The notes under the pieces: generated by a model
The model's input: only the letters and a program-made list of their open reading frames with translations
Database searches by the model: none
What the model was told of the DNA's origin: nothing
Made by a program: the position numbers and the translations under genes
From: Bacteroidales bacterium
GTDB taxonomy: Bacteria; Bacteroidota; Bacteroidia; Bacteroidales; VadinHA17
Reading direction: 5' to 3'
Length of the DNA stretch: 54,484 nt
Assembly: GCA_015712185.1 (NCBI GenBank)
Contig: JADDYF010000058.1
Location: forward strand, 1-54,484
Shown: piece by piece, positions 1-54,484 of the stretch
How positions within the stretch are numbered: the first letter of the stretch is position 1
Layout of the letters: each line of letters starts with the position of its first letter

Positions 1-155
1 GGCTCGTCATAACCGAACCATGCCCAGACCGGATTCATTTTACCCAGTTCTTGTCCGAGGCTTACAGATATGGTGGTTTTATCCTGTGAATTCACGCTGA
101 CTGAAACTCCGGTGAAGGATAAAAGGATTGGTATGACAAAATAGAATCTCCTCAT
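1..155 (-). CDS. N-terminal ~51 aa of a secreted protein (possibly a glycoside hydrolase); the gene runs off the window
   Basis: The reverse complement starts with ATG at 155-153 and reads MRRFYFVIPILLSFTGVSVSVNSQDKTTISVSLGQELGKMNPVWAWFGYDEP, open to the window edge. The N-terminus looks like a signal peptide. It is absent from the ORF track only because it is short in-window. The product guess rests only on the WFGYDEP-like motif. Confidence 0.45.
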   Translation of the reverse strand, partial: MRRFYFVIPILLSFTGVSVSVNSQDKTTISVSLGQELGKMNPVWAWFGYDE

Positions 156-365
156 TATATGTTTTTTAAAAACCTTAATAAAGATACTATCAGTATTTGT
201 TAAAATCCTGATGTGAGGGATAATGATACAAAAATATATCATGGTTATTTTTTGTTTGTAATTATTTTATATGTCAGTAAGACAGTCAGGAACCGAAATC
301 CTATCTTTAGAATCTCATAGATTTTATATTCACATTTTTATTAATTCTATTAAGAATATCGTCAT

Positions 366-1328
366 ATGATAAAAGAAATTTCCCTGAAAGAACTCAATCC
401 TGCCAATTTTATAGGCGATAAGGTAAATGAGATAAAGAATATTGTCGGGAACGGAATGGCAATCAATGCTCTTTCGGGAGGTGTTGACTCATCGGTGGTC
501 ACAATGCTTGGGCATAAGGCGCTTGGTGAAAACCTGAGGACTGTTTTTATCGAAAACGGTCTGATGAGGGAGGGAGAACCTGCACAGGTCTCAGCATTCT
601 TTAGAAAGCTTGGAGTAAGTGTTGAGATTATAGATGCAAGAAAAGAGTTTTTCGATGCACTTAAAGGTATAACCAATCCTGAAGAAAAAAGGGAAGCCAT
701 AACCCAGACATTCTATAAAAATGTATTCGGCAGGATTGTCAGAGAATGCGGAGCAAAATATCTCCTCCAGGGAACGATCCTGACCGATGTCGATGAAACT
801 GTTGCGGGAATAAAACGCCAGCATAACGTATTTGAACAGCTGGGTATTGATCCACAGGCTGCCTTTGGCTACAGGATAATAGAACCTCTGATCCAGCTGC
901 GTAAGGACAGCGTCAGGGAAGTCGGCAAAGCTCTCGGCCTGCCGCAGGAGATGTTCGAAAGGATCCCTTTCCCCGGACCGGCATTATCTGCGCGGGTAAT
1001 CGGTGAAGCAACTCCTGAACGGATCGATACCGTACGCAGGGCGACAGCTGTGGTTGAGCGTATCCTTAAATCCTCCGGTGCCTTTCAGTATATGGCAATC
1101 CTTCACGAGGACCGTGTAACAGGAATGCGCGAAGGAAAGCGTGATTTCGGACAACAGATCGAGATACGCTGCTGGGCCAGCAGGGATGCCCGCACTGCCT
1201 CGCCCACAAAGCTGCCCTTCGAAATCCTGGAGCTGCTTGCCCGGGAAATTATTAAAAATGTACCCGGGATAGTCAGCGTGACTTATAATATTGCTACGAA
1301 GCCTCCGTCAACAATTGAGGCGGTATAA
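366..1328 (+). CDS. GMP synthase ATP-pyrophosphatase half (GuaA C-terminal / archaeal subunit-B-like), with no amidotransferase domain
   Basis: It has the PP-loop SGGVDSS near the N-terminus. The C-terminal GMP-synthase dimerisation-domain motifs are present (IIEPL..LRKD.VR..G..LGLP, PFPGP.L..R..GE, ...KPPSTIEAV at the end). At 320 aa it is too short to hold a GATase domain. Confidence 0.8.
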   Translation: MIKEISLKELNPANFIGDKVNEIKNIVGNGMAINALSGGVDSSVVTMLGHKALGENLRTVFIENGLMREGEPAQVSAFFRKLGVSVEIIDARKEFFDALKGITNPEEKREAITQTFYKNVFGRIVRECGAKYLLQGTILTDVDETVAGIKRQHNVFEQLGIDPQAAFGYRIIEPLIQLRKDSVREVGKALGLPQEMFERIPFPGPALSARVIGEATPERIDTVRRATAVVERILKSSGAFQYMAILHEDRVTGMREGKRDFGQQIEIRCWASRDARTASPTKLPFEILELLAREIIKNVPGIVSVTYNIATKPPSTIEAV

Positions 1329-1334
1329 GATCTG

Positions 1335-3776
1335 TTAATCCCTGACGTCCAGATTAATAATAGCTTCTTTCAGTCCGGGAGAGGTTAACCTGACGGTAAC
1401 CTTGCCCATCTTATCCGTTGACTGCAGATACACCAGCAGCCTACCGTGAAAAGCGTGCTGTTTATTGTCCTTGTAGTCCTCAGTATTTGAAGGATTGGAA
1501 TCCTCCATTCCGAGAAGGATAACAGGCCCGGTTACCTGGCATGTCGTTTCATTATCAGCACTGTATACTGTATTTCCGGCTTCGTCGCATATATTTATAA
1601 AAATATGTGCCAGATCCTGCCTGTCCGCCTTCAGGGAACTCTTATCGCACCTGGCAATTATTGCTACAGGATTTCCTGTGGTCTTCAGCTCATGTGTTGC
1701 AACTTCCCTTCCGTTGTTTTTTGCTACTGCCCTTAATGTCCCGCTTTCAAAGGGAACTTCCCAGGAAATAGTTCTGTTCTTAAATTCCGACATCCTCTTA
1801 GCCACAAGAGGTTTGCCATTCAGAAAAAGCTCAACCTCCTCACAATTGGTGAATGCATTGACGCTTATAACCTGATCGGGTTTATAATTCCATAACGGTT
1901 CAACCCTTTTATGAGACCACAGGTTAACGGGACCTCTGTCAGTAAGCCGGTCAGATGTTCCCAGAAAAACCATTGGCTTATTGCTCCAGATGCTCTGTCT
2001 GAAAAAGAATTCCGGTTTCTTATTACCTGCCAGGTCAATTATTCCGGCTGTGTTTGACCGTGAAGGAAACCGCCCTGCTTCACCAAGATATTCGAAACCT
2101 GTCCACAGAAACTGCCCCATGACATAATCATTATCCGCAACATAATTCCACATTTCAAGGGTCATTCCGTTCTCGCTCCCATACAATGGTCTTTCGGGGT
2201 ATTTCTTATGGTCATATTCATAGCGGTTTTCCTGGTAATTGTAACCTGCCACATCGAGAGCCTGTGCATACCCTGTCTCATTCGACATCAGCGCAGAGGC
2301 TAGTCCGGCAGTGACGGGTCTGGTCTGGTCCAGCTCTTTTATTACTGTGACAAGCTCTTTTGCCACAACACCAAGCCTGTCAGCATGAGGCAGCTTATCA
2401 CTGAACTTTGCCCATGTCTGGGGATTTGCTTCAGTATTAAGTATCGGATGAGTATACGGATCGTTGGGATAGTCAACTTCATTACCGATACTCCACATGA
2501 TGACCGCCGGATGGTTCCGGTCTCTGAGGATAAAATCCTTCAGGTCGGTTCTTGACCATTCCGCGAAATTCACGGCATAGCCCTGCTTGCCCGGTGTTCC
2601 CACGTTCCATCCGGCAAGCCATTTATTTTTCGAAAGCTCCCATTCATCAAATGCCTCTCCTATTACAAGGAATCCTTTAATATCGCACAGATCGAGGAAA
2701 TCAGGAGAGAAAGGATTGTGGCTGGTTCTTATGGCATTGCACCCCAGTTCCTTAAGTATATCCAGCCTTCGTGATATCTCTTCGCGCGGGATAGCAGCAC
2801 CTAGCGTTCCGGCGTCGTGATGCATGCAAATACCTTTAAGCTTCATATTCCTTCCGTTCAGGAAAAATCCCCTGTCAGCATCGAACCTCAGGGTCCGGAA
2901 ACCAACCTGTGTCGTGACATCATCCATACTCCTTTTGTTCCTTAGAATGGTATGAAGAGTGTACAGTTTGGGATCATCAACATCCCATAACCGTGGATTC
3001 CTAATTGTGATTTCCTGATTGATTGTCTGTTCCCCTGAAGGATCCAGGGTGATCTTCCGGATTGCTTTCCCCACTGTATCATTTCCGGAAAGAAGGCAGT
3101 TGAGGACTTCGGCAGAAATTCTTTTACCGGTTTCATTTATTATGCTGGTCTCAACCGATAATTTTGCCTCAGTTTCCATCACCTGAGGTGTAGTATAATA
3201 TACGCCCCACTGCTTTATATGTACCTGATTCATTGTTAATAAATTAACAGAACGGTAGATTCCAGATCCAGTGTACCACCGCGAATCTGCCGCAAGGGAG
3301 TGGTCCACTTTAACGGCTATGAGGTTTTGCTGACCGAATTTAATATATGGTGTAAGATCATATTGAAATGAAATGTATCCGTTTGGCCTTTTACCGAGAT
3401 AGGCCCCGTTTATCCAAACCTCGCTGTTGTTGTATATTCCGTCAAAACTTATATAAATCAATCTGCCTTTTTCACTTTTCGGGATTATAAATGCTTTCCT
3501 GTACCATCCGATACCTCCCGGCAGATATCCGGTGCAGCTCGAGTTTTCGCTGCTGAAAGGTCCCTCAATACTCCAGTCGTGGGGAAGATCAAGTTGTCTC
3601 CAGTCACTGTCATCCAGACCAATATTCTGTCCTCCGGCAATATCCCCTTTATGAAATTTCCAGTCGAAATTGAAGTTCTGTATATTTCTCCCTGAAGTTT
3701 TTGCAGAGAGCTGTCCGCAGATCAGTACTGCAAGTGCAGTCAGTAACCATACCCGTAAACTGTCACCTGTTTTCAT
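1335..3776 (-). CDS. Glycoside hydrolase family 2 (beta-galactosidase-like), secreted
   Basis: 813 aa with a signal peptide. The N-terminus has NFDWKFHKGD and WRQLDLPHDW. The TIM-barrel motifs are IRTSHNP and IMWSIGNEV (acid/base Glu context), and YGSENG gives the nucleophile context. Confidence 0.85.
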   Translation of the reverse strand: MKTGDSLRVWLLTALAVLICGQLSAKTSGRNIQNFNFDWKFHKGDIAGGQNIGLDDSDWRQLDLPHDWSIEGPFSSENSSCTGYLPGGIGWYRKAFIIPKSEKGRLIYISFDGIYNNSEVWINGAYLGKRPNGYISFQYDLTPYIKFGQQNLIAVKVDHSLAADSRWYTGSGIYRSVNLLTMNQVHIKQWGVYYTTPQVMETEAKLSVETSIINETGKRISAEVLNCLLSGNDTVGKAIRKITLDPSGEQTINQEITIRNPRLWDVDDPKLYTLHTILRNKRSMDDVTTQVGFRTLRFDADRGFFLNGRNMKLKGICMHHDAGTLGAAIPREEISRRLDILKELGCNAIRTSHNPFSPDFLDLCDIKGFLVIGEAFDEWELSKNKWLAGWNVGTPGKQGYAVNFAEWSRTDLKDFILRDRNHPAVIMWSIGNEVDYPNDPYTHPILNTEANPQTWAKFSDKLPHADRLGVVAKELVTVIKELDQTRPVTAGLASALMSNETGYAQALDVAGYNYQENRYEYDHKKYPERPLYGSENGMTLEMWNYVADNDYVMGQFLWTGFEYLGEAGRFPSRSNTAGIIDLAGNKKPEFFFRQSIWSNKPMVFLGTSDRLTDRGPVNLWSHKRVEPLWNYKPDQVISVNAFTNCEEVELFLNGKPLVAKRMSEFKNRTISWEVPFESGTLRAVAKNNGREVATHELKTTGNPVAIIARCDKSSLKADRQDLAHIFINICDEAGNTVYSADNETTCQVTGPVILLGMEDSNPSNTEDYKDNKQHAFHGRLLVYLQSTDKMGKVTVRLTSPGLKEAIINLDVRD

Positions 3777-3824
3777 TGGCTTTACATTATTAAGATAAAG
3801 ATTCTATTCCCTTTCCAAAATAAC

Positions 3825-3832
3825 TATATTTG
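3825..3832 (+). promoter_or_regulatory. Candidate Bacteroidota -7 promoter box (TAnnTTTG)
   Basis: TATATTTG lies 41 nt upstream of the ATG at 3873. It is a motif match only. Confidence 0.3.
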
Positions 3833-3872
3833 GTTTAATTTTTTATTTTTCCCCGTTTAAAAATGCCCTTCC

Positions 3873-6590
3873 ATGAATAAATTATCAAAATCGTTAAGTA
3901 CAGGAGTTTTCCTGTTTTTTTTCAGTCTGACAGCCATTGCGCAGGATACGCTTCCGGCAATAACCGAAAAAGATTATGCCAGATGGCAAAACCTGGGATC
4001 ATATTCCATTTCGAATGATGGCAGCTGGGTAAGCTGGAATGTTACCCTGGTAGACGGAGATGATACACTTTATATTAAAAACCCATCTTCATCAAAGCTT
4101 TATAAATACCCGCTTTCGACAGGAAACATCTTTTCAGATGATTCAAAGTGGGCAGCTTCCAGAATGGGCTACAGCGAGAAACAGATCGAAAAAATGACCG
4201 AACAGAAAAAACCTGTGAAATACAAAACAAGACTCGTAAACCTTGAATCAGGTACTGTCAGGGTATTCGAAAATACTGAATCATTTATATTTACAAGAGA
4301 TGCCAGCCATCTCATAATGAGCGGATATGCAAATGACAGCAAGACAAAGGACCTGTTCATCCATAACCTGAAGACAGGCAGCACAAAAAACATCGGTAAT
4401 ATCTCGGAGTTTTCGGTGAATAAACCCGGCAACAGGCTTGCATATATAACCAGTGCTGAAAACAAGAAAGGCAATGGCGTCGAACTCATGAACCTCGATA
4501 ACTATAACATCTCATTCCTCAGCAATGATACTGCTGTTTACAGAAATCTTGTCTGGGAGAGAGAAGGAAATGTCCTTATGTTCCTGAAAGCTTTCACCGA
4601 TACAAGTTATGTCGAGGAGAATCATGTTGTTTTTACAGTCAGGAATATTTACACTAAACCTGATATAAAAAGCTATAATCCATCATCGGACAAAGCGTTT
4701 CCTGCGGGCATGTACATAAAGGAAGCCTACAGGCCCGTAATTTCAGATGATTACAAAATCCTTTATTTCGGCGTTTTTGACTGGACGAAAAAGGAGAAGA
4801 AAGACAAAAAGGCTCCGGCGGAAACTCCAAAAATACCCGGAGTGGATATATGGCACTGGAAGGATGATCCCATTCAGCCCCGCCAAAAGAATACATATAC
4901 TACCGATAAAAACTTCACCTATCTTTTTGCATGGAATCTCGAGCCGAACAACGTTGTTAAAATTACTGATGACACCATCAGGAGGGCAACAGTGACCGGT
5001 GACGGACATCATGCAATTGTGACTGACGACACCCCTTACCGACCAGCCTTCCGTCAGCCCACTTTCGATTATTACCTAGTAAATTCAACCACCGGCGCTA
5101 AAAAACAGATACTGACAGCCTTCTCCTCTGTTTACGGGTCATCGCCTGCCGGAAAATACCTGCTCTATTTTAAGGATAAGAACTGGTGGGTCTATGATAT
5201 TTACAAAGATGTTCATTTAAATCTGACAAAGGATATCGAGACCATATTCTGGAATACACGTGACGACAGTCCGCTGGATGTTAAGCCTCCGTTCGGCAGC
5301 GGCGGATGGTTTAAAGATGACAAGGCGCTGCTCGTATACGATGAATATGACATTTGGAAAATCAATATGGATGGCTCGAAGCCTGTAAGGTTAACAAACG
5401 GGAAGGAAAACAAGATCATTTTCAGGTTTGTCAGGCTCGATTTCGAATATCCGTATATCGACGGAACCAAGGATCTGTATTTCTCGGCATCGGGCGACCT
5501 GACAAAGGAATCGGGATATTACAGGTTGACTGTCAGGAACAAATTCGAGAAGCTTATTTACGAGGCAAAGGCAATTTCCGGACTCAGAAAAGCTGAAAAA
5601 GCCGATTACTTTGTTTACAGATCCGAAACATATTCTTTATCCCCAAATGTTTACAGAACGTCAGGAACATTCTCCAGCCATGTGAAAATATCCGATACCA
5701 ATCCACAGCAGGCTAAGTTTGCCTGGGGTAAAAGTGAGCTTGTCAATTTTACCAACCGTGATGGCAAACCACTTCAGGGAGCCCTGTTCTACCCGGCTAA
5801 ATACGAGCCCGGGAAAAAATATCCCATGATTGTTTATATCTACGAGATCAGGTCCAATGTTCTTAATTATTACGTATCACCTTCGCCAAGGAGCTCATAT
5901 AATACTACAAATTATACAAGCCAGGGGTATTTTGTTTTCCAGCCCGATATTGTCTACAAGACAAATCACCCGGGAGAATCGGCAGTGAACTGCGTTGTCC
6001 CGGCTGTTGAGGAAGTTCTGAAGAAAGGTATGATCGATGAGAAGAAGATAGGTATCATGGGACACAGCTGGGGTGCTTACCAGACAAGCTTCATAATTAC
6101 CCAGTCAGACTTATTCTCTGCCGCAGTTGCAGGTGCTCCTCTCATTAATATGATCAGCATGTATAACGAGATCTACTGGAACTCCGGCAATCCGAACCAG
6201 AATATCTTTGAAATATCCCAGGGACGGTTAAGGGAGCCATGGTGGATCCAGCTTGATGAGTATATGGCTAACTCTCCGATGTTCCAGGCAAAGAACATCA
6301 AAACACCCCTGCTTGTGGCTTTCGGAACGAGCGATGGTGCTGTGGACTGGCATCAGGGCATTGAGATGTTCACAACCATGCGCAGGATGGAAAAGCCATA
6401 TATTATGCTTGTGTATGACGGCGAGAATCATTCGCTTGCGAAGAAGGAGAATCAGCTGGACTATACCAAAAAGGTCAATGAATTCTTCAATCATTACCTC
6501 CTCGGAGAAAAACCGGGCGAATGGATAGTGAAGGGGAAAAAATACATTGATAAGAAGACAGAGGAAGAAAAGGCAACAGCCAAGAAATAA
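3873..6590 (+). CDS. S9 family serine peptidase (prolyl oligopeptidase / dipeptidyl-peptidase-like), secreted
   Basis: 905 aa with a signal peptide and a long beta-propeller-like N-terminal half. The C-terminal alpha/beta-hydrolase part has GHSWGAY (GxSxG nucleophile), FGTSDGAVD (Asp) and GENHSL (His). Confidence 0.85.
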   Translation: MNKLSKSLSTGVFLFFFSLTAIAQDTLPAITEKDYARWQNLGSYSISNDGSWVSWNVTLVDGDDTLYIKNPSSSKLYKYPLSTGNIFSDDSKWAASRMGYSEKQIEKMTEQKKPVKYKTRLVNLESGTVRVFENTESFIFTRDASHLIMSGYANDSKTKDLFIHNLKTGSTKNIGNISEFSVNKPGNRLAYITSAENKKGNGVELMNLDNYNISFLSNDTAVYRNLVWEREGNVLMFLKAFTDTSYVEENHVVFTVRNIYTKPDIKSYNPSSDKAFPAGMYIKEAYRPVISDDYKILYFGVFDWTKKEKKDKKAPAETPKIPGVDIWHWKDDPIQPRQKNTYTTDKNFTYLFAWNLEPNNVVKITDDTIRRATVTGDGHHAIVTDDTPYRPAFRQPTFDYYLVNSTTGAKKQILTAFSSVYGSSPAGKYLLYFKDKNWWVYDIYKDVHLNLTKDIETIFWNTRDDSPLDVKPPFGSGGWFKDDKALLVYDEYDIWKINMDGSKPVRLTNGKENKIIFRFVRLDFEYPYIDGTKDLYFSASGDLTKESGYYRLTVRNKFEKLIYEAKAISGLRKAEKADYFVYRSETYSLSPNVYRTSGTFSSHVKISDTNPQQAKFAWGKSELVNFTNRDGKPLQGALFYPAKYEPGKKYPMIVYIYEIRSNVLNYYVSPSPRSSYNTTNYTSQGYFVFQPDIVYKTNHPGESAVNCVVPAVEEVLKKGMIDEKKIGIMGHSWGAYQTSFIITQSDLFSAAVAGAPLINMISMYNEIYWNSGNPNQNIFEISQGRLREPWWIQLDEYMANSPMFQAKNIKTPLLVAFGTSDGAVDWHQGIEMFTTMRRMEKPYIMLVYDGENHSLAKKENQLDYTKKVNEFFNHYLLGEKPGEWIVKGKKYIDKKTEEEKATAKK

Positions 6591-6597
6591 TACCCGT

Positions 6598-7686
6598 ATG
6601 AATTATTTTCTGTTCAGTATCCTGTTAATCTCCGGCTTTTACCTGGAGGGATGCCAGATTACGGATGAAAAGAACGCCGAAATAAAACGCACCTTCATAA
6701 ATCCTGTGTTTGACGGGGCTGATCCCTGGTTCATTGAGAAAGACGGGTACTATTATCATTCCTTTTCGGGGAGAAACGGCATCAGTATCACAAAATCAAA
6801 ATTCCTTACAAAACCCGGAGAAACAAAAAGAGTATGGGAGGCCCCCGAAGCCGGCTGGAACAGAGCCTGTGTGTGGGCACCGGAGCTGCATTTCATTGAC
6901 GGACACTGGTATGTTTATTACGCGGCCGGAGAATCCGGACCTCCTTATATACATCAGAAAACAGGAGTGCTCAAATCTGAAACCGATGATCCTTTCAGTA
7001 AATATTCCGACGAGGGAATGCTCTATACCGGGGACAATCCCGACATGAAAAGCGGCAATATCTGGGCAATCGACATGACTGTATTCAATTTCATGAATCA
7101 TCTTTATGCAGTCTGGTCAGGCTGGGAAAGTGCCGCTCTCACCGATAAAACACCGCAGCATCTCTATATAGCAGAAATGAGTGATCCCTGCACAATCAAA
7201 GGAATAAGGGTCAGGATATCCAGTCCGGAGGAACCATGGGAGACAGGTGGTCCTCTCGACCTCCAGGAAGGACCGGAAATACTGGTAAAGAATGAAAATC
7301 TGTTTATAGTCTATTCATGCCGTGAGTCGTGGACAACTGACTACAGGCTCGGAATTCTCCGTCTGAAAGATGTTAATGGCTCACCTCTTTCGCCGTCAAA
7401 CTGGGAAAAAACAGGTCCTGTCTTTCAGGGTCCCACCGGTACGGGACATTGCTCATTTGTAAAGTCCCCCGACGGCAGCGAAGACTGGATCATCTATCAT
7501 TCCAAAAAAAGTATCAGGGAGGGCTGGGAAAGAGATGTAAGGATGCAGAGTTATACCTGGGATAAAAATGGTTCTCCATTATTCGGTACACCTGTAACGC
7601 CCGGCGTGGAAATCAATCGTCCGGCCGGCGAATACGAACTCGAAAGAAGGTTGATGCGGGCCGGGACAAAAGGAGAGCAGGAATAA
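6598..7686 (+). CDS. Glycoside hydrolase family 43-like lipoprotein
   Basis: I chose the start at the ATG at 6598 (MNYFLFSILLISGFYLEGC, lipoprotein-like). The track start at 6547 overlaps the upstream gene. Motifs are DPWFIEKDGYYYH, WAPELHFIDGHWYVYY and LQEGPEIL, matching the GH43 catalytic Asp/Glu contexts. Confidence 0.8.
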   Translation: MNYFLFSILLISGFYLEGCQITDEKNAEIKRTFINPVFDGADPWFIEKDGYYYHSFSGRNGISITKSKFLTKPGETKRVWEAPEAGWNRACVWAPELHFIDGHWYVYYAAGESGPPYIHQKTGVLKSETDDPFSKYSDEGMLYTGDNPDMKSGNIWAIDMTVFNFMNHLYAVWSGWESAALTDKTPQHLYIAEMSDPCTIKGIRVRISSPEEPWETGGPLDLQEGPEILVKNENLFIVYSCRESWTTDYRLGILRLKDVNGSPLSPSNWEKTGPVFQGPTGTGHCSFVKSPDGSEDWIIYHSKKSIREGWERDVRMQSYTWDKNGSPLFGTPVTPGVEINRPAGEYELERRLMRAGTKGEQE

Positions 7687-7692
7687 GAATCA

Positions 7693-8778
7693 ATGTCTGA
7701 AGACAGCCACTATACTCTCGTAAGCAAACTGAAACCGTCGCGGATCATCATACCTGTTGTTATAGGTCTTGCGGTGGTTGGGTGGTTTATTATCAAGGAT
7801 ATAAATGTCGATGCATTAAGGAAACTTCATTTTACCGGGAGCACGGTTTTCTGGATTTTTGTTGCCTGGTGCTGCATGCTGGGACGGGATCTCGGGTATA
7901 TGATCCGTATAAGGATACTCACCGAAAAGGACCTCACGTGGCTGCAGGCATTCAGGGTTATTATGCTCTGGGAATTCACATCGGCAATTACACCTTCAAC
8001 TGTGGGAGGAACAGCTGTCGCAGTGGTTTTTATCCATAAGGAAGGTATTTCAGTAGGAAGAAGCACATCTGTTGTGCTCGCAACTTCGTTCCTCGATGAG
8101 CTTTATTTTGTGATAATGTTCCCGGTGATACTGATTACTGTGGGAGGAAAGATTCTGTTCACTACTTCTGTGGAGTCAATCGGAGTTACTTTTCTGAACA
8201 ATCTGGTAATTGTCGCTATTGTTGGATATACCATCATACTGGCCTGGGTAATTTTTGTCGGCTACGGACTTTTCGTCGATCCCGTCAAGATAAAGCAAAC
8301 CCTAATTTATGTTTTCAGGCTGCCACTAATAAGAAGATGGAGGGAATCGGCCGTTAAAGCAGGAAATGATATCGTTGAAAGCTCACGTGAGCTGAAAAGG
8401 AAGCCATTCTCGTTCTGGTTAAAGGTGTTTGCAGCTACATTCCTGTCATGGACATCGAGGTACTGGGTCGTAAATGCAATACTGGTTGCATTTTTCTCCG
8501 TGAGCGATCATTTCCTGATATTCGCCAGACAGCTGTTGACATGGATAATAATGATTATACTGCCGACACCGGGAGGCAGCGGCTTTGCAGAGGTAATTCT
8601 CGGCCGGTACATAACGGATGCCATTCCGGCCGATCCGGCTTATGCCGGAAGTATCGCATTTGCAATCGCCATTATCTGGCGGTTAATAAGCTATTACCCC
8701 TACCTGCTTGTAGGAGCATTAATAATCCCCGGATGGATACAGAAGAAATTCGGCAGATCAATTTCAAAAAAGAAATAG
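7693..8778 (+). CDS. Polytopic membrane protein, lysyl-phosphatidylglycerol-synthase-TM / UPF0104 flippase-like family
   Basis: 361 aa with about 8 hydrophobic segments and the family-typical LPTPGGSGFAEV motif near the C-terminus. Confidence 0.7.
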   Translation: MSEDSHYTLVSKLKPSRIIIPVVIGLAVVGWFIIKDINVDALRKLHFTGSTVFWIFVAWCCMLGRDLGYMIRIRILTEKDLTWLQAFRVIMLWEFTSAITPSTVGGTAVAVVFIHKEGISVGRSTSVVLATSFLDELYFVIMFPVILITVGGKILFTTSVESIGVTFLNNLVIVAIVGYTIILAWVIFVGYGLFVDPVKIKQTLIYVFRLPLIRRWRESAVKAGNDIVESSRELKRKPFSFWLKVFAATFLSWTSRYWVVNAILVAFFSVSDHFLIFARQLLTWIIMIILPTPGGSGFAEVILGRYITDAIPADPAYAGSIAFAIAIIWRLISYYPYLLVGALIIPGWIQKKFGRSISKKK

Positions 8779-8883
8779 TATTTTTACAGCGGATTATTCT
8801 CTTGCTGAGTATAATGCCTGCAGTATTTTCGTTAAACAGTTTTTGCTTTTTAATATCTTTGGTTAAACCAATTAATTAACCTT

Positions 8884-9798
8884 GTGAAAGGAAGATCGCT
8901 TGTCGTACTGCTTATAATTCTGTCTGTCATTATTTCATGCAGGAATTCTGCAACTAAAAAGGGAGAGTCTTCTTTCGCTTCCGCTGATTCAATATCTTTC
9001 GGGGAAGCTCAAAAGCTCAGTGCAGAAGCCATTGCCGATATCTCCAGGAACATTGCATCACCGGTGGAGATAGCAAATCTCCTCCAGGAGATGAATGTGC
9101 CCTTCTCTCCTGAATACCTTGCCACCTCAATCGATGCCGGAACGCAGAAGACAGAATTCGATAAGGCGCTGACACTTGGAATACTGGGTGCTGACCTGGG
9201 TTATCTTAATATGTACGAAAAGACGGGTTCATCAATCGACATTCTCTCATCCATCAGGAAGCTTGCAGAAGGAATCAATGTAGGTCAGTTTTTTGATTTT
9301 GAGACCATAAAAAGAGTGTCGCTGAATAAATCAGATCTCGACTCGCTTTTATTCCTTTCCATTGACTCATACACCCGGATCGACGAATATCTTCGTGACA
9401 ATGACAGGGGGCATCTTTCCGCTCTTATGATCATCGGAGTATGGATTGAGGGGCAGTACCTTGCAACACAGGTAATGAACCATTATCCTGATACACTTCT
9501 CAGAGACCGTATAGGTGAGCAGAAAATCATACTTAATGACCTCCTGCTTCTTGCAAGTCCCTACTGCAACGACTATCCCAAATTTACAGACCTCTGCCGG
9601 AATCTCCGGGAGATCAGGGATAAATACAGGGATATCAGGATCACATATACTCTTGGAGACCCGGTAAGCGTTGAGAAAGACGGCGGACTTGTAATAACCC
9701 AGACCGAAACCAGTAAGGTAGATATGACTGCGGGACAGCTCGCGGAAATTATTGAGACATCAAAAAATATCAGAAATAAACTACTTGTTACCAATTAG
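8884..9798 (+). CDS. Hypothetical lipoprotein
   Basis: GTG start. The N-terminus MKGRSLVVLLIILSVIISC looks like a lipoprotein signal. The rest looks helical and I recognise no family. Confidence 0.55.
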   Translation: MKGRSLVVLLIILSVIISCRNSATKKGESSFASADSISFGEAQKLSAEAIADISRNIASPVEIANLLQEMNVPFSPEYLATSIDAGTQKTEFDKALTLGILGADLGYLNMYEKTGSSIDILSSIRKLAEGINVGQFFDFETIKRVSLNKSDLDSLLFLSIDSYTRIDEYLRDNDRGHLSALMIIGVWIEGQYLATQVMNHYPDTLLRDRIGEQKIILNDLLLLASPYCNDYPKFTDLCRNLREIRDKYRDIRITYTLGDPVSVEKDGGLVITQTETSKVDMTAGQLAEIIETSKNIRNKLLVTN

Positions 9799-9799
9799 C

Positions 9800-10231
9800 A
9801 TGAAAAAAATATTATTCTCGCTTTTTCTATTTTTCATAGCGGCCGGCCTGTCCGGACAACCGACCGATCCGCTGGTAAGCAGCTGTCTGAAGACAAGCGG
9901 CCCGAATGCCAGATACCTCAAGGATTTCAGGATCCAGCTGGGTAAAGCAGCTTCAGGTGCCGACATGCGGTTCAAAGCGAACATATCACTCTGGAGAAAC
10001 ACAAAGTACAGATTTACCTTGTGCAATACTGAAGATTCAAAAGGAAAGCTCATCCTGACCATTAAAGATGAAGCTGACAACGTCGTTCTCACATCATATG
10101 ACCAGAAAACAGGGAAGATATATCCTTATGTCGACTTTATATGCAACAAAAGCGGGATCTATCAGCTGAATTTTGATTTCGAAAATGGTCAGAAGGGATC
10201 AGGTGTGGGAGTTGTCTCAATGATCAGATGA
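9800..10231 (+). CDS. Hypothetical small secreted protein
   Basis: The ATG at 9800 gives MKKILFSLFLFFIAAGLSGQ (signal peptide) one nt after the upstream stop codon. The track start at 9752 overlaps the upstream gene. No family recognised. Confidence 0.5.
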   Translation: MKKILFSLFLFFIAAGLSGQPTDPLVSSCLKTSGPNARYLKDFRIQLGKAASGADMRFKANISLWRNTKYRFTLCNTEDSKGKLILTIKDEADNVVLTSYDQKTGKIYPYVDFICNKSGIYQLNFDFENGQKGSGVGVVSMIR

Positions 10232-10236
10232 TCATT

Positions 10237-11232
10237 CTAAGCATAGTTTAATACATGCACAAGAAGGATCAGCAGAAAGAATACTGCAAAAATAACCTCC
10301 GGAATTATTTTCTTTCTGACAAAGACAAAATAATGAGTCAGTATATAACTGGCGGGAATTCCTGCTATCCAGACCAATTCTATGGAGACAGAAGGCAGGA
10401 CAATATATAATGCCAGTGAAATAACAAGTGTCCAGAGAAGAAGGTAGAAAGTTTTCCTCGATTTGATCTTCTGGGAATTAATCCTTGTCAGAAGAAAAGC
10501 CAGTGCTGTCAGCATCATAAATCCGATGAAGACCAAAGTGGTCACAGAGAGCCACCCGAAATGATAGCCGGGCGAATCACCAAATATATTAATCTGAATA
10601 TCCCTGAGCAGAGAACCAATATTTTTCCCGACAACATAAAAAATTCCGGCGGTGATGAGAAAAGGAGTCAGAAATCCAAGCAATGAGATGGCAATCTCAA
10701 CTAAATTAACCGGTCTTAATAAAGCGATTCCTATATAAACTATAATCATGAACCACATCAGGTTACAGTAGAACAGGCTTCCGATGCCTATCAGTATCCC
10801 CGCATCAAAAAAGTCATACGCCGTATCAGGTTTCCTGTACGCTGCCATTATCCGCATTAGTGCAAGGAGGAGAAAAACTGTTGCAGGAAGGACCGGATTT
10901 AACACCTGGTTTTCCGGGAACTGACCGGTAATAAGGATGAAAACAGCGGCGGGAAGAAACGTCCTCTCATTAATGAAGAATACTGTTGTGTTGAAATTTA
11001 CCAGGAGGAAGGCTATGAGTGACGACAACAATACAGAAAAGATTACTCCCAACAGGGGACTGCTTCCCATTGCCGAAATGACAAGCCCGTACAGAGGCAT
11101 CGGATTTGTCTCATACAGTGATAATCCCGGGAACTGCGGATTAAGAAACGCATTTATCCAGACAATTATGAGTGTAAAAACTATCAGGGAGATGACACGC
11201 GGCCGGGTTCCTTTGAAATACTTCAGAAGCAT
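10237..11232 (-). CDS. Hypothetical polytopic membrane protein
   Basis: 331 aa, almost entirely hydrophobic segments. It lies 5 nt downstream of purD on the same strand. Confidence 0.6.
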   Translation of the reverse strand: MLLKYFKGTRPRVISLIVFTLIIVWINAFLNPQFPGLSLYETNPMPLYGLVISAMGSSPLLGVIFSVLLSSLIAFLLVNFNTTVFFINERTFLPAAVFILITGQFPENQVLNPVLPATVFLLLALMRIMAAYRKPDTAYDFFDAGILIGIGSLFYCNLMWFMIIVYIGIALLRPVNLVEIAISLLGFLTPFLITAGIFYVVGKNIGSLLRDIQINIFGDSPGYHFGWLSVTTLVFIGFMMLTALAFLLTRINSQKIKSRKTFYLLLWTLVISLALYIVLPSVSIELVWIAGIPASYILTHYFVFVRKKIIPEVIFAVFFLLILLVHVLNYA

Positions 11233-11237
11233 TTATA

Positions 11238-12506
11238 CTATAGATCAAATCCAATATCAGTCCTGTAATACATATTATCGAACGATACACGGCGGGCATT
11301 TTTATAAGCTCCTTCAATGGCCTCCTTTATGGTGTTTCCCCAGGCGCTCACAGCAAGCACCCGTCCTCCCGAGGTAATCACTTTATTATCCGACAATTTC
11401 GTTCCTGAATGAAATATAACACAATCCCTTGCCAGGTCAAGACCAAAGACTGTCTTTCCCTTTTCATAACTTCCGGGGTATCCTCCGGAGACGAGCATCA
11501 CTGTCGCCACATACCGGTCATCAATATCTATCACTCTTGACTCAAGATCGCCCTTCACCACACCTTCGATCAGTTCATAGAAATCCGATTTGATCCTCGG
11601 TATGATGACCTCCGATTCAGGATCACCAAGCCTTGCATTATACTCAATAACATAGGGATCCCCATCCACATTGATAAGGCCGAAAAAAATAAAACCCCTA
11701 TAAAGAATACCTTCCGCTGACAAACCTTTCAGAGTCGGTTCGATAATTCTCACTTTCACTTTCTCCATAAAATTCCTGTCGGCAAAAGGTACGGGAGATA
11801 CTGCTCCCATGCCACCGGTATTAAGACCTGTGTTCCCCTCCCCGACTCTTTTATAATCTTTTGCTTCAGGCAACAGCTTGTAAGAATGCCCGTCAGTAAC
11901 TATGAAGGCCGAGAGTTCAACTCCTTTGAGGTACTGTTCAATTACGACCTTCTGACCTGCTGCACCGAACTTTCCGCTTAGCATTGCCTTCAACTCCTCT
12001 TCAGCAGAACTGATGTCGTCGAGAATGACCACACCTTTACCAGCCGCAAGCCCGTCAGCCTTAACAACATAGGGTGGCTTCAGAGTCTTCAGGAAGCCTG
12101 TGGCTTCACTTATATTTGTACTGTCAAAGCTCCTGTATTCAGACGTCGGAATTTTATATTTTGTAAGAAATGCTTTGGCAAAATCCTTGCTGCCTTCCAG
12201 CCTTGCAGCAGATTTATCAGGTCCGATAACAGGAATATTTCTAAGGAACTCATCGTTAATGAAGAAATCGTGTATACCTGCAACCAGCGGAGCTTCCGGA
12301 CCCACAACAACAAGATTGATATTATTCTTCATTACGGCTTTCTTTACTTCCCCGAAGTTCTCTGGATTGACCGGCAGATTCGTCCCGGTATCAGCAGTCC
12401 CGGCATTTCCTGGTCCGGTGAAGATGCGGCTTACCTTGGGACTTTGGGCAAGTTTCCAGGCTATAGAATGTTCCCGGCCGCCTGATCCCAGTATGAGAAT
12501 GTTCAT
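11238..12506 (-). CDS. purD: Phosphoribosylamine--glycine ligase
   Basis: MNILILGSGGREHSIAWKL at the N-terminus, an ATP-grasp core, and EYNARLGDPE and SGGRVL motifs. 422 aa. Confidence 0.95.
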   Translation of the reverse strand: MNILILGSGGREHSIAWKLAQSPKVSRIFTGPGNAGTADTGTNLPVNPENFGEVKKAVMKNNINLVVVGPEAPLVAGIHDFFINDEFLRNIPVIGPDKSAARLEGSKDFAKAFLTKYKIPTSEYRSFDSTNISEATGFLKTLKPPYVVKADGLAAGKGVVILDDISSAEEELKAMLSGKFGAAGQKVVIEQYLKGVELSAFIVTDGHSYKLLPEAKDYKRVGEGNTGLNTGGMGAVSPVPFADRNFMEKVKVRIIEPTLKGLSAEGILYRGFIFFGLINVDGDPYVIEYNARLGDPESEVIIPRIKSDFYELIEGVVKGDLESRVIDIDDRYVATVMLVSGGYPGSYEKGKTVFGLDLARDCVIFHSGTKLSDNKVITSGGRVLAVSAWGNTIKEAIEGAYKNARRVSFDNMYYRTDIGFDL

Positions 12507-12581
12507 TTTCAGGAAGGTTAAAGGTCTACCAAAAGTAACATTTCATTCTGACAAAAAAAATCACGTAACCGGCGTCTGAGA

Positions 12582-13190
12582 CTAAAGATCGGGAAGGCAG
12601 AACCTGAAGTTTTTTTCCATTGCATACCTGATAAATTCTTCAAGAAAGCCGTGAAGGGTGCTTTCAGGCTTGTCATGCAACGCAATTATTGAACCAGGCC
12701 TGATCTTTTTCCTGAGTATACTCAGAGCCTTTTCACTGCCTGAATGTTTATCATAATCATACGGCATGACATCCCACATTATAATCCTGTAACTCTTTTT
12801 AATAGTCGTGTACTGACTGAACTTTAAGCGGCCATAGGGCGGACGGAATAATGTCGTGGATGAAAACGGAGCCGCCCGGTTTACATCATCACAGTAGATC
12901 GTTGCCGGAGTGGTCCATCCGTTCAGGTGGCTGTATCCGTGGTTGCCGGTGATATGCCCCCTGCTTCTGATAAGGTCAGTAAGACCAGGATAGTTTTCAG
13001 CTGATCGTCCGTTACAGAAGAATATTGCCCTGATATCATATTTTTCAAGCATATCGATTATTCCCGGCGTAGAAGCAGGATCCGGTCCGTCATCAAAGGT
13101 CAGACATAAGAGCCTGTCATCAGTTTTAATCCTGAACAGGGCCTCCGGGAAAAACCATTTTGCAGGGAACCATGGTCTTGGAAGACGCAT
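12582..13190 (-). CDS. Polysaccharide deacetylase (NodB homology domain) protein
   Basis: LTFDDGPDP (NodB motif 1) and NHGYSH (His-His motif 2). 202 aa. Confidence 0.8.
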   Translation of the reverse strand: MRLPRPWFPAKWFFPEALFRIKTDDRLLCLTFDDGPDPASTPGIIDMLEKYDIRAIFFCNGRSAENYPGLTDLIRSRGHITGNHGYSHLNGWTTPATIYCDDVNRAAPFSSTTLFRPPYGRLKFSQYTTIKKSYRIIMWDVMPYDYDKHSGSEKALSILRKKIRPGSIIALHDKPESTLHGFLEEFIRYAMEKNFRFCLPDL

Positions 13191-13196
13191 GTGGTG

Positions 13197-16100
13197 CTAT
13201 TTTACAGAGAACAGTTTACTGTAATAATCGTTGATAAGTGGTTCGAGGGCAGCAATAAGCGAGTCAGATTTCTGGGACAATGCAAAATTATATATATCGA
13301 TCAGTGCCTGAATATTCATGCTGTTGGACAATTCCATTCCAAATCGTTTATCAGGTCGCAGATTTACTGCATAGTCAAGGTACTCCCTTGAATAGCTAAT
13401 TATCTTATTCAGCAGCTCAGCTCCTTCCTCCTTTTCGCCGGCTCTTATCAGCACCTCGGCAAGGCCAGCCGAGAAAAAATCATTCGGGACCTTCTCCGAC
13501 GGGATTATCCCGAGGCCTCTGTGGGCAGCCTGAACCGCCTTTACAGTATCTCCTGCCTGGAGTAATGCTTTGCCCAGGTTTCCGAAAAGCCTCCTGAAAT
13601 TGCTCAGCATCCGCCGGTTGTTTTCATCAAGGTAGACCCCCTGATCAGCAGCGTTTCCCCATTCAAACTTATTCATCATGTTGTCGTACATGACAACCGG
13701 ATCTATCATGCCATACTCACCCTGTTCCGGTGTATCAGTCCTTACAGGCACGATCCTGTAGGCAAGACCTTCCTGTATGAAATACTTCTCAAGTCCCTTA
13801 TACTGGCTCGAAGGGACTGTAGTTGATATATAAACAGGACGGTTCCATTTATTTGTAGCGAGCATATCCATGATAGCCAGATCGCCTTTAAAGGCGTCCT
13901 CATCGGTATACTCCCAGATTATGGGGGAGAGCAGTCTGTCTTTGAAGTATTCCTTTACGGTGCCGTTCGAAAGAACTGTTGATGTGTCAACATCGATCAG
14001 CAGTTTACTGGTTGGCAGGTAGTTTGCATAGTCGCCTCTCCCGCTCAGGTCGACCATGTATTTCCTGTCATCGAGGCCGACAAACGCCACAGCCTCCTTT
14101 ATATTTACAGGTTTATCAATCTTGCTTATTACCGGGATCTGGATTCTCAGCCCTTCAATATATTTTTCAGGTCCCAGCGAAAAGGGCAGCGGTTCCGAGT
14201 CAAATGCCTTCTGCCTCATCATATCGACGTACCATCCGGCCTGGATATAGCTCAGGTTGGCAACCCTTACATCAGTTCTTACCTGTTCCACATCCTGAAC
14301 ATACCACACCGGAAATGAATCGTTATCACCGTAAGTAAACAATATACTGTTCGGGGCGCATGATTTAAGATAATTGGCCCCTATATCCCTGGCCGTGTAA
14401 CGGCCCGATCTGTCGTGGTCGTCCCAGTTTTCGGCTGCCAGAAAAAGAGGGCAGGCAGCAGCAAGTACAATAAATGTAATAGCTGCAGATATCCTGTGGT
14501 CAAAGAACTTTTGCAGCTGTTCATAGAGGAGCATGAATCCCATCCCTATCCAGATGGCAAACGCATAAAACGATCCGGCATAAGCATAGTCACGTTCCCT
14601 GGGCTGGTTCGGATTCTGATTGAGGTAGAAAATTATTGCCAGGCCGGTCATTATGAATAATGCCATTACCAGCCAGAAGCCATTCCTGTCCCTTTTATAT
14701 TGCCAGAAGATCCCTGCAAGACCTATAAGCAAGGGCAGGAAATAGTATTTATTATTACCCGGATTGTTTTTAAGATCAGCCGGAATATTATCCAGATCGC
14801 CCAGCCTGGCTTCGTCAATGAATTTAATCCCGCTTATCCAGTTGCCATTGAAGCTGTTCCCGTTACCCTGCACATCGTTCTGCCGGCCTGCAAAATTCCA
14901 CATGAAATACCTGAGGTACATAAAGCCTGTCTGATACCTGAAAAAGAAACGCAGGTTCTCTCCAAATGTGGGACAGACCAGAGTCTCCCGACCCGAGCCC
15001 GAACTTACCGTATAGCGTATTCCCTTCACATTTCCCCAGTATTCATATGCCGGCTTATGCTCGGGCTCGGGACTGTACATCCGGGGGAAAATTGTCTCAA
15101 ACCTGTTCTCATAATCATATTCAGGATGGTAATAAGGTTCATATTTCCCGTTTATCTTGTTATAACCTGAAATAACCTGTTTTACATCTATCGGAGGTGC
15201 AGTGTAATACGGTCCATACAGCTTGGGTGAACTCCCGTACTGCTGCATATTGATATAATATGCCAGAGAGAATATATCGGAAGGATTATTCTGATTCATT
15301 GGAGGTTTCGCTGAAGACCTGATCATTATCATGGCATAGGATGAATACCCTATCATAATTACTGTCAGACAGGTCATTATATAATTGAGGATCACTCTCC
15401 TGCTCTTTATGGAATACCTTATTCCAAGAACCAGCAGGGCGATAAGTACTGCCACAAATACCATGAGCCCGGTATTGTAGGGTAATCCGATTACATTGAC
15501 AAAAAACAACTCAAACCATCCCGCGACTTCAGGAACGCCGGGCACTATAATAAACACAATGAATCCCAGCAAAACAACAGCCAGAAACAGTGTATAAATG
15601 ACACCTTTTAGTGTAACCTCATATTTTCTGAAGTAATAAACAAAAACAAGTACAGGGATTACAAGCAGGTTCAGGCGGTGTATTCCCAGCCCCAGACCCA
15701 TGATATAAGCGATCAGTATTATCCATCGGCCAGAGGCCGGGTCATCCGCTTCCTCTTCCCACTTAAGCATGCCCCAGAATACAAGGCCGGTGACAAGTGA
15801 TGATACTGCATAAAGCTCACCTTCAACAGCTGAAAACCAGAAAGTATCTGAAAAGGTATAGGCCATAGAACCGAGAATGCCGCTTCCAATAACAGCAGGG
15901 ATAGTTTTTGAATCCGGCACACTGCTGCCCAGAGATACTCTCCTTACAAGATGTGTTATTGTCCAGAACAGGAACATAATGGCAAATGCGCTGCATAGTG
16001 CCGAAAGGATATTCACCATAAGCGCTACTTTCGATGTGTCACCTCCTGCAAACAAGGTTGCCAGCCTTCCTATCATCAGGAATAAAGGTGCACCCGGAGG

Positions 16101-16262
16101 ATGGCCTACCTGCAGCCTAAAGGCAGAGAGTATAAATTCACCGCAATCCCAGAAGCTAACCGTGGGCTCGACCGTTAAAAGGTAAATTACCGCCGAGAAG
16201 ACAAACATAAACCAGCCTGTAACAGTATTCCACCGGCGGTATGTGCCCCAAACTGGATTCAT
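13197..16262 (-). CDS. DUF2723 / TMEM260-like large membrane protein (putative glycosyltransferase-fold) with a TPR-like C-terminus
   Basis: 1021 aa. The N-terminus TVSFWDCGEFILSAFRLQVGHPPGAPLF is typical of DUF2723. It has more than 10 TM segments and a soluble helical-repeat tail. Confidence 0.75.
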   Translation of the reverse strand: MNPVWGTYRRWNTVTGWFMFVFSAVIYLLTVEPTVSFWDCGEFILSAFRLQVGHPPGAPLFLMIGRLATLFAGGDTSKVALMVNILSALCSAFAIMFLFWTITHLVRRVSLGSSVPDSKTIPAVIGSGILGSMAYTFSDTFWFSAVEGELYAVSSLVTGLVFWGMLKWEEEADDPASGRWIILIAYIMGLGLGIHRLNLLVIPVLVFVYYFRKYEVTLKGVIYTLFLAVVLLGFIVFIIVPGVPEVAGWFELFFVNVIGLPYNTGLMVFVAVLIALLVLGIRYSIKSRRVILNYIMTCLTVIMIGYSSYAMIMIRSSAKPPMNQNNPSDIFSLAYYINMQQYGSSPKLYGPYYTAPPIDVKQVISGYNKINGKYEPYYHPEYDYENRFETIFPRMYSPEPEHKPAYEYWGNVKGIRYTVSSGSGRETLVCPTFGENLRFFFRYQTGFMYLRYFMWNFAGRQNDVQGNGNSFNGNWISGIKFIDEARLGDLDNIPADLKNNPGNNKYYFLPLLIGLAGIFWQYKRDRNGFWLVMALFIMTGLAIIFYLNQNPNQPRERDYAYAGSFYAFAIWIGMGFMLLYEQLQKFFDHRISAAITFIVLAAACPLFLAAENWDDHDRSGRYTARDIGANYLKSCAPNSILFTYGDNDSFPVWYVQDVEQVRTDVRVANLSYIQAGWYVDMMRQKAFDSEPLPFSLGPEKYIEGLRIQIPVISKIDKPVNIKEAVAFVGLDDRKYMVDLSGRGDYANYLPTSKLLIDVDTSTVLSNGTVKEYFKDRLLSPIIWEYTDEDAFKGDLAIMDMLATNKWNRPVYISTTVPSSQYKGLEKYFIQEGLAYRIVPVRTDTPEQGEYGMIDPVVMYDNMMNKFEWGNAADQGVYLDENNRRMLSNFRRLFGNLGKALLQAGDTVKAVQAAHRGLGIIPSEKVPNDFFSAGLAEVLIRAGEKEEGAELLNKIISYSREYLDYAVNLRPDKRFGMELSNSMNIQALIDIYNFALSQKSDSLIAALEPLINDYYSKLFSVK

Positions 16263-16363
16263 AATGTAGTATTTTGATTTTCTGAATGAACAAATAACGT
16301 AAAAAATAATAACATGAAGATACCTGCAGACCTATTTAACTTCATTTTAACAGGAAGAAAGTG

Positions 16364-16885
16364 CTATTCCTCAAGGTAATATCTCCAGGGTTTGTTTTTC
16401 CAGACCTCGCCGGCATAATTTATTCCAATCCTGGAGCTTGTCTTAATTGAAGGTGCCAGACCGGCATCTTCAATCCATATCCGTTCTGAGGTGGTCAGAT
16501 CCTCTCCGTAAAATAACCTCCCGATGCCAAGAGCCCTGGTCAGTTTGCCAGGACCGTTATAACCTTCAATACCCCTGATAAGTGCTGCCTGCGGATCATT
16601 CTCACCACCGGTGACAACATTCAGCATCCAGTACATCCCATAAACGAAATAGACATATATTTTCCCGCCCGGATAAAACATAACCTCATTGCGTTTTGTT
16701 CTGCCCCTGCTGGCATGACAAGCTTCATCCTCCGAGCCCCGGTAAGCTTCGGTTTCAGTTATGGCATATTTATTCAGCATTTTATTGGACGATCTGACGA
16801 CAAGGATCTTTCCGATAAGCTCCGGAGCAACAAGAAGAACATCGCGGACAAAAAACTCTCTGTGCAGTCTGGCTATTCTTGTCAT
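16364..16885 (-). CDS. mpg: DNA-3-methyladenine glycosylase (Mpg/AAG family)
   Basis: 173 aa with the FF.RDVL.VAPELIGK..V N-terminal signature, ITETEAYRG and PGKLTRALGI motifs. Confidence 0.85.
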   Translation of the reverse strand: MTRIARLHREFFVRDVLLVAPELIGKILVVRSSNKMLNKYAITETEAYRGSEDEACHASRGRTKRNEVMFYPGGKIYVYFVYGMYWMLNVVTGGENDPQAALIRGIEGYNGPGKLTRALGIGRLFYGEDLTTSERIWIEDAGLAPSIKTSSRIGINYAGEVWKNKPWRYYLEE

Positions 16886-16888
16886 CTG

Positions 16889-17359
16889 TCAGTATGGGAT
16901 CTTTTTTTCAAATTTGTCCCATTCCCTGAAGACATCCTTGCCGCCTGCATCCGGGAAAAAGATAAAATCTATCTTCCTTTCTCCGGGACTGAGGATCATT
17001 TCATCATATATCAGATTATCGCTGAACCCTGAAGCTGCCGCATCAAGCCGGGTAGAAGCATAAACCACCTTTTTTATCCGTGCCCAGTAAATTGCTCCAA
17101 GACACATCGGACATGGTTCGCATGAGGTATAAATGACACAACCGCTCAGATCGTGGGTTTTCAAAGCTACTGATGCTTTCCTTATAGCAAGAATCTCTGC
17201 ATGCGCCGTGGGATCGGCTGAAAGCACGACCAGATTATTGGCTTCAGCAATTATCTCTCCTTCCTTCGAGATAACAGCTCCGAAGGGACCTCCTCCCTTT
17301 ATGATACCGTTGCGTGCCAACTCAACAGCCTGTGACAGAAAATATTTATCATTCCTCAT
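16889..17359 (-). CDS. CDA-fold nucleoside/nucleobase deaminase, guanine-deaminase-like
   Basis: HAE (HAEILAIRKA) and PCxxC (CEPCPMC) zinc motifs. At 156 aa and ending in Tyr, it is like the small bacterial guanine deaminases. Confidence 0.75.
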   Translation of the reverse strand: MRNDKYFLSQAVELARNGIIKGGGPFGAVISKEGEIIAEANNLVVLSADPTAHAEILAIRKASVALKTHDLSGCVIYTSCEPCPMCLGAIYWARIKKVVYASTRLDAAASGFSDNLIYDEMILSPGERKIDFIFFPDAGGKDVFREWDKFEKKIPY

Positions 17360-17472
17360 TCCCTTTATAATTTTGGTTCAATATCCGGCTGAAACAGAAA
17401 GTAAAAATAATCTTAGTTTGGTCACCCTTAATAAATTCTGTTTAATATTATTTTTTTTACGGAAATATATTG

Positions 17473-17480
17473 TATTTTTG
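17473..17480 (+). promoter_or_regulatory. Candidate -7 box (TAnnTTTG) upstream of rplM
   Basis: TATTTTTG lies 65 nt upstream of the rplM start. Motif match only. Confidence 0.3.
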
Positions 17481-17544
17481 CAAACCCGAAAACTAAGGGT
17501 CATCGGCGATAAGTATAAGTGTATCAATTTAAAATTAATATAAA

Positions 17545-17997
17545 GTGAATACCTTAAGCTATAAGACAGTATCTGCAAATAAAACAACTGTCAACAAGGA
17601 ATGGGTAATAGTTGATGCTGAAGGCGCAGTTCTTGGACGTCTTGCGACTCTGGTTGCCAATATGCTCAGGGGTAAGCATAAAACAAATTTCACACCTCAT
17701 GTTGACTGCGGTGATAATGTTATAGTTATAAATGCTGAAAAGGTTGTACTGACAGGTGAGAAGTGGTCGGAGAAGGAATATGTAAGGTATACAGGGTATC
17801 CCGGAGGACAGAGAAGCATAATCGCAGAGGAACTGCTGAAGAAAAATCCCATCAGACTTCTTGAAGCTGCTGTAAGGGGGATGCTGCCGAAGAACCGTCT
17901 GGGAAGGGCTATTTTTAAGAACATGCATGTCTATACAGGAGCTTCCCATCCGCATGAAGCACAGAAACCCAGGAAGATTGAAATTAAAAACAACTAA
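17545..17997 (+). CDS. rplM: 50S ribosomal protein L13
   Basis: GTG start. EWVIVDAEG.VLGRLA..VA..LRGKHK..FTPHVD.GD.V.VINA is the L13 signature. Confidence 0.95.
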   Translation: MNTLSYKTVSANKTTVNKEWVIVDAEGAVLGRLATLVANMLRGKHKTNFTPHVDCGDNVIVINAEKVVLTGEKWSEKEYVRYTGYPGGQRSIIAEELLKKNPIRLLEAAVRGMLPKNRLGRAIFKNMHVYTGASHPHEAQKPRKIEIKNN

Positions 17998-18005
17998 GCA
18001 CAGAT

Positions 18006-18392
18006 ATGGAACCAATCAATGCATTAGGAAGAAGAAAAGCAGCTGTTGCAAGAGTATATTTAAGTGATGGCAAAGGGAAAATAACTGTTAACGGAAAAGA
18101 CTATAAAGAATACTTCGGAGCAGAAACTCTTCATTACGTTGTGACACAGCCGCTCCTTCTCCTGAATGTTGCCGACAAGTATGATATTAACGTGAATATT
18201 ATCGGCGGAGGCGTTAAGGGTCAGGCTGAGGCTCTTCGTCTTGGCATATGCCGTGCGTTGATACTGGCTGATGAAGAGAACAGGAAAACATTGAAGACGA
18301 GTGGCTTTCTGACACGCGACCCGCGCGAAGTTGAAAGAAAGAAACCAGGCAGGCCCAAGGCACGCAAGAGATTCCAGTTCAGTAAACGTTAG
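18006..18392 (+). CDS. rpsI: 30S ribosomal protein S9
   Basis: GRRK.AVARV, GGG..GQAEA.RLGI.RAL and the C-terminal RKKPG..KARKR.QFSKR. Confidence 0.95.
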   Translation: MEPINALGRRKAAVARVYLSDGKGKITVNGKDYKEYFGAETLHYVVTQPLLLLNVADKYDINVNIIGGGVKGQAEALRLGICRALILADEENRKTLKTSGFLTRDPREVERKKPGRPKARKRFQFSKR

Positions 18393-18499
18393 AATATCCT
18401 TATAATAGAAATGCAAGTTTAGTATCGAAATTGCAAAGACTCCAAAACAACGGACTACTCTGTAATTGACTTAATGAATGTAAACTTAAAATTATAAAA

Positions 18500-19393
18500 A
18501 TGCCCAGAACAACTTTCAAAGAATTATTGGATGCAGGTGTGCACTTCGGACACCTTAAAAGAAAATGGAATCCCTCAATGGCACCTTATATCTTCATGGA
18601 GCGGAACGGGATCCATATCATCGATCTTGAAAAAACAATCACTAAACTCGATGAAGCCGCTTCAGCAATGAAGCATATCGCCAAATCGGGTAAAAAAGTA
18701 CTGTTTGTAGCGACAAAGAAACAAGCCAAGGAAATTGTAGCCGAGAAAGTGAAAAAGGTTAACATGCCCTATGTTACCGAACGCTGGCCTGGTGGTATGC
18801 TTACCAATTTTCCGACAATCCGTAAGGCTGTGAAGAAGATGGGATCCATCGATAAAATGGCTACGGACGGTACATTTCAGAACATGTCAAAACGCGAAAA
18901 GCTTCAGGTCACCCGGCAAAGAGCAAAACTCGAGAAGAACCTCGGCAGTATAGTCGATCTGACAAGGCTGCCTTCTGCCCTCTTCGTTGTTGATGTATGC
19001 AAGGAACATATAGCTGTAAGGGAAGCCAAAAGACTGGGAATCCCTGTTTTTGCCATGGTAGATACAAATTCCGATCCAACCGATATCGAATTCCCGATTC
19101 CTGCAAATGACGATGCCTCCAAATCAATATCACTGATAGTTGAAATTCTGTGTCAATCTATTGAGGAGGGTCTCAATGAGAGGAAAATGGAAAAAGATAA
19201 GGAACAGGGACCGAAAGACAGGAAAGTGATAAGAAAAGAGCTTGAAACTAAAGATATTCCGGCAGCTCTTATTGAGGCCATTGTTGAGGATGAAGAGGAA
19301 GAGGAAACCGGCACCGATGATGAGACAGTAGCTGTTGAACCCGACGATGAGGATAGTGCCAGGACAGGTGTTGAGACTGAGGAAGAATTATAG
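18500..19393 (+). CDS. rpsB: 30S ribosomal protein S2 (with an acidic C-terminal extension)
   Basis: LL.AGVHFGH..R.WNP.M..YIF..RNGIHIIDL and FVATKKQA motifs. The tail is rich in Glu/Asp. Confidence 0.95.
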   Translation: MPRTTFKELLDAGVHFGHLKRKWNPSMAPYIFMERNGIHIIDLEKTITKLDEAASAMKHIAKSGKKVLFVATKKQAKEIVAEKVKKVNMPYVTERWPGGMLTNFPTIRKAVKKMGSIDKMATDGTFQNMSKREKLQVTRQRAKLEKNLGSIVDLTRLPSALFVVDVCKEHIAVREAKRLGIPVFAMVDTNSDPTDIEFPIPANDDASKSISLIVEILCQSIEEGLNERKMEKDKEQGPKDRKVIRKELETKDIPAALIEAIVEDEEEEETGTDDETVAVEPDDEDSARTGVETEEEL

Positions 19394-19419
19394 GTAACAT
19401 AATTTTAAACAGAAGTAAA

Positions 19420-20250
19420 ATGGCGACAATAAGTGCTGCAGATGTAGCAAAGCTGAGAAGAGTGACCTTAGCAGGAATGATGGATTGTAAAACTGCACTC
19501 GAGGAATCAGGAGGTAATTTTGAGAAGGCGATTGAAATAATCAGGAAGAAGGGACAGGCTGTTGCCAGTAAACGTGCCGACAGGGAAGCATCTGAAGGAG
19601 TTGTATTGTCAAAAGTATCAGATAATGGCAGGCTGGGTATAATGATTGTTCTTAACAGCGAAACAGATTTTGTAGCAAAGAATTCAGATTTTATTGGTCT
19701 TGCAAATAAAATCCTCGATACTGCACTTGCAAAGAATCCTCCCGATCTTGAAGCTCTTAAATCGCTTCCTCTGGATAGCGTGACCATTGGCGAAAAAGTC
19801 ATAGAATATATAGGTATAATAGGTGAGAAACTCCAGCTGTCATATTTCGATAAGGTTGAAGCTCCCCATGTACATGCATATATACACCCGGGCAACAGGC
19901 TTGCCACTCTGGTAGGATTTTCGAAACCAGGTCTGGATATACAGGTCTATAAGGATGTTGCCATGCAGGTTGCGGCAATGAATCCTGTAGCTATTGACAA
20001 GGATGATGTACCGCCGGCTATCATTGCCCAGGAAATAGAGATCGGAAAGGAACAGGCAAAACGCGATGGCAAACCTGAAGATATGCTTGAAAAGATCGCA
20101 CAGGGTAAGCTCGCCAAATTCTTTAAGGAGAGCACACTGCTTAACCAGGAGTTCGTTAAGGACAACAAGCTTACAATCGGACAATATCTGAAGTCGGCAG
20201 ATAAGGAACTTAAGGTAACAGGTTTTAAACGTTATACACTAAACCTGTAA
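19420..20250 (+). CDS. tsf: Elongation factor Ts
   Basis: VAKLR..T.AGMMDCK.AL.E..GN.EKAIE..RKKG is the EF-Ts N-terminal UBA-like signature. 276 aa. Confidence 0.95.
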   Translation: MATISAADVAKLRRVTLAGMMDCKTALEESGGNFEKAIEIIRKKGQAVASKRADREASEGVVLSKVSDNGRLGIMIVLNSETDFVAKNSDFIGLANKILDTALAKNPPDLEALKSLPLDSVTIGEKVIEYIGIIGEKLQLSYFDKVEAPHVHAYIHPGNRLATLVGFSKPGLDIQVYKDVAMQVAAMNPVAIDKDDVPPAIIAQEIEIGKEQAKRDGKPEDMLEKIAQGKLAKFFKESTLLNQEFVKDNKLTIGQYLKSADKELKVTGFKRYTLNL

Positions 20251-20269
20251 TATATTCCAGTTCATTAAT

Positions 20270-20316
20270 AAAGGAGGCTGTCTTCAAAAGTGTTTAAAGA
20301 CAGCCTCCTTTATTTG
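20270..20316 (+). terminator. Rho-independent terminator after tsf
   Basis: A perfect 14-bp stem, AAGGAGGCTGTCTT (20271-20284) with AAGACAGCCTCCTT (20297-20310), a 12-nt loop, followed by TATTTG. Confidence 0.7.
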
Positions 20317-20377
20317 ATATTCCTCATTCTTAAATAATTTCTTAATTATTCTATCTTTACATTACAGAGATTATTTT

Positions 20378-21085
20378 ATGAAATACTCGAGGATATTATT
20401 AAAAATAAGCGGCGAATCGCTGGCAGGAAAGGCAAAACAAGGGATAAGCGATGAAGTTATCGGGGATTATGCTGCCCAGATAGCGGCTGTCACAAAAACA
20501 GGCTGCCAGGTAGCGGTAGTAATCGGAGGAGGAAATATATTCCGTGGACTTAGTGGTACAAAATCGGGTTTTGACAGGGTAAAGGGCGATCAGATGGGTA
20601 TGCTGGCAACCGTGATAAACAGCCTGGCCCTCGAATGTGCCATCAGGAATAACGGCGGCAAAGCTGCTGTCTTTACATCTATAAGGATGGAACCTGTCGG
20701 AGAACTTTACAAACGCGACAGAGTTGCTGAAGAGCTGAAAAACGGAACTGTATGCATTCTTGCAGGAGGTACCGGCAATCCGTTCTTCACAACGGATACT
20801 GCCGCTGCACTCAGGGCCGTTGAGATAGGAGCCGACGTTCTGCTTAAAGGCACAAGGGTTGATGGTGTATATACTTCCGATCCTGAGAAATATCCGAAGG
20901 CAAAGAGATTTGAAGAGATCACATTCGAAGAAGTTATCAGGCGCAACCTGAAGGTTATGGATGCAACTGCATTCACAATGTGCAGGGATAACAGAATGCC
21001 AATTGTTGTATTTAATATGAATAAACCCGGAAACCTTTTGAGGCTGATCAAAGGGACAAAAACAGGAACTCTCATTTGTGATTAG
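20378..21085 (+). CDS. pyrH: UMP kinase
   Basis: RILLK.SGE.L, VVIGGGNIFRG and VDGVYT.DP motifs. 235 aa. Confidence 0.95.
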   Translation: MKYSRILLKISGESLAGKAKQGISDEVIGDYAAQIAAVTKTGCQVAVVIGGGNIFRGLSGTKSGFDRVKGDQMGMLATVINSLALECAIRNNGGKAAVFTSIRMEPVGELYKRDRVAEELKNGTVCILAGGTGNPFFTTDTAAALRAVEIGADVLLKGTRVDGVYTSDPEKYPKAKRFEEITFEEVIRRNLKVMDATAFTMCRDNRMPIVVFNMNKPGNLLRLIKGTKTGTLICD

Positions 21086-21113
21086 AAGAAGGATAAATTT
21101 CAGGCTATTTTAT

Positions 21114-21121
21114 TATTTTTG
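21114..21121 (+). promoter_or_regulatory. Candidate -7 box (TAnnTTTG) upstream of frr
   Basis: TATTTTTG lies 67 nt upstream of the frr ATG. Motif match only. Confidence 0.3.
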
Positions 21122-21187
21122 TTATTTTATTGGTTGTAAGCAAAATGTATTAATAATAAATATTATTAACCGGTAAACCTGATCTAT

Positions 21188-21751
21188 ATGAATGAAGAAG
21201 TTGATCTGATTATAGAAGAAACAAGGGACAGGATGGGAAAAGCCCTTGAGCATCTCGAACATGAGCTTGCCAGACTAAGGGCCGGCAGAGCAACTCCTGT
21301 ACTTCTCGACGGAATAACAGTTGACTATTACGGAGTCAACTCCCCGCTGACGCAGGTTTCAAATATAAACACTCCCGATCCCAAAACAATATTGATACAG
21401 CCCTGGGAAAAGACCATGCTGGGCACCATAGAAAAGGCTATAATGGCTGCCAACATAGGGCTTACACCGATAAACAACGGCGAGGTAATCCGCATAAATA
21501 TACCTCCCCTGACAGAGGAACGTCGACATCAGCTTGTTAAACAGGTACGCAACGAGGGGGAAACGGCAAAGATCAGCGTGCGGAATGCACGTAAATGGGC
21601 TAATGATGAGCTTAAGCAGCTTCTTAAGGATGGACTTCCCGAGGACATGGAAAAAGATGCCGTGGAAATGGTCCAGGAGATGACTCACGACTTCAACGGG
21701 AAGATCGAAAAGGTCATGGCAATGAAAGAAAAGGATGTTATGACGGTTTAA
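21188..21751 (+). CDS. frr: Ribosome recycling factor
   Basis: 187 aa with L..LR.GRA.P..LD.I.V.YYG, I.P.LTEERR..LVK and RN.R motifs. Confidence 0.95.
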   Translation: MNEEVDLIIEETRDRMGKALEHLEHELARLRAGRATPVLLDGITVDYYGVNSPLTQVSNINTPDPKTILIQPWEKTMLGTIEKAIMAANIGLTPINNGEVIRINIPPLTEERRHQLVKQVRNEGETAKISVRNARKWANDELKQLLKDGLPEDMEKDAVEMVQEMTHDFNGKIEKVMAMKEKDVMTV

Positions 21752-24149
21752 GCCTCAGCGTATATTTTGCTGCTGCTTTCACGGCACCATCAGAAAAGGC
21801 ATCTTTATAAAACTCTCCTTCAATATAGGTTTTTGTCTGTGACAGATAAAACTCGCTTGCAGGTATACCCGATGCTCCGGTTGGTATAACAGTATATGAT
21901 TCGTCCCAGTCTGCGGTATTGAATATATGCCTCTCAGAAGCTCCGTGATCTATAATGAATCCCGGATCGAATGAATATGGGCTTACGGTATGATCACTCC
22001 CCCCGACAGGATACTCATCCGAATTAAAGCCGAATACTTTATCAAGAACCGGAGAGGCTGATCCAAGTGGATGCCGGATGGTTATCCTGTGAATATTACC
22101 CCATTTCCAGTCTTCAGGATCTTCCCCGAACTGAGCAGTTACCGATGCAATACAATCCCTGAAACTCTTAAGTATTATATCATCAAGAGTCTCTTTTTCC
22201 TCAGTATCGATATTATCGACCCATCCGTCAGGTCCGGTTTTCAGGATCCTGAAGATATAATTATCAGTAATTACATTGTAATTACGTCCTACGGAAATAT
22301 ACCTGTCATAAAGTTCCTTAAGCTCATCGGAAAGAAGATTCCTGCCGAAGCTTATTCTGAAAAATTCGAAGAGTGACGGAGCTGCCAGGTCTGTATCCAT
22401 ATCGTAGTCCCATGCTGAAAGCATTTTCAGAGCTTCTTTTTCCGGCCGGGTAAAGGTCTCTTTTATGTCATTAAGTCTCAGTATAAATGGTGTCATCAGG
22501 GCAGCATAATCTGAATGCTGATCATTTACCATACGCCTGAAGTCATCAAGCGTGAAGATATCTTTTTCCTCAAGCATCTGCCTTATCCTGTTAATCCTGT
22601 AGGGCAGGGCAAAGTTGCAGCTTATATAGTAAGGATATCTGTCGGATACAGTTTTATTGTTTGCAGAAGAAACATATCCTGTTTCAGGGTTGAAGCTGTA
22701 TGGGAGCTGATCAAATGGAACAAAACCTTTCCAGTCAGACTCTTCAGTATCACCATTTCTGATGAATGCTCCATGACCTTTCCTTACTGGTATACCGCCT
22801 CCCGTATTAAGTCCTATATTACCGTCGACGTCGGCATAAATAATATTCTGGCTGCACGACCTGAATGTAGTGATGGCTGAACGGAAGTCATCCCATCCCG
22901 AAGCCCGGTTCAGGAGGTAACATGTACGGAGCTCATCACTCGTATCGTAACCCGACCATCTCATACTAAGTGCAGCATCCTCCACGTTTCTGTATCCCGA
23001 TATGACAGGCCCGCGGTGAGTATATCTTATGATTATCGAATCCTTTCCCCCTCCCTTTGTTTTTATTATTTCCTTTTTTACAAGCAGATTCTTCCATTCG
23101 CCGTTGAAGTAATATTGATTTTCATTCTGAGGATTGATTTTTTCGGCAAACAGGTCAATATCGTCAACCATCAGATTGGTCATCCCCCAGGCTATTCTCT
23201 CGTTATGCCCGCATATTATGAATGGCTGACCGGGCACTGCGACTCCGGTAACATTAAGTTTTCCGGGAATCACCTGATGCATCTGGAACCATATTCCGGG
23301 AGAACCAAAGTCGAGATGCATATCATTTGACAGGACAGGCCTGCCTGTTTCAGTTTTTTTACCGGAAACTGCCCAGCTGTTGCTGCCGGAAAATGGCACA
23401 ACGCCCAGTGCCTTTAATTCATCCATCGATGAAATAAATTCCCGGGCTTCGCTTAAAAGTGTATCGTTCAGGCTATAGTCAGGAAATACCACTGAAGTAT
23501 CTGCATTCCAGTCAGGAATTAGCCGGGCAGCTTTTTCAGCTCCCATCTTCTGTGCAAGCCTGTAATAGAAGATCTCCTGTGTGAGATTATCCTTTGCCAG
23601 GCTCCACCCCATATACCCGATGATATTCACGATATCTTCCAGCTTCCAGGGATCAGGCTTATATGACAGTATTCTGAATTCAGGCGGGAGCTTCCTGCCG
23701 GCACCGGCTATATAGGCATTTACACCATCAGCAAACGCCTGCAGACATGATATGATCGAAGGATCAGCTCCACTCAGTACCATCTTGGATTTTGATGTCA
23801 TCGCAAGGCACCTGAGAAATTTATCGGTTTCTACCATCGATTCTCCCATAACCTCTGACAGCCGGCCTGTTGTCACCCGGCGTATGAGATCCATGAACCA
23901 CAGCCTTTCCTGCGACATTACATAACCAACTGCATAATAAAGGTCGTGCTCATTGCCTGCATAAAAATGAGGCATGCCTCTTTCATCCCTGTAAACAGTT
24001 ACTTCGTCAGTAAGTCCTGATAAGACAAGCTCTCCACCGTATTGAGGTAATGCACTTCTCTGTATCACCGAAATAAGTATCAGTCCTGATGCAAGTGCAA
24101 TAATAATCAGAGCCAGAAGCGAAAGCAGAATGTTTTTGAGTATTTTCAT
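21738..24149 (-). CDS. Penicillin/AHL acylase family protein (Ntn hydrolase, peptidase S45), paralog 1, N-terminal membrane anchor
   Basis: 803 aa. Motifs are VYRDERGMPHFYA, AQ/SQERLWFMDL, FSGSNSWAVSG (beta-subunit N-terminal Ser nucleophile context) and NDMHL. Its 3' end overlaps the frr 3' end by 14 nt (convergent). Confidence 0.85.
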   Translation of the reverse strand: MKILKNILLSLLALIIIALASGLILISVIQRSALPQYGGELVLSGLTDEVTVYRDERGMPHFYAGNEHDLYYAVGYVMSQERLWFMDLIRRVTTGRLSEVMGESMVETDKFLRCLAMTSKSKMVLSGADPSIISCLQAFADGVNAYIAGAGRKLPPEFRILSYKPDPWKLEDIVNIIGYMGWSLAKDNLTQEIFYYRLAQKMGAEKAARLIPDWNADTSVVFPDYSLNDTLLSEAREFISSMDELKALGVVPFSGSNSWAVSGKKTETGRPVLSNDMHLDFGSPGIWFQMHQVIPGKLNVTGVAVPGQPFIICGHNERIAWGMTNLMVDDIDLFAEKINPQNENQYYFNGEWKNLLVKKEIIKTKGGGKDSIIIRYTHRGPVISGYRNVEDAALSMRWSGYDTSDELRTCYLLNRASGWDDFRSAITTFRSCSQNIIYADVDGNIGLNTGGGIPVRKGHGAFIRNGDTEESDWKGFVPFDQLPYSFNPETGYVSSANNKTVSDRYPYYISCNFALPYRINRIRQMLEEKDIFTLDDFRRMVNDQHSDYAALMTPFILRLNDIKETFTRPEKEALKMLSAWDYDMDTDLAAPSLFEFFRISFGRNLLSDELKELYDRYISVGRNYNVITDNYIFRILKTGPDGWVDNIDTEEKETLDDIILKSFRDCIASVTAQFGEDPEDWKWGNIHRITIRHPLGSASPVLDKVFGFNSDEYPVGGSDHTVSPYSFDPGFIIDHGASERHIFNTADWDESYTVIPTGASGIPASEFYLSQTKTYIEGEFYKDAFSDGAVKAAAKYTLRLKPS

Positions 24150-24180
24150 CTTACCAGAATTTGATCATGGCTATTTACAT

Positions 24181-26607
24181 CTATTCCGGATTCAGTATCA
24201 TGGTATACTTTGCCGACGACCTCACAGCATCTTCCGTAAAATGATCCCCGTAAAACTCTTTGCTGAGGTAGGTCTTCACCTGTGAGAGGTAGAACTCGCT
24301 TGCCGGCATTCCTGAAGCCCCGCCGGGGATTACTGTCAGTGATTCATTCCAGTCAGCAGTATTGAAAATATGCCTTTCTGAAGCACCGTGTGCTACTTTA
24401 TAATCGGGACTGAAAGAGAAATACGGACAGACAGTATGATCGCTTCCCCCTATACTGTATTTATGCGAATTCAGCTTATACAGGAAATTGAGTATCCTTA
24501 CTGAACCCAGGGGATGCTGCAGTGTGAGGGTATGGATCTTCCCCCATTCCCAGCTTTTCTGATTCTTCCCAAGTTGTTTTACAAGCGATTGAACAGCTTC
24601 CCTGAAACTCTGCATGATGATGTCATCAAGTATTTCTTTTTCGGGTGTAGTGATATCATCCACAAGATCGTCCGACTCAGTTCTCAGGATACGGTATATA
24701 TAATACTCAGCCGTCATATAAAACAACTGATCATAAAGGTCTCCCAGCTCATCAGCAAGCAGATTCCTTCTGAAGCTGTTCCTGAAAGATTCAAATATCG
24801 TGGGTGCGATCCTGTCTGCTTTCATTTCATAATCCCAGGATTTCAGTGCTGCAAGTGCACCAGTTTCTGCTGGAGTAAGTTCTTCAAGCATGTTATCCAA
24901 CCGAAGAATATATGGTGTCATCAGTTCCGCCAGGGCGGAATGCTGATCTGTTATCATCCTCCTGAAATCGTCCATACTGAATTTCTCCTTTTCATCAAGC
25001 ATCTGCCTTATCCTGTTTATCCTGTACGGAACAACAAAGTCACAGCTGATAAAATAGGGATAATCATCACCGACAGTCTTATTATTGGCTGATGAGACAT
25101 ATCCGATTTCAGGATTAAAGCTGAATGGCAGCAGTTCAAAGGGGACATACCCCTTCCAGTCATATTCATCGGTTTCCCCGTTTCTGATAATTATACCGCC
25201 GCTTTTCCTTATCGGAATTCCTCCACCGATACTCAGCCCAATATTCCCTTCAACATCAGCATAAACAAAATTCTGGCTTACTGATCCGAATGTTTTCAGG
25301 GCAGACCTGAAATCATCCCAGTTTTCCGCCCTGTTCAAGAGGAAGACTGATCGTACTTCGTCACTATAATCATAACCCGACCATCTCATGCTCAGGACAG
25401 CATCGCTGACATCCCTGAAATCTGAAACAACCGCTCCACGGTGGGTGAACCGGATTGTAACCGTATCCGGTAAACCTTTTTTGATGCTGATAATTTCAGT
25501 CTTGTTGATCAGATTCTTCCATTCGCCGTTGAACAGGTACTGGTTATGGTTTTCGGGGTTGAGCTTTTCAACATACAGATCGACGTCATCCACCATCAGG
25601 TTTGTCATTCCCCATGCGATATTCTGATTATGACCGGCAATTATGAAAGGCTGACCAGGTATCAGTACGCCTGTAACGTTAAGCTTCCCCGGTATCACCT
25701 GGTGCATTTGTAACCATATGCCAGGATTGCTGAATGTCAAGTGCATATCGTTTGAAAGTACAGGCTTCCCGGTCTCTGTCCTTTTTCCTGATACAGCCCA
25801 GTTATTGCTCCCTGAGAATGCGGTTACCCCAAGGTTTGCTATCCTGTCAGTTGCTGAAATAAAAGATTCCAGCTGTGATATAATTGCCTGGTCAAGTTTA
25901 AAATCGGGGTAGACAAAGTCTGCAGGTATTTTCCAGTCAGGGAGCAGTACTGAAGCTTTCTCAAATCCGAGCTTTTGTACCAGTTTATAGCTGAAGATCT
26001 CAGAGGTCAGATTTCGTGACGTAAGGTTCCAGCCCATGAATCCTACAATATTTGCGACATCTTCAAGTGTCCATGGTTCAGGGCTGTAAGATAGGATCCG
26101 GAATTCCACCGGCAGCTTGCGCTTTACTGAATTAATGAAAGCATTCACTCCATCCGTATAGGCCTGCAGACATCTGATAATTTCGGGATCCTCTTTCTCT
26201 ATAACATTTTTCGACTTTTCCCTTATCTGAAGACACCTGGCAAACCTGTCAGCCAGTAAGAAGGTTTTGCCATTGATCTCAGATGAAGTGTTAGATCTGT
26301 CGCCGAAAATCTCACTCAGGCGGCCCGTGGAACTTCGGCGGATAAGGTCCATCTGCCAGAGCCGCTCCTGGGCTGAGACAAATCCTACTGCAAAATAAAG
26401 ATCATGTTCATTCCCGGCATAAATATGAGGCATCCCCCGTTCGTCCCTGTAGACTGTGACCTTGTCTGAAAGATCCTGAATAACTACGGTGCCTTCATAC
26501 TGGGGACATCTTCTCCTTTGATTATCTGAAGGTGATGCATAGCCTGTGCCAAGGACTGAAAGTCCTAAAATAGTGATGGAGAGAAAAGCTTTTTCCCGGA
26601 TTTTCAT
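24181..26607 (-). CDS. Penicillin/AHL acylase family protein (Ntn hydrolase, peptidase S45), paralog 2, cleavable signal peptide
   Basis: 808 aa and collinear with paralog 1. I judged roughly 60-75% identity in the stretches I aligned by eye. The FSGSNNWAVSG nucleophile context is conserved. It lies 31 nt upstream of paralog 1. Confidence 0.85.
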   Translation of the reverse strand: MKIREKAFLSITILGLSVLGTGYASPSDNQRRRCPQYEGTVVIQDLSDKVTVYRDERGMPHIYAGNEHDLYFAVGFVSAQERLWQMDLIRRSSTGRLSEIFGDRSNTSSEINGKTFLLADRFARCLQIREKSKNVIEKEDPEIIRCLQAYTDGVNAFINSVKRKLPVEFRILSYSPEPWTLEDVANIVGFMGWNLTSRNLTSEIFSYKLVQKLGFEKASVLLPDWKIPADFVYPDFKLDQAIISQLESFISATDRIANLGVTAFSGSNNWAVSGKRTETGKPVLSNDMHLTFSNPGIWLQMHQVIPGKLNVTGVLIPGQPFIIAGHNQNIAWGMTNLMVDDVDLYVEKLNPENHNQYLFNGEWKNLINKTEIISIKKGLPDTVTIRFTHRGAVVSDFRDVSDAVLSMRWSGYDYSDEVRSVFLLNRAENWDDFRSALKTFGSVSQNFVYADVEGNIGLSIGGGIPIRKSGGIIIRNGETDEYDWKGYVPFELLPFSFNPEIGYVSSANNKTVGDDYPYFISCDFVVPYRINRIRQMLDEKEKFSMDDFRRMITDQHSALAELMTPYILRLDNMLEELTPAETGALAALKSWDYEMKADRIAPTIFESFRNSFRRNLLADELGDLYDQLFYMTAEYYIYRILRTESDDLVDDITTPEKEILDDIIMQSFREAVQSLVKQLGKNQKSWEWGKIHTLTLQHPLGSVRILNFLYKLNSHKYSIGGSDHTVCPYFSFSPDYKVAHGASERHIFNTADWNESLTVIPGGASGMPASEFYLSQVKTYLSKEFYGDHFTEDAVRSSAKYTMILNPE

Positions 26608-26648
26608 AAAAGGAAATAATATTACCCCAATTTACTAAATTCCCGCGA

Positions 26649-27632
26649 TCAGCGCTTCACTCTCAGGGAAATTCCTGAGGTACAGTTTCTGCAGATTTCA
26701 GTCATATCGCGACCTGAAAGCAGGTTTTTTCTGAAAATCTTATATTTAGGTCCTTCCCATATATCGTAAAATGACTCTTCGTTGAGATCGCCCATTACAT
26801 GCTCAGCATCTTTATCAAAACAGCAGGGGAGAACTTTCCCATCCCATGTAATTACCGGATTGAACCAGAGGCGCGGGCAGCGATTCGGGAAGGAGTTCTT
26901 AAGTACATATTCTCCGTTCTTTTTTTCATATCTGCAGAATTCCGGTTTTGAAGGCATCCAGTATCCGGCTGCCTCCTTAGTGATGATCTGCATTGATTTC
27001 AGCCTGAGGGAAGCTTTCATTTTATGTGCAAAAGCTTTTGCCAGTGGTATCTGATGCTCATTGAGCCGGTTTACCAGGAACTGGATCTGAAGGTTCATTT
27101 TTGAAGAAAATCTCTCTCTTGCTTCTGCAATATTCCTTATTCCTTCTGTCACCTTCTGAAGATCACCATTTACCCTGTATGACGAGTAAGTGGTCTGGTC
27201 CATGCCATCCAGTGAAACGATGAGTGTCCATAATCCCGACTTCACAAGTCTTTCAGCGTTCTCCGGAGACAAAAAATGACCATTTGTTGAAACCACGGAC
27301 CTGATGCCCCTGCTCTTCTGAATGAATACGAATAATTTCGGGTGGAGCATCGGCTCGCCCTGGAAATAGAGGTTGATATTGTACAGGAACGGTCGAAGTT
27401 CTGTAATGATCCTGCCGAAGAGCTCTGTATCCATATAGCCTCTGCACCGTTTCATCAAACCCTGGCTTGTTCCTGAAAAGCACTCAGGGCAGTTCAGATT
27501 GCAATTATTTGTCAGTTCAGCGGAAATGGCCGGTGGCATCCTGGAGATAAATGCATTTCCCGTTGCAATGCTCCTGAAATACGAGAAGCCCGCAGAGAAG
27601 GCATTCGAGGTTCTGACAAACCGGCCGGTCAT
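26649..27632 (-). CDS. Radical SAM enzyme with a C-terminal SPASM/twitch-like Cys cluster
   Basis: CNLNCPEC (CX3CX2C) at aa ~44-51, then GEPMLHP, STNGH and VSLDG core motifs. The C-terminal Cys pattern is CPRLW...LPCCFDKD...CRNC. It lies 41 nt upstream of acylase paralog 2. Confidence 0.85.
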   Translation of the reverse strand: MTGRFVRTSNAFSAGFSYFRSIATGNAFISRMPPAISAELTNNCNLNCPECFSGTSQGLMKRCRGYMDTELFGRIITELRPFLYNINLYFQGEPMLHPKLFVFIQKSRGIRSVVSTNGHFLSPENAERLVKSGLWTLIVSLDGMDQTTYSSYRVNGDLQKVTEGIRNIAEARERFSSKMNLQIQFLVNRLNEHQIPLAKAFAHKMKASLRLKSMQIITKEAAGYWMPSKPEFCRYEKKNGEYVLKNSFPNRCPRLWFNPVITWDGKVLPCCFDKDAEHVMGDLNEESFYDIWEGPKYKIFRKNLLSGRDMTEICRNCTSGISLRVKR

Positions 27633-27745
27633 CTGTTATGCTGAAACTTTGTTGTAAGATAAGAAATTATTTTTTCTGCCGGGCAATAGGGTATTTGGCT
27701 TTTTGATGGTCTTAGTGTTGAAAACGAATAAGTACTTTTTATCAT
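27629..27745 (-). CDS. Speculative 38-aa small ORF overlapping the radical SAM start codon (ATGA)
   Basis: Hand translation of the minus strand gives MIKSTYSFSTLRPSKSQIPYCPAEKIISYLTTKFQHNR-stop. Its TGA (27631-27629) overlaps the rSAM ATG (27632-27630). There is no homology support, and the AT-rich region could be open by chance. Confidence 0.15.
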   Translation of the reverse strand: MIKSTYSFSTLRPSKSQIPYCPAEKIISYLTTKFQHNR

Positions 27746-27768
27746 TTATAACCAAATTACATTATGCC

Positions 27769-29073
27769 ATGAAAACTATCAGAATTTTTTCATTAGTTGC
27801 AGCAGTCACCTTGCTGGCCTTTTCAGCTGAGACGCTGTCTGCAGCACCCACCTCAGCCAGGAAAAAAGCTGACCAGCAGACATACCTTACCATCAGGGGA
27901 AAGGTTGTTGATGCTGAAACAGGGGCACCTCTTGTATTTGCAACAGTGGCCGTGATGGAGACCAACGTTGCTATTATCACGAACATCGATGGAGAGTTCA
28001 CCCTTAAGATTGGTGATACAGAGGCTTCAAAAAACCTTGAGATCACCTACCTGGGCTATAAGAACAAGATAATCCCCATCAGTTCAATGCGAAACGACGG
28101 GTATAAGAACAGTATTTCGCTCGAACCTGCACCGATACCCATCAAAGAGATTGTTGTGCGACCGATAAATCCCGAGGAAATTGTCGGAAAAGCAATCGAC
28201 CGTATCGGCAAAAACTATGAAAATGTGCCAAACCTGATGACGGCTTTCTACAGGGAGACGATCCGTAAGAACCGAACATACGTCTCAATAGGAGAAGCTG
28301 TTGTGGAGATCTTCAAGGCACCCTACAGCAACGATCTGCGTTATGACGGGGCAAGGATCTACAAAGGGAGAAAAAGCTCCGATGTTGAAAGAATGGATAC
28401 CATCCTTTTCAAACTCCAGGGTGGGACCACCAGTGTCCTTCTCCTCGACATAGCAAAAAATACAGAGCTGATCCTTACCAGGGATGCCATGAAATACTAT
28501 AATTATTCCCTGATGAGTGTTATTGAAATTGACGGCAAACCACATTACGGAATTGATTTCGTACAGAAGCCTTCTGCCGAAATGCCGTTGTTCATGGGAA
28601 CACTATATATAGAAATGGATTCATACGCCATATCTGAGGCTGAATTCGGTTTCAACCTCGAGGACAAGGCGGCTGCCGCATCGATCTTCATACGCAAGAA
28701 ACCGCTCGGAATGGAAGTGGTTCCTGAGGTGGCAACATACAGGACCAAATACCGTGAACAGGATGGGAAATGGCATTTCTCATATTCAAGAGCTGAAGTA
28801 AAGTTCAAGGTCAACTGGAAGAAGAAACTTTTCAATACCTACTATACAACCATGTCGGAAATTGCGGTGACCGATCGTACTGACCAGGAAGTTATTAAAT
28901 TTGCAGGTAAGGATAAGATAAAGTACACGGATGTATTTTCCGAAAAGGTTGGTTCATTTGCTGATCCTGAATTCTGGGGAGATTATAATGTGATAGAACC
29001 TGACCAGAGTATTGAATCAGCAATCCGCAGACTCAGCAGAAAACTTAAGTTCAGCGACAGGGAACCGGAATAA
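27769..29073 (+). CDS. Secreted CarboxypepD_reg-domain protein with an uncharacterised ~300-aa C-terminal domain (paralog A)
   Basis: The ATG at 27769 gives the signal peptide MKTIRIFSLVAAVTLLAFSAETLSA. IRGKVVDAETGAPLVFATVAV...TNIDGEFTLKI is the CarboxypepD_reg signature. The C-terminal part is collinear with ORF 30638-32188. Confidence 0.7.
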   Translation: MKTIRIFSLVAAVTLLAFSAETLSAAPTSARKKADQQTYLTIRGKVVDAETGAPLVFATVAVMETNVAIITNIDGEFTLKIGDTEASKNLEITYLGYKNKIIPISSMRNDGYKNSISLEPAPIPIKEIVVRPINPEEIVGKAIDRIGKNYENVPNLMTAFYRETIRKNRTYVSIGEAVVEIFKAPYSNDLRYDGARIYKGRKSSDVERMDTILFKLQGGTTSVLLLDIAKNTELILTRDAMKYYNYSLMSVIEIDGKPHYGIDFVQKPSAEMPLFMGTLYIEMDSYAISEAEFGFNLEDKAAAASIFIRKKPLGMEVVPEVATYRTKYREQDGKWHFSYSRAEVKFKVNWKKKLFNTYYTTMSEIAVTDRTDQEVIKFAGKDKIKYTDVFSEKVGSFADPEFWGDYNVIEPDQSIESAIRRLSRKLKFSDREPE

Positions 29074-29087
29074 AGCATTGGCAGTGA

Positions 29088-29624
29088 ATGAACAGGGATA
29101 CTGAAACCATAGAGAGGATCCGGAAAGGTGATGCACAGGAATTTGAATCCCTTTTCAGATCCTCCTACGTTTCCCTGGTCAGGTATGCCAGAACGATGGT
29201 CAGAGACCATGATACAGCCGAAGAAATTGTCCAGGATCTGTTTTTCAGACTCTGGAAAGACAAAGAAAAATTAAACATAGAAAGTTCTTTAAATGGCTAC
29301 CTTTTCAGAGCTGTCCATAACAGATGCCTTCACTGGATAGATCATAACAGGATTGTCGGAAATTATGCCCGGGAGATGGCTGATACACATACCGAAAGTC
29401 CCGATAATCCATCCGATATGATCGTTCTTAAGGAGCTCCAGCATAAAATAGTGAAGATCCTGGAACGGCTCCCTGAGAGATGCGGAAGGATATTTTGTAT
29501 GAACCGCTTCGAAGGACTAAAATATGCAGAAATAGCTGAAAAGCTGTCTGTCTCGATCAAAACGGTTGAGGCAAACATGGGAAGAGCGTTAAAAGAATTC
29601 AGAAAAGCTTTGACAGAACAATGA
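29088..29624 (+). CDS. ECF (sigma-70 family group IV) RNA polymerase sigma factor
   Basis: 178 aa. Region 2 (ARTMVRDHDTAEEIVQDLFFRLW) and region 4 HTH (LKYAEIAEKLSVSIKTVEANMGRALK) are present. It starts 14 nt after the upstream stop. Confidence 0.9.
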   Translation: MNRDTETIERIRKGDAQEFESLFRSSYVSLVRYARTMVRDHDTAEEIVQDLFFRLWKDKEKLNIESSLNGYLFRAVHNRCLHWIDHNRIVGNYAREMADTHTESPDNPSDMIVLKELQHKIVKILERLPERCGRIFCMNRFEGLKYAEIAEKLSVSIKTVEANMGRALKEFRKALTEQ

Positions 29625-38289: not shown

Positions 38290-38491
38290 GACGAAGTTCC
38301 GAGAATCGGAAGCGAGATAGCTCGAATGAACACTGACTATTCAAAAAGCACTTTTGTGGGGAGATCACCTGTCACTACGGGTTCTGATACAAGCTCCAGC
38401 ATGTTGTCTTTTAGCTTAACGGCGAAGATCATGTTGCGGGAATAGTATCTGACTTTATCGATAAATAAAATTATTCAGCCAAAGATGAGAT

Positions 38492-40045
38492 TCACTTTAC
38501 TCTGAACCAGTCAAAATCAACATATCCGCCCGGTGTTTTGGTAGTGTAGTTGAACAATCCGAAGCGGTAACCCATAAAGTGCGGCATTGAATACTCCATC
38601 TTAAGCTGAGAGCCTAGCGGTGACCATGTCTTACCATCAAGACTGTAAAAGAAGTTTGCTACATCCGCAAGATCCCTGAAGTTGCATTCTGCTCTTAAAT
38701 AAACTGTCTTTTGTGTAAGGGGGATACCCTGAACCTCAACAGGTCGACCTGTCTGAGCACTGATCATCACAATCGATTTACTTCCGTTTTTGTAACTGAC
38801 GCCGACGAGGCCGAATTTTCTCTGAAGCAGGGCCAGTCCTGCAAGATCACCCTCCTTCATGCCGGAAACATCTATTAAAGTCGATCCGGAGCATTCAGGA
38901 CCGAAAGTCCTCTGGGTAAGGGTATTTCTTGCAGCAACAAAAAGTGTGTCTGTTCGTCCGGTGGTCAGACGGAGAAAACCCTTCCGCCGGGTGACAGACC
39001 AGAGGCTGTTGTCGGGATTGTGGTTCCATTGCCATACCAGCGGCAGTGCAGGTTCCCCCTTCCGGCGTTTGAATTCATCAGAAGCTACAATGCACGGGAT
39101 CAAGCCTTTGCTGGCCGGAAGTTCCAGCTGATCGGGAACCTTACCGTCAACACCCAGTACCGGCCAGCCATCCTCCCATTTTACCGGAACCAGGTAAGGG
39201 ATACGGCCTACCGATCCATAATCGCGGAAAAGGTATGCAAACCATCTGCCATCGGTGGTTTCAATTAAACCGCCCTGAGCTACTCCTTTATCCTGGAATG
39301 CCAGCTTTCCTTCCCACGGACCTGTTATCCTATCAGCCCTGTGGATAACCACGGTGCGCATGCCTCCCCTTGGCCAGGTTATGTTAAAAAGATAAAGCCT
39401 GCCATTGACCTTGAACAACTGTGAACCTTCTCCCAGTCCGCTATCAGGCCCTGAAGGTGCACTTGAATTTTCAATGATAACCTGATTTATTCCGTCGCTT
39501 TTTACACCTGATAAATCAGCATTAAGTTCAACAAGGGTTAGCTTTTTATTGCCGTAGATCAGATAAACCCTGCCATCATCATCGAAAAATAATGTATGGT
39601 CATGGAAGCTTGGACTGAATGATATCTCTTTCCAGGGTCCTTTTTCTATATCCTTTGCTGACCAGATATATGTCTTACCTGTTGTTGATGAAAAGGTCGA
39701 TACATAGAAGGTGTTGTTATGATAACGGATGCAGCTGGCCCATGAACCTCTCCCATAGGCATCTTTTCCGTTATTAAGAGTTAATGCATCAACATCACCC
39801 AGGGTGCTGTAAGCATAGTTAATCAGCTTCCAGTTAACCAGGTCATTTGATTTCATGATTGGCACACCCGGACTCATGTGCATGGTAGTACTGCTCATAT
39901 AGTATGAGTCGCCCACCCGGATCATGGACATGTCAGGGAAATCTGCCCAGATAATCGGATTCTGTGCAGATTGAACCTGCAAAGAAACACTGGTGGTGAA
40001 AAATGCGGCTGCAATAATCAGGATGATCAAATATATCTTTTTCAT
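38492..40045 (-). CDS. Glycoside hydrolase family 43 (beta-xylosidase/arabinofuranosidase type) with a C-terminal concanavalin-like domain
   Basis: Signal peptide, then NPIIWADFPDMSMIRVGDSYYM (catalytic Asp context), GSWASCIRY and GEGSQLFKVNGRLYLF (Glu context). The C-terminus ends ...YVDFDWFRV, as in GH43 C-terminal domains. Confidence 0.85.
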   Translation of the reverse strand: MKKIYLIILIIAAAFFTTSVSLQVQSAQNPIIWADFPDMSMIRVGDSYYMSSTTMHMSPGVPIMKSNDLVNWKLINYAYSTLGDVDALTLNNGKDAYGRGSWASCIRYHNNTFYVSTFSSTTGKTYIWSAKDIEKGPWKEISFSPSFHDHTLFFDDDGRVYLIYGNKKLTLVELNADLSGVKSDGINQVIIENSSAPSGPDSGLGEGSQLFKVNGRLYLFNITWPRGGMRTVVIHRADRITGPWEGKLAFQDKGVAQGGLIETTDGRWFAYLFRDYGSVGRIPYLVPVKWEDGWPVLGVDGKVPDQLELPASKGLIPCIVASDEFKRRKGEPALPLVWQWNHNPDNSLWSVTRRKGFLRLTTGRTDTLFVAARNTLTQRTFGPECSGSTLIDVSGMKEGDLAGLALLQRKFGLVGVSYKNGSKSIVMISAQTGRPVEVQGIPLTQKTVYLRAECNFRDLADVANFFYSLDGKTWSPLGSQLKMEYSMPHFMGYRFGLFNYTTKTPGGYVDFDWFRVK

Positions 40046-40058
40046 TTAGCTATAGTTT

Positions 40059-40068
40059 AATTAACACA
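40059..40068. repeat. 10-bp direct repeat, left copy, flanking the GH54/VKOR module
   Basis: AATTAACACA is identical to 44710-44719. It lies in the AT-rich spacer between the GH43 start and the VKOR stop. Confidence 0.5.
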
Positions 40069-40168
40069 GGAAAAACATTCTCAATCAGTTCTGTTAATTT
40101 TATAACAATACATCTTTCCAGGAGCTGCACTTATTTGAATAATATTTTTCCCTATGCCCCGGTCCGGA

Positions 40169-41344
40169 TTAAGGCCCAGGTACAGTAAGGCTCTTCTGAA
40201 GGATCAAAACAAGGTCATCCGCATTATCTGGTACGGGTATTACCCAGCGCGGGCCGAAAACCAGCTTTGGGATACCGCCCATGCCACCCTGGATTGTCTG
40301 GCCGTAGATCTGAGTGGAGGTTTCCAGATAGTGTCCGATCCAGGGATCGGTTATGGCGGCCTCGAACTGCGCCTGACCAACCAGTTCGACAGCTTCAGCC
40401 CTGGCGGCCTCTAGGCTTCGCGGGTGCCATCTGTCGCCGGATTCATATGTGAACATCCAGCTTTCGAAGGCAGGAAAAACTTTGCGATCTGCAATCCACA
40501 CCGCCAGGCTAATCTTTGCCAGTTCGCATGAGTTTCTGAACTGATCCACATCACGGGGGATGTAAGGATTGCATTGTGTATTCAGTGGCGCCGGGCACAG
40601 TGCAAATGCCAGCTTGCCATCGTAGCGGCTAATCACCTCATCGAGCATGAAATGTATTCTCTGACAATGGGAACACTGATAATCAAAGAGGAAAGTAACA
40701 ACATAAGGGGCGTCCGGAAACCCGACCATCGGCGCAGAGTGGTAATCGATAACGGGCAGGTTTTCCTCTGATTCGCCGATGCCAGAGACGGAGGAGGGAG
40801 TAAAACCGGCCTGACTGGCAGCCAGGAAGCCGGCCAGGACCAGACCGGTCAGAACCCGCCCCATCACGGACAAAGGCCGGATATCAAGCCTTGCAGAATC
40901 CGTTATCGCACGCCAGATGACCAGAGCAGCCAACAGCAGACCGGTGATATGCATTGTCATGCAATAGGAGCAAAAGTCCCCGATGATCCATTTCTGTAAG
41001 ATGGTGAACCAGATGGCACTTCCGGCAACCGAACCGGCCAGTATCAGCATCACACTCCATGCCAGGCGCCGAACCGGTGTCTCCGTAGCCGGACCAACAA
41101 AAAGAGTGGCGACCAGCATAGCCATATAAACCCCGACAGCTAAACCACTAACTGGTAAGATCCCCGCTATTGTTGACCACCGGCTATTTAGAACCTGGTC
41201 GCACGGGCTCCCGCCGCCGCATCCGATTATCGGTCCGCCTACCAGAAAATGCCAGCTCACGATGGCGCTCAGAACCAGAGCCAACATGCTCAATCCCGCC
41301 AGGATCCAGCGCCACCATGGCCAGTACTTTCCTTTTGTCCTCAC
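40169..41344 (-). CDS. VKOR (vitamin K epoxide reductase family) membrane domain fused to a thioredoxin/DsbA-like domain
   Basis: The loop has a Cys pair, CGGGSPC, followed by SRWS. The in-membrane CXXC is CSYC, and there are about 5 TM segments. The soluble domain has F.FDYQCSHC (a second CXXC). The GTG start overlaps the upstream stop (GTGA). Confidence 0.8.
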   Translation of the reverse strand: MRTKGKYWPWWRWILAGLSMLALVLSAIVSWHFLVGGPIIGCGGGSPCDQVLNSRWSTIAGILPVSGLAVGVYMAMLVATLFVGPATETPVRRLAWSVMLILAGSVAGSAIWFTILQKWIIGDFCSYCMTMHITGLLLAALVIWRAITDSARLDIRPLSVMGRVLTGLVLAGFLAASQAGFTPSSVSGIGESEENLPVIDYHSAPMVGFPDAPYVVTFLFDYQCSHCQRIHFMLDEVISRYDGKLAFALCPAPLNTQCNPYIPRDVDQFRNSCELAKISLAVWIADRKVFPAFESWMFTYESGDRWHPRSLEAARAEAVELVGQAQFEAAITDPWIGHYLETSTQIYGQTIQGGMGGIPKLVFGPRWVIPVPDNADDLVLILQKSLTVPGP

Positions 41345-44300
41345 TCAGGTTTCCTGATATACTGATTCGGCTCACCTGGTGTGGGAAGACCACTGGCTAC
41401 CTGAGTTCCATTCTCATGAGCCATGGTTAATGGACCGGCAAGGGTTATCCCGCTTCCGGATACTTGTGATCCTGCAGCATGTCCATACTTAAGAGGCGCG
41501 GTAACTTTGATCGTGTCTGCAGGTATATTCCCGGGTGCTCCTCCGAAACGACGACGTCCGGGGGCTATTGTAGCTATTAAAACAGTCTCAAAGTTTTTAC
41601 CACTGCCGATAGTGATGGTCTGTCCGGGGTTAAAACCTTCCACACTTGCAACCAGGATGACTTTCTTTCCTGCACTTGTGGAAGTACCCATTGTTGTTCC
41701 TCCTGGTGTTCCGACACCAGCGATAACTGCTGTTTCGCTGTTCGTTCCTTTACCGATTATTATCTTCTGCCCGGTGCTTAAGTCTGCCACACTTGTGACT
41801 TTTATATTATTTGAACCGGCTGTTGCCGGTGCCAGCAGTGTGATACTGTTTTGCAACAAGAAATCGCGGCAGTTGAAGTCACTGTCTGCTCCATCCGGAT
41901 AGCGGCCGGCACTTTTGTCAGGCTGGCTGGTGGGTGCGGAAGGCCCCATTCTGAATCCTCTGCTCATGGAGGGTGAAGGTACATAGCATCCGCTTGCTCC
42001 GGCACCGGAGGCGGCCTGGTAACCTTCAGCGGCCCAGGGATCTACGAGGCCACCGTAATTGAGACCATCAACAACATTACGATCTTCGTCACATAGCACC
42101 ATATTTCCTGCACTGGCGGAAAGAACAGGACCTCCAAACCACTGGTCGGGCGCCTTTGTTCCCTGGTAGCCTGCGGTTTCTACCTTTTCGTCTCGCACAA
42201 CATCGTCGATATCGTGATCGCTGGTAAGCGGCTGATCAAGGGTGATACTGTATCTGAGTGCCAGTACGGGTTCATTGCTCGAGTGAACAAAAGATGACGC
42301 CGGTTCAAAGCTTATACCGGTTCCCCAGACACTGAAAGGAAGGTTTGATGCATGATTGAATTTCAGAGGTTCAGCAAGGTCGAGTCCTGTACCCGGATCA
42401 TCCTTATCTGTCAGGGGACCATTGAAGGTACTGCGTGATGATTGTGTGCCGACACGTGTCACCGTGACAGTCTCTATCCCATAACCCTCGCTGTCGATAT
42501 CGAGCCTGATCTTATCACCGACCGAAATATTTTCGACAGATGATACCTTGATATTTGTATCTCCCTTTTTAGCATCCATTGAGAGCCATGCCTGTGTACC
42601 CTGCTTCCCTACCCCGGTAATAGTGACAACTTCATATTTTTCAATGGCCTGCGCAACGGCAGGATAGCTGGCGCCATAACCTATGGCCATTTTCTGGCCT
42701 GCCTCGAATCCGGCCACACTTGTGACTGGAATATTTGTCGAGCCGGGTGGGATGTCGATAACCGGACCATCCGGGAGCGGCTGCCACACTGTAGTCGAAC
42801 CAAGAGGTCCTCTGCGGCCAAAACCGAAAGGTGATGAAGGCGCTTCAGGAGCTGATGGTGCTGTTATGCTTGCTATCTTACGGCTTTCCTTAGCAGAGCC
42901 GCTGCCGATTTCAATAATGTCGCCGACAGACATTCCTGTGATACTCCTTACATAAATTTCAGACTCTCCCTTTTTAGCGGGAACTGCAAGCCCTGAATTA
43001 GAGATACCCAACAGGTAAAAACCATGTGCGGCGAGTTTTGTCCCGGCCGGAATTTTAACGGATGAGAAGACCGGCATCTGGCTCTGGTGATGAGTCAATG
43101 TCCAGTTTGAGATATCTGCCTCGCTGTCGCCGGAATTGTATAATTCGATAAATGAGTTAGTAGAGTTCTCAGACGATCCGTCGCTTATACGGAATTCATT
43201 TATCCTGATCGGATTGACATTACGTACTTTTTCAACAGCTGTTTCAGATTGAATTTTGCTGTTTTTCTCTATCGTCCATGAAGCCTGACCGATCAGATCG
43301 CCGTTAAAGGTCTCTGATCCGGAGGTGACCTGGAACGTTGCACTCACTCTCTCTCCCGGGGCAATTGTATTGGTGAATGTCTTTGACGATTCTTCAGAAT
43401 CTGTTACTACTGATTTCCAATCCTTCGGCACAGAAATGCTCAATTTGAGGTTACTCACAGGGGCCCCGGTAATATTTGTGAAAGATACGGTAGTTTTCTG
43501 TGATGACTCGGGTGAGAATGTCTGCAATCCCGGAGGAGTATCTGTTGCATCCGCAGGGGCAATAGCCAGGCGCTGAACATCATACTTAGCAGCCACAATG
43601 TTAGCCTGGATCTTCTGATTTGTTTCCTGTGAAGGGAAGGTGCCCGGGGCGGTCATTGCACCTTCATAGAAGGTACCCTGCGAACCGACACTGTTGTCGC
43701 CACCGTTGCCTAAAAGGATTGCTCCCTGCTTGCGCATCGGGTCATAGCTGCTTCTGTCATTTATGACTCGTGGTCCGTCGAACATAACCTTAAGGTCGCC
43801 CTTCTGCGCGTCGCCGCCCATTGATCTCCAGTGGTGGGGTTCGCCGTCGGCTGTGGCGGTTACGAATCGCCATGTGATGCTGGGAAGGTCGGGACAATAT
43901 TTGTCATTGGGGGAGGGATTAACACAACCCACCAGATTATTCTCCTGATCGGTCATTATCCATGGACCGGGAGCCTGTCCATGATACCATGCAGTGGCAT
44001 TGCCGTAGTATGTGGTTTCCATGGTGCCGTCGCCGTCATCGCGGCTGTCTATCTCAGCGTTGCCATAATCATAGCAGCATCCGGAGTTGTAGTGATGGCC
44101 GTTAACGACCCAGTACTGACCCTCAGCCTGATCGTCGACAGCTGTACCAACAGGGTCGTCATCACGAAGTCCCATACCGGGCTCGATGAAAATGCCATAG
44201 ACTTTATGTCCCATAATTGTAACCGGGGCCATGTCAGCAATCGGCAGGTTGTTGAACCCTCCCATTGACGGACCGCTGAATCCGCCGCGGGGCGCCTGTG

Positions 44301-44685
44301 TCAGATGGTTGCCTTTACCCGACTGGTCGTAGAGAATGGTGATCCAGCAATAGGTGTTTGAGCAGAATTTATCCTGTGCCGCAGCATCGGCATATCCTCC
44401 CGGGTCGCCTTTGCTTGACCTCACCACACCAATGTCAAGGGTTTTTCCGTCCGACTGACGCATAACCTGGTACAGCGGACCGTTGTAGGATGCATACAAC
44501 GCACGCGTGCTGCTATGGGCGGCCACACATGGGGCGCCAGCAGCGGCATAGATATCACACGGACCTTCCGGCCTGGCAGAAGAAACATTGCACCCTGTAC
44601 CTGCTATCATAATCACCATCATCATAGTGACCGGCAGTACGAGCGCCATTGCAAGAATTACAATTAAACGACTTTTCCTTTTCAT
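41341..44685 (-). CDS. GH54-like alpha-L-arabinofuranosidase catalytic domain fused to NEW3/NPCBM-associated-like, lamin-tail-like and repeat domains; probable lipoprotein
   Basis: aa ~40-370 carry the GH54 hallmarks GPCDIY...APCVAAHSSTRALY, YDQSGKGNHLTQAPRGG, GCCYDYGNAE, GPWIMTDQENNL, GAILLGNGGDNSVGSQGTFYEGAMT and NIVAAKY. aa ~395-490 are NEW3-like. aa ~490-570 and ~860-945 are lamin-tail-like (INEF...FIELYN; SAGRYPDGADSD). Five copies of a G[DQ]xIxIGxG repeat are also present. Confidence 0.8.
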   Translation of the reverse strand: MKRKSRLIVILAMALVLPVTMMMVIMIAGTGCNVSSARPEGPCDIYAAAGAPCVAAHSSTRALYASYNGPLYQVMRQSDGKTLDIGVVRSSKGDPGGYADAAAQDKFCSNTYCWITILYDQSGKGNHLTQAPRGGFSGPSMGGFNNLPIADMAPVTIMGHKVYGIFIEPGMGLRDDDPVGTAVDDQAEGQYWVVNGHHYNSGCCYDYGNAEIDSRDDGDGTMETTYYGNATAWYHGQAPGPWIMTDQENNLVGCVNPSPNDKYCPDLPSITWRFVTATADGEPHHWRSMGGDAQKGDLKVMFDGPRVINDRSSYDPMRKQGAILLGNGGDNSVGSQGTFYEGAMTAPGTFPSQETNQKIQANIVAAKYDVQRLAIAPADATDTPPGLQTFSPESSQKTTVSFTNITGAPVSNLKLSISVPKDWKSVVTDSEESSKTFTNTIAPGERVSATFQVTSGSETFNGDLIGQASWTIEKNSKIQSETAVEKVRNVNPIRINEFRISDGSSENSTNSFIELYNSGDSEADISNWTLTHHQSQMPVFSSVKIPAGTKLAAHGFYLLGISNSGLAVPAKKGESEIYVRSITGMSVGDIIEIGSGSAKESRKIASITAPSAPEAPSSPFGFGRRGPLGSTTVWQPLPDGPVIDIPPGSTNIPVTSVAGFEAGQKMAIGYGASYPAVAQAIEKYEVVTITGVGKQGTQAWLSMDAKKGDTNIKVSSVENISVGDKIRLDIDSEGYGIETVTVTRVGTQSSRSTFNGPLTDKDDPGTGLDLAEPLKFNHASNLPFSVWGTGISFEPASSFVHSSNEPVLALRYSITLDQPLTSDHDIDDVVRDEKVETAGYQGTKAPDQWFGGPVLSASAGNMVLCDEDRNVVDGLNYGGLVDPWAAEGYQAASGAGASGCYVPSPSMSRGFRMGPSAPTSQPDKSAGRYPDGADSDFNCRDFLLQNSITLLAPATAGSNNIKVTSVADLSTGQKIIIGKGTNSETAVIAGVGTPGGTTMGTSTSAGKKVILVASVEGFNPGQTITIGSGKNFETVLIATIAPGRRRFGGAPGNIPADTIKVTAPLKYGHAAGSQVSGSGITLAGPLTMAHENGTQVASGLPTPGEPNQYIRKPE

Positions 44686-44709
44686 ATTTCTATTACAATT
44701 TGTTCACTA

Positions 44710-44719
44710 AATTAACACA
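44710..44719. repeat. 10-bp direct repeat, right copy, flanking the GH54/VKOR module
   Basis: AATTAACACA is identical to 40059-40068. It lies between the GH54-like start (44685) and the esterase stop (44725). Confidence 0.5.
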
Positions 44720-44724
44720 TGTTT

Positions 44725-46689
<1,965 letters not shown>

Positions 46690-46932
46690 TTACCGGGATG
46701 GGTTGCGCCGCCGGCAAAAATCATATCAACCGGTACAATATTTAGAATGGCCATGATCTTTTCAGCCAGTTCAGTTCTATGATTTCCTTAGATCATGTAA
46801 ATATTATAAATGGTTAAATTTAATTATTTTAGTTTTAAAAACAGACGCATAAGGAATATCAGGTATTAATCATTTATAATTCTTTAAAGGATTTCACAGC
46901 AGCATCACAGATAATTAATTTATAATGGTAAA

Positions 46933-48906
46933 ATGGCTAAAATTTTTAAAAGAGCATTCATTGCTTTGATCTGCTTCCTGCTCACTTTATCAGGTTCTGC
47001 AGAAGTAAAGCTTCCTCAGCTGATCAGCAATTCGATGGTCCTTCAGCGGGACACAAAGCTGAAAATATGGGGATGGGCTTCACCTGGTGAAAAGATCACA
47101 ATCAGATTTGCCGGAAGAACCTATCGTACCACGACAGATAAAGCAGGAAACTGGCTGATATTGATTCCGCCCATGAAAGCCGGCGGACCATATTCAATGG
47201 AAATTTCGGGAAACAACAGAATAACTGTCAGCGATATCCTCGTCGGAGACGTCTGGTTCTGTTCCGGCCAGTCAAATATGGTTCTTCAGATGGAGCGGGT
47301 CAAAGAAAAATACCCCGATGAGATCTCTTCCGCACATTATCCTTACATCCGGAATTTTTTTGTACCGACCGCATCTGATGTAAGAAAAGTTCATGACGAC
47401 CTCCCCAATTCCCGGTGGGTGGTAACAAGCTCTGCGACTGTTAAACCGATGGGGGCAGTTACATATTTTTTTGCGAAACAATTATTCAACAAATATCATG
47501 TGCCAATTGGCATTATTAATTCCAGTGTTGGCGGAACACCTGCAGAAGCCTGGGTCAGCGCCGAAGGATTCAGGGGATTTGAACCTTATGCAACACGGCT
47601 GGAGCAATTCAGGGATTCCTCTTTCTTCGATCGGAATGTTAAGGCGCAGAACCGACAGGTCCCTGCACCATCGGGGAAGATCCCACAGACTGATAAAGGG
47701 ATTGACGGACCGGTAAAATGGTACGACACCTCATTTGTACCCCGTGGCTGGCATAAGTTCTGGATGCCGGGATACTGGGATGATCAGGGAACAAGGGACC
47801 TTCATGGAATTATCTGGTTCAGGAAGGAGATCATCTTACCAGAGTCCGTATCCGGACAGCCGGCAAAACTGTTCCTCGGAAGGATTGTTGATGCGGACGA
47901 GACATATATAAATGGAGTGAAGGTGGGTAACATAACTTATCAGTATCCACCCCGCCGCTATGAAATACCTGCCGGCATCCTGAGACCGGGGAAAAATATC
48001 ATAGTTGTAAGAATTACCAATACATCCGGCAAAGGGGGATTTGTTCCTGACAAGAATTATTCACTGGTAACCGGTGAAGGAATTATTGATCTGAGGGGTG
48101 AATGGGAATATATGGTTGGTATGGCATTGCAGCCGGCCGACAGATTGGGTTCCGGAGGAGAACAAGGATCAGATCAGAACAGAATTAATCCGCAGAATGA
48201 ACCATCCGGACTATATAACACAATGGTAGCGCCGGTGACCAGCTATGCCATCAGAGGATTCCTGTGGTACCAGGGTGAAGCCAACACGCAGAGACCTGCC
48301 GGTTACAGCAGGATCATGACCGCTCTGATAACAGACTGGAGGAGCAAATGGAACCTGGGAATACTGCCATTCATTTATGCGCAGCTTCCGAATTTCATGG
48401 AAGTTGCCTATTATCCCACAGAGAGCAGATGGGCTGAGCTGCGCGAGCAACAGATGAAGACGCTGTCGGTCCCGAACACTGCCATGGCTGTCACTATTGA
48501 CCTGGGGGAATGGAATGATATTCATCCGCTGAATAAAAAGGATGTGGGTGAACGGATGGCTCTTGCGGCAGAAAAACTTGCATACGGTGAAAACACGGTC
48601 TGCTCCGGGCCTCTTTATCAGTCTTCCTCAGTAAATGGCAACAGGATAATCATATCATTCACAAATACAGGCAGCGGCCTGATTGCCAAAGATGGCGGCG
48701 AATTGTCACAATTCGCCATTGCAGGCGAAGACAGACACTTCGTCTGGGCAAATGCAAAGCTCGAAGGCGATAAAGTTATTATCTGGAACAATAATATCCC
48801 GAATCCTATGTATGTGCGTTATGGCTGGGCAGACAATCCCGAAGGAGCTAACCTTTACAATAAGGAAGGGCTGCCGGCATCACCATTCAGGACAGACAAA
48901 CCCTGA
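46933..48906 (+). CDS. SASA-family (sialate O-acetylesterase-like) carbohydrate acetylesterase
   Basis: Signal peptide, then GDVWFCSGQSNM (the GQSN catalytic block), a central galactose-binding-like insert (IIWFRKEI...FLGRIVDADETYINGVKVG) and WYQGEAN. Confidence 0.85.
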   Translation: MAKIFKRAFIALICFLLTLSGSAEVKLPQLISNSMVLQRDTKLKIWGWASPGEKITIRFAGRTYRTTTDKAGNWLILIPPMKAGGPYSMEISGNNRITVSDILVGDVWFCSGQSNMVLQMERVKEKYPDEISSAHYPYIRNFFVPTASDVRKVHDDLPNSRWVVTSSATVKPMGAVTYFFAKQLFNKYHVPIGIINSSVGGTPAEAWVSAEGFRGFEPYATRLEQFRDSSFFDRNVKAQNRQVPAPSGKIPQTDKGIDGPVKWYDTSFVPRGWHKFWMPGYWDDQGTRDLHGIIWFRKEIILPESVSGQPAKLFLGRIVDADETYINGVKVGNITYQYPPRRYEIPAGILRPGKNIIVVRITNTSGKGGFVPDKNYSLVTGEGIIDLRGEWEYMVGMALQPADRLGSGGEQGSDQNRINPQNEPSGLYNTMVAPVTSYAIRGFLWYQGEANTQRPAGYSRIMTALITDWRSKWNLGILPFIYAQLPNFMEVAYYPTESRWAELREQQMKTLSVPNTAMAVTIDLGEWNDIHPLNKKDVGERMALAAEKLAYGENTVCSGPLYQSSSVNGNRIIISFTNTGSGLIAKDGGELSQFAIAGEDRHFVWANAKLEGDKVIIWNNNIPNPMYVRYGWADNPEGANLYNKEGLPASPFRTDKP

Positions 48907-49171
48907 ATTGTCAAACTTAGCGATTCTGATTAGGGGTAACCAACGATCCGGCAGGCCTATGAATCGGGCAGCAGGATTTAATTGTTCGTGATTACTGTCT
49001 CTTTTTTCCTTTTAACGCATAATTAATACCTGATTATTACCTGATTTATTCAATTTACGGGACACTTAAAATCTATCTCAATAATGGTCAAACCCGAACA
49101 TCCATTTATTTTATGATCTTTGTTTATAAAATTGACTGATATCAACCGGATAAATTGAGGACTATAAGATA

Positions 49172-49702
49172 ATGGAGATCCCTAATAGCCCCGTTAACTC
49201 ACCCTGCCATTCAAGGAAAATCCCCTTATGGCTGGTATTGCTGGATAATATCCCTACACTACTGCTTTTTGTGCTTGGATTTATAATTATTTATCAGGTT
49301 TCATTTTCATGGGCAATCGCTTTCGGAACATATGCAGTGTTTAGTGTTGTCTGGTTCTGGGCAAAAATATGCCCTTACTGCCATCATTATGATACATTTG
49401 CCTGTCCATGCGGATATGGAAAAATTTCTTCAATGTTTTTTCGAAGAAAAGAAAATAAATCGTTCAGAAAAGTCTTCCGAAGGAATTTAGGCATTCAGTT
49501 CCCTAACTGGTTTGTCCCGTTGGCTGTTGCTGTATATCTGATTATCACTGCATATTCAGAGCCGATCCTCTATCTGACAATATCATTCGTAGTTATTGGA
49601 TTCATCGTTATTCCAGTGATATCAAAACTCGTTGGATGCAGGAACTGCGAAATCAAAGAGGATTGTCCGTGGATGACAGGAATAAAAACAGAGCGAGAGT
49701 GA
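49172..49702 (+). CDS. Hypothetical Cys-rich membrane protein
   Basis: 176 aa with about 4 hydrophobic segments. The Cys motifs CPYCHHYDTFACPCGYG and CRNCEIKEDCPW face the same side. No family recognised. Confidence 0.5.
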   Translation: MEIPNSPVNSPCHSRKIPLWLVLLDNIPTLLLFVLGFIIIYQVSFSWAIAFGTYAVFSVVWFWAKICPYCHHYDTFACPCGYGKISSMFFRRKENKSFRKVFRRNLGIQFPNWFVPLAVAVYLIITAYSEPILYLTISFVVIGFIVIPVISKLVGCRNCEIKEDCPWMTGIKTERE

Positions 49703-49873
49703 GAGCGAGAGCAGGATAGCCTGGAATATGAACTTTCATTATGATAAGTGAATTATTCTAAAATCGTAATTATTGATTTGAAAATTTGCATCAAAGTTGT
49801 TAAGTGATTTGTACAAGAATCATTGAAAAAATTATATAACCGTTTTTATTATGTAAAACGAACCTGTAATTGT

Positions 49874-51130
49874 ATGAAAACAAAAATATTATCATTCATC
49901 CTTTTAGCATTGCTTTCAGGAATTCTCCAGGCACAGAAGGTCAGCGAATGGCGGCCGGAAAACCGAACAGGTATATCAGCTGAAACAGGACTGATGAAGT
50001 CATGGCCCGACGCCGGTCCGACCATGCTCTGGTCCAACCTCGAACTCGGGAAAGGTTACTCACAACCTTCGTTCGGTGCAAATACAATATATATAACCGG
50101 ACTCTCAGGCAAGAAAGATATACTCTATGCGCTAAGCATGGACGGCAAGGTTCTGTGGAATACTGTTATAGGCCGTGCCTGGACAGGAGCTACACCAGAT
50201 AGCAGGGCTACTCCAACTATCGAAGGCAGCAGGGTCTACACCTGCAGCGGATTGGGTGACCTTGCATGCATTGACGGAACAACAGGAAAAATTATCTGGT
50301 CGTATAAGGCCAGCGAACTGAACAAAGGCACTTATGGCAACTGGGGTATTGCAGAATCGCTCCTGATAGACGGTAACAAGATTTATTTTTCACCGGGAGG
50401 GCCCGAGACTATGACAATTGCCCTGAATAAAGCAACGGGAGCTGTCATCTGGAGATCTGCCAGTCTTAATGACAAACCGTGCTATGTATCTCCCATCCTC
50501 GTCAGCTATGCTGGTAAAAAAATGATTATAAACGCTTCTATGGGACACTTTTATGCGGTAGATGCTTCAAATGGCGAAATACTCTGGAAAGTACCACATG
50601 AACAGTCAAGTGATCCCGGCATGCGGAAATTTGAACTTATCAAATGCACAACACCATTATACAAAGATGGAATGGCCTATGTTACGGGAGGTTATGACAC
50701 CGGCGGTATGATGGTCAGAATTGGTGATGACGGAAAGAGTGCAAAATTTTTATGGACTGATCTTGTTCTGGATGACCACCATGGCGGTGTTGTACTGGTA
50801 AATGGTTCTATCTACGGTTCAAACTGGATAAACAATAATACGGGGAACTGGTGCTGTATCGATTGGAAAACCGGTAAAAAAATGTGGGAGCAGACCTGGA
50901 ACACCAAGGGTTCTGTTATTTCTGCCGAAGGAATGCTATACATATATGAAGAGAGGAACGGGAATGTCGGCCTTGTAAAGCCAAATCCTGAGAAATTCGA
51001 TCTGGTCAGCAGGTTCAAGGTTACCCTGGGCGATCCAGGTCCTTTCTGGGCACACCCGGTAATCCACAACGGAATTCTATACCTGAGGCACACCAATGCT
51101 CTGATGGCTTACGATATTAAAGCACGATAA
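49874..51130 (+). CDS. PQQ-like / BamB-like beta-propeller repeat protein, secreted
   Basis: The ATG at 49874 gives the signal peptide MKTKILSFILLALLSGILQA. Repeated motifs such as G.V(Y/I)...G.L.A.D..TGK..W occur across ~400 aa. Confidence 0.7.
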   Translation: MKTKILSFILLALLSGILQAQKVSEWRPENRTGISAETGLMKSWPDAGPTMLWSNLELGKGYSQPSFGANTIYITGLSGKKDILYALSMDGKVLWNTVIGRAWTGATPDSRATPTIEGSRVYTCSGLGDLACIDGTTGKIIWSYKASELNKGTYGNWGIAESLLIDGNKIYFSPGGPETMTIALNKATGAVIWRSASLNDKPCYVSPILVSYAGKKMIINASMGHFYAVDASNGEILWKVPHEQSSDPGMRKFELIKCTTPLYKDGMAYVTGGYDTGGMMVRIGDDGKSAKFLWTDLVLDDHHGGVVLVNGSIYGSNWINNNTGNWCCIDWKTGKKMWEQTWNTKGSVISAEGMLYIYEERNGNVGLVKPNPEKFDLVSRFKVTLGDPGPFWAHPVIHNGILYLRHTNALMAYDIKAR

Positions 51131-51328
51131 TTCCCGGATGACTCAAATTTTTCTGCTTAACGTGCTTAATATTCCTTTCTGTAATTCAGTGGTTTAGAGA
51201 GTTATTATAAACCTTTAGTGTAGAGTCTGATTTCATGAAAAACAGGACAGGCAGTTATTAACAGCCAGACGAAATCTTTTGAGACAGCACCAGTTGAAAA
51301 CACGAACAGAGGTATCGTTGATTTATAC

Positions 51329-52687
51329 TTACCTGTGACGAACAGGACCCACAGGTCCATGTATTTCCTTCAGCATAATATGAATTTTATTGTCTCCCGG
51401 CAGGAGGTCGCTCCAGAAGCTGTCAAGCAAAGGCAAAACACTGGGAACACTCTGGCCAAGATCCGTTATTTTTTCCATTTCTTCAAGGCTTATTGTTTCA
51501 TCTCCTGCAAAATATGCTTTATATGCTTTTATGATATAGGGAACGGTAATGGGGTAATCTTCCGCTGGAATCTGGTAAATTTTTTGTACGTAAGCACCAT
51601 AGTATGTAAAAAAGCCGTTGAGCCTATTGGTAATCAATTCGTCAGACCAGGTTACAAAATCTTTACCTCCGGGCAATTCTATATCTATTCCGGTTACTCT
51701 CCTGGTATCGATTTTTATAAAATTATCATCCAGTTTCATCATCCTGTATGAGTATGGCGGAGTTACCAGAGAGCCGGTCTGAATATCTGACAGAGTATCT
51801 CCTTCATTTGTGAAATAGACAATATCGTTTGCATGATAATGACCGGTAAATATAAGTCTGACTCCGGCATTCATCAGGGCAATTGCATTATCCTTTGAAC
51901 TCTTGATGAGAGGTTCCAGGTTCTTCTGTCCGGTATAATGTTCAGCAATACCATAATGCATCATCGCCAGCACTTCGATATTCTTTTCGCGGGCTTCAAT
52001 CATCTTTTCCTGTATCCAGACAAGTGTGGCAGGATTTATCGCACCGCTTACACCGGAAGCAGAGCGTTTGACTCCGTCAATCCCTAAAATCCATAACTTT
52101 TCATGTGGCTGACAGATATAACTCAATGAGTTTTCATCCCTGTATAAAGCCTCATTGAATCCAAAATCCTCAAATATTGTAGCAAAATCTTCTTCAGTAA
52201 TACCTGGGATAGCTGATGGAGGGTCGGTCTTATAATCTTTTGCATCCGGGTTGCCGATGTCATTGTTTCCCGGTACTACATAAACCTGTATACCCTCGTT
52301 CTCCAGTTGCTCAAGAAGACCTTTCACTGTCTCATGGCATAACAATTCCCCTTCTTTTGCCAGATCTCCCGGGATAAGCAGGATATCAGGCTTTTCAACC
52401 ATCAGTTCAGAAACAACTTTTCTGAAAATGGGATCGCTGAGTTCAAAAATCTTACGATCGTGTGATACATAATCCTGCCAGTATTGATTATTTTCAGGAT
52501 CATCAGGCGCTATGGAAGGATCCATGTAGTGTATATCAGAAACAACCGCAATTTTAATCTGCGGAGAAATCCGGTTGAACGGACTGTTATTTCCAGGCAA
52601 CAGGCCCGGAGGATCATTCCACTGATCTTTTGCGCAGGAAGCGCAAAGGAAGATCATGACCAAAAGAAAATACTCTGATTTTTTCAT
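51329..52687 (-). CDS. Metallophosphoesterase (calcineurin-like) lipoprotein
   Basis: Signal with FLCASC, then VVSDIHY (DxH), PGDLAKEG (GD), VPGNNDIG (GNxD) and FTGHYHAND (GHxH). Confidence 0.8.
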   Translation of the reverse strand: MKKSEYFLLVMIFLCASCAKDQWNDPPGLLPGNNSPFNRISPQIKIAVVSDIHYMDPSIAPDDPENNQYWQDYVSHDRKIFELSDPIFRKVVSELMVEKPDILLIPGDLAKEGELLCHETVKGLLEQLENEGIQVYVVPGNNDIGNPDAKDYKTDPPSAIPGITEEDFATIFEDFGFNEALYRDENSLSYICQPHEKLWILGIDGVKRSASGVSGAINPATLVWIQEKMIEAREKNIEVLAMMHYGIAEHYTGQKNLEPLIKSSKDNAIALMNAGVRLIFTGHYHANDIVYFTNEGDTLSDIQTGSLVTPPYSYRMMKLDDNFIKIDTRRVTGIDIELPGGKDFVTWSDELITNRLNGFFTYYGAYVQKIYQIPAEDYPITVPYIIKAYKAYFAGDETISLEEMEKITDLGQSVPSVLPLLDSFWSDLLPGDNKIHIMLKEIHGPVGPVRHR

Positions 52688-52831
52688 AATAAATGGCTTT
52701 AGTTTGAATTTTCTAAATATTCATACTAAAGTTAAACCAGTGGTTTATAATGTGTTTTGCTTACAGTCTCTAAAAGTTTGCTGTAAATCTCAAATGTGTT
52801 TTTGCTGGTTGTGGTTACCTGAAAAAGATAG

Positions 52832-54484
52832 TTATTTCCGGAATTCGCTGGGGGGTTTCCCGAATTCATATGTAAACTCGCGACTGAAGTGTGAGACGTT
52901 TTTAAAACCAACAAGGTAAGTTACTTCCGTAACGTTGAGGTTCGTTGTCGAAAGTAATTCTTTGGCTTTGTATAACCTCAGGGATTTGAAATAATCAGCT
53001 ACTGTTTTGTTACTCACAGATTTGAATTTTCTGTATAATTGGGCACGGCTGACTGATAGTTCACTGCAGAGCTGTGAGACTCCGAATTCATCATCTTTGA
53101 GATTGGTTTCCAGAGCCTGCCTCACTTTTATCATGAACTCATCCTCTTTTTTAATGTTAATATCGGAAGTCTCCGGAAATTTCTCCAGTGATCTGTATCG
53201 CTCGTACAGTCTTTTTCTGAGTTCCACCAGGTTTTTCAGCTGGATATGCAGCTCTCTTTCATCGACAGGTTTGGCCAGGTAGGCATCAGACCCCCTTTCC
53301 AGTCCGGCCAGCCGCGAGTCAATGTCAGCCTTCGCCGTCAGCATCACAACGGGGATGTGGCTGGTACGGATATCATTCTTTACTTTTTCCAGCATTTCAA
53401 TCCCGTCCATGACTGGCATCATTACATCGCTCAAAATGATATCCGGTATGATATCCAGAGCTTTTTTTATGCCGATTTCTCCGTTTTCGGCTACTTCTAT
53501 CCTGTATTCATATTTGAGGATAGCCTGCAGGTATAACACAACATCTGAGCTATCCTCTACAATCAACAGCAGAGGCAGTTTAGCCTGACCGGCTGCCACG
53601 ACGGAAAGCAGCTCTTCGGTGGATTGCCGCGGATAAAGAGGTTCTCCGTAAGAGCTGGTCTTTTCGTACTGATCATCTGTGACTTTGATCAGGTCTGCCG
53701 CTTCCGGGGTGTCAGACAACGGTGCATTGCGGGTGACGGGAAGGAGAACTGTAAATTCAGAACCCTCACCCTTAATGCTCTTAACAGAAATTGTCCCTTG
53801 CAGGAGTTGAACCATTTCTTTTGTCAGGGCCAGGCCAATACCAGTACCACCAGGAGACAGCTGGTGTTCTACCCTGTAGAAACGGTCGAACAGATGGTCC
53901 AGATGTTCTCTTTCAATACCGATTCCAGTGTCTTTGACCCGGATGGAGAACATTTTTCCATCATCCTCAATAACTGTGGCAACTTCAACCCTGCCGCCCT
54001 CAGGAGTACACTTCAGGGCATTAAATACCAGGTTGGTTGTAATGTGCATCAGTTTTTCAGGATCAAAATCCATTTCGAATGGTTCTCCCGCTGATGTAAA
54101 TCTCAAATCTATTTTCCTTCTGAGAGCTTCCGAACTGAACTGCTCGACCAGGTAGGCCAGGTACTTGTTTATGTCTCTTCTGACAAAGTTAACAGATATG
54201 GCGCCTGCTTCGGTTTTTGCCAGAGTGAGCATCTGGTTCACCAGCCGCAGAAGAATGTCACTATTGGTATCTATCTTCTGCAGACCGGCCCCCATCCACT
54301 CTTCTGGCCGGGCTTTGATCAGATTGCCCATACCCTTAATGATGGTCAGTGGTGTACGGAATTCATGGGTGATATTCGTAAAAAACCGGTCTTTGAATTC
54401 ATTTATTTCTTTCAGATGTCTGGCCTCCAACTCTTCAAGCTTCCGCTGCTGTCTGATAAACCGGAGTACAAACCCAAGTGCTGC
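52832..54484 (-). CDS. Hybrid two-component system regulator (HisKA-HATPase-REC-AraC HTH), C-terminal part; the N-terminal sensor lies beyond the window
   Basis: The frame stays open to the window edge. It has the H-box ITHEFRTPLT, an ATPase G-box region (GTGIGLALTKEMV), a receiver (LLLIVEDSSD...DVMMPVMDG...LTAK) and an AraC-type HTH tail (YLVGFKNVSHFSREF). Confidence 0.9.
   Translation of the reverse strand, partial: AALGFVLRFIRQQRKLEELEARHLKEINEFKDRFFTNITHEFRTPLTIIKGMGNLIKARPEEWMGAGLQKIDTNSDILLRLVNQMLTLAKTEAGAISVNFVRRDINKYLAYLVEQFSSEALRRKIDLRFTSAGEPFEMDFDPEKLMHITTNLVFNALKCTPEGGRVEVATVIEDDGKMFSIRVKDTGIGIEREHLDHLFDRFYRVEHQLSPGGTGIGLALTKEMVQLLQGTISVKSIKGEGSEFTVLLPVTRNAPLSDTPEAADLIKVTDDQYEKTSSYGEPLYPRQSTEELLSVVAAGQAKLPLLLIVEDSSDVVLYLQAILKYEYRIEVAENGEIGIKKALDIIPDIILSDVMMPVMDGIEMLEKVKNDIRTSHIPVVMLTAKADIDSRLAGLERGSDAYLAKPVDERELHIQLKNLVELRKRLYERYRSLEKFPETSDINIKKEDEFMIKVRQALETNLKDDEFGVSQLCSELSVSRAQLYRKFKSVSNKTVADYFKSLRLYKAKELLSTTNLNVTEVTYLVGFKNVSHFSREFTYEFGKPPSEFRK

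What the first reader, a model, noticed from the sequence alone, without database searches (positions are those of the whole stretch)
21738..27632. Radical SAM/SPASM enzyme heading a same-strand run with two diverged Ntn-hydrolase acylase paralogs (window centre)
Seen directly:
- Three minus-strand genes are separated by only 41 and 31 nt.
- The first has CX3CX2C (CNLNCPEC) plus a C-terminal auxiliary Cys cluster (CPRLW..PCCFDKD..CRNC), i.e. SPASM/twitch-like.
- The next two are ~800-aa penicillin/AHL-acylase (S45) family proteins. Both keep the GSN(S/N)WAV nucleophile context.
- They are clearly old paralogs. One has an uncleaved-looking membrane anchor. The other has a signal peptide and an extra ~10-aa insert after GRLSEIFG.

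Established knowledge: SPASM enzymes mostly modify peptides or proteins, and S45 acylases hydrolyse N-acyl amide bonds (AHLs, lipopeptide tails, beta-lactam side chains).

I do not know a described pathway that joins these two enzyme classes. Possibilities are maturation or tailoring of an N-acylated or ribosomal peptide product, or a signal-degrading module with a radical-SAM-made cofactor or substrate. It may also be mere adjacency.
Basis: partly seen in the sequence, partly recalled or inferred. Interest (0 to 1): 0.65.

Follow-up and report, generated by a model that had tools for sequence, protein, structure and literature searches.

The report
Orphan radical-SAM gene beside inserted acylases
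The three genes are real and tightly packed, but comparison with about 90 related genome regions shows the two acylase genes are a lineage-specific, often-lost insertion next to a radical-SAM gene that most Bacteroidota carry with no acylase beside it, so this looks like ordinary adjacency and not a new two-enzyme pathway.

Summary
Three minus-strand genes lie 41 and 31 nt apart: a 327-aa radical SAM protein (26649-27632) and two ~800-aa S45 penicillin-amidase-family acylases (24181-26607 and 21738-24149, 62% identical to each other).

The joint-pathway reading is not supported.
- **Radical SAM family:** it is a Bacteroidota-wide family with no named function. Its C-terminal domain has five invariant Cys, enough for one auxiliary cluster (twitch type, not full SPASM). 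Its closest solved relative by sequence is BtrN, which acts on a small molecule. It has no RiPP-recognition element, and no precursor ORF or riboswitch lies nearby.
- **Distant orthologous loci (other orders):** none of 57 has an S45 acylase within 8 kb.
- **Close Bacteroidales relatives:** a block of about 15 kb (dxs ... ECF sigma/FecR ... rSAM, then frr-pyrH-tsf-rpsB converging) is conserved. The slot between rSAM and frr holds 0 acylases in 12 loci, at least 1 in 9 and 2 in 1 (plus this window).
- **Ancestral state:** rSAM facing frr directly also occurs in other orders, so the acylase was inserted there, then duplicated, then lost at least twice while the rSAM stayed.

Co-transcription is plausible, because the gaps are short and no terminator was found. 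Functional coupling is unlikely. Interest is low.

The parts
26649..27632 (-). Radical SAM protein, 327 aa, with a twitch-type (partial SPASM) C-terminal domain. It belongs to a Bacteroidota-wide family that has no named function.
   Evidence: Pfam PF04055 + PF13186. No NCBIfam equivalog reaches its cutoff; the best is 117 bits against a cutoff of 380. CX3CX2C and five C-terminal Cys are invariant in 79-81 of the 81 sequences (80 orthologs plus the window). The closest solved structure by sequence is BtrN, E 1.9e-17 with the single sequence and 1.1e-22 with a profile. More than 7,600 relatives have E<=1e-10.
24181..26607 (-). S45 (penicillin amidase family) Ntn-hydrolase acylase, 808 aa, 'A-type' paralog. 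It has a signal-peptide-like N-terminus, predicted nucleophile Ser267 and an 11-aa insert after GRLSEIFG.
   Evidence: PF01804 at 707.6 bits over the full length. 62% identity to the downstream copy. It groups with the rSAM-proximal copies of L083 and L016 in the acylase tree.
21738..24149 (-). S45 Ntn-hydrolase acylase, 803 aa, 'B-type' paralog. This is the type found in all single-copy loci. It has a long hydrophobic N-terminus, predicted nucleophile Ser256 and His278 at beta-23.
   Evidence: PF01804 at 706.5 bits. The best solved relative is D-succinylase 7eby, E 3.9e-79, and Ser256 aligns with beta-chain residue 1 of PGA, GCA and PvdQ. Orthologs of 66-80% identity are listed; the three that were looked up sit in the same slot.
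26608..26648 (-). 41-nt junction between the rSAM and acylase A.
   Evidence: No terminator-like hairpin on the minus strand. Orthologous junctions are 16-56 nt. A TAAATTG-like motif recurs about 25 nt before the acylase ATG in 6 of 14 junctions, and no exact TAnnTTTG is present.
24150..24180 (-). 31-nt junction between acylase A and acylase B.
   Evidence: No terminator-like hairpin and no promoter motif. The same 30-nt spacing occurs in L083.
27633..27768 (.). Divergent intergenic region between the rSAM and the CarbopepD_reg_2 / ECF sigma / FecR operon. It probably holds the promoters of both. Conserved DNA boxes lie at about 27708-27723, 27687-27693 and 27654-27670.
   Evidence: An alignment of 18-23 orthologous upstream regions shows the conserved boxes TTTCA-N5-TA[AT]GACC, TACCCTA and ATATTTTCTTATCTTAC. 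There is no consensus RNA structure, no Rfam hit and no conserved small ORF.
21188..21751 (+). frr (ribosome recycling factor), the last gene of rpsB-tsf-pyrH-frr. It converges on acylase B and overlaps its 3' end by 14 nt. It marks the far edge of the insertion slot.
   Evidence: TIGR00496 at 201.8 bits, above its cutoff. rSAM directly facing frr is seen in 12 close loci and in L028, L030, L033 and L065 from other orders.

Best explanation
The three genes are neighbours by descent and do not form a dedicated pathway.

(1) The first gene encodes a cytoplasmic radical SAM enzyme of a Bacteroidota-wide family with no named function. It binds the SAM cluster through C44/C48/C51. A BtrN-like twitch domain (C252, C270 or C271, C314, C317) can hold one auxiliary [4Fe-4S] cluster. 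By analogy with BtrN, it most likely abstracts a hydrogen atom from a small hydroxylated metabolite and passes an electron to the auxiliary cluster. That mechanism is inferred. Whatever its substrate, it works without an acylase, because most orthologs have none nearby.

(2) An S45 acylase gene was inserted into the ancestral convergent rSAM/frr junction in one Bacteroidales lineage. It duplicated in tandem into A- and B-types and was later lost at least twice.

(3) Both acylases are exported Ntn-hydrolases. They should self-cleave at Gly-Ser (S267 and S256) and hydrolyse an N-acyl amide bond of an unknown extracytoplasmic substrate. This is inferred from the family.

(4) Because the gaps are only 16-56 nt and contain no terminator, the acylases are probably transcribed by read-through from the rSAM promoter. 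This is inferred and would be co-expression without shared chemistry.
For: - **Phylum-wide family without acylases:** 80 genomic loci encode orthologs. None of the 57 distant loci (39-47% identity; Cytophagales, Flavobacteriales, Saprospiraceae, Chitinophagales, other Bacteroidales) has an S45 gene within 8 kb, by tblastn or by an acylase HMM.
- **No conserved partner gene:** the distant loci show only lineage-specific neighbours.
- **Variable slot in close relatives:** in the close clade (57-65% identity) the whole block dxs-OmpA-CarbD2-FecR-ECF-CarbD1 <-> rSAM ... frr-pyrH-tsf-rpsB is conserved. The slot between rSAM and frr holds 0 acylases in 12 loci, at least 1 in 9 and 2 in 1.
- **Ancestral junction:** rSAM directly facing frr also occurs in Lentimicrobiaceae, Salibacteraceae and Flavobacteriales loci (L028, L030, L033, L065).
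- **Losses with the rSAM retained:** on the rSAM tree, basal branches carry one acylase, a derived clade of 9 scored loci carries none, and L005 (none) is nested beside L016 (two).
- **Duplication history:** the acylase tree separates A-type copies from B-type copies and all single copies.
- **Twitch domain, BtrN-like:**
- **No signs of peptide maturation or a regulatory RNA:** no RRE (one N-terminal helix only), no conserved precursor ORF, no riboswitch or RNA structure.
- **No terminator in the junctions:**
Against: - Where the acylase is present it is always immediately downstream of the rSAM, on the same strand and with a short gap. That arrangement has survived rSAM divergence to about 57% identity, which would normally count as operon evidence. 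Here it is weakened because unrelated housekeeping genes in the same block are equally syntenic.
- I could not check whether the genomes with an empty slot carry the acylase elsewhere.
- I could not sample the genomic context of distant S45 relatives.
- The rSAM tree is a single-gene NJ tree without support values.
- No transcription data are available.
- The rSAM's substrate is unknown, so a link cannot be excluded on chemical grounds.
Confidence: 0.75

Rival explanations
1. The genes form a true functional operon in this Bacteroidales lineage. The rSAM modifies or makes an N-acylated metabolite, or a cofactor or substrate, which the exported acylases then deacylate.
For: The genes share a strand, with 16-56 nt gaps and no terminator, and the arrangement is kept in about half of the close clade. 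Every acylase ortholog that was looked up sits directly after the rSAM.
Against: The rSAM persists without an adjacent acylase in 12 of 22 close loci and 57 of 57 distant loci. The whole 15-kb block, including unrelated housekeeping genes, is equally conserved, so synteny here is not specific. The rSAM has no export signal while the acylases do, so the two would act in different compartments (inferred). The literature search found no paper that links the two classes.
Confidence: 0.12
2. This is a RiPP or lipopeptide cluster. The rSAM would be a peptide maturase and the acylases would tailor or deacylate the product.
For: The Pfam SPASM domain matches. Foldseek hits include the peptide maturases SuiB, SkfB and EpeE, with TM 0.5-0.6.
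Against: The C-terminal domain has only five Cys and lacks CX5CX3C, so it is twitch and not SPASM. By sequence, BtrN is far ahead of any peptide maturase. There is no RRE, only a single helix at residues 2-24. The junctions of 41 and 31 nt leave no room for a precursor gene, and the small ORFs upstream are not conserved in 22 orthologous loci. No transporter, protease or NRPS lies nearby. The family is phylum-wide and has no conserved neighbours.
Confidence: 0.03
3. The acylases are a quorum-quenching (AHL acylase) or beta-lactam acylase module acquired for signal or antibiotic degradation, unrelated to the rSAM. This reading concerns acylase function only and is compatible with the best explanation.
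For: They belong to the S45 family and have the Ser nucleophile and His beta-23, as in PvdQ-type and cephalosporin acylases. The only NCBIfam hit is PvdQ. The gene is gained, duplicated and lost like an accessory gene.
Against: The PvdQ model scores 78-93 bits against a cutoff of 950. The best solved relative is a D-succinylase, not an AHL acylase, and PvdQ aligns over only about 190 residues at E about 1e-12. Substrate specificity in S45 cannot be read from the sequence.
Confidence: 0.15

Closest known systems
BtrN (2-deoxy-scyllo-inosamine dehydrogenase, butirosin pathway; PDB 4M7T/4M7S), the prototype twitch-domain radical SAM enzyme
   Same: It is the best solved relative by sequence (E 1.9e-17 single sequence, 1.1e-22 profile). 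It has the same CX3CX2C core and the same C...GX4C...CX2C auxiliary-cluster spacing. The protein ends shortly after the CX2C, so a second auxiliary cluster is not possible.
   Different: Identity is only about 20%. This protein is about 75 aa longer, with a conserved N-terminal helix. It has an invariant extra Cys (C271) next to the ligand Cys, where BtrN has Phe. It is not in an aminoglycoside cluster. Its substrate is unknown.
SPASM peptide and protein maturases (anSME, SuiB, CteB, PqqE)
   Same: They share the radical SAM core and a Pfam SPASM match, and the fold similarity is TM 0.5-0.6.
   Different: The seven-Cys two-cluster motif is not met, since only five Cys are present. There is no RRE and no substrate peptide gene. 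All NCBIfam maturase models score far below their cutoffs.
PvdQ / AHL acylases (S45 Ntn-hydrolases of Pseudomonas)
   Same: They belong to the same Pfam family, have an N-terminal Ser nucleophile after self-cleavage and a His at beta-23, and are exported.
   Different: NF051460 scores 78-93 bits against a cutoff of 950. Only about 190 residues align with PvdQ. No siderophore or NRPS genes are nearby.
D-succinylase (PDB 7EBY/7EA4), penicillin G acylase and glutaryl-7-ACA acylase
   Same: These are the best solved relatives over nearly the full length (E 3.9e-79, 2.7e-55 and 5.5e-47). The catalytic Ser aligns.
   Different: The relationship is distant, with scores of 164-270 bits over about 800 aa. 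Substrate specificity cannot be transferred. The proteins here come from a Bacteroidales MAG and carry hydrophobic N-termini.

Membership tests
Radical SAM superfamily | CX3CX2C motif that binds the SAM [4Fe-4S] cluster, plus the partial TIM-barrel core | tested here: met
   C44/C48/C51 are invariant in all 81 sequences (80 orthologs plus the window). PF04055 scores 51 bits against a cutoff of 29.5. The AF2 model shows alternating beta/alpha elements from residue 35 to 213.
SPASM domain (two auxiliary clusters) | Seven-Cys motif CX9-15GX4C - gap - CX2CX5CX3C - gap - C | tested here: not met
   Only C252, C270, C271, C314 and C317 are present. The protein ends 10 residues after C317 and has no CX5CX3C. 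The Pfam SPASM model still matches because it also covers twitch domains.
Twitch-domain radical SAM enzymes (BtrN-like) | Truncated SPASM with four Cys ligating one auxiliary cluster (C...GX4C...CX2C) | tested here: met
   The spacing is C252-X12-G265-X4-C270 ... C314-X2-C317, and all are invariant. BtrN is the top solved relative and aligns across this domain. NF033640 (twitch rSAM) matches residues 251-318. Cluster content itself cannot be tested in silico.
BtrN orthologs (2-deoxy-scyllo-inosamine dehydrogenase) | Close sequence identity and an aminoglycoside (butirosin/neomycin) gene-cluster context | tested here: not met
   Identity is about 20%. The neighbours are ribosomal and translation genes and an ECF sigma system.
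RiPP radical SAM maturases | A RiPP recognition element or a cognate precursor peptide gene in the cluster | tested here: not met
   The N-terminus is a single helix at residues 2-24. Small ORFs upstream are not conserved. The junctions of 41 and 31 nt leave no room for a precursor gene.
MEROPS S45 / Pfam Penicil_amidase Ntn-hydrolases | Full-length family match, with the Ser (after Gly) that becomes the beta-chain N-terminal nucleophile | tested here: met
   PF01804 scores about 707 bits over profile positions 1-674 of 675 for both proteins. S256 aligns with beta residue 1 of PGA, GCA and PvdQ. GSN(N/S)WAV is conserved in all 14 orthologs and paralogs. Autoproteolysis was not tested.
PvdQ-type bifunctional / AHL acylase (NF051460) | Score above the curated equivalog cutoff | tested here: not met
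   The scores are 92.7 and 78.2 bits against a cutoff of 950.
Conserved rSAM + S45 gene pair (a putative joint system) | The linkage is kept across lineages independently of the surrounding synteny | tested here: not met
   The acylase is absent from 57 of 57 distant loci and 12 of 22 close loci. It is present only inside one vertically inherited block.

The most novel reading that the evidence does not exclude
In this Bacteroidales subclade, the twitch radical SAM enzyme and the downstream exported S45 acylase(s) would be co-transcribed and act on one N-acylated envelope or signalling metabolite. The rSAM would modify it in the cytoplasm and the acylases would deacylate it outside. The divergent ECF sigma/FecR/STN-protein system might control the whole unit. 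No such rSAM-acylase pathway has been described.
Probability: 0.08. Interest if true: 0.55.

Novelty: new member of a known kind. Interest (0 to 1): 0.2.

Why it matters
As a candidate new pathway it matters little, because the comparative evidence points to inherited adjacency. Two modest points remain.

- **The rSAM family:** it is found across Bacteroidota and well conserved, it is BtrN-like with a twitch domain, and it has an invariant extra Cys. It has no assigned function and no conserved partner gene, so it is a reasonable target for functional genomics.
- **The acylase slot:** it is a clean example of an accessory gene inserted at a convergent junction, then duplicated and repeatedly lost. 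It is a caution against reading tight same-strand spacing as proof of shared function.

Tried and rejected
- **NCBIfam classification of the rSAM:** 46 weak hits, none near its cutoff.
- **Fold search of the AF2 model (pLDDT 77.7):** it returned generic SPASM/twitch enzymes (SuiB, anSME, BlsE, DesII, EpeE, BtrN) at TM 0.5-0.6, which does not discriminate substrates.
- **EpeE/YydG-like epimerase idea:** I considered it because of the CC doublet. EpeE does not appear in sequence or profile searches at E<=1, so I did not pursue it.
- **Conserved neighbours across 57 distant loci:** only lineage-specific ones were found (Lnb-like, SurA-type PPIase, RecX, inositol monophosphatase, LPG_synthase_TM, AI-2E transporter).
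- **38-aa ORF overlapping the rSAM start by ATGA (27629-27745):** it looked like a precursor peptide but is not conserved in any of 22 orthologous loci.
- **Riboswitch or structured leader:** no Rfam hit and zero predicted consensus pairs.
- **Promoter and terminator scans:** the counts are at shuffle expectation, no exact Bacteroidetes TAnnTTTG lies in the junctions, and the results are not decisive.
- **Literature:** nothing links SPASM or twitch rSAM enzymes with penicillin amidases or describes this family.
- **Not possible here:** a second genome-collection scan, which would have checked whether the genomes with an empty slot carry the acylase elsewhere and would have sampled distant S45 contexts.


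Full report
**What is there**

The window comes from a Bacteroidales MAG. The three proteins match MBG0858385, MBG0858384 and MBG0858383 exactly, annotated 'SPASM domain-containing protein' and 'penicillin acylase family protein'. ORF listing and translation confirm three minus-strand genes:
- 26649-27632, 327 aa
- 24181-26607, 808 aa
- 21738-24149, 803 aa

They are separated by 41 and 31 nt.

Pfam assigns Radical_SAM plus SPASM to the first gene. It assigns Penicil_amidase, at about 707 bits over the full length, to the other two. The two acylases are 62% identical. Both keep GSN(N/S)WAV. The Ser (S267 and S256) aligns with residue 1 of the beta chains of solved acylases, and a His sits at beta-23. 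The 11-aa insert after GRLSEIFG is real. It is shared with the rSAM-proximal copy of L083 but not with that of L016.

**Surroundings**

Downstream, rpsB-tsf-pyrH-frr on the plus strand (18500-21751) converges on the last acylase, and frr overlaps its 3' end by 14 nt. Upstream and divergent lie a CarbopepD_reg_2 protein, an ECF sigma factor, a FecR-type anti-sigma factor and an STN + CarbopepD_reg_2 protein. These are followed by an OmpA-family gene and dxs. No NRPS, transporter, protease or precursor gene is present.

**The radical SAM protein**

No NCBIfam equivalog comes near its cutoff. The best is the tungsten-cofactor maturase model at 117 bits against a cutoff of 380.

The family is large and well conserved. 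More than 7,600 clusters score E<=1e-10, and the best 120 are about 324 aa and 59-73% identical apart from the exact match.

Across 80 genomic orthologs, CX3CX2C and five C-terminal Cys (C252, C270, C271, C314, C317) are invariant. The CX5CX3C half of the SPASM motif is absent, and the protein ends 10 residues after C317. This is a twitch-type domain that can hold one auxiliary cluster.

The closest solved protein by sequence is BtrN, the prototype twitch enzyme (E 1.9e-17 with the single sequence, 1.1e-22 with a 30-sequence profile). It is well ahead of SkfB, BlsE, GDGT-MAS and PqqE.

An AlphaFold2 model (pLDDT 77.7, pTM 0.81) shows the rSAM core preceded by a single helix at residues 2-24, so there is no RiPP recognition element. 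Foldseek gives only generic SPASM/twitch matches at TM 0.5-0.6.

Several other searches were negative:
- No riboswitch was found.
- The leader has no consensus RNA structure.
- The 38-aa ORF that overlaps the rSAM start is not conserved in orthologous loci.

**Is the rSAM-acylase linkage conserved?**

This was the decisive test. A scan of one genome per GTDB species returned 80 loci with orthologs. I searched them with all window proteins by tblastn and with an acylase HMM.

In the 57 distant loci (39-47% identity; Cytophagales, Flavobacteriales, Saprospiraceae, Chitinophagales, Lentimicrobiaceae and others), no S45 gene lies within 8 kb. No other gene is a phylum-wide neighbour either. The neighbours are lineage-specific.

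In the 23 close Bacteroidales loci (57-65% identity), the entire block is conserved: dxs-OmpA-CarbD2-FecR-ECF-CarbD1 <-> rSAM ... frr-pyrH-tsf-rpsB. The number of acylase genes between rSAM and frr varies. Counting rSAM-anchored samples with readable downstream sequence, including three metagenomic look-ups:

| Acylase genes in the slot | Loci |
|---|---|
| 0 | 12 |
| at least 1 | 9 |
| 2 | 1, plus this window |

Acylase-anchored look-ups always land in the same slot. That shows the acylase orthologs are inherited in place. It does not show that they are recruited to the rSAM independently.

The rSAM directly facing frr also occurs in other orders (L028, L030, L033, L065), so that junction is ancestral and the acylase was inserted into it.

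On an NJ tree of the rSAM, basal branches of the close clade carry one acylase. A derived clade of 9 scored loci carries none. L005 (none) nests beside L016 (two). This indicates at least two losses with the rSAM retained (single-gene tree without support values, so suggestive only).

The acylase tree splits the rSAM-proximal 'A-type' copies (window, L083, L016) from the 'B-type' copies, which include all single copies. The tandem duplication is therefore older than these species but younger than the insertion.

**Transcription**

There is no terminator-like hairpin on the minus strand in either junction, and sigma-70-type promoter matches are at shuffle expectation. No exact Bacteroidetes -7 motif (TAnnTTTG) occurs in 14 orthologous junctions. 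A TAAATTG-like motif about 25 nt before the acylase ATG recurs in six of them and could be a weak internal promoter. Orthologous gaps are 16-56 nt. Co-transcription by read-through is plausible but unproven, and it would not by itself imply shared function.

**Interpretation**

The best-supported account has four parts.
1. A cytoplasmic, BtrN-like twitch radical SAM enzyme of unknown but acylase-independent function is widely conserved in Bacteroidota.
2. An accessory exported S45 acylase was inserted at a convergent intergenic junction in one Bacteroidales lineage, then duplicated, then repeatedly lost.
3. The tight spacing is a by-product of that insertion.
4. The persistence of the arrangement reflects generally strong synteny of the whole 15-kb block, which includes unrelated housekeeping genes.

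I give this 0.75. A real functional operon restricted to this lineage cannot be excluded (about 0.1). The RiPP reading is essentially refuted. The substrate of the acylases is unknown. They are far from PvdQ (78-93 bits against a cutoff of 950), and their nearest solved relative is a D-succinylase.

**Comparison with the known, and novelty**

The components are new, uncharacterised members of known superfamilies: twitch radical SAM enzymes and S45 Ntn-hydrolases. No paper in the searchable library links the two classes or describes this rSAM family. There is no evidence for a new kind of system, so interest is low (0.2). The residual interest lies in the rSAM family itself, with its invariant CC doublet, which has no assigned function.

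Noticed in passing
window 27654-27723 (divergent intergenic region 27633-27768): Three DNA boxes are conserved across 18-23 orthologous loci whose proteins are only about 60% identical: TTTCA-N5-TA[AT]GACC, then about 17 nt, TACCCTA, then about 14 nt, ATATTTTCTTATCTTAC. Read on the plus strand, TAGGGTA-N15-GGTCTTA resembles an ECF-type -35/-10 pair pointing at the CarbopepD_reg_2 / ECF sigma / FecR operon, which would suggest autoregulation. The third box may be the rSAM promoter. No RNA structure was found.
   Followed up: partly
window 27769-32188 (+): This four-gene unit is conserved with the rSAM in all close loci whether or not acylases are present: a CarbopepD_reg_2 protein with a weak, below-cutoff DUF5686 match (about 435 aa from the ATG at 27769), an ECF sigma, a FecR anti-sigma, and a 516-aa STN + CarbopepD_reg_2 protein that has no TonB-receptor plug or barrel match. 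It looks like a cell-surface signalling system with an unusual short transducer.
   Followed up: partly
L026:5496-7922, L045:5077-7593, L068:1209-3656: In three Flavobacteriales loci, a full-length CarbopepD_reg_2 protein of about 810-840 aa lies immediately upstream of the rSAM ortholog and divergent from it. It clusters with the window's CarbopepD_reg_2 proteins (which have weak DUF5686 matches); these three were not themselves scanned against Pfam. This is the same arrangement as the truncated 435-aa gene in the window. It may be chance, because this family is abundant in Bacteroidota.
   Followed up: no
window 26820-26825 (codons for C270-C271 of the rSAM): The CC doublet is invariant in 80 of the 81 sequences (80 orthologs plus the window). 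BtrN has Cys-Phe at this position. The extra Cys next to an auxiliary-cluster ligand could be a fifth ligand or a hydrogen-atom donor, as in some rSAM epimerases, but EpeE shows no detectable sequence similarity.
   Followed up: partly
window 21738-21751: The convergent genes frr (+) and acylase B (-) overlap by 14 nt at their 3' ends, so no room is left for a terminator between them.
   Followed up: no
L006, L007, L008, L012 (between pyrH and tsf); L082:10158-11612: The pyrH-tsf junction of the otherwise conserved rpsB-tsf-pyrH-frr cluster carries an insertion of about 1.8-2 kb in several relatives. In L082 the inserted gene is an MFS sugar transporter. This is a second variable insertion slot in the block.
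   Followed up: no
L035:8001-8958 versus L017: Two contigs of the same MAG (MFD04716.bin.2.270) carry the same block. In L035 the rSAM match is split by a 4-nt offset at about 8690-8695. This is either a frameshift or a long-read sequencing error.
   Followed up: no
window 13197-16262 (-) and 38492-48906: A 1021-aa TMEM260-like (protein O-mannosyltransferase-like) gene lies at 13197-16262. A glycan-degradation cluster (GH43, arabinofuranosidase B, esterases, SASA) has raised GC (0.50-0.52 at 40-44 kb, against about 0.44 elsewhere).
   Followed up: no

What the first reader, a model, noticed from the sequence alone, without database searches (positions are those of the whole stretch)
40169..44685. 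Fungal-type GH54 arabinofuranosidase domain coupled by start/stop overlap to its own VKOR-thioredoxin disulfide oxidase
Seen directly:
- The 1114-aa ORF carries nearly every GH54 (AbfB catalytic domain) hallmark I know: GPCDIY..PCVAAHS.TRALY, YDQSG.GNHLTQAP.GG, CC.DYGNAE, GPWIM.D.ENNL, LG.GGDNS.G.QGTFYEG.MT and NIVAAKY.
- Its Cys spacing reproduces what I recall as the three catalytic-domain disulfides of the Aspergillus kawachii AbfB structure. These are a C-x9-C pair at the N-terminus, a C-x4-C pair (FCSNTYC), and the unusual vicinal Cys-Cys next to the nucleophile Glu.
- The next gene starts with a GTG that overlaps this ORF's stop (GTGA at 41344-41341). It encodes a VKOR membrane domain (loop CGGGSPC, in-membrane CSYC) fused to a DsbA/thioredoxin-like domain (CSHC).

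Established knowledge: characterised GH54 enzymes are predominantly fungal, and VKOR-Trx fusions replace DsbB/DsbA in some bacteria.

Inference: this is a portable cassette in which a disulfide-dependent secreted enzyme travels with a dedicated oxidative-folding catalyst. That would be especially useful in a host whose periplasm makes few disulfides. The usual GH54 partner (the CBM42 arabinose-binding domain) is replaced here by NEW3-like, lamin-tail-like and repeat modules.
Basis: partly seen in the sequence, partly recalled or inferred. Interest (0 to 1): 0.7.

Follow-up and report, generated by a model that had tools for sequence, protein, structure and literature searches.

The report
Arabinofuranosidase gene with its own disulfide oxidase
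A secreted, cysteine-rich plant-sugar-cleaving enzyme (GH54) in an uncultured Bacteroidales bacterium sits directly upstream of a membrane enzyme that makes disulfide bonds. The same two-gene pair recurs in at least four bacterial phyla, so the enzyme appears to carry its own folding catalyst with it.

Summary
Window 41341-44685(-) encodes a 1114-aa GH54 catalytic domain + NEW3 + lamin-tail domain protein (PF09206, E 9e-120). Window 40169-41344(-) encodes a 391-aa VKOR + DsbA-like fusion. Its GTG start overlaps the GH54 stop (GTGA).

**The linkage holds in both directions.**
- I searched metagenomes with the VKOR fusion. All 67 loci with usable flanking DNA have a GH54-LTD gene directly beside it.
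- Six further VKOR homologs, down to about 35% identity, show the same neighbour.
- I searched 185,579 species genomes with the GH54 domain. The fusion lies directly downstream in Bacteroidota, Ignavibacteriota, Planctomycetota and Verrucomicrobiota.
- It is absent from about 35 Acidobacteriota loci and from Rhizomicrobium.

**The two genes co-evolve.** Distance correlation is r = 0.90, while the flanking genes differ between loci.

**The cysteines behave as disulfide pairs.** C254 and C264 are present together or absent together in 120 orthologs (101 and 19), never singly.

- The clade is bacterial, not specifically fungal-type.
- The vicinal Cys-Cys is not next to the nucleophile in sequence.
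- The GC excess is not evidence of recent transfer.

**Untested:** enzyme activity, dependence of the enzyme on the oxidase, and whether the hosts lack a general Dsb system.

**Verdict:** a new variant of a known kind, namely an oxidase encoded together with its substrate.

The parts
41341..44685 (-). Gene for a 1114-aa secreted GH54 alpha-L-arabinofuranosidase-type protein: signal peptide, GH54 catalytic domain, NEW3 domain, split lamin-tail domain, and five ~40-aa repeats
   Evidence: ORF. Pfam hits PF09206 (E 9e-120), PF10633 and PF00932. PDB 1wd3 at E 7e-107. More than 120 full-length orthologs at 73-100% identity.
44590..44685 (-). N-terminal signal peptide (residues 1-32) ending in a possible lipobox cysteine, C32
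   Evidence: Single hydrophobic segment at residues 4-35. C32 is conserved in only 42% of orthologs, so lipidation is uncertain.
43582..44562 (-). GH54 catalytic domain (residues 42-368). It holds Cys pairs 43/53, 108/113, 203/204 (vicinal) and the clade-specific 254/264, plus nucleophile E248 and acid/base D330
   Evidence: In 120 orthologs C254 and C264 are both present in 101 and both absent in 19, never singly.
43297..43512 (-). NEW3 (NPCBM-associated) domain, residues 392-463
   Evidence: PF10633, E 1.6e-8, above the gathering score.
41344..43218 (-). Lamin-tail domain and repeat region, residues 490-1114. The Pfam LTD match covers 490-563. Five I.V.SV..G[QD].I.IG repeats start at residues 577, 652, 712, 961 and 1010. 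It also holds the C900/C939 pair
   Evidence: PF00932. Repeat motif hits. Cysteine conservation. The AlphaFold model is all-beta but low confidence (pLDDT 65.6).
41341..41344 (-). GTGA: the GTG start of the VKOR gene overlaps the TGA stop of the GH54 gene (possible translational coupling)
   Evidence: Read directly. The same -4/-1 overlap occurs in L002-L004, L006, L009, L010, L022 and L027.
40169..41344 (-). Gene for a 391-aa VKOR-DsbA fusion: five transmembrane helices plus a periplasmic DsbA-fold domain
   Evidence: Pfam PF07884 and PF13462. Synechococcus VKOR 4nv6 at E 7.6e-8. AlphaFold model with helices H10-35, 65-81, 89-121, 126-148 and 157-181 followed by a thioredoxin-like alpha/beta domain. 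Foldseek matches to ScsC, DsbA folds and 4nv2 VKOR.
40919..41308 (-). VKOR core (residues 13-142) with loop cysteines C42 and C48 and the membrane CxxC at C125/C128
   Evidence: All four cysteines are invariant across 16 diverse and 120 close homologs.
40172..40759 (-). DsbA-like periplasmic domain (residues ~196-391): active site C224-S-H-C227, conserved extra cysteines C250, C258 and C273, and candidate cis-proline P359
   Evidence: C224, C227, C258, C273 and P359 are invariant in alignment A2.
44725..46644 (-). Upstream same-strand neighbour, 39 nt away: tandem 'putative esterase' (PF00756 x2) protein, likely the same transcription unit
38492..40045 (-). Downstream same-strand neighbour, 123 nt away: GH43 + GH43_C2 glycosidase

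Best explanation
This is a two-gene module that is inherited together.

**First gene.** It encodes a Sec-exported GH54 alpha-L-arabinofuranosidase-type enzyme. Its catalytic domain needs four disulfides. Three are homologous to those of Aspergillus AbfB, including the vicinal Cys203-Cys204. The fourth, Cys254-Cys264, is specific to this clade. A fifth pair lies in the C-terminal region.

**Second gene.** It encodes a self-contained disulfide-generating machine. The DsbA-like domain (CSHC) oxidises the substrate in the periplasm. It is re-oxidised through the VKOR loop cysteines (C42/C48) and the membrane CxxC (C125/C128). Electrons then pass to a membrane quinone.

**Why the linkage exists.** Placing the oxidase directly after the enzyme gene, here with a GTGA overlap, ensures both are made together. 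This lets the enzyme be acquired and work in hosts that may lack a general Dsb pathway.

**What is shown:** domain identities, catalytic and redox residues, bidirectional genetic linkage, cross-phylum distribution, co-evolution, and pairwise cysteine covariation.

**What is inferred:** that GH54 is the physiological substrate, the direction of electron flow, the quinone used, and that the hosts lack another oxidase.
For: **Domains and residues**
- establish the domains and the catalytic and redox residues.

**Linkage seen from the VKOR side**
- 66 of 67 metagenome loci with upstream DNA have the GH54 C-terminal region directly upstream. The single exception, L160, has a GH54-NEW3-LTD paralog directly downstream.
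- Six VKOR homologs chosen from the protein searches all lie directly after a GH54-LTD gene, including gut-clade proteins about 35-40% identical to the window's.

**Linkage seen from the GH54 side**
- About 28 species-representative loci carry the pair. They come from Bacteroidota, Melioribacter, Pirellulales/Planctomycetota and Verrucomicrobiota.
- Flanking genes differ between loci.

**Co-evolution**
- Pairwise distances of the GH54 C-terminal region and the VKOR correlate at r = 0.90, Mantel 0 of 2000 permutations.
- Cross-phylum VKORs (62-66% identity) are as close to the window's as those of Rikenellaceae.

**The cysteines behave as disulfide pairs**
- C254 and C264 are both present in 101 orthologs and both absent in 19, never singly. 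C203/C204 is invariant.

**VKOR is not housekeeping in this group**
- Pfam VKOR is enriched in one Bacteroides species against 106 other Bacteroides genomes (PMC7781564).

**A VKOR-DsbA fusion can work alone**
- The Clostridium sp. fusion complements an E. coli dsbA dsbB double mutant. The same paper states that obligate anaerobes tend to exclude cysteines from exported proteins (PMC12453122).
Against: - No experiment links the two proteins.
- GH54-LTD orthologs with the same cysteine pattern exist without a neighbouring VKOR. These include about 35 Acidobacteriota loci, Rhizomicrobium, KSB1, and Bacteroidales L030 and L040. An HMM search of 720 kb of their flanks found nothing. The oxidase is therefore not intrinsically required.
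- In L036 the VKOR-DsbA is reduced to an in-frame remnant beside an intact GH54.
- Whether the hosts carrying the pair lack DsbA/DsbB could not be tested.
- A cysteine-parity test on exported neighbour proteins did not separate the host groups.
- The nearest structural matches of the periplasmic domain (ScsC, alpha-DsbA2, BcfH) include isomerase or reductase-type proteins.
- VKOR-DsbA fusions are general enough to rescue E. coli, so biochemical specificity for GH54 is not implied.
Confidence: 0.7

Rival explanations
1. The VKOR-DsbA fusion is the host's general periplasmic disulfide oxidase. It serves many exported proteins, and its position next to GH54 is a historical accident of co-transfer rather than a dedicated partnership.
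For: VKOR-DsbA fusions complement general E. coli dsbA dsbB defects (PMC12453122). Other exported proteins in the window contain 2-9 cysteines. No other Dsb gene is present in the 54-kb window.
Against: A housekeeping oxidase should follow the species tree and sit in varied contexts. Instead all 67 informative loci are next to GH54, including divergent gut-clade homologs. The gene tracks GH54 divergence (r = 0.90). It is missing from most Bacteroides genomes (PMC7781564). It is deleted in L036. Exported neighbours in pair-carrying hosts show no bias toward even cysteine counts (81 even, 111 odd).
Confidence: 0.15
2. The fusion acts as an isomerase, reductase or proofreader. It would correct mis-paired disulfides or protect the strained vicinal Cys203-Cys204 bond, rather than generating disulfides de novo.
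For: The best Foldseek matches of the periplasmic domain are ScsC, alpha-DsbA2 and BcfH, which are DsbA-fold proteins with isomerase or reductase roles. The domain carries extra conserved cysteines C250, C258 and C273.
Against: It is covalently fused to a VKOR core that has all four cysteines used for quinone-linked oxidation. Every characterised bacterial VKOR-Trx/DsbA fusion acts as an oxidase (the Synechococcus VKOR structures found). No N-terminal oligomerisation domain like that of ScsC or DsbC is present.
Confidence: 0.07
3. The adjacency has no functional meaning for GH54 folding. The VKOR-type protein would serve quinone or vitamin K metabolism, or another envelope process, and simply hitch-hikes with a frequently transferred CAZyme gene.
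For: One paper annotated VKOR in Bacteroides as 'recycling reduced vitamin K' (PMC7781564). GH54 exists without the gene in many genomes.
Against: The CxxC of the DsbA-like domain, the candidate cis-proline and the VKOR cysteines are invariant over 33-100% identity. Gene order and strand are maintained across phyla, often with overlapping start and stop codons. In some loci two GH54 paralogs flank a single VKOR gene. Neutral hitch-hiking would not preserve this.
Confidence: 0.05

Closest known systems
DsbL/DsbI with arylsulfate sulfotransferase AssT (uropathogenic E. coli, Salmonella)
   Same: An accessory disulfide-oxidase system exists alongside a particular secreted enzyme that needs a disulfide for activity (PMC6067686). 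That the genes lie beside the substrate gene, and that the system is accessory and patchily distributed, is my own knowledge.
   Different: That system uses two separate proteins, a DsbA paralog and a DsbB paralog, in hosts that already have DsbA/DsbB. Here the oxidase is a single VKOR-DsbA fusion. The substrate is a glycoside hydrolase with four or five disulfides, including a vicinal one. The pair is spread over at least four phyla.
BdbA/BdbB in the sublancin 168 operon of Bacillus subtilis prophage SPbeta (own knowledge; not checked with tools)
   Same: A mobile element carries both a disulfide-containing secreted product and its own thiol-disulfide oxidoreductases.
   Different: Gram-positive host, DsbB-type membrane partner, peptide bacteriocin as substrate, and clear prophage context. 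No mobile-element hallmarks were found around the window's pair.
Synechococcus sp. [quoted passage not shown]
   Same: The same architecture: VKOR core, fifth transmembrane helix and periplasmic thioredoxin-fold domain. The same four VKOR cysteines plus a CxxC. The Clostridium fusion replaces both DsbA and DsbB in E. coli (PMC12453122).
   Different: Those are regarded as general oxidases and are not reported to be linked to one substrate gene. Sequence similarity is low (E about 1e-7). The periplasmic domain here has a DsbA-type fold with a helical insert and three additional conserved cysteines.
Aspergillus kawachii/niger AbfB (GH54 + CBM42; PDB 1wd3, 6sxr-6sxt)
   Same: The catalytic domain aligns end to end (E about 1e-107). 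The nucleophile, the acid/base residue and all three catalytic-domain cysteine pairs are conserved.
   Different: Identity is only about 54%. CBM42 is absent and replaced by NEW3, a split LTD and repeats. An extra Cys254-Cys264 pair sits in an insert. The window's clade is bacterial, whereas AbfB is closer (71%) to actinobacterial GH54.

Membership tests
Glycoside hydrolase family 54 (Pfam PF09206, AbfB-type catalytic domain) | Full-length match to the family profile above the curated threshold | tested here: met
   399.9 bits against a cutoff of 25; profile positions 1-314 of 315. PDB AbfB chains at E 6e-107.
Glycoside hydrolase family 54 (Pfam PF09206, AbfB-type catalytic domain) | Catalytic nucleophile Glu (AbfB Glu221) and acid/base Asp (AbfB Asp297) conserved | tested here: met
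   E248 (DQENNL) and D330 (GGDNS) align to the AbfB residues. Both are conserved in all 13 loci printed. The identities of the AbfB residues come from my own knowledge plus index arithmetic on the 1wd3 chain.
Glycoside hydrolase family 54 (Pfam PF09206, AbfB-type catalytic domain) | Three catalytic-domain cysteine pairs, including the vicinal Cys-Cys | tested here: met
   C43/C53, C108/C113 and C203/C204 align to the AbfB cysteines. They are 97-100% conserved in 120 orthologs.
Glycoside hydrolase family 54 (Pfam PF09206, AbfB-type catalytic domain) | Alpha-L-arabinofuranosidase activity | not testable with these tools
   Only context is available. Neighbours are GH43, esterases and a SASA esterase in the window. 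Related loci carry GH127, GH51-type and GH10 genes.
Fungal AbfB architecture (GH54 + CBM42 arabinose-binding domain) | C-terminal CBM42 (AbfB) domain | tested here: not met
   No CBM42 hit. The C-terminus is NEW3 + LTD + repeats. The PDB alignment ends at the catalytic domain.
VKOR family (PF07884), bacterial DsbB-replacing type | Profile match plus a four-helix core with a loop Cys pair and a CxxC at the start of TM4 | tested here: met
   63.2 bits against a cutoff of 27.5. C42/C48 and C125/C128 align with the Synechococcus VKOR cysteines and are invariant. Helices are predicted.
VKOR family (PF07884), bacterial DsbB-replacing type | Fifth transmembrane helix that places a fused thioredoxin-fold domain in the periplasm | tested here: met
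   Hydrophobic segment at residues 157-182. Helix H157-181 is followed by an alpha/beta domain. Foldseek matches 4nv2, 4nv6 and 3kp9.
VKOR family (PF07884), bacterial DsbB-replacing type | Quinone-dependent re-oxidation activity | not testable with these tools
   Requires biochemistry or complementation of an E. coli dsbB or dsbA dsbB mutant.
DsbA-like thioredoxin-fold oxidoreductases | CxxC active site at the N-terminus of the first helix of a thioredoxin fold with a helical insertion | tested here: met
   CSHC at residues 224-227 lies at the start of helix H225-240. PF13462 scores above its cutoff. Foldseek matches the ScsC catalytic domain (TM 0.70), alpha-DsbA2, BdbD and several DsbA structures.
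DsbA-like thioredoxin-fold oxidoreductases | cis-Proline loop opposite the active site | tested here: inconclusive
   P359 (GGIPK) is invariant in 16 diverse sequences. The model is below pLDDT 50 for residues 352-369, so its position relative to the CxxC is not established.
Substrate-linked accessory Dsb systems (DsbL/DsbI-AssT type) | Oxidase gene(s) encoded next to the gene of a disulfide-containing secreted substrate, with patchy accessory distribution | tested here: met
   All 67 informative VKOR loci are adjacent to GH54. The pair is present in some lineages and absent in others. VKOR is accessory within Bacteroides (PMC7781564).
Substrate-linked accessory Dsb systems (DsbL/DsbI-AssT type) | The substrate requires the linked oxidase for activity | not testable with these tools
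   Needs co-expression or knockout experiments.

The most novel reading that the evidence does not exclude
The GH54-LTD gene and the VKOR-DsbA gene together form a 'bring-your-own-oxidase' module. It would allow a multi-disulfide enzyme, including its strained vicinal Cys-Cys bond, to be transferred into and function in anaerobic lineages that have no general periplasmic disulfide-forming pathway. The oxidase would be tuned to this one substrate. This would be the first substrate-dedicated VKOR and the first dedicated oxidative-folding partner described for a carbohydrate-active enzyme.
Probability: 0.35. Interest if true: 0.75.

Novelty: new variant of a known kind. Interest (0 to 1): 0.6.

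Why it matters
- **Oxidative folding as a portable trait.** The finding suggests that the capacity to form disulfides can be an accessory trait packaged with a single enzyme, not only a housekeeping property of a cell.
- **A possible explanation for the enzyme's spread.** It could explain how a cysteine-rich enzyme family spread into anaerobic Bacteroidota, Ignavibacteriota, Planctomycetota and Verrucomicrobiota.
- **A natural test system.** The same enzyme occurs with and without its oxidase, which could show when periplasmic disulfide formation becomes limiting.
- **Practical use.** GH54 arabinofuranosidases are wanted for biomass conversion (10.1101/2020.12.18.423520, abstract listed). In my experience they are hard to produce in bacteria. 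Co-expressing the cognate VKOR-DsbA is an obvious route to active enzyme.
- **Annotation.** 'Vitamin K epoxide reductase' genes in gut and rumen Bacteroidales, which one paper read as vitamin K recycling (PMC7781564), probably belong to plant-glycan degradation loci.

Tried and rejected
1. **GC content as evidence of recent transfer.** The two genes are GC-rich (0.548 and 0.510) against 0.448 ± 0.021 for 30 other genes. However, the pair shows the same +3-7% offset over its flanks in every host, from 42% to 67% GC. The offset is intrinsic to the genes, so I rejected this as evidence.
2. **Cysteine parity of exported neighbour proteins, as a proxy for host disulfide capacity.** Pair-carrying hosts gave 81 even and 111 odd counts. 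Acidobacteria gave 36 and 36. Fisher p = 0.27. This is inconclusive, and the signal-peptide heuristic was crude.
3. **Promoter and terminator scan.** Counts were close to the shuffled expectation, and the consensus used is not suited to Bacteroidota.
4. **Search for flanking repeats or a tRNA that would mark a mobile element.** Only short chance repeats were found, and the single tRNA-Leu lies 3.8 kb away.
5. **A conserved alternative partner gene downstream of GH54 in loci lacking VKOR.** None was found. HMM searches with the VKOR and Trx halves found nothing in 720 kb of sequence.
6. **Structure of the GH54 C-terminal region.** The model has pLDDT 65.6, which is too low for a fold search.
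7. **Literature.** No paper links GH54 with VKOR. Dutton et al. 2008 could not be retrieved.
8. **NCBIfam.** It has no model for the GH54 protein and only a sub-threshold VKOR hit.
9. **A cultured host for the gut-clade pair.** The third protein search returned only uncultured MAG proteins.


Full report
**What is in the window**

The window is a whole 54,484-bp contig of an NCBI MAG labelled 'Bacteroidales bacterium' (P0001). It is a chromosomal fragment. It carries housekeeping genes (ribosomal protein S2, EF-Ts, a UMP-kinase-type gene, DXP synthase, GAR synthetase, GMP synthase) and many carbohydrate-active enzyme genes.

Four genes lie head to tail on the minus strand:
- a tandem-esterase gene (44725-46644);
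- the 1114-aa GH54 gene (41341-44685);
- the 391-aa VKOR fusion gene (40169-41344);
- a GH43 gene (38492-40045).

**The GH54 protein**

Pfam matches:
- the GH54 catalytic domain over its full length (PF09206, residues 42-368, E 9e-120);
- a NEW3 domain (residues 392-463);
- the N-terminal part of a lamin-tail domain (residues 490-563);
- no CBM42.

A single N-terminal hydrophobic segment indicates export.

Against solved structures the best hits are Aspergillus AbfB chains at E about 1e-107. In that alignment C43/C53, C108/C113 and the vicinal C203/C204 match the AbfB cysteines. E248 (DQENNL) and D330 (GGDNS) match AbfB Glu221 and Asp297. This follows from index arithmetic on the chain; the roles of those residues come from my own knowledge of the AbfB structure paper.

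That is wrong in sequence terms.

The protein has two further cysteines, C254 and C264, in an insert that the fungal enzyme lacks. It also has C900 and C939 in the C-terminal region.

The C-terminal region contains five copies of a ~40-residue motif, I.V.SV..G[QD].I.IG. Three of them appear to be inserted within the lamin-tail domain. Its structure model is all-beta but of low confidence.

**The VKOR fusion**

- Pfam gives VKOR (residues 13-142) and Thioredoxin_4/DsbA (from residue 205).
- The Synechococcus VKOR-Trx structures are the best PDB sequence hits. The loop cysteines and the TM4 CxxC are aligned.
- The AlphaFold model (pLDDT 74) shows five long helices followed by a thioredoxin-like domain.
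- Foldseek matches the periplasmic domain to DsbA-fold proteins (ScsC catalytic domain, alpha-DsbA2, BdbD and several DsbAs). It matches the membrane part to Synechococcus VKOR.
- Across 16 homologs spanning 33-100% identity, these residues are invariant: C42, C48, C125, C128, C224, C227, C258, C273 and P359.
- The GTG start overlaps the GH54 stop as GTGA.

**Is the pairing conserved? Starting from GH54**

The full-length protein has more than 120 cluster representatives at 73-100% identity, all with the same architecture. The VKOR fusion has more than 120 at 66-99%. Many share the same contig.

I scanned one genome per species (185,579 species) with a GH54 alignment. More than 600 stretches matched, of which 589 were confirmed by tblastn. 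The best 80 have catalytic domains 74-94% identical to the window's. They come from many lineages:
- Bacteroidota;
- Ignavibacteriota (Melioribacter);
- Planctomycetota;
- Verrucomicrobiota;
- KSB1;
- Gemmatimonadota;
- Alphaproteobacteria (including the isolate Rhizomicrobium electricum);
- many Acidobacteriota.

The whole ~1100-aa architecture is retained.

The VKOR fusion lies directly downstream on the same strand, with a gap of -4 to about +300 nt, in about 28 loci. These are nearly all the Bacteroidota plus Melioribacter, three Planctomycetota and two Verrucomicrobiota.

It is absent in these loci:
- all ~35 informative Acidobacteriota and Bryobacterales loci;
- Rhizomicrobium;
- KSB1 (L020);
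- an unclassified bacterium (L029);
- two rumen Bacteroidales (L030, L040).

In L031 it lies 7 kb away on the other strand. HMM searches of 720 kb from the VKOR-less loci found no VKOR or matching thioredoxin domain. No alternative conserved neighbour exists there.

**Is the pairing conserved? Starting from the VKOR fusion**

A metagenome scan with a VKOR-fusion alignment returned 80 loci at 47-81% identity.
- Of the 67 with enough upstream sequence, 66 have the GH54 C-terminal region directly upstream.
- The one exception, L160, has a 1064-aa GH54-NEW3-LTD paralog directly downstream.
- Several loci have the order GH54a - VKOR - GH54b.

Six VKOR homologs were looked up individually. Two belong to a gut/rumen clade only about 35-40% identical to the window's protein. 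All sit directly after a GH54-LTD gene, although the wider neighbourhoods differ.

I therefore found no member of this VKOR subfamily away from a GH54-LTD gene.

**Co-evolution and host range**

In 27 loci with both genes intact, pairwise distances of the VKOR fusion correlate with those of the GH54 C-terminal region (r = 0.90) and of the catalytic domain (r = 0.59). No permutation out of 2000 reached these values.

VKOR fusions from Pirellulales, Melioribacter and Verrucomicrobiota are 62-66% identical to the window's. That is the same as those from Rikenellaceae. The gut-clade Bacteroidales fusions are only 33-41% identical. This pattern fits transfer of the pair between phyla, not vertical descent of a housekeeping gene.

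The pair's GC content follows that of its flanks, from 0.42 to 0.67, always about 3-7 points higher. The cross-phylum placements are therefore unlikely to be binning errors. It also means the GC excess in the window is not evidence of recent acquisition.

**Do the cysteines form disulfides?**

In 120 orthologs, C254 and C264 are both present in 101 and both absent in 19, never singly. C203/C204 is invariant. C43/C53, C108/C113 and C900/C939 are almost always present together.

Loss in pairs is what disulfide partners are expected to show. The cysteine pattern is the same whether or not a VKOR gene is adjacent.

**How it most likely works**

- GH54 is exported unfolded.
- The DsbA-like domain of the fusion (CSHC) oxidises its cysteine pairs.
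- That domain is re-oxidised through the VKOR loop cysteines and the CxxC, and electrons pass to a membrane quinone.

This mechanism rests on established knowledge of the Synechococcus VKOR-Trx structures found. It also rests on the Clostridium sp. VKOR-DsbA fusion, which replaces both DsbA and DsbB in E. coli (PMC12453122). Menaquinone as the acceptor in anaerobes is my inference.

The tight gene linkage, with overlapping start and stop codons in a subset of loci, would secure co-expression.

The distribution fits the idea that the oxidase matters where general oxidative folding is weak. The pair is present in lineages rich in anaerobes and absent in Acidobacteriota. The same review-type source states that obligate anaerobes tend to exclude cysteines from exported proteins. 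Among 109 Bacteroides genomes, the VKOR domain is a species-restricted accessory feature (PMC7781564).

**What remains unproven**

- I could not examine whole host genomes for DsbA or DsbB. The cysteine-parity proxy was inconclusive.
- In L036 the VKOR fusion is an in-frame remnant next to an intact GH54. Rumen loci L030 and L040 lack it. The oxidase can therefore be dispensable or supplied from elsewhere.
- Nothing here shows substrate specificity of the oxidase.

**Comparison with known systems**

The parts are ordinary members of GH54, VKOR and the DsbA-fold family.

The clade is not specifically 'fungal-type'. Aspergillus AbfB is 71% identical to a Microbispora GH54 but only 54% identical to the window's domain. 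Bacterial GH54 groups have been described before (PMC8155123).

The arrangement resembles accessory oxidase systems encoded with their substrate:
- DsbL/DsbI with AssT (PMC6067686);
- BdbA/BdbB with sublancin (my own knowledge).

It differs from both in three ways. It uses a single VKOR-DsbA fusion, it serves a multi-disulfide glycoside hydrolase, and it is spread across phyla.

Full-text searches found no paper linking GH54 with VKOR.

**Verdict**

- The functional dependence and the host-deficiency rationale are still inference.
- It is a new variant of a known kind, of moderate to high interest.

Noticed in passing
window 43894-43926 (GH54 residues 254-264): A clade-specific Cys pair lies in an insert six residues after the nucleophile E248. 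The fungal enzyme lacks this insert. In 120 orthologs both cysteines are present (101) or both absent (19), never one alone. This points to a fourth catalytic-domain disulfide.
   Followed up: yes
L108 2504-10451; L160 3940-10447; also L109, L130, L139, L163: Some loci carry two GH54-NEW3-LTD paralogs flanking one VKOR-DsbA gene (GH54a - VKOR - GH54b). The C-terminal regions of the paralogs are about 38-46% identical to the window's. In L160 the upstream gene is a GH127 instead, and only the downstream paralog remains.
   Followed up: partly
L036 13359-13847: In a Bacteroidales MAG (6.2-Mb contig) the VKOR-DsbA gene is reduced to a 163-aa in-frame remnant. Roughly residues 50-273 are missing, including both CxxC motifs. 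The adjacent GH54 is intact with all ten cysteines.
   Followed up: partly
L020 4458-7709: The GH54 gene in a KSB1 MAG has GC 0.61 against 0.43 in its flanks, and no VKOR partner. This could be a recent acquisition from a high-GC donor or a chimeric contig.
   Followed up: no
window 41344-42955 (GH54 residues 577-1114): Five copies of a ~40-residue motif (I.V.SV..[F/L/M]..G[Q/D].I.IG...) start at residues 577, 652, 712, 961 and 1010. The lamin-tail domain appears to be split around the first three. There is a weak, sub-threshold FliN-like Pfam hit at residues 702-731. The function of this ~740-aa region is unknown.
   Followed up: partly
window 21738-27632: Two tandem penicillin-amidase family genes (803 and 808 aa, each about E 1e-212) lie next to a radical SAM/SPASM gene on the same strand.
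   Followed up: no
window 35356-38072: A 3-keto-disaccharide hydrolase family gene is followed, after a tRNA-Leu(CAA) at 36249-36333, by a GFO/IDH/MocA oxidoreductase whose N-terminus looks like a twin-arginine signal (SRRKFVGTAAAAAA).
   Followed up: no
window 49172-49702: A 176-aa cysteine-rich membrane ORF with several CxxC-like motifs (CPYCHH..., CPCGYG, CRNCEIKEDCPW) has no Pfam match.
   Followed up: no
L006-L085: The GH54-NEW3-LTD catalytic domain stays 74-94% identical across at least seven phyla. Host GC ranges from 0.38 to 0.66. Conservation is unusually high, and horizontal spread appears extensive.
   Followed up: partly
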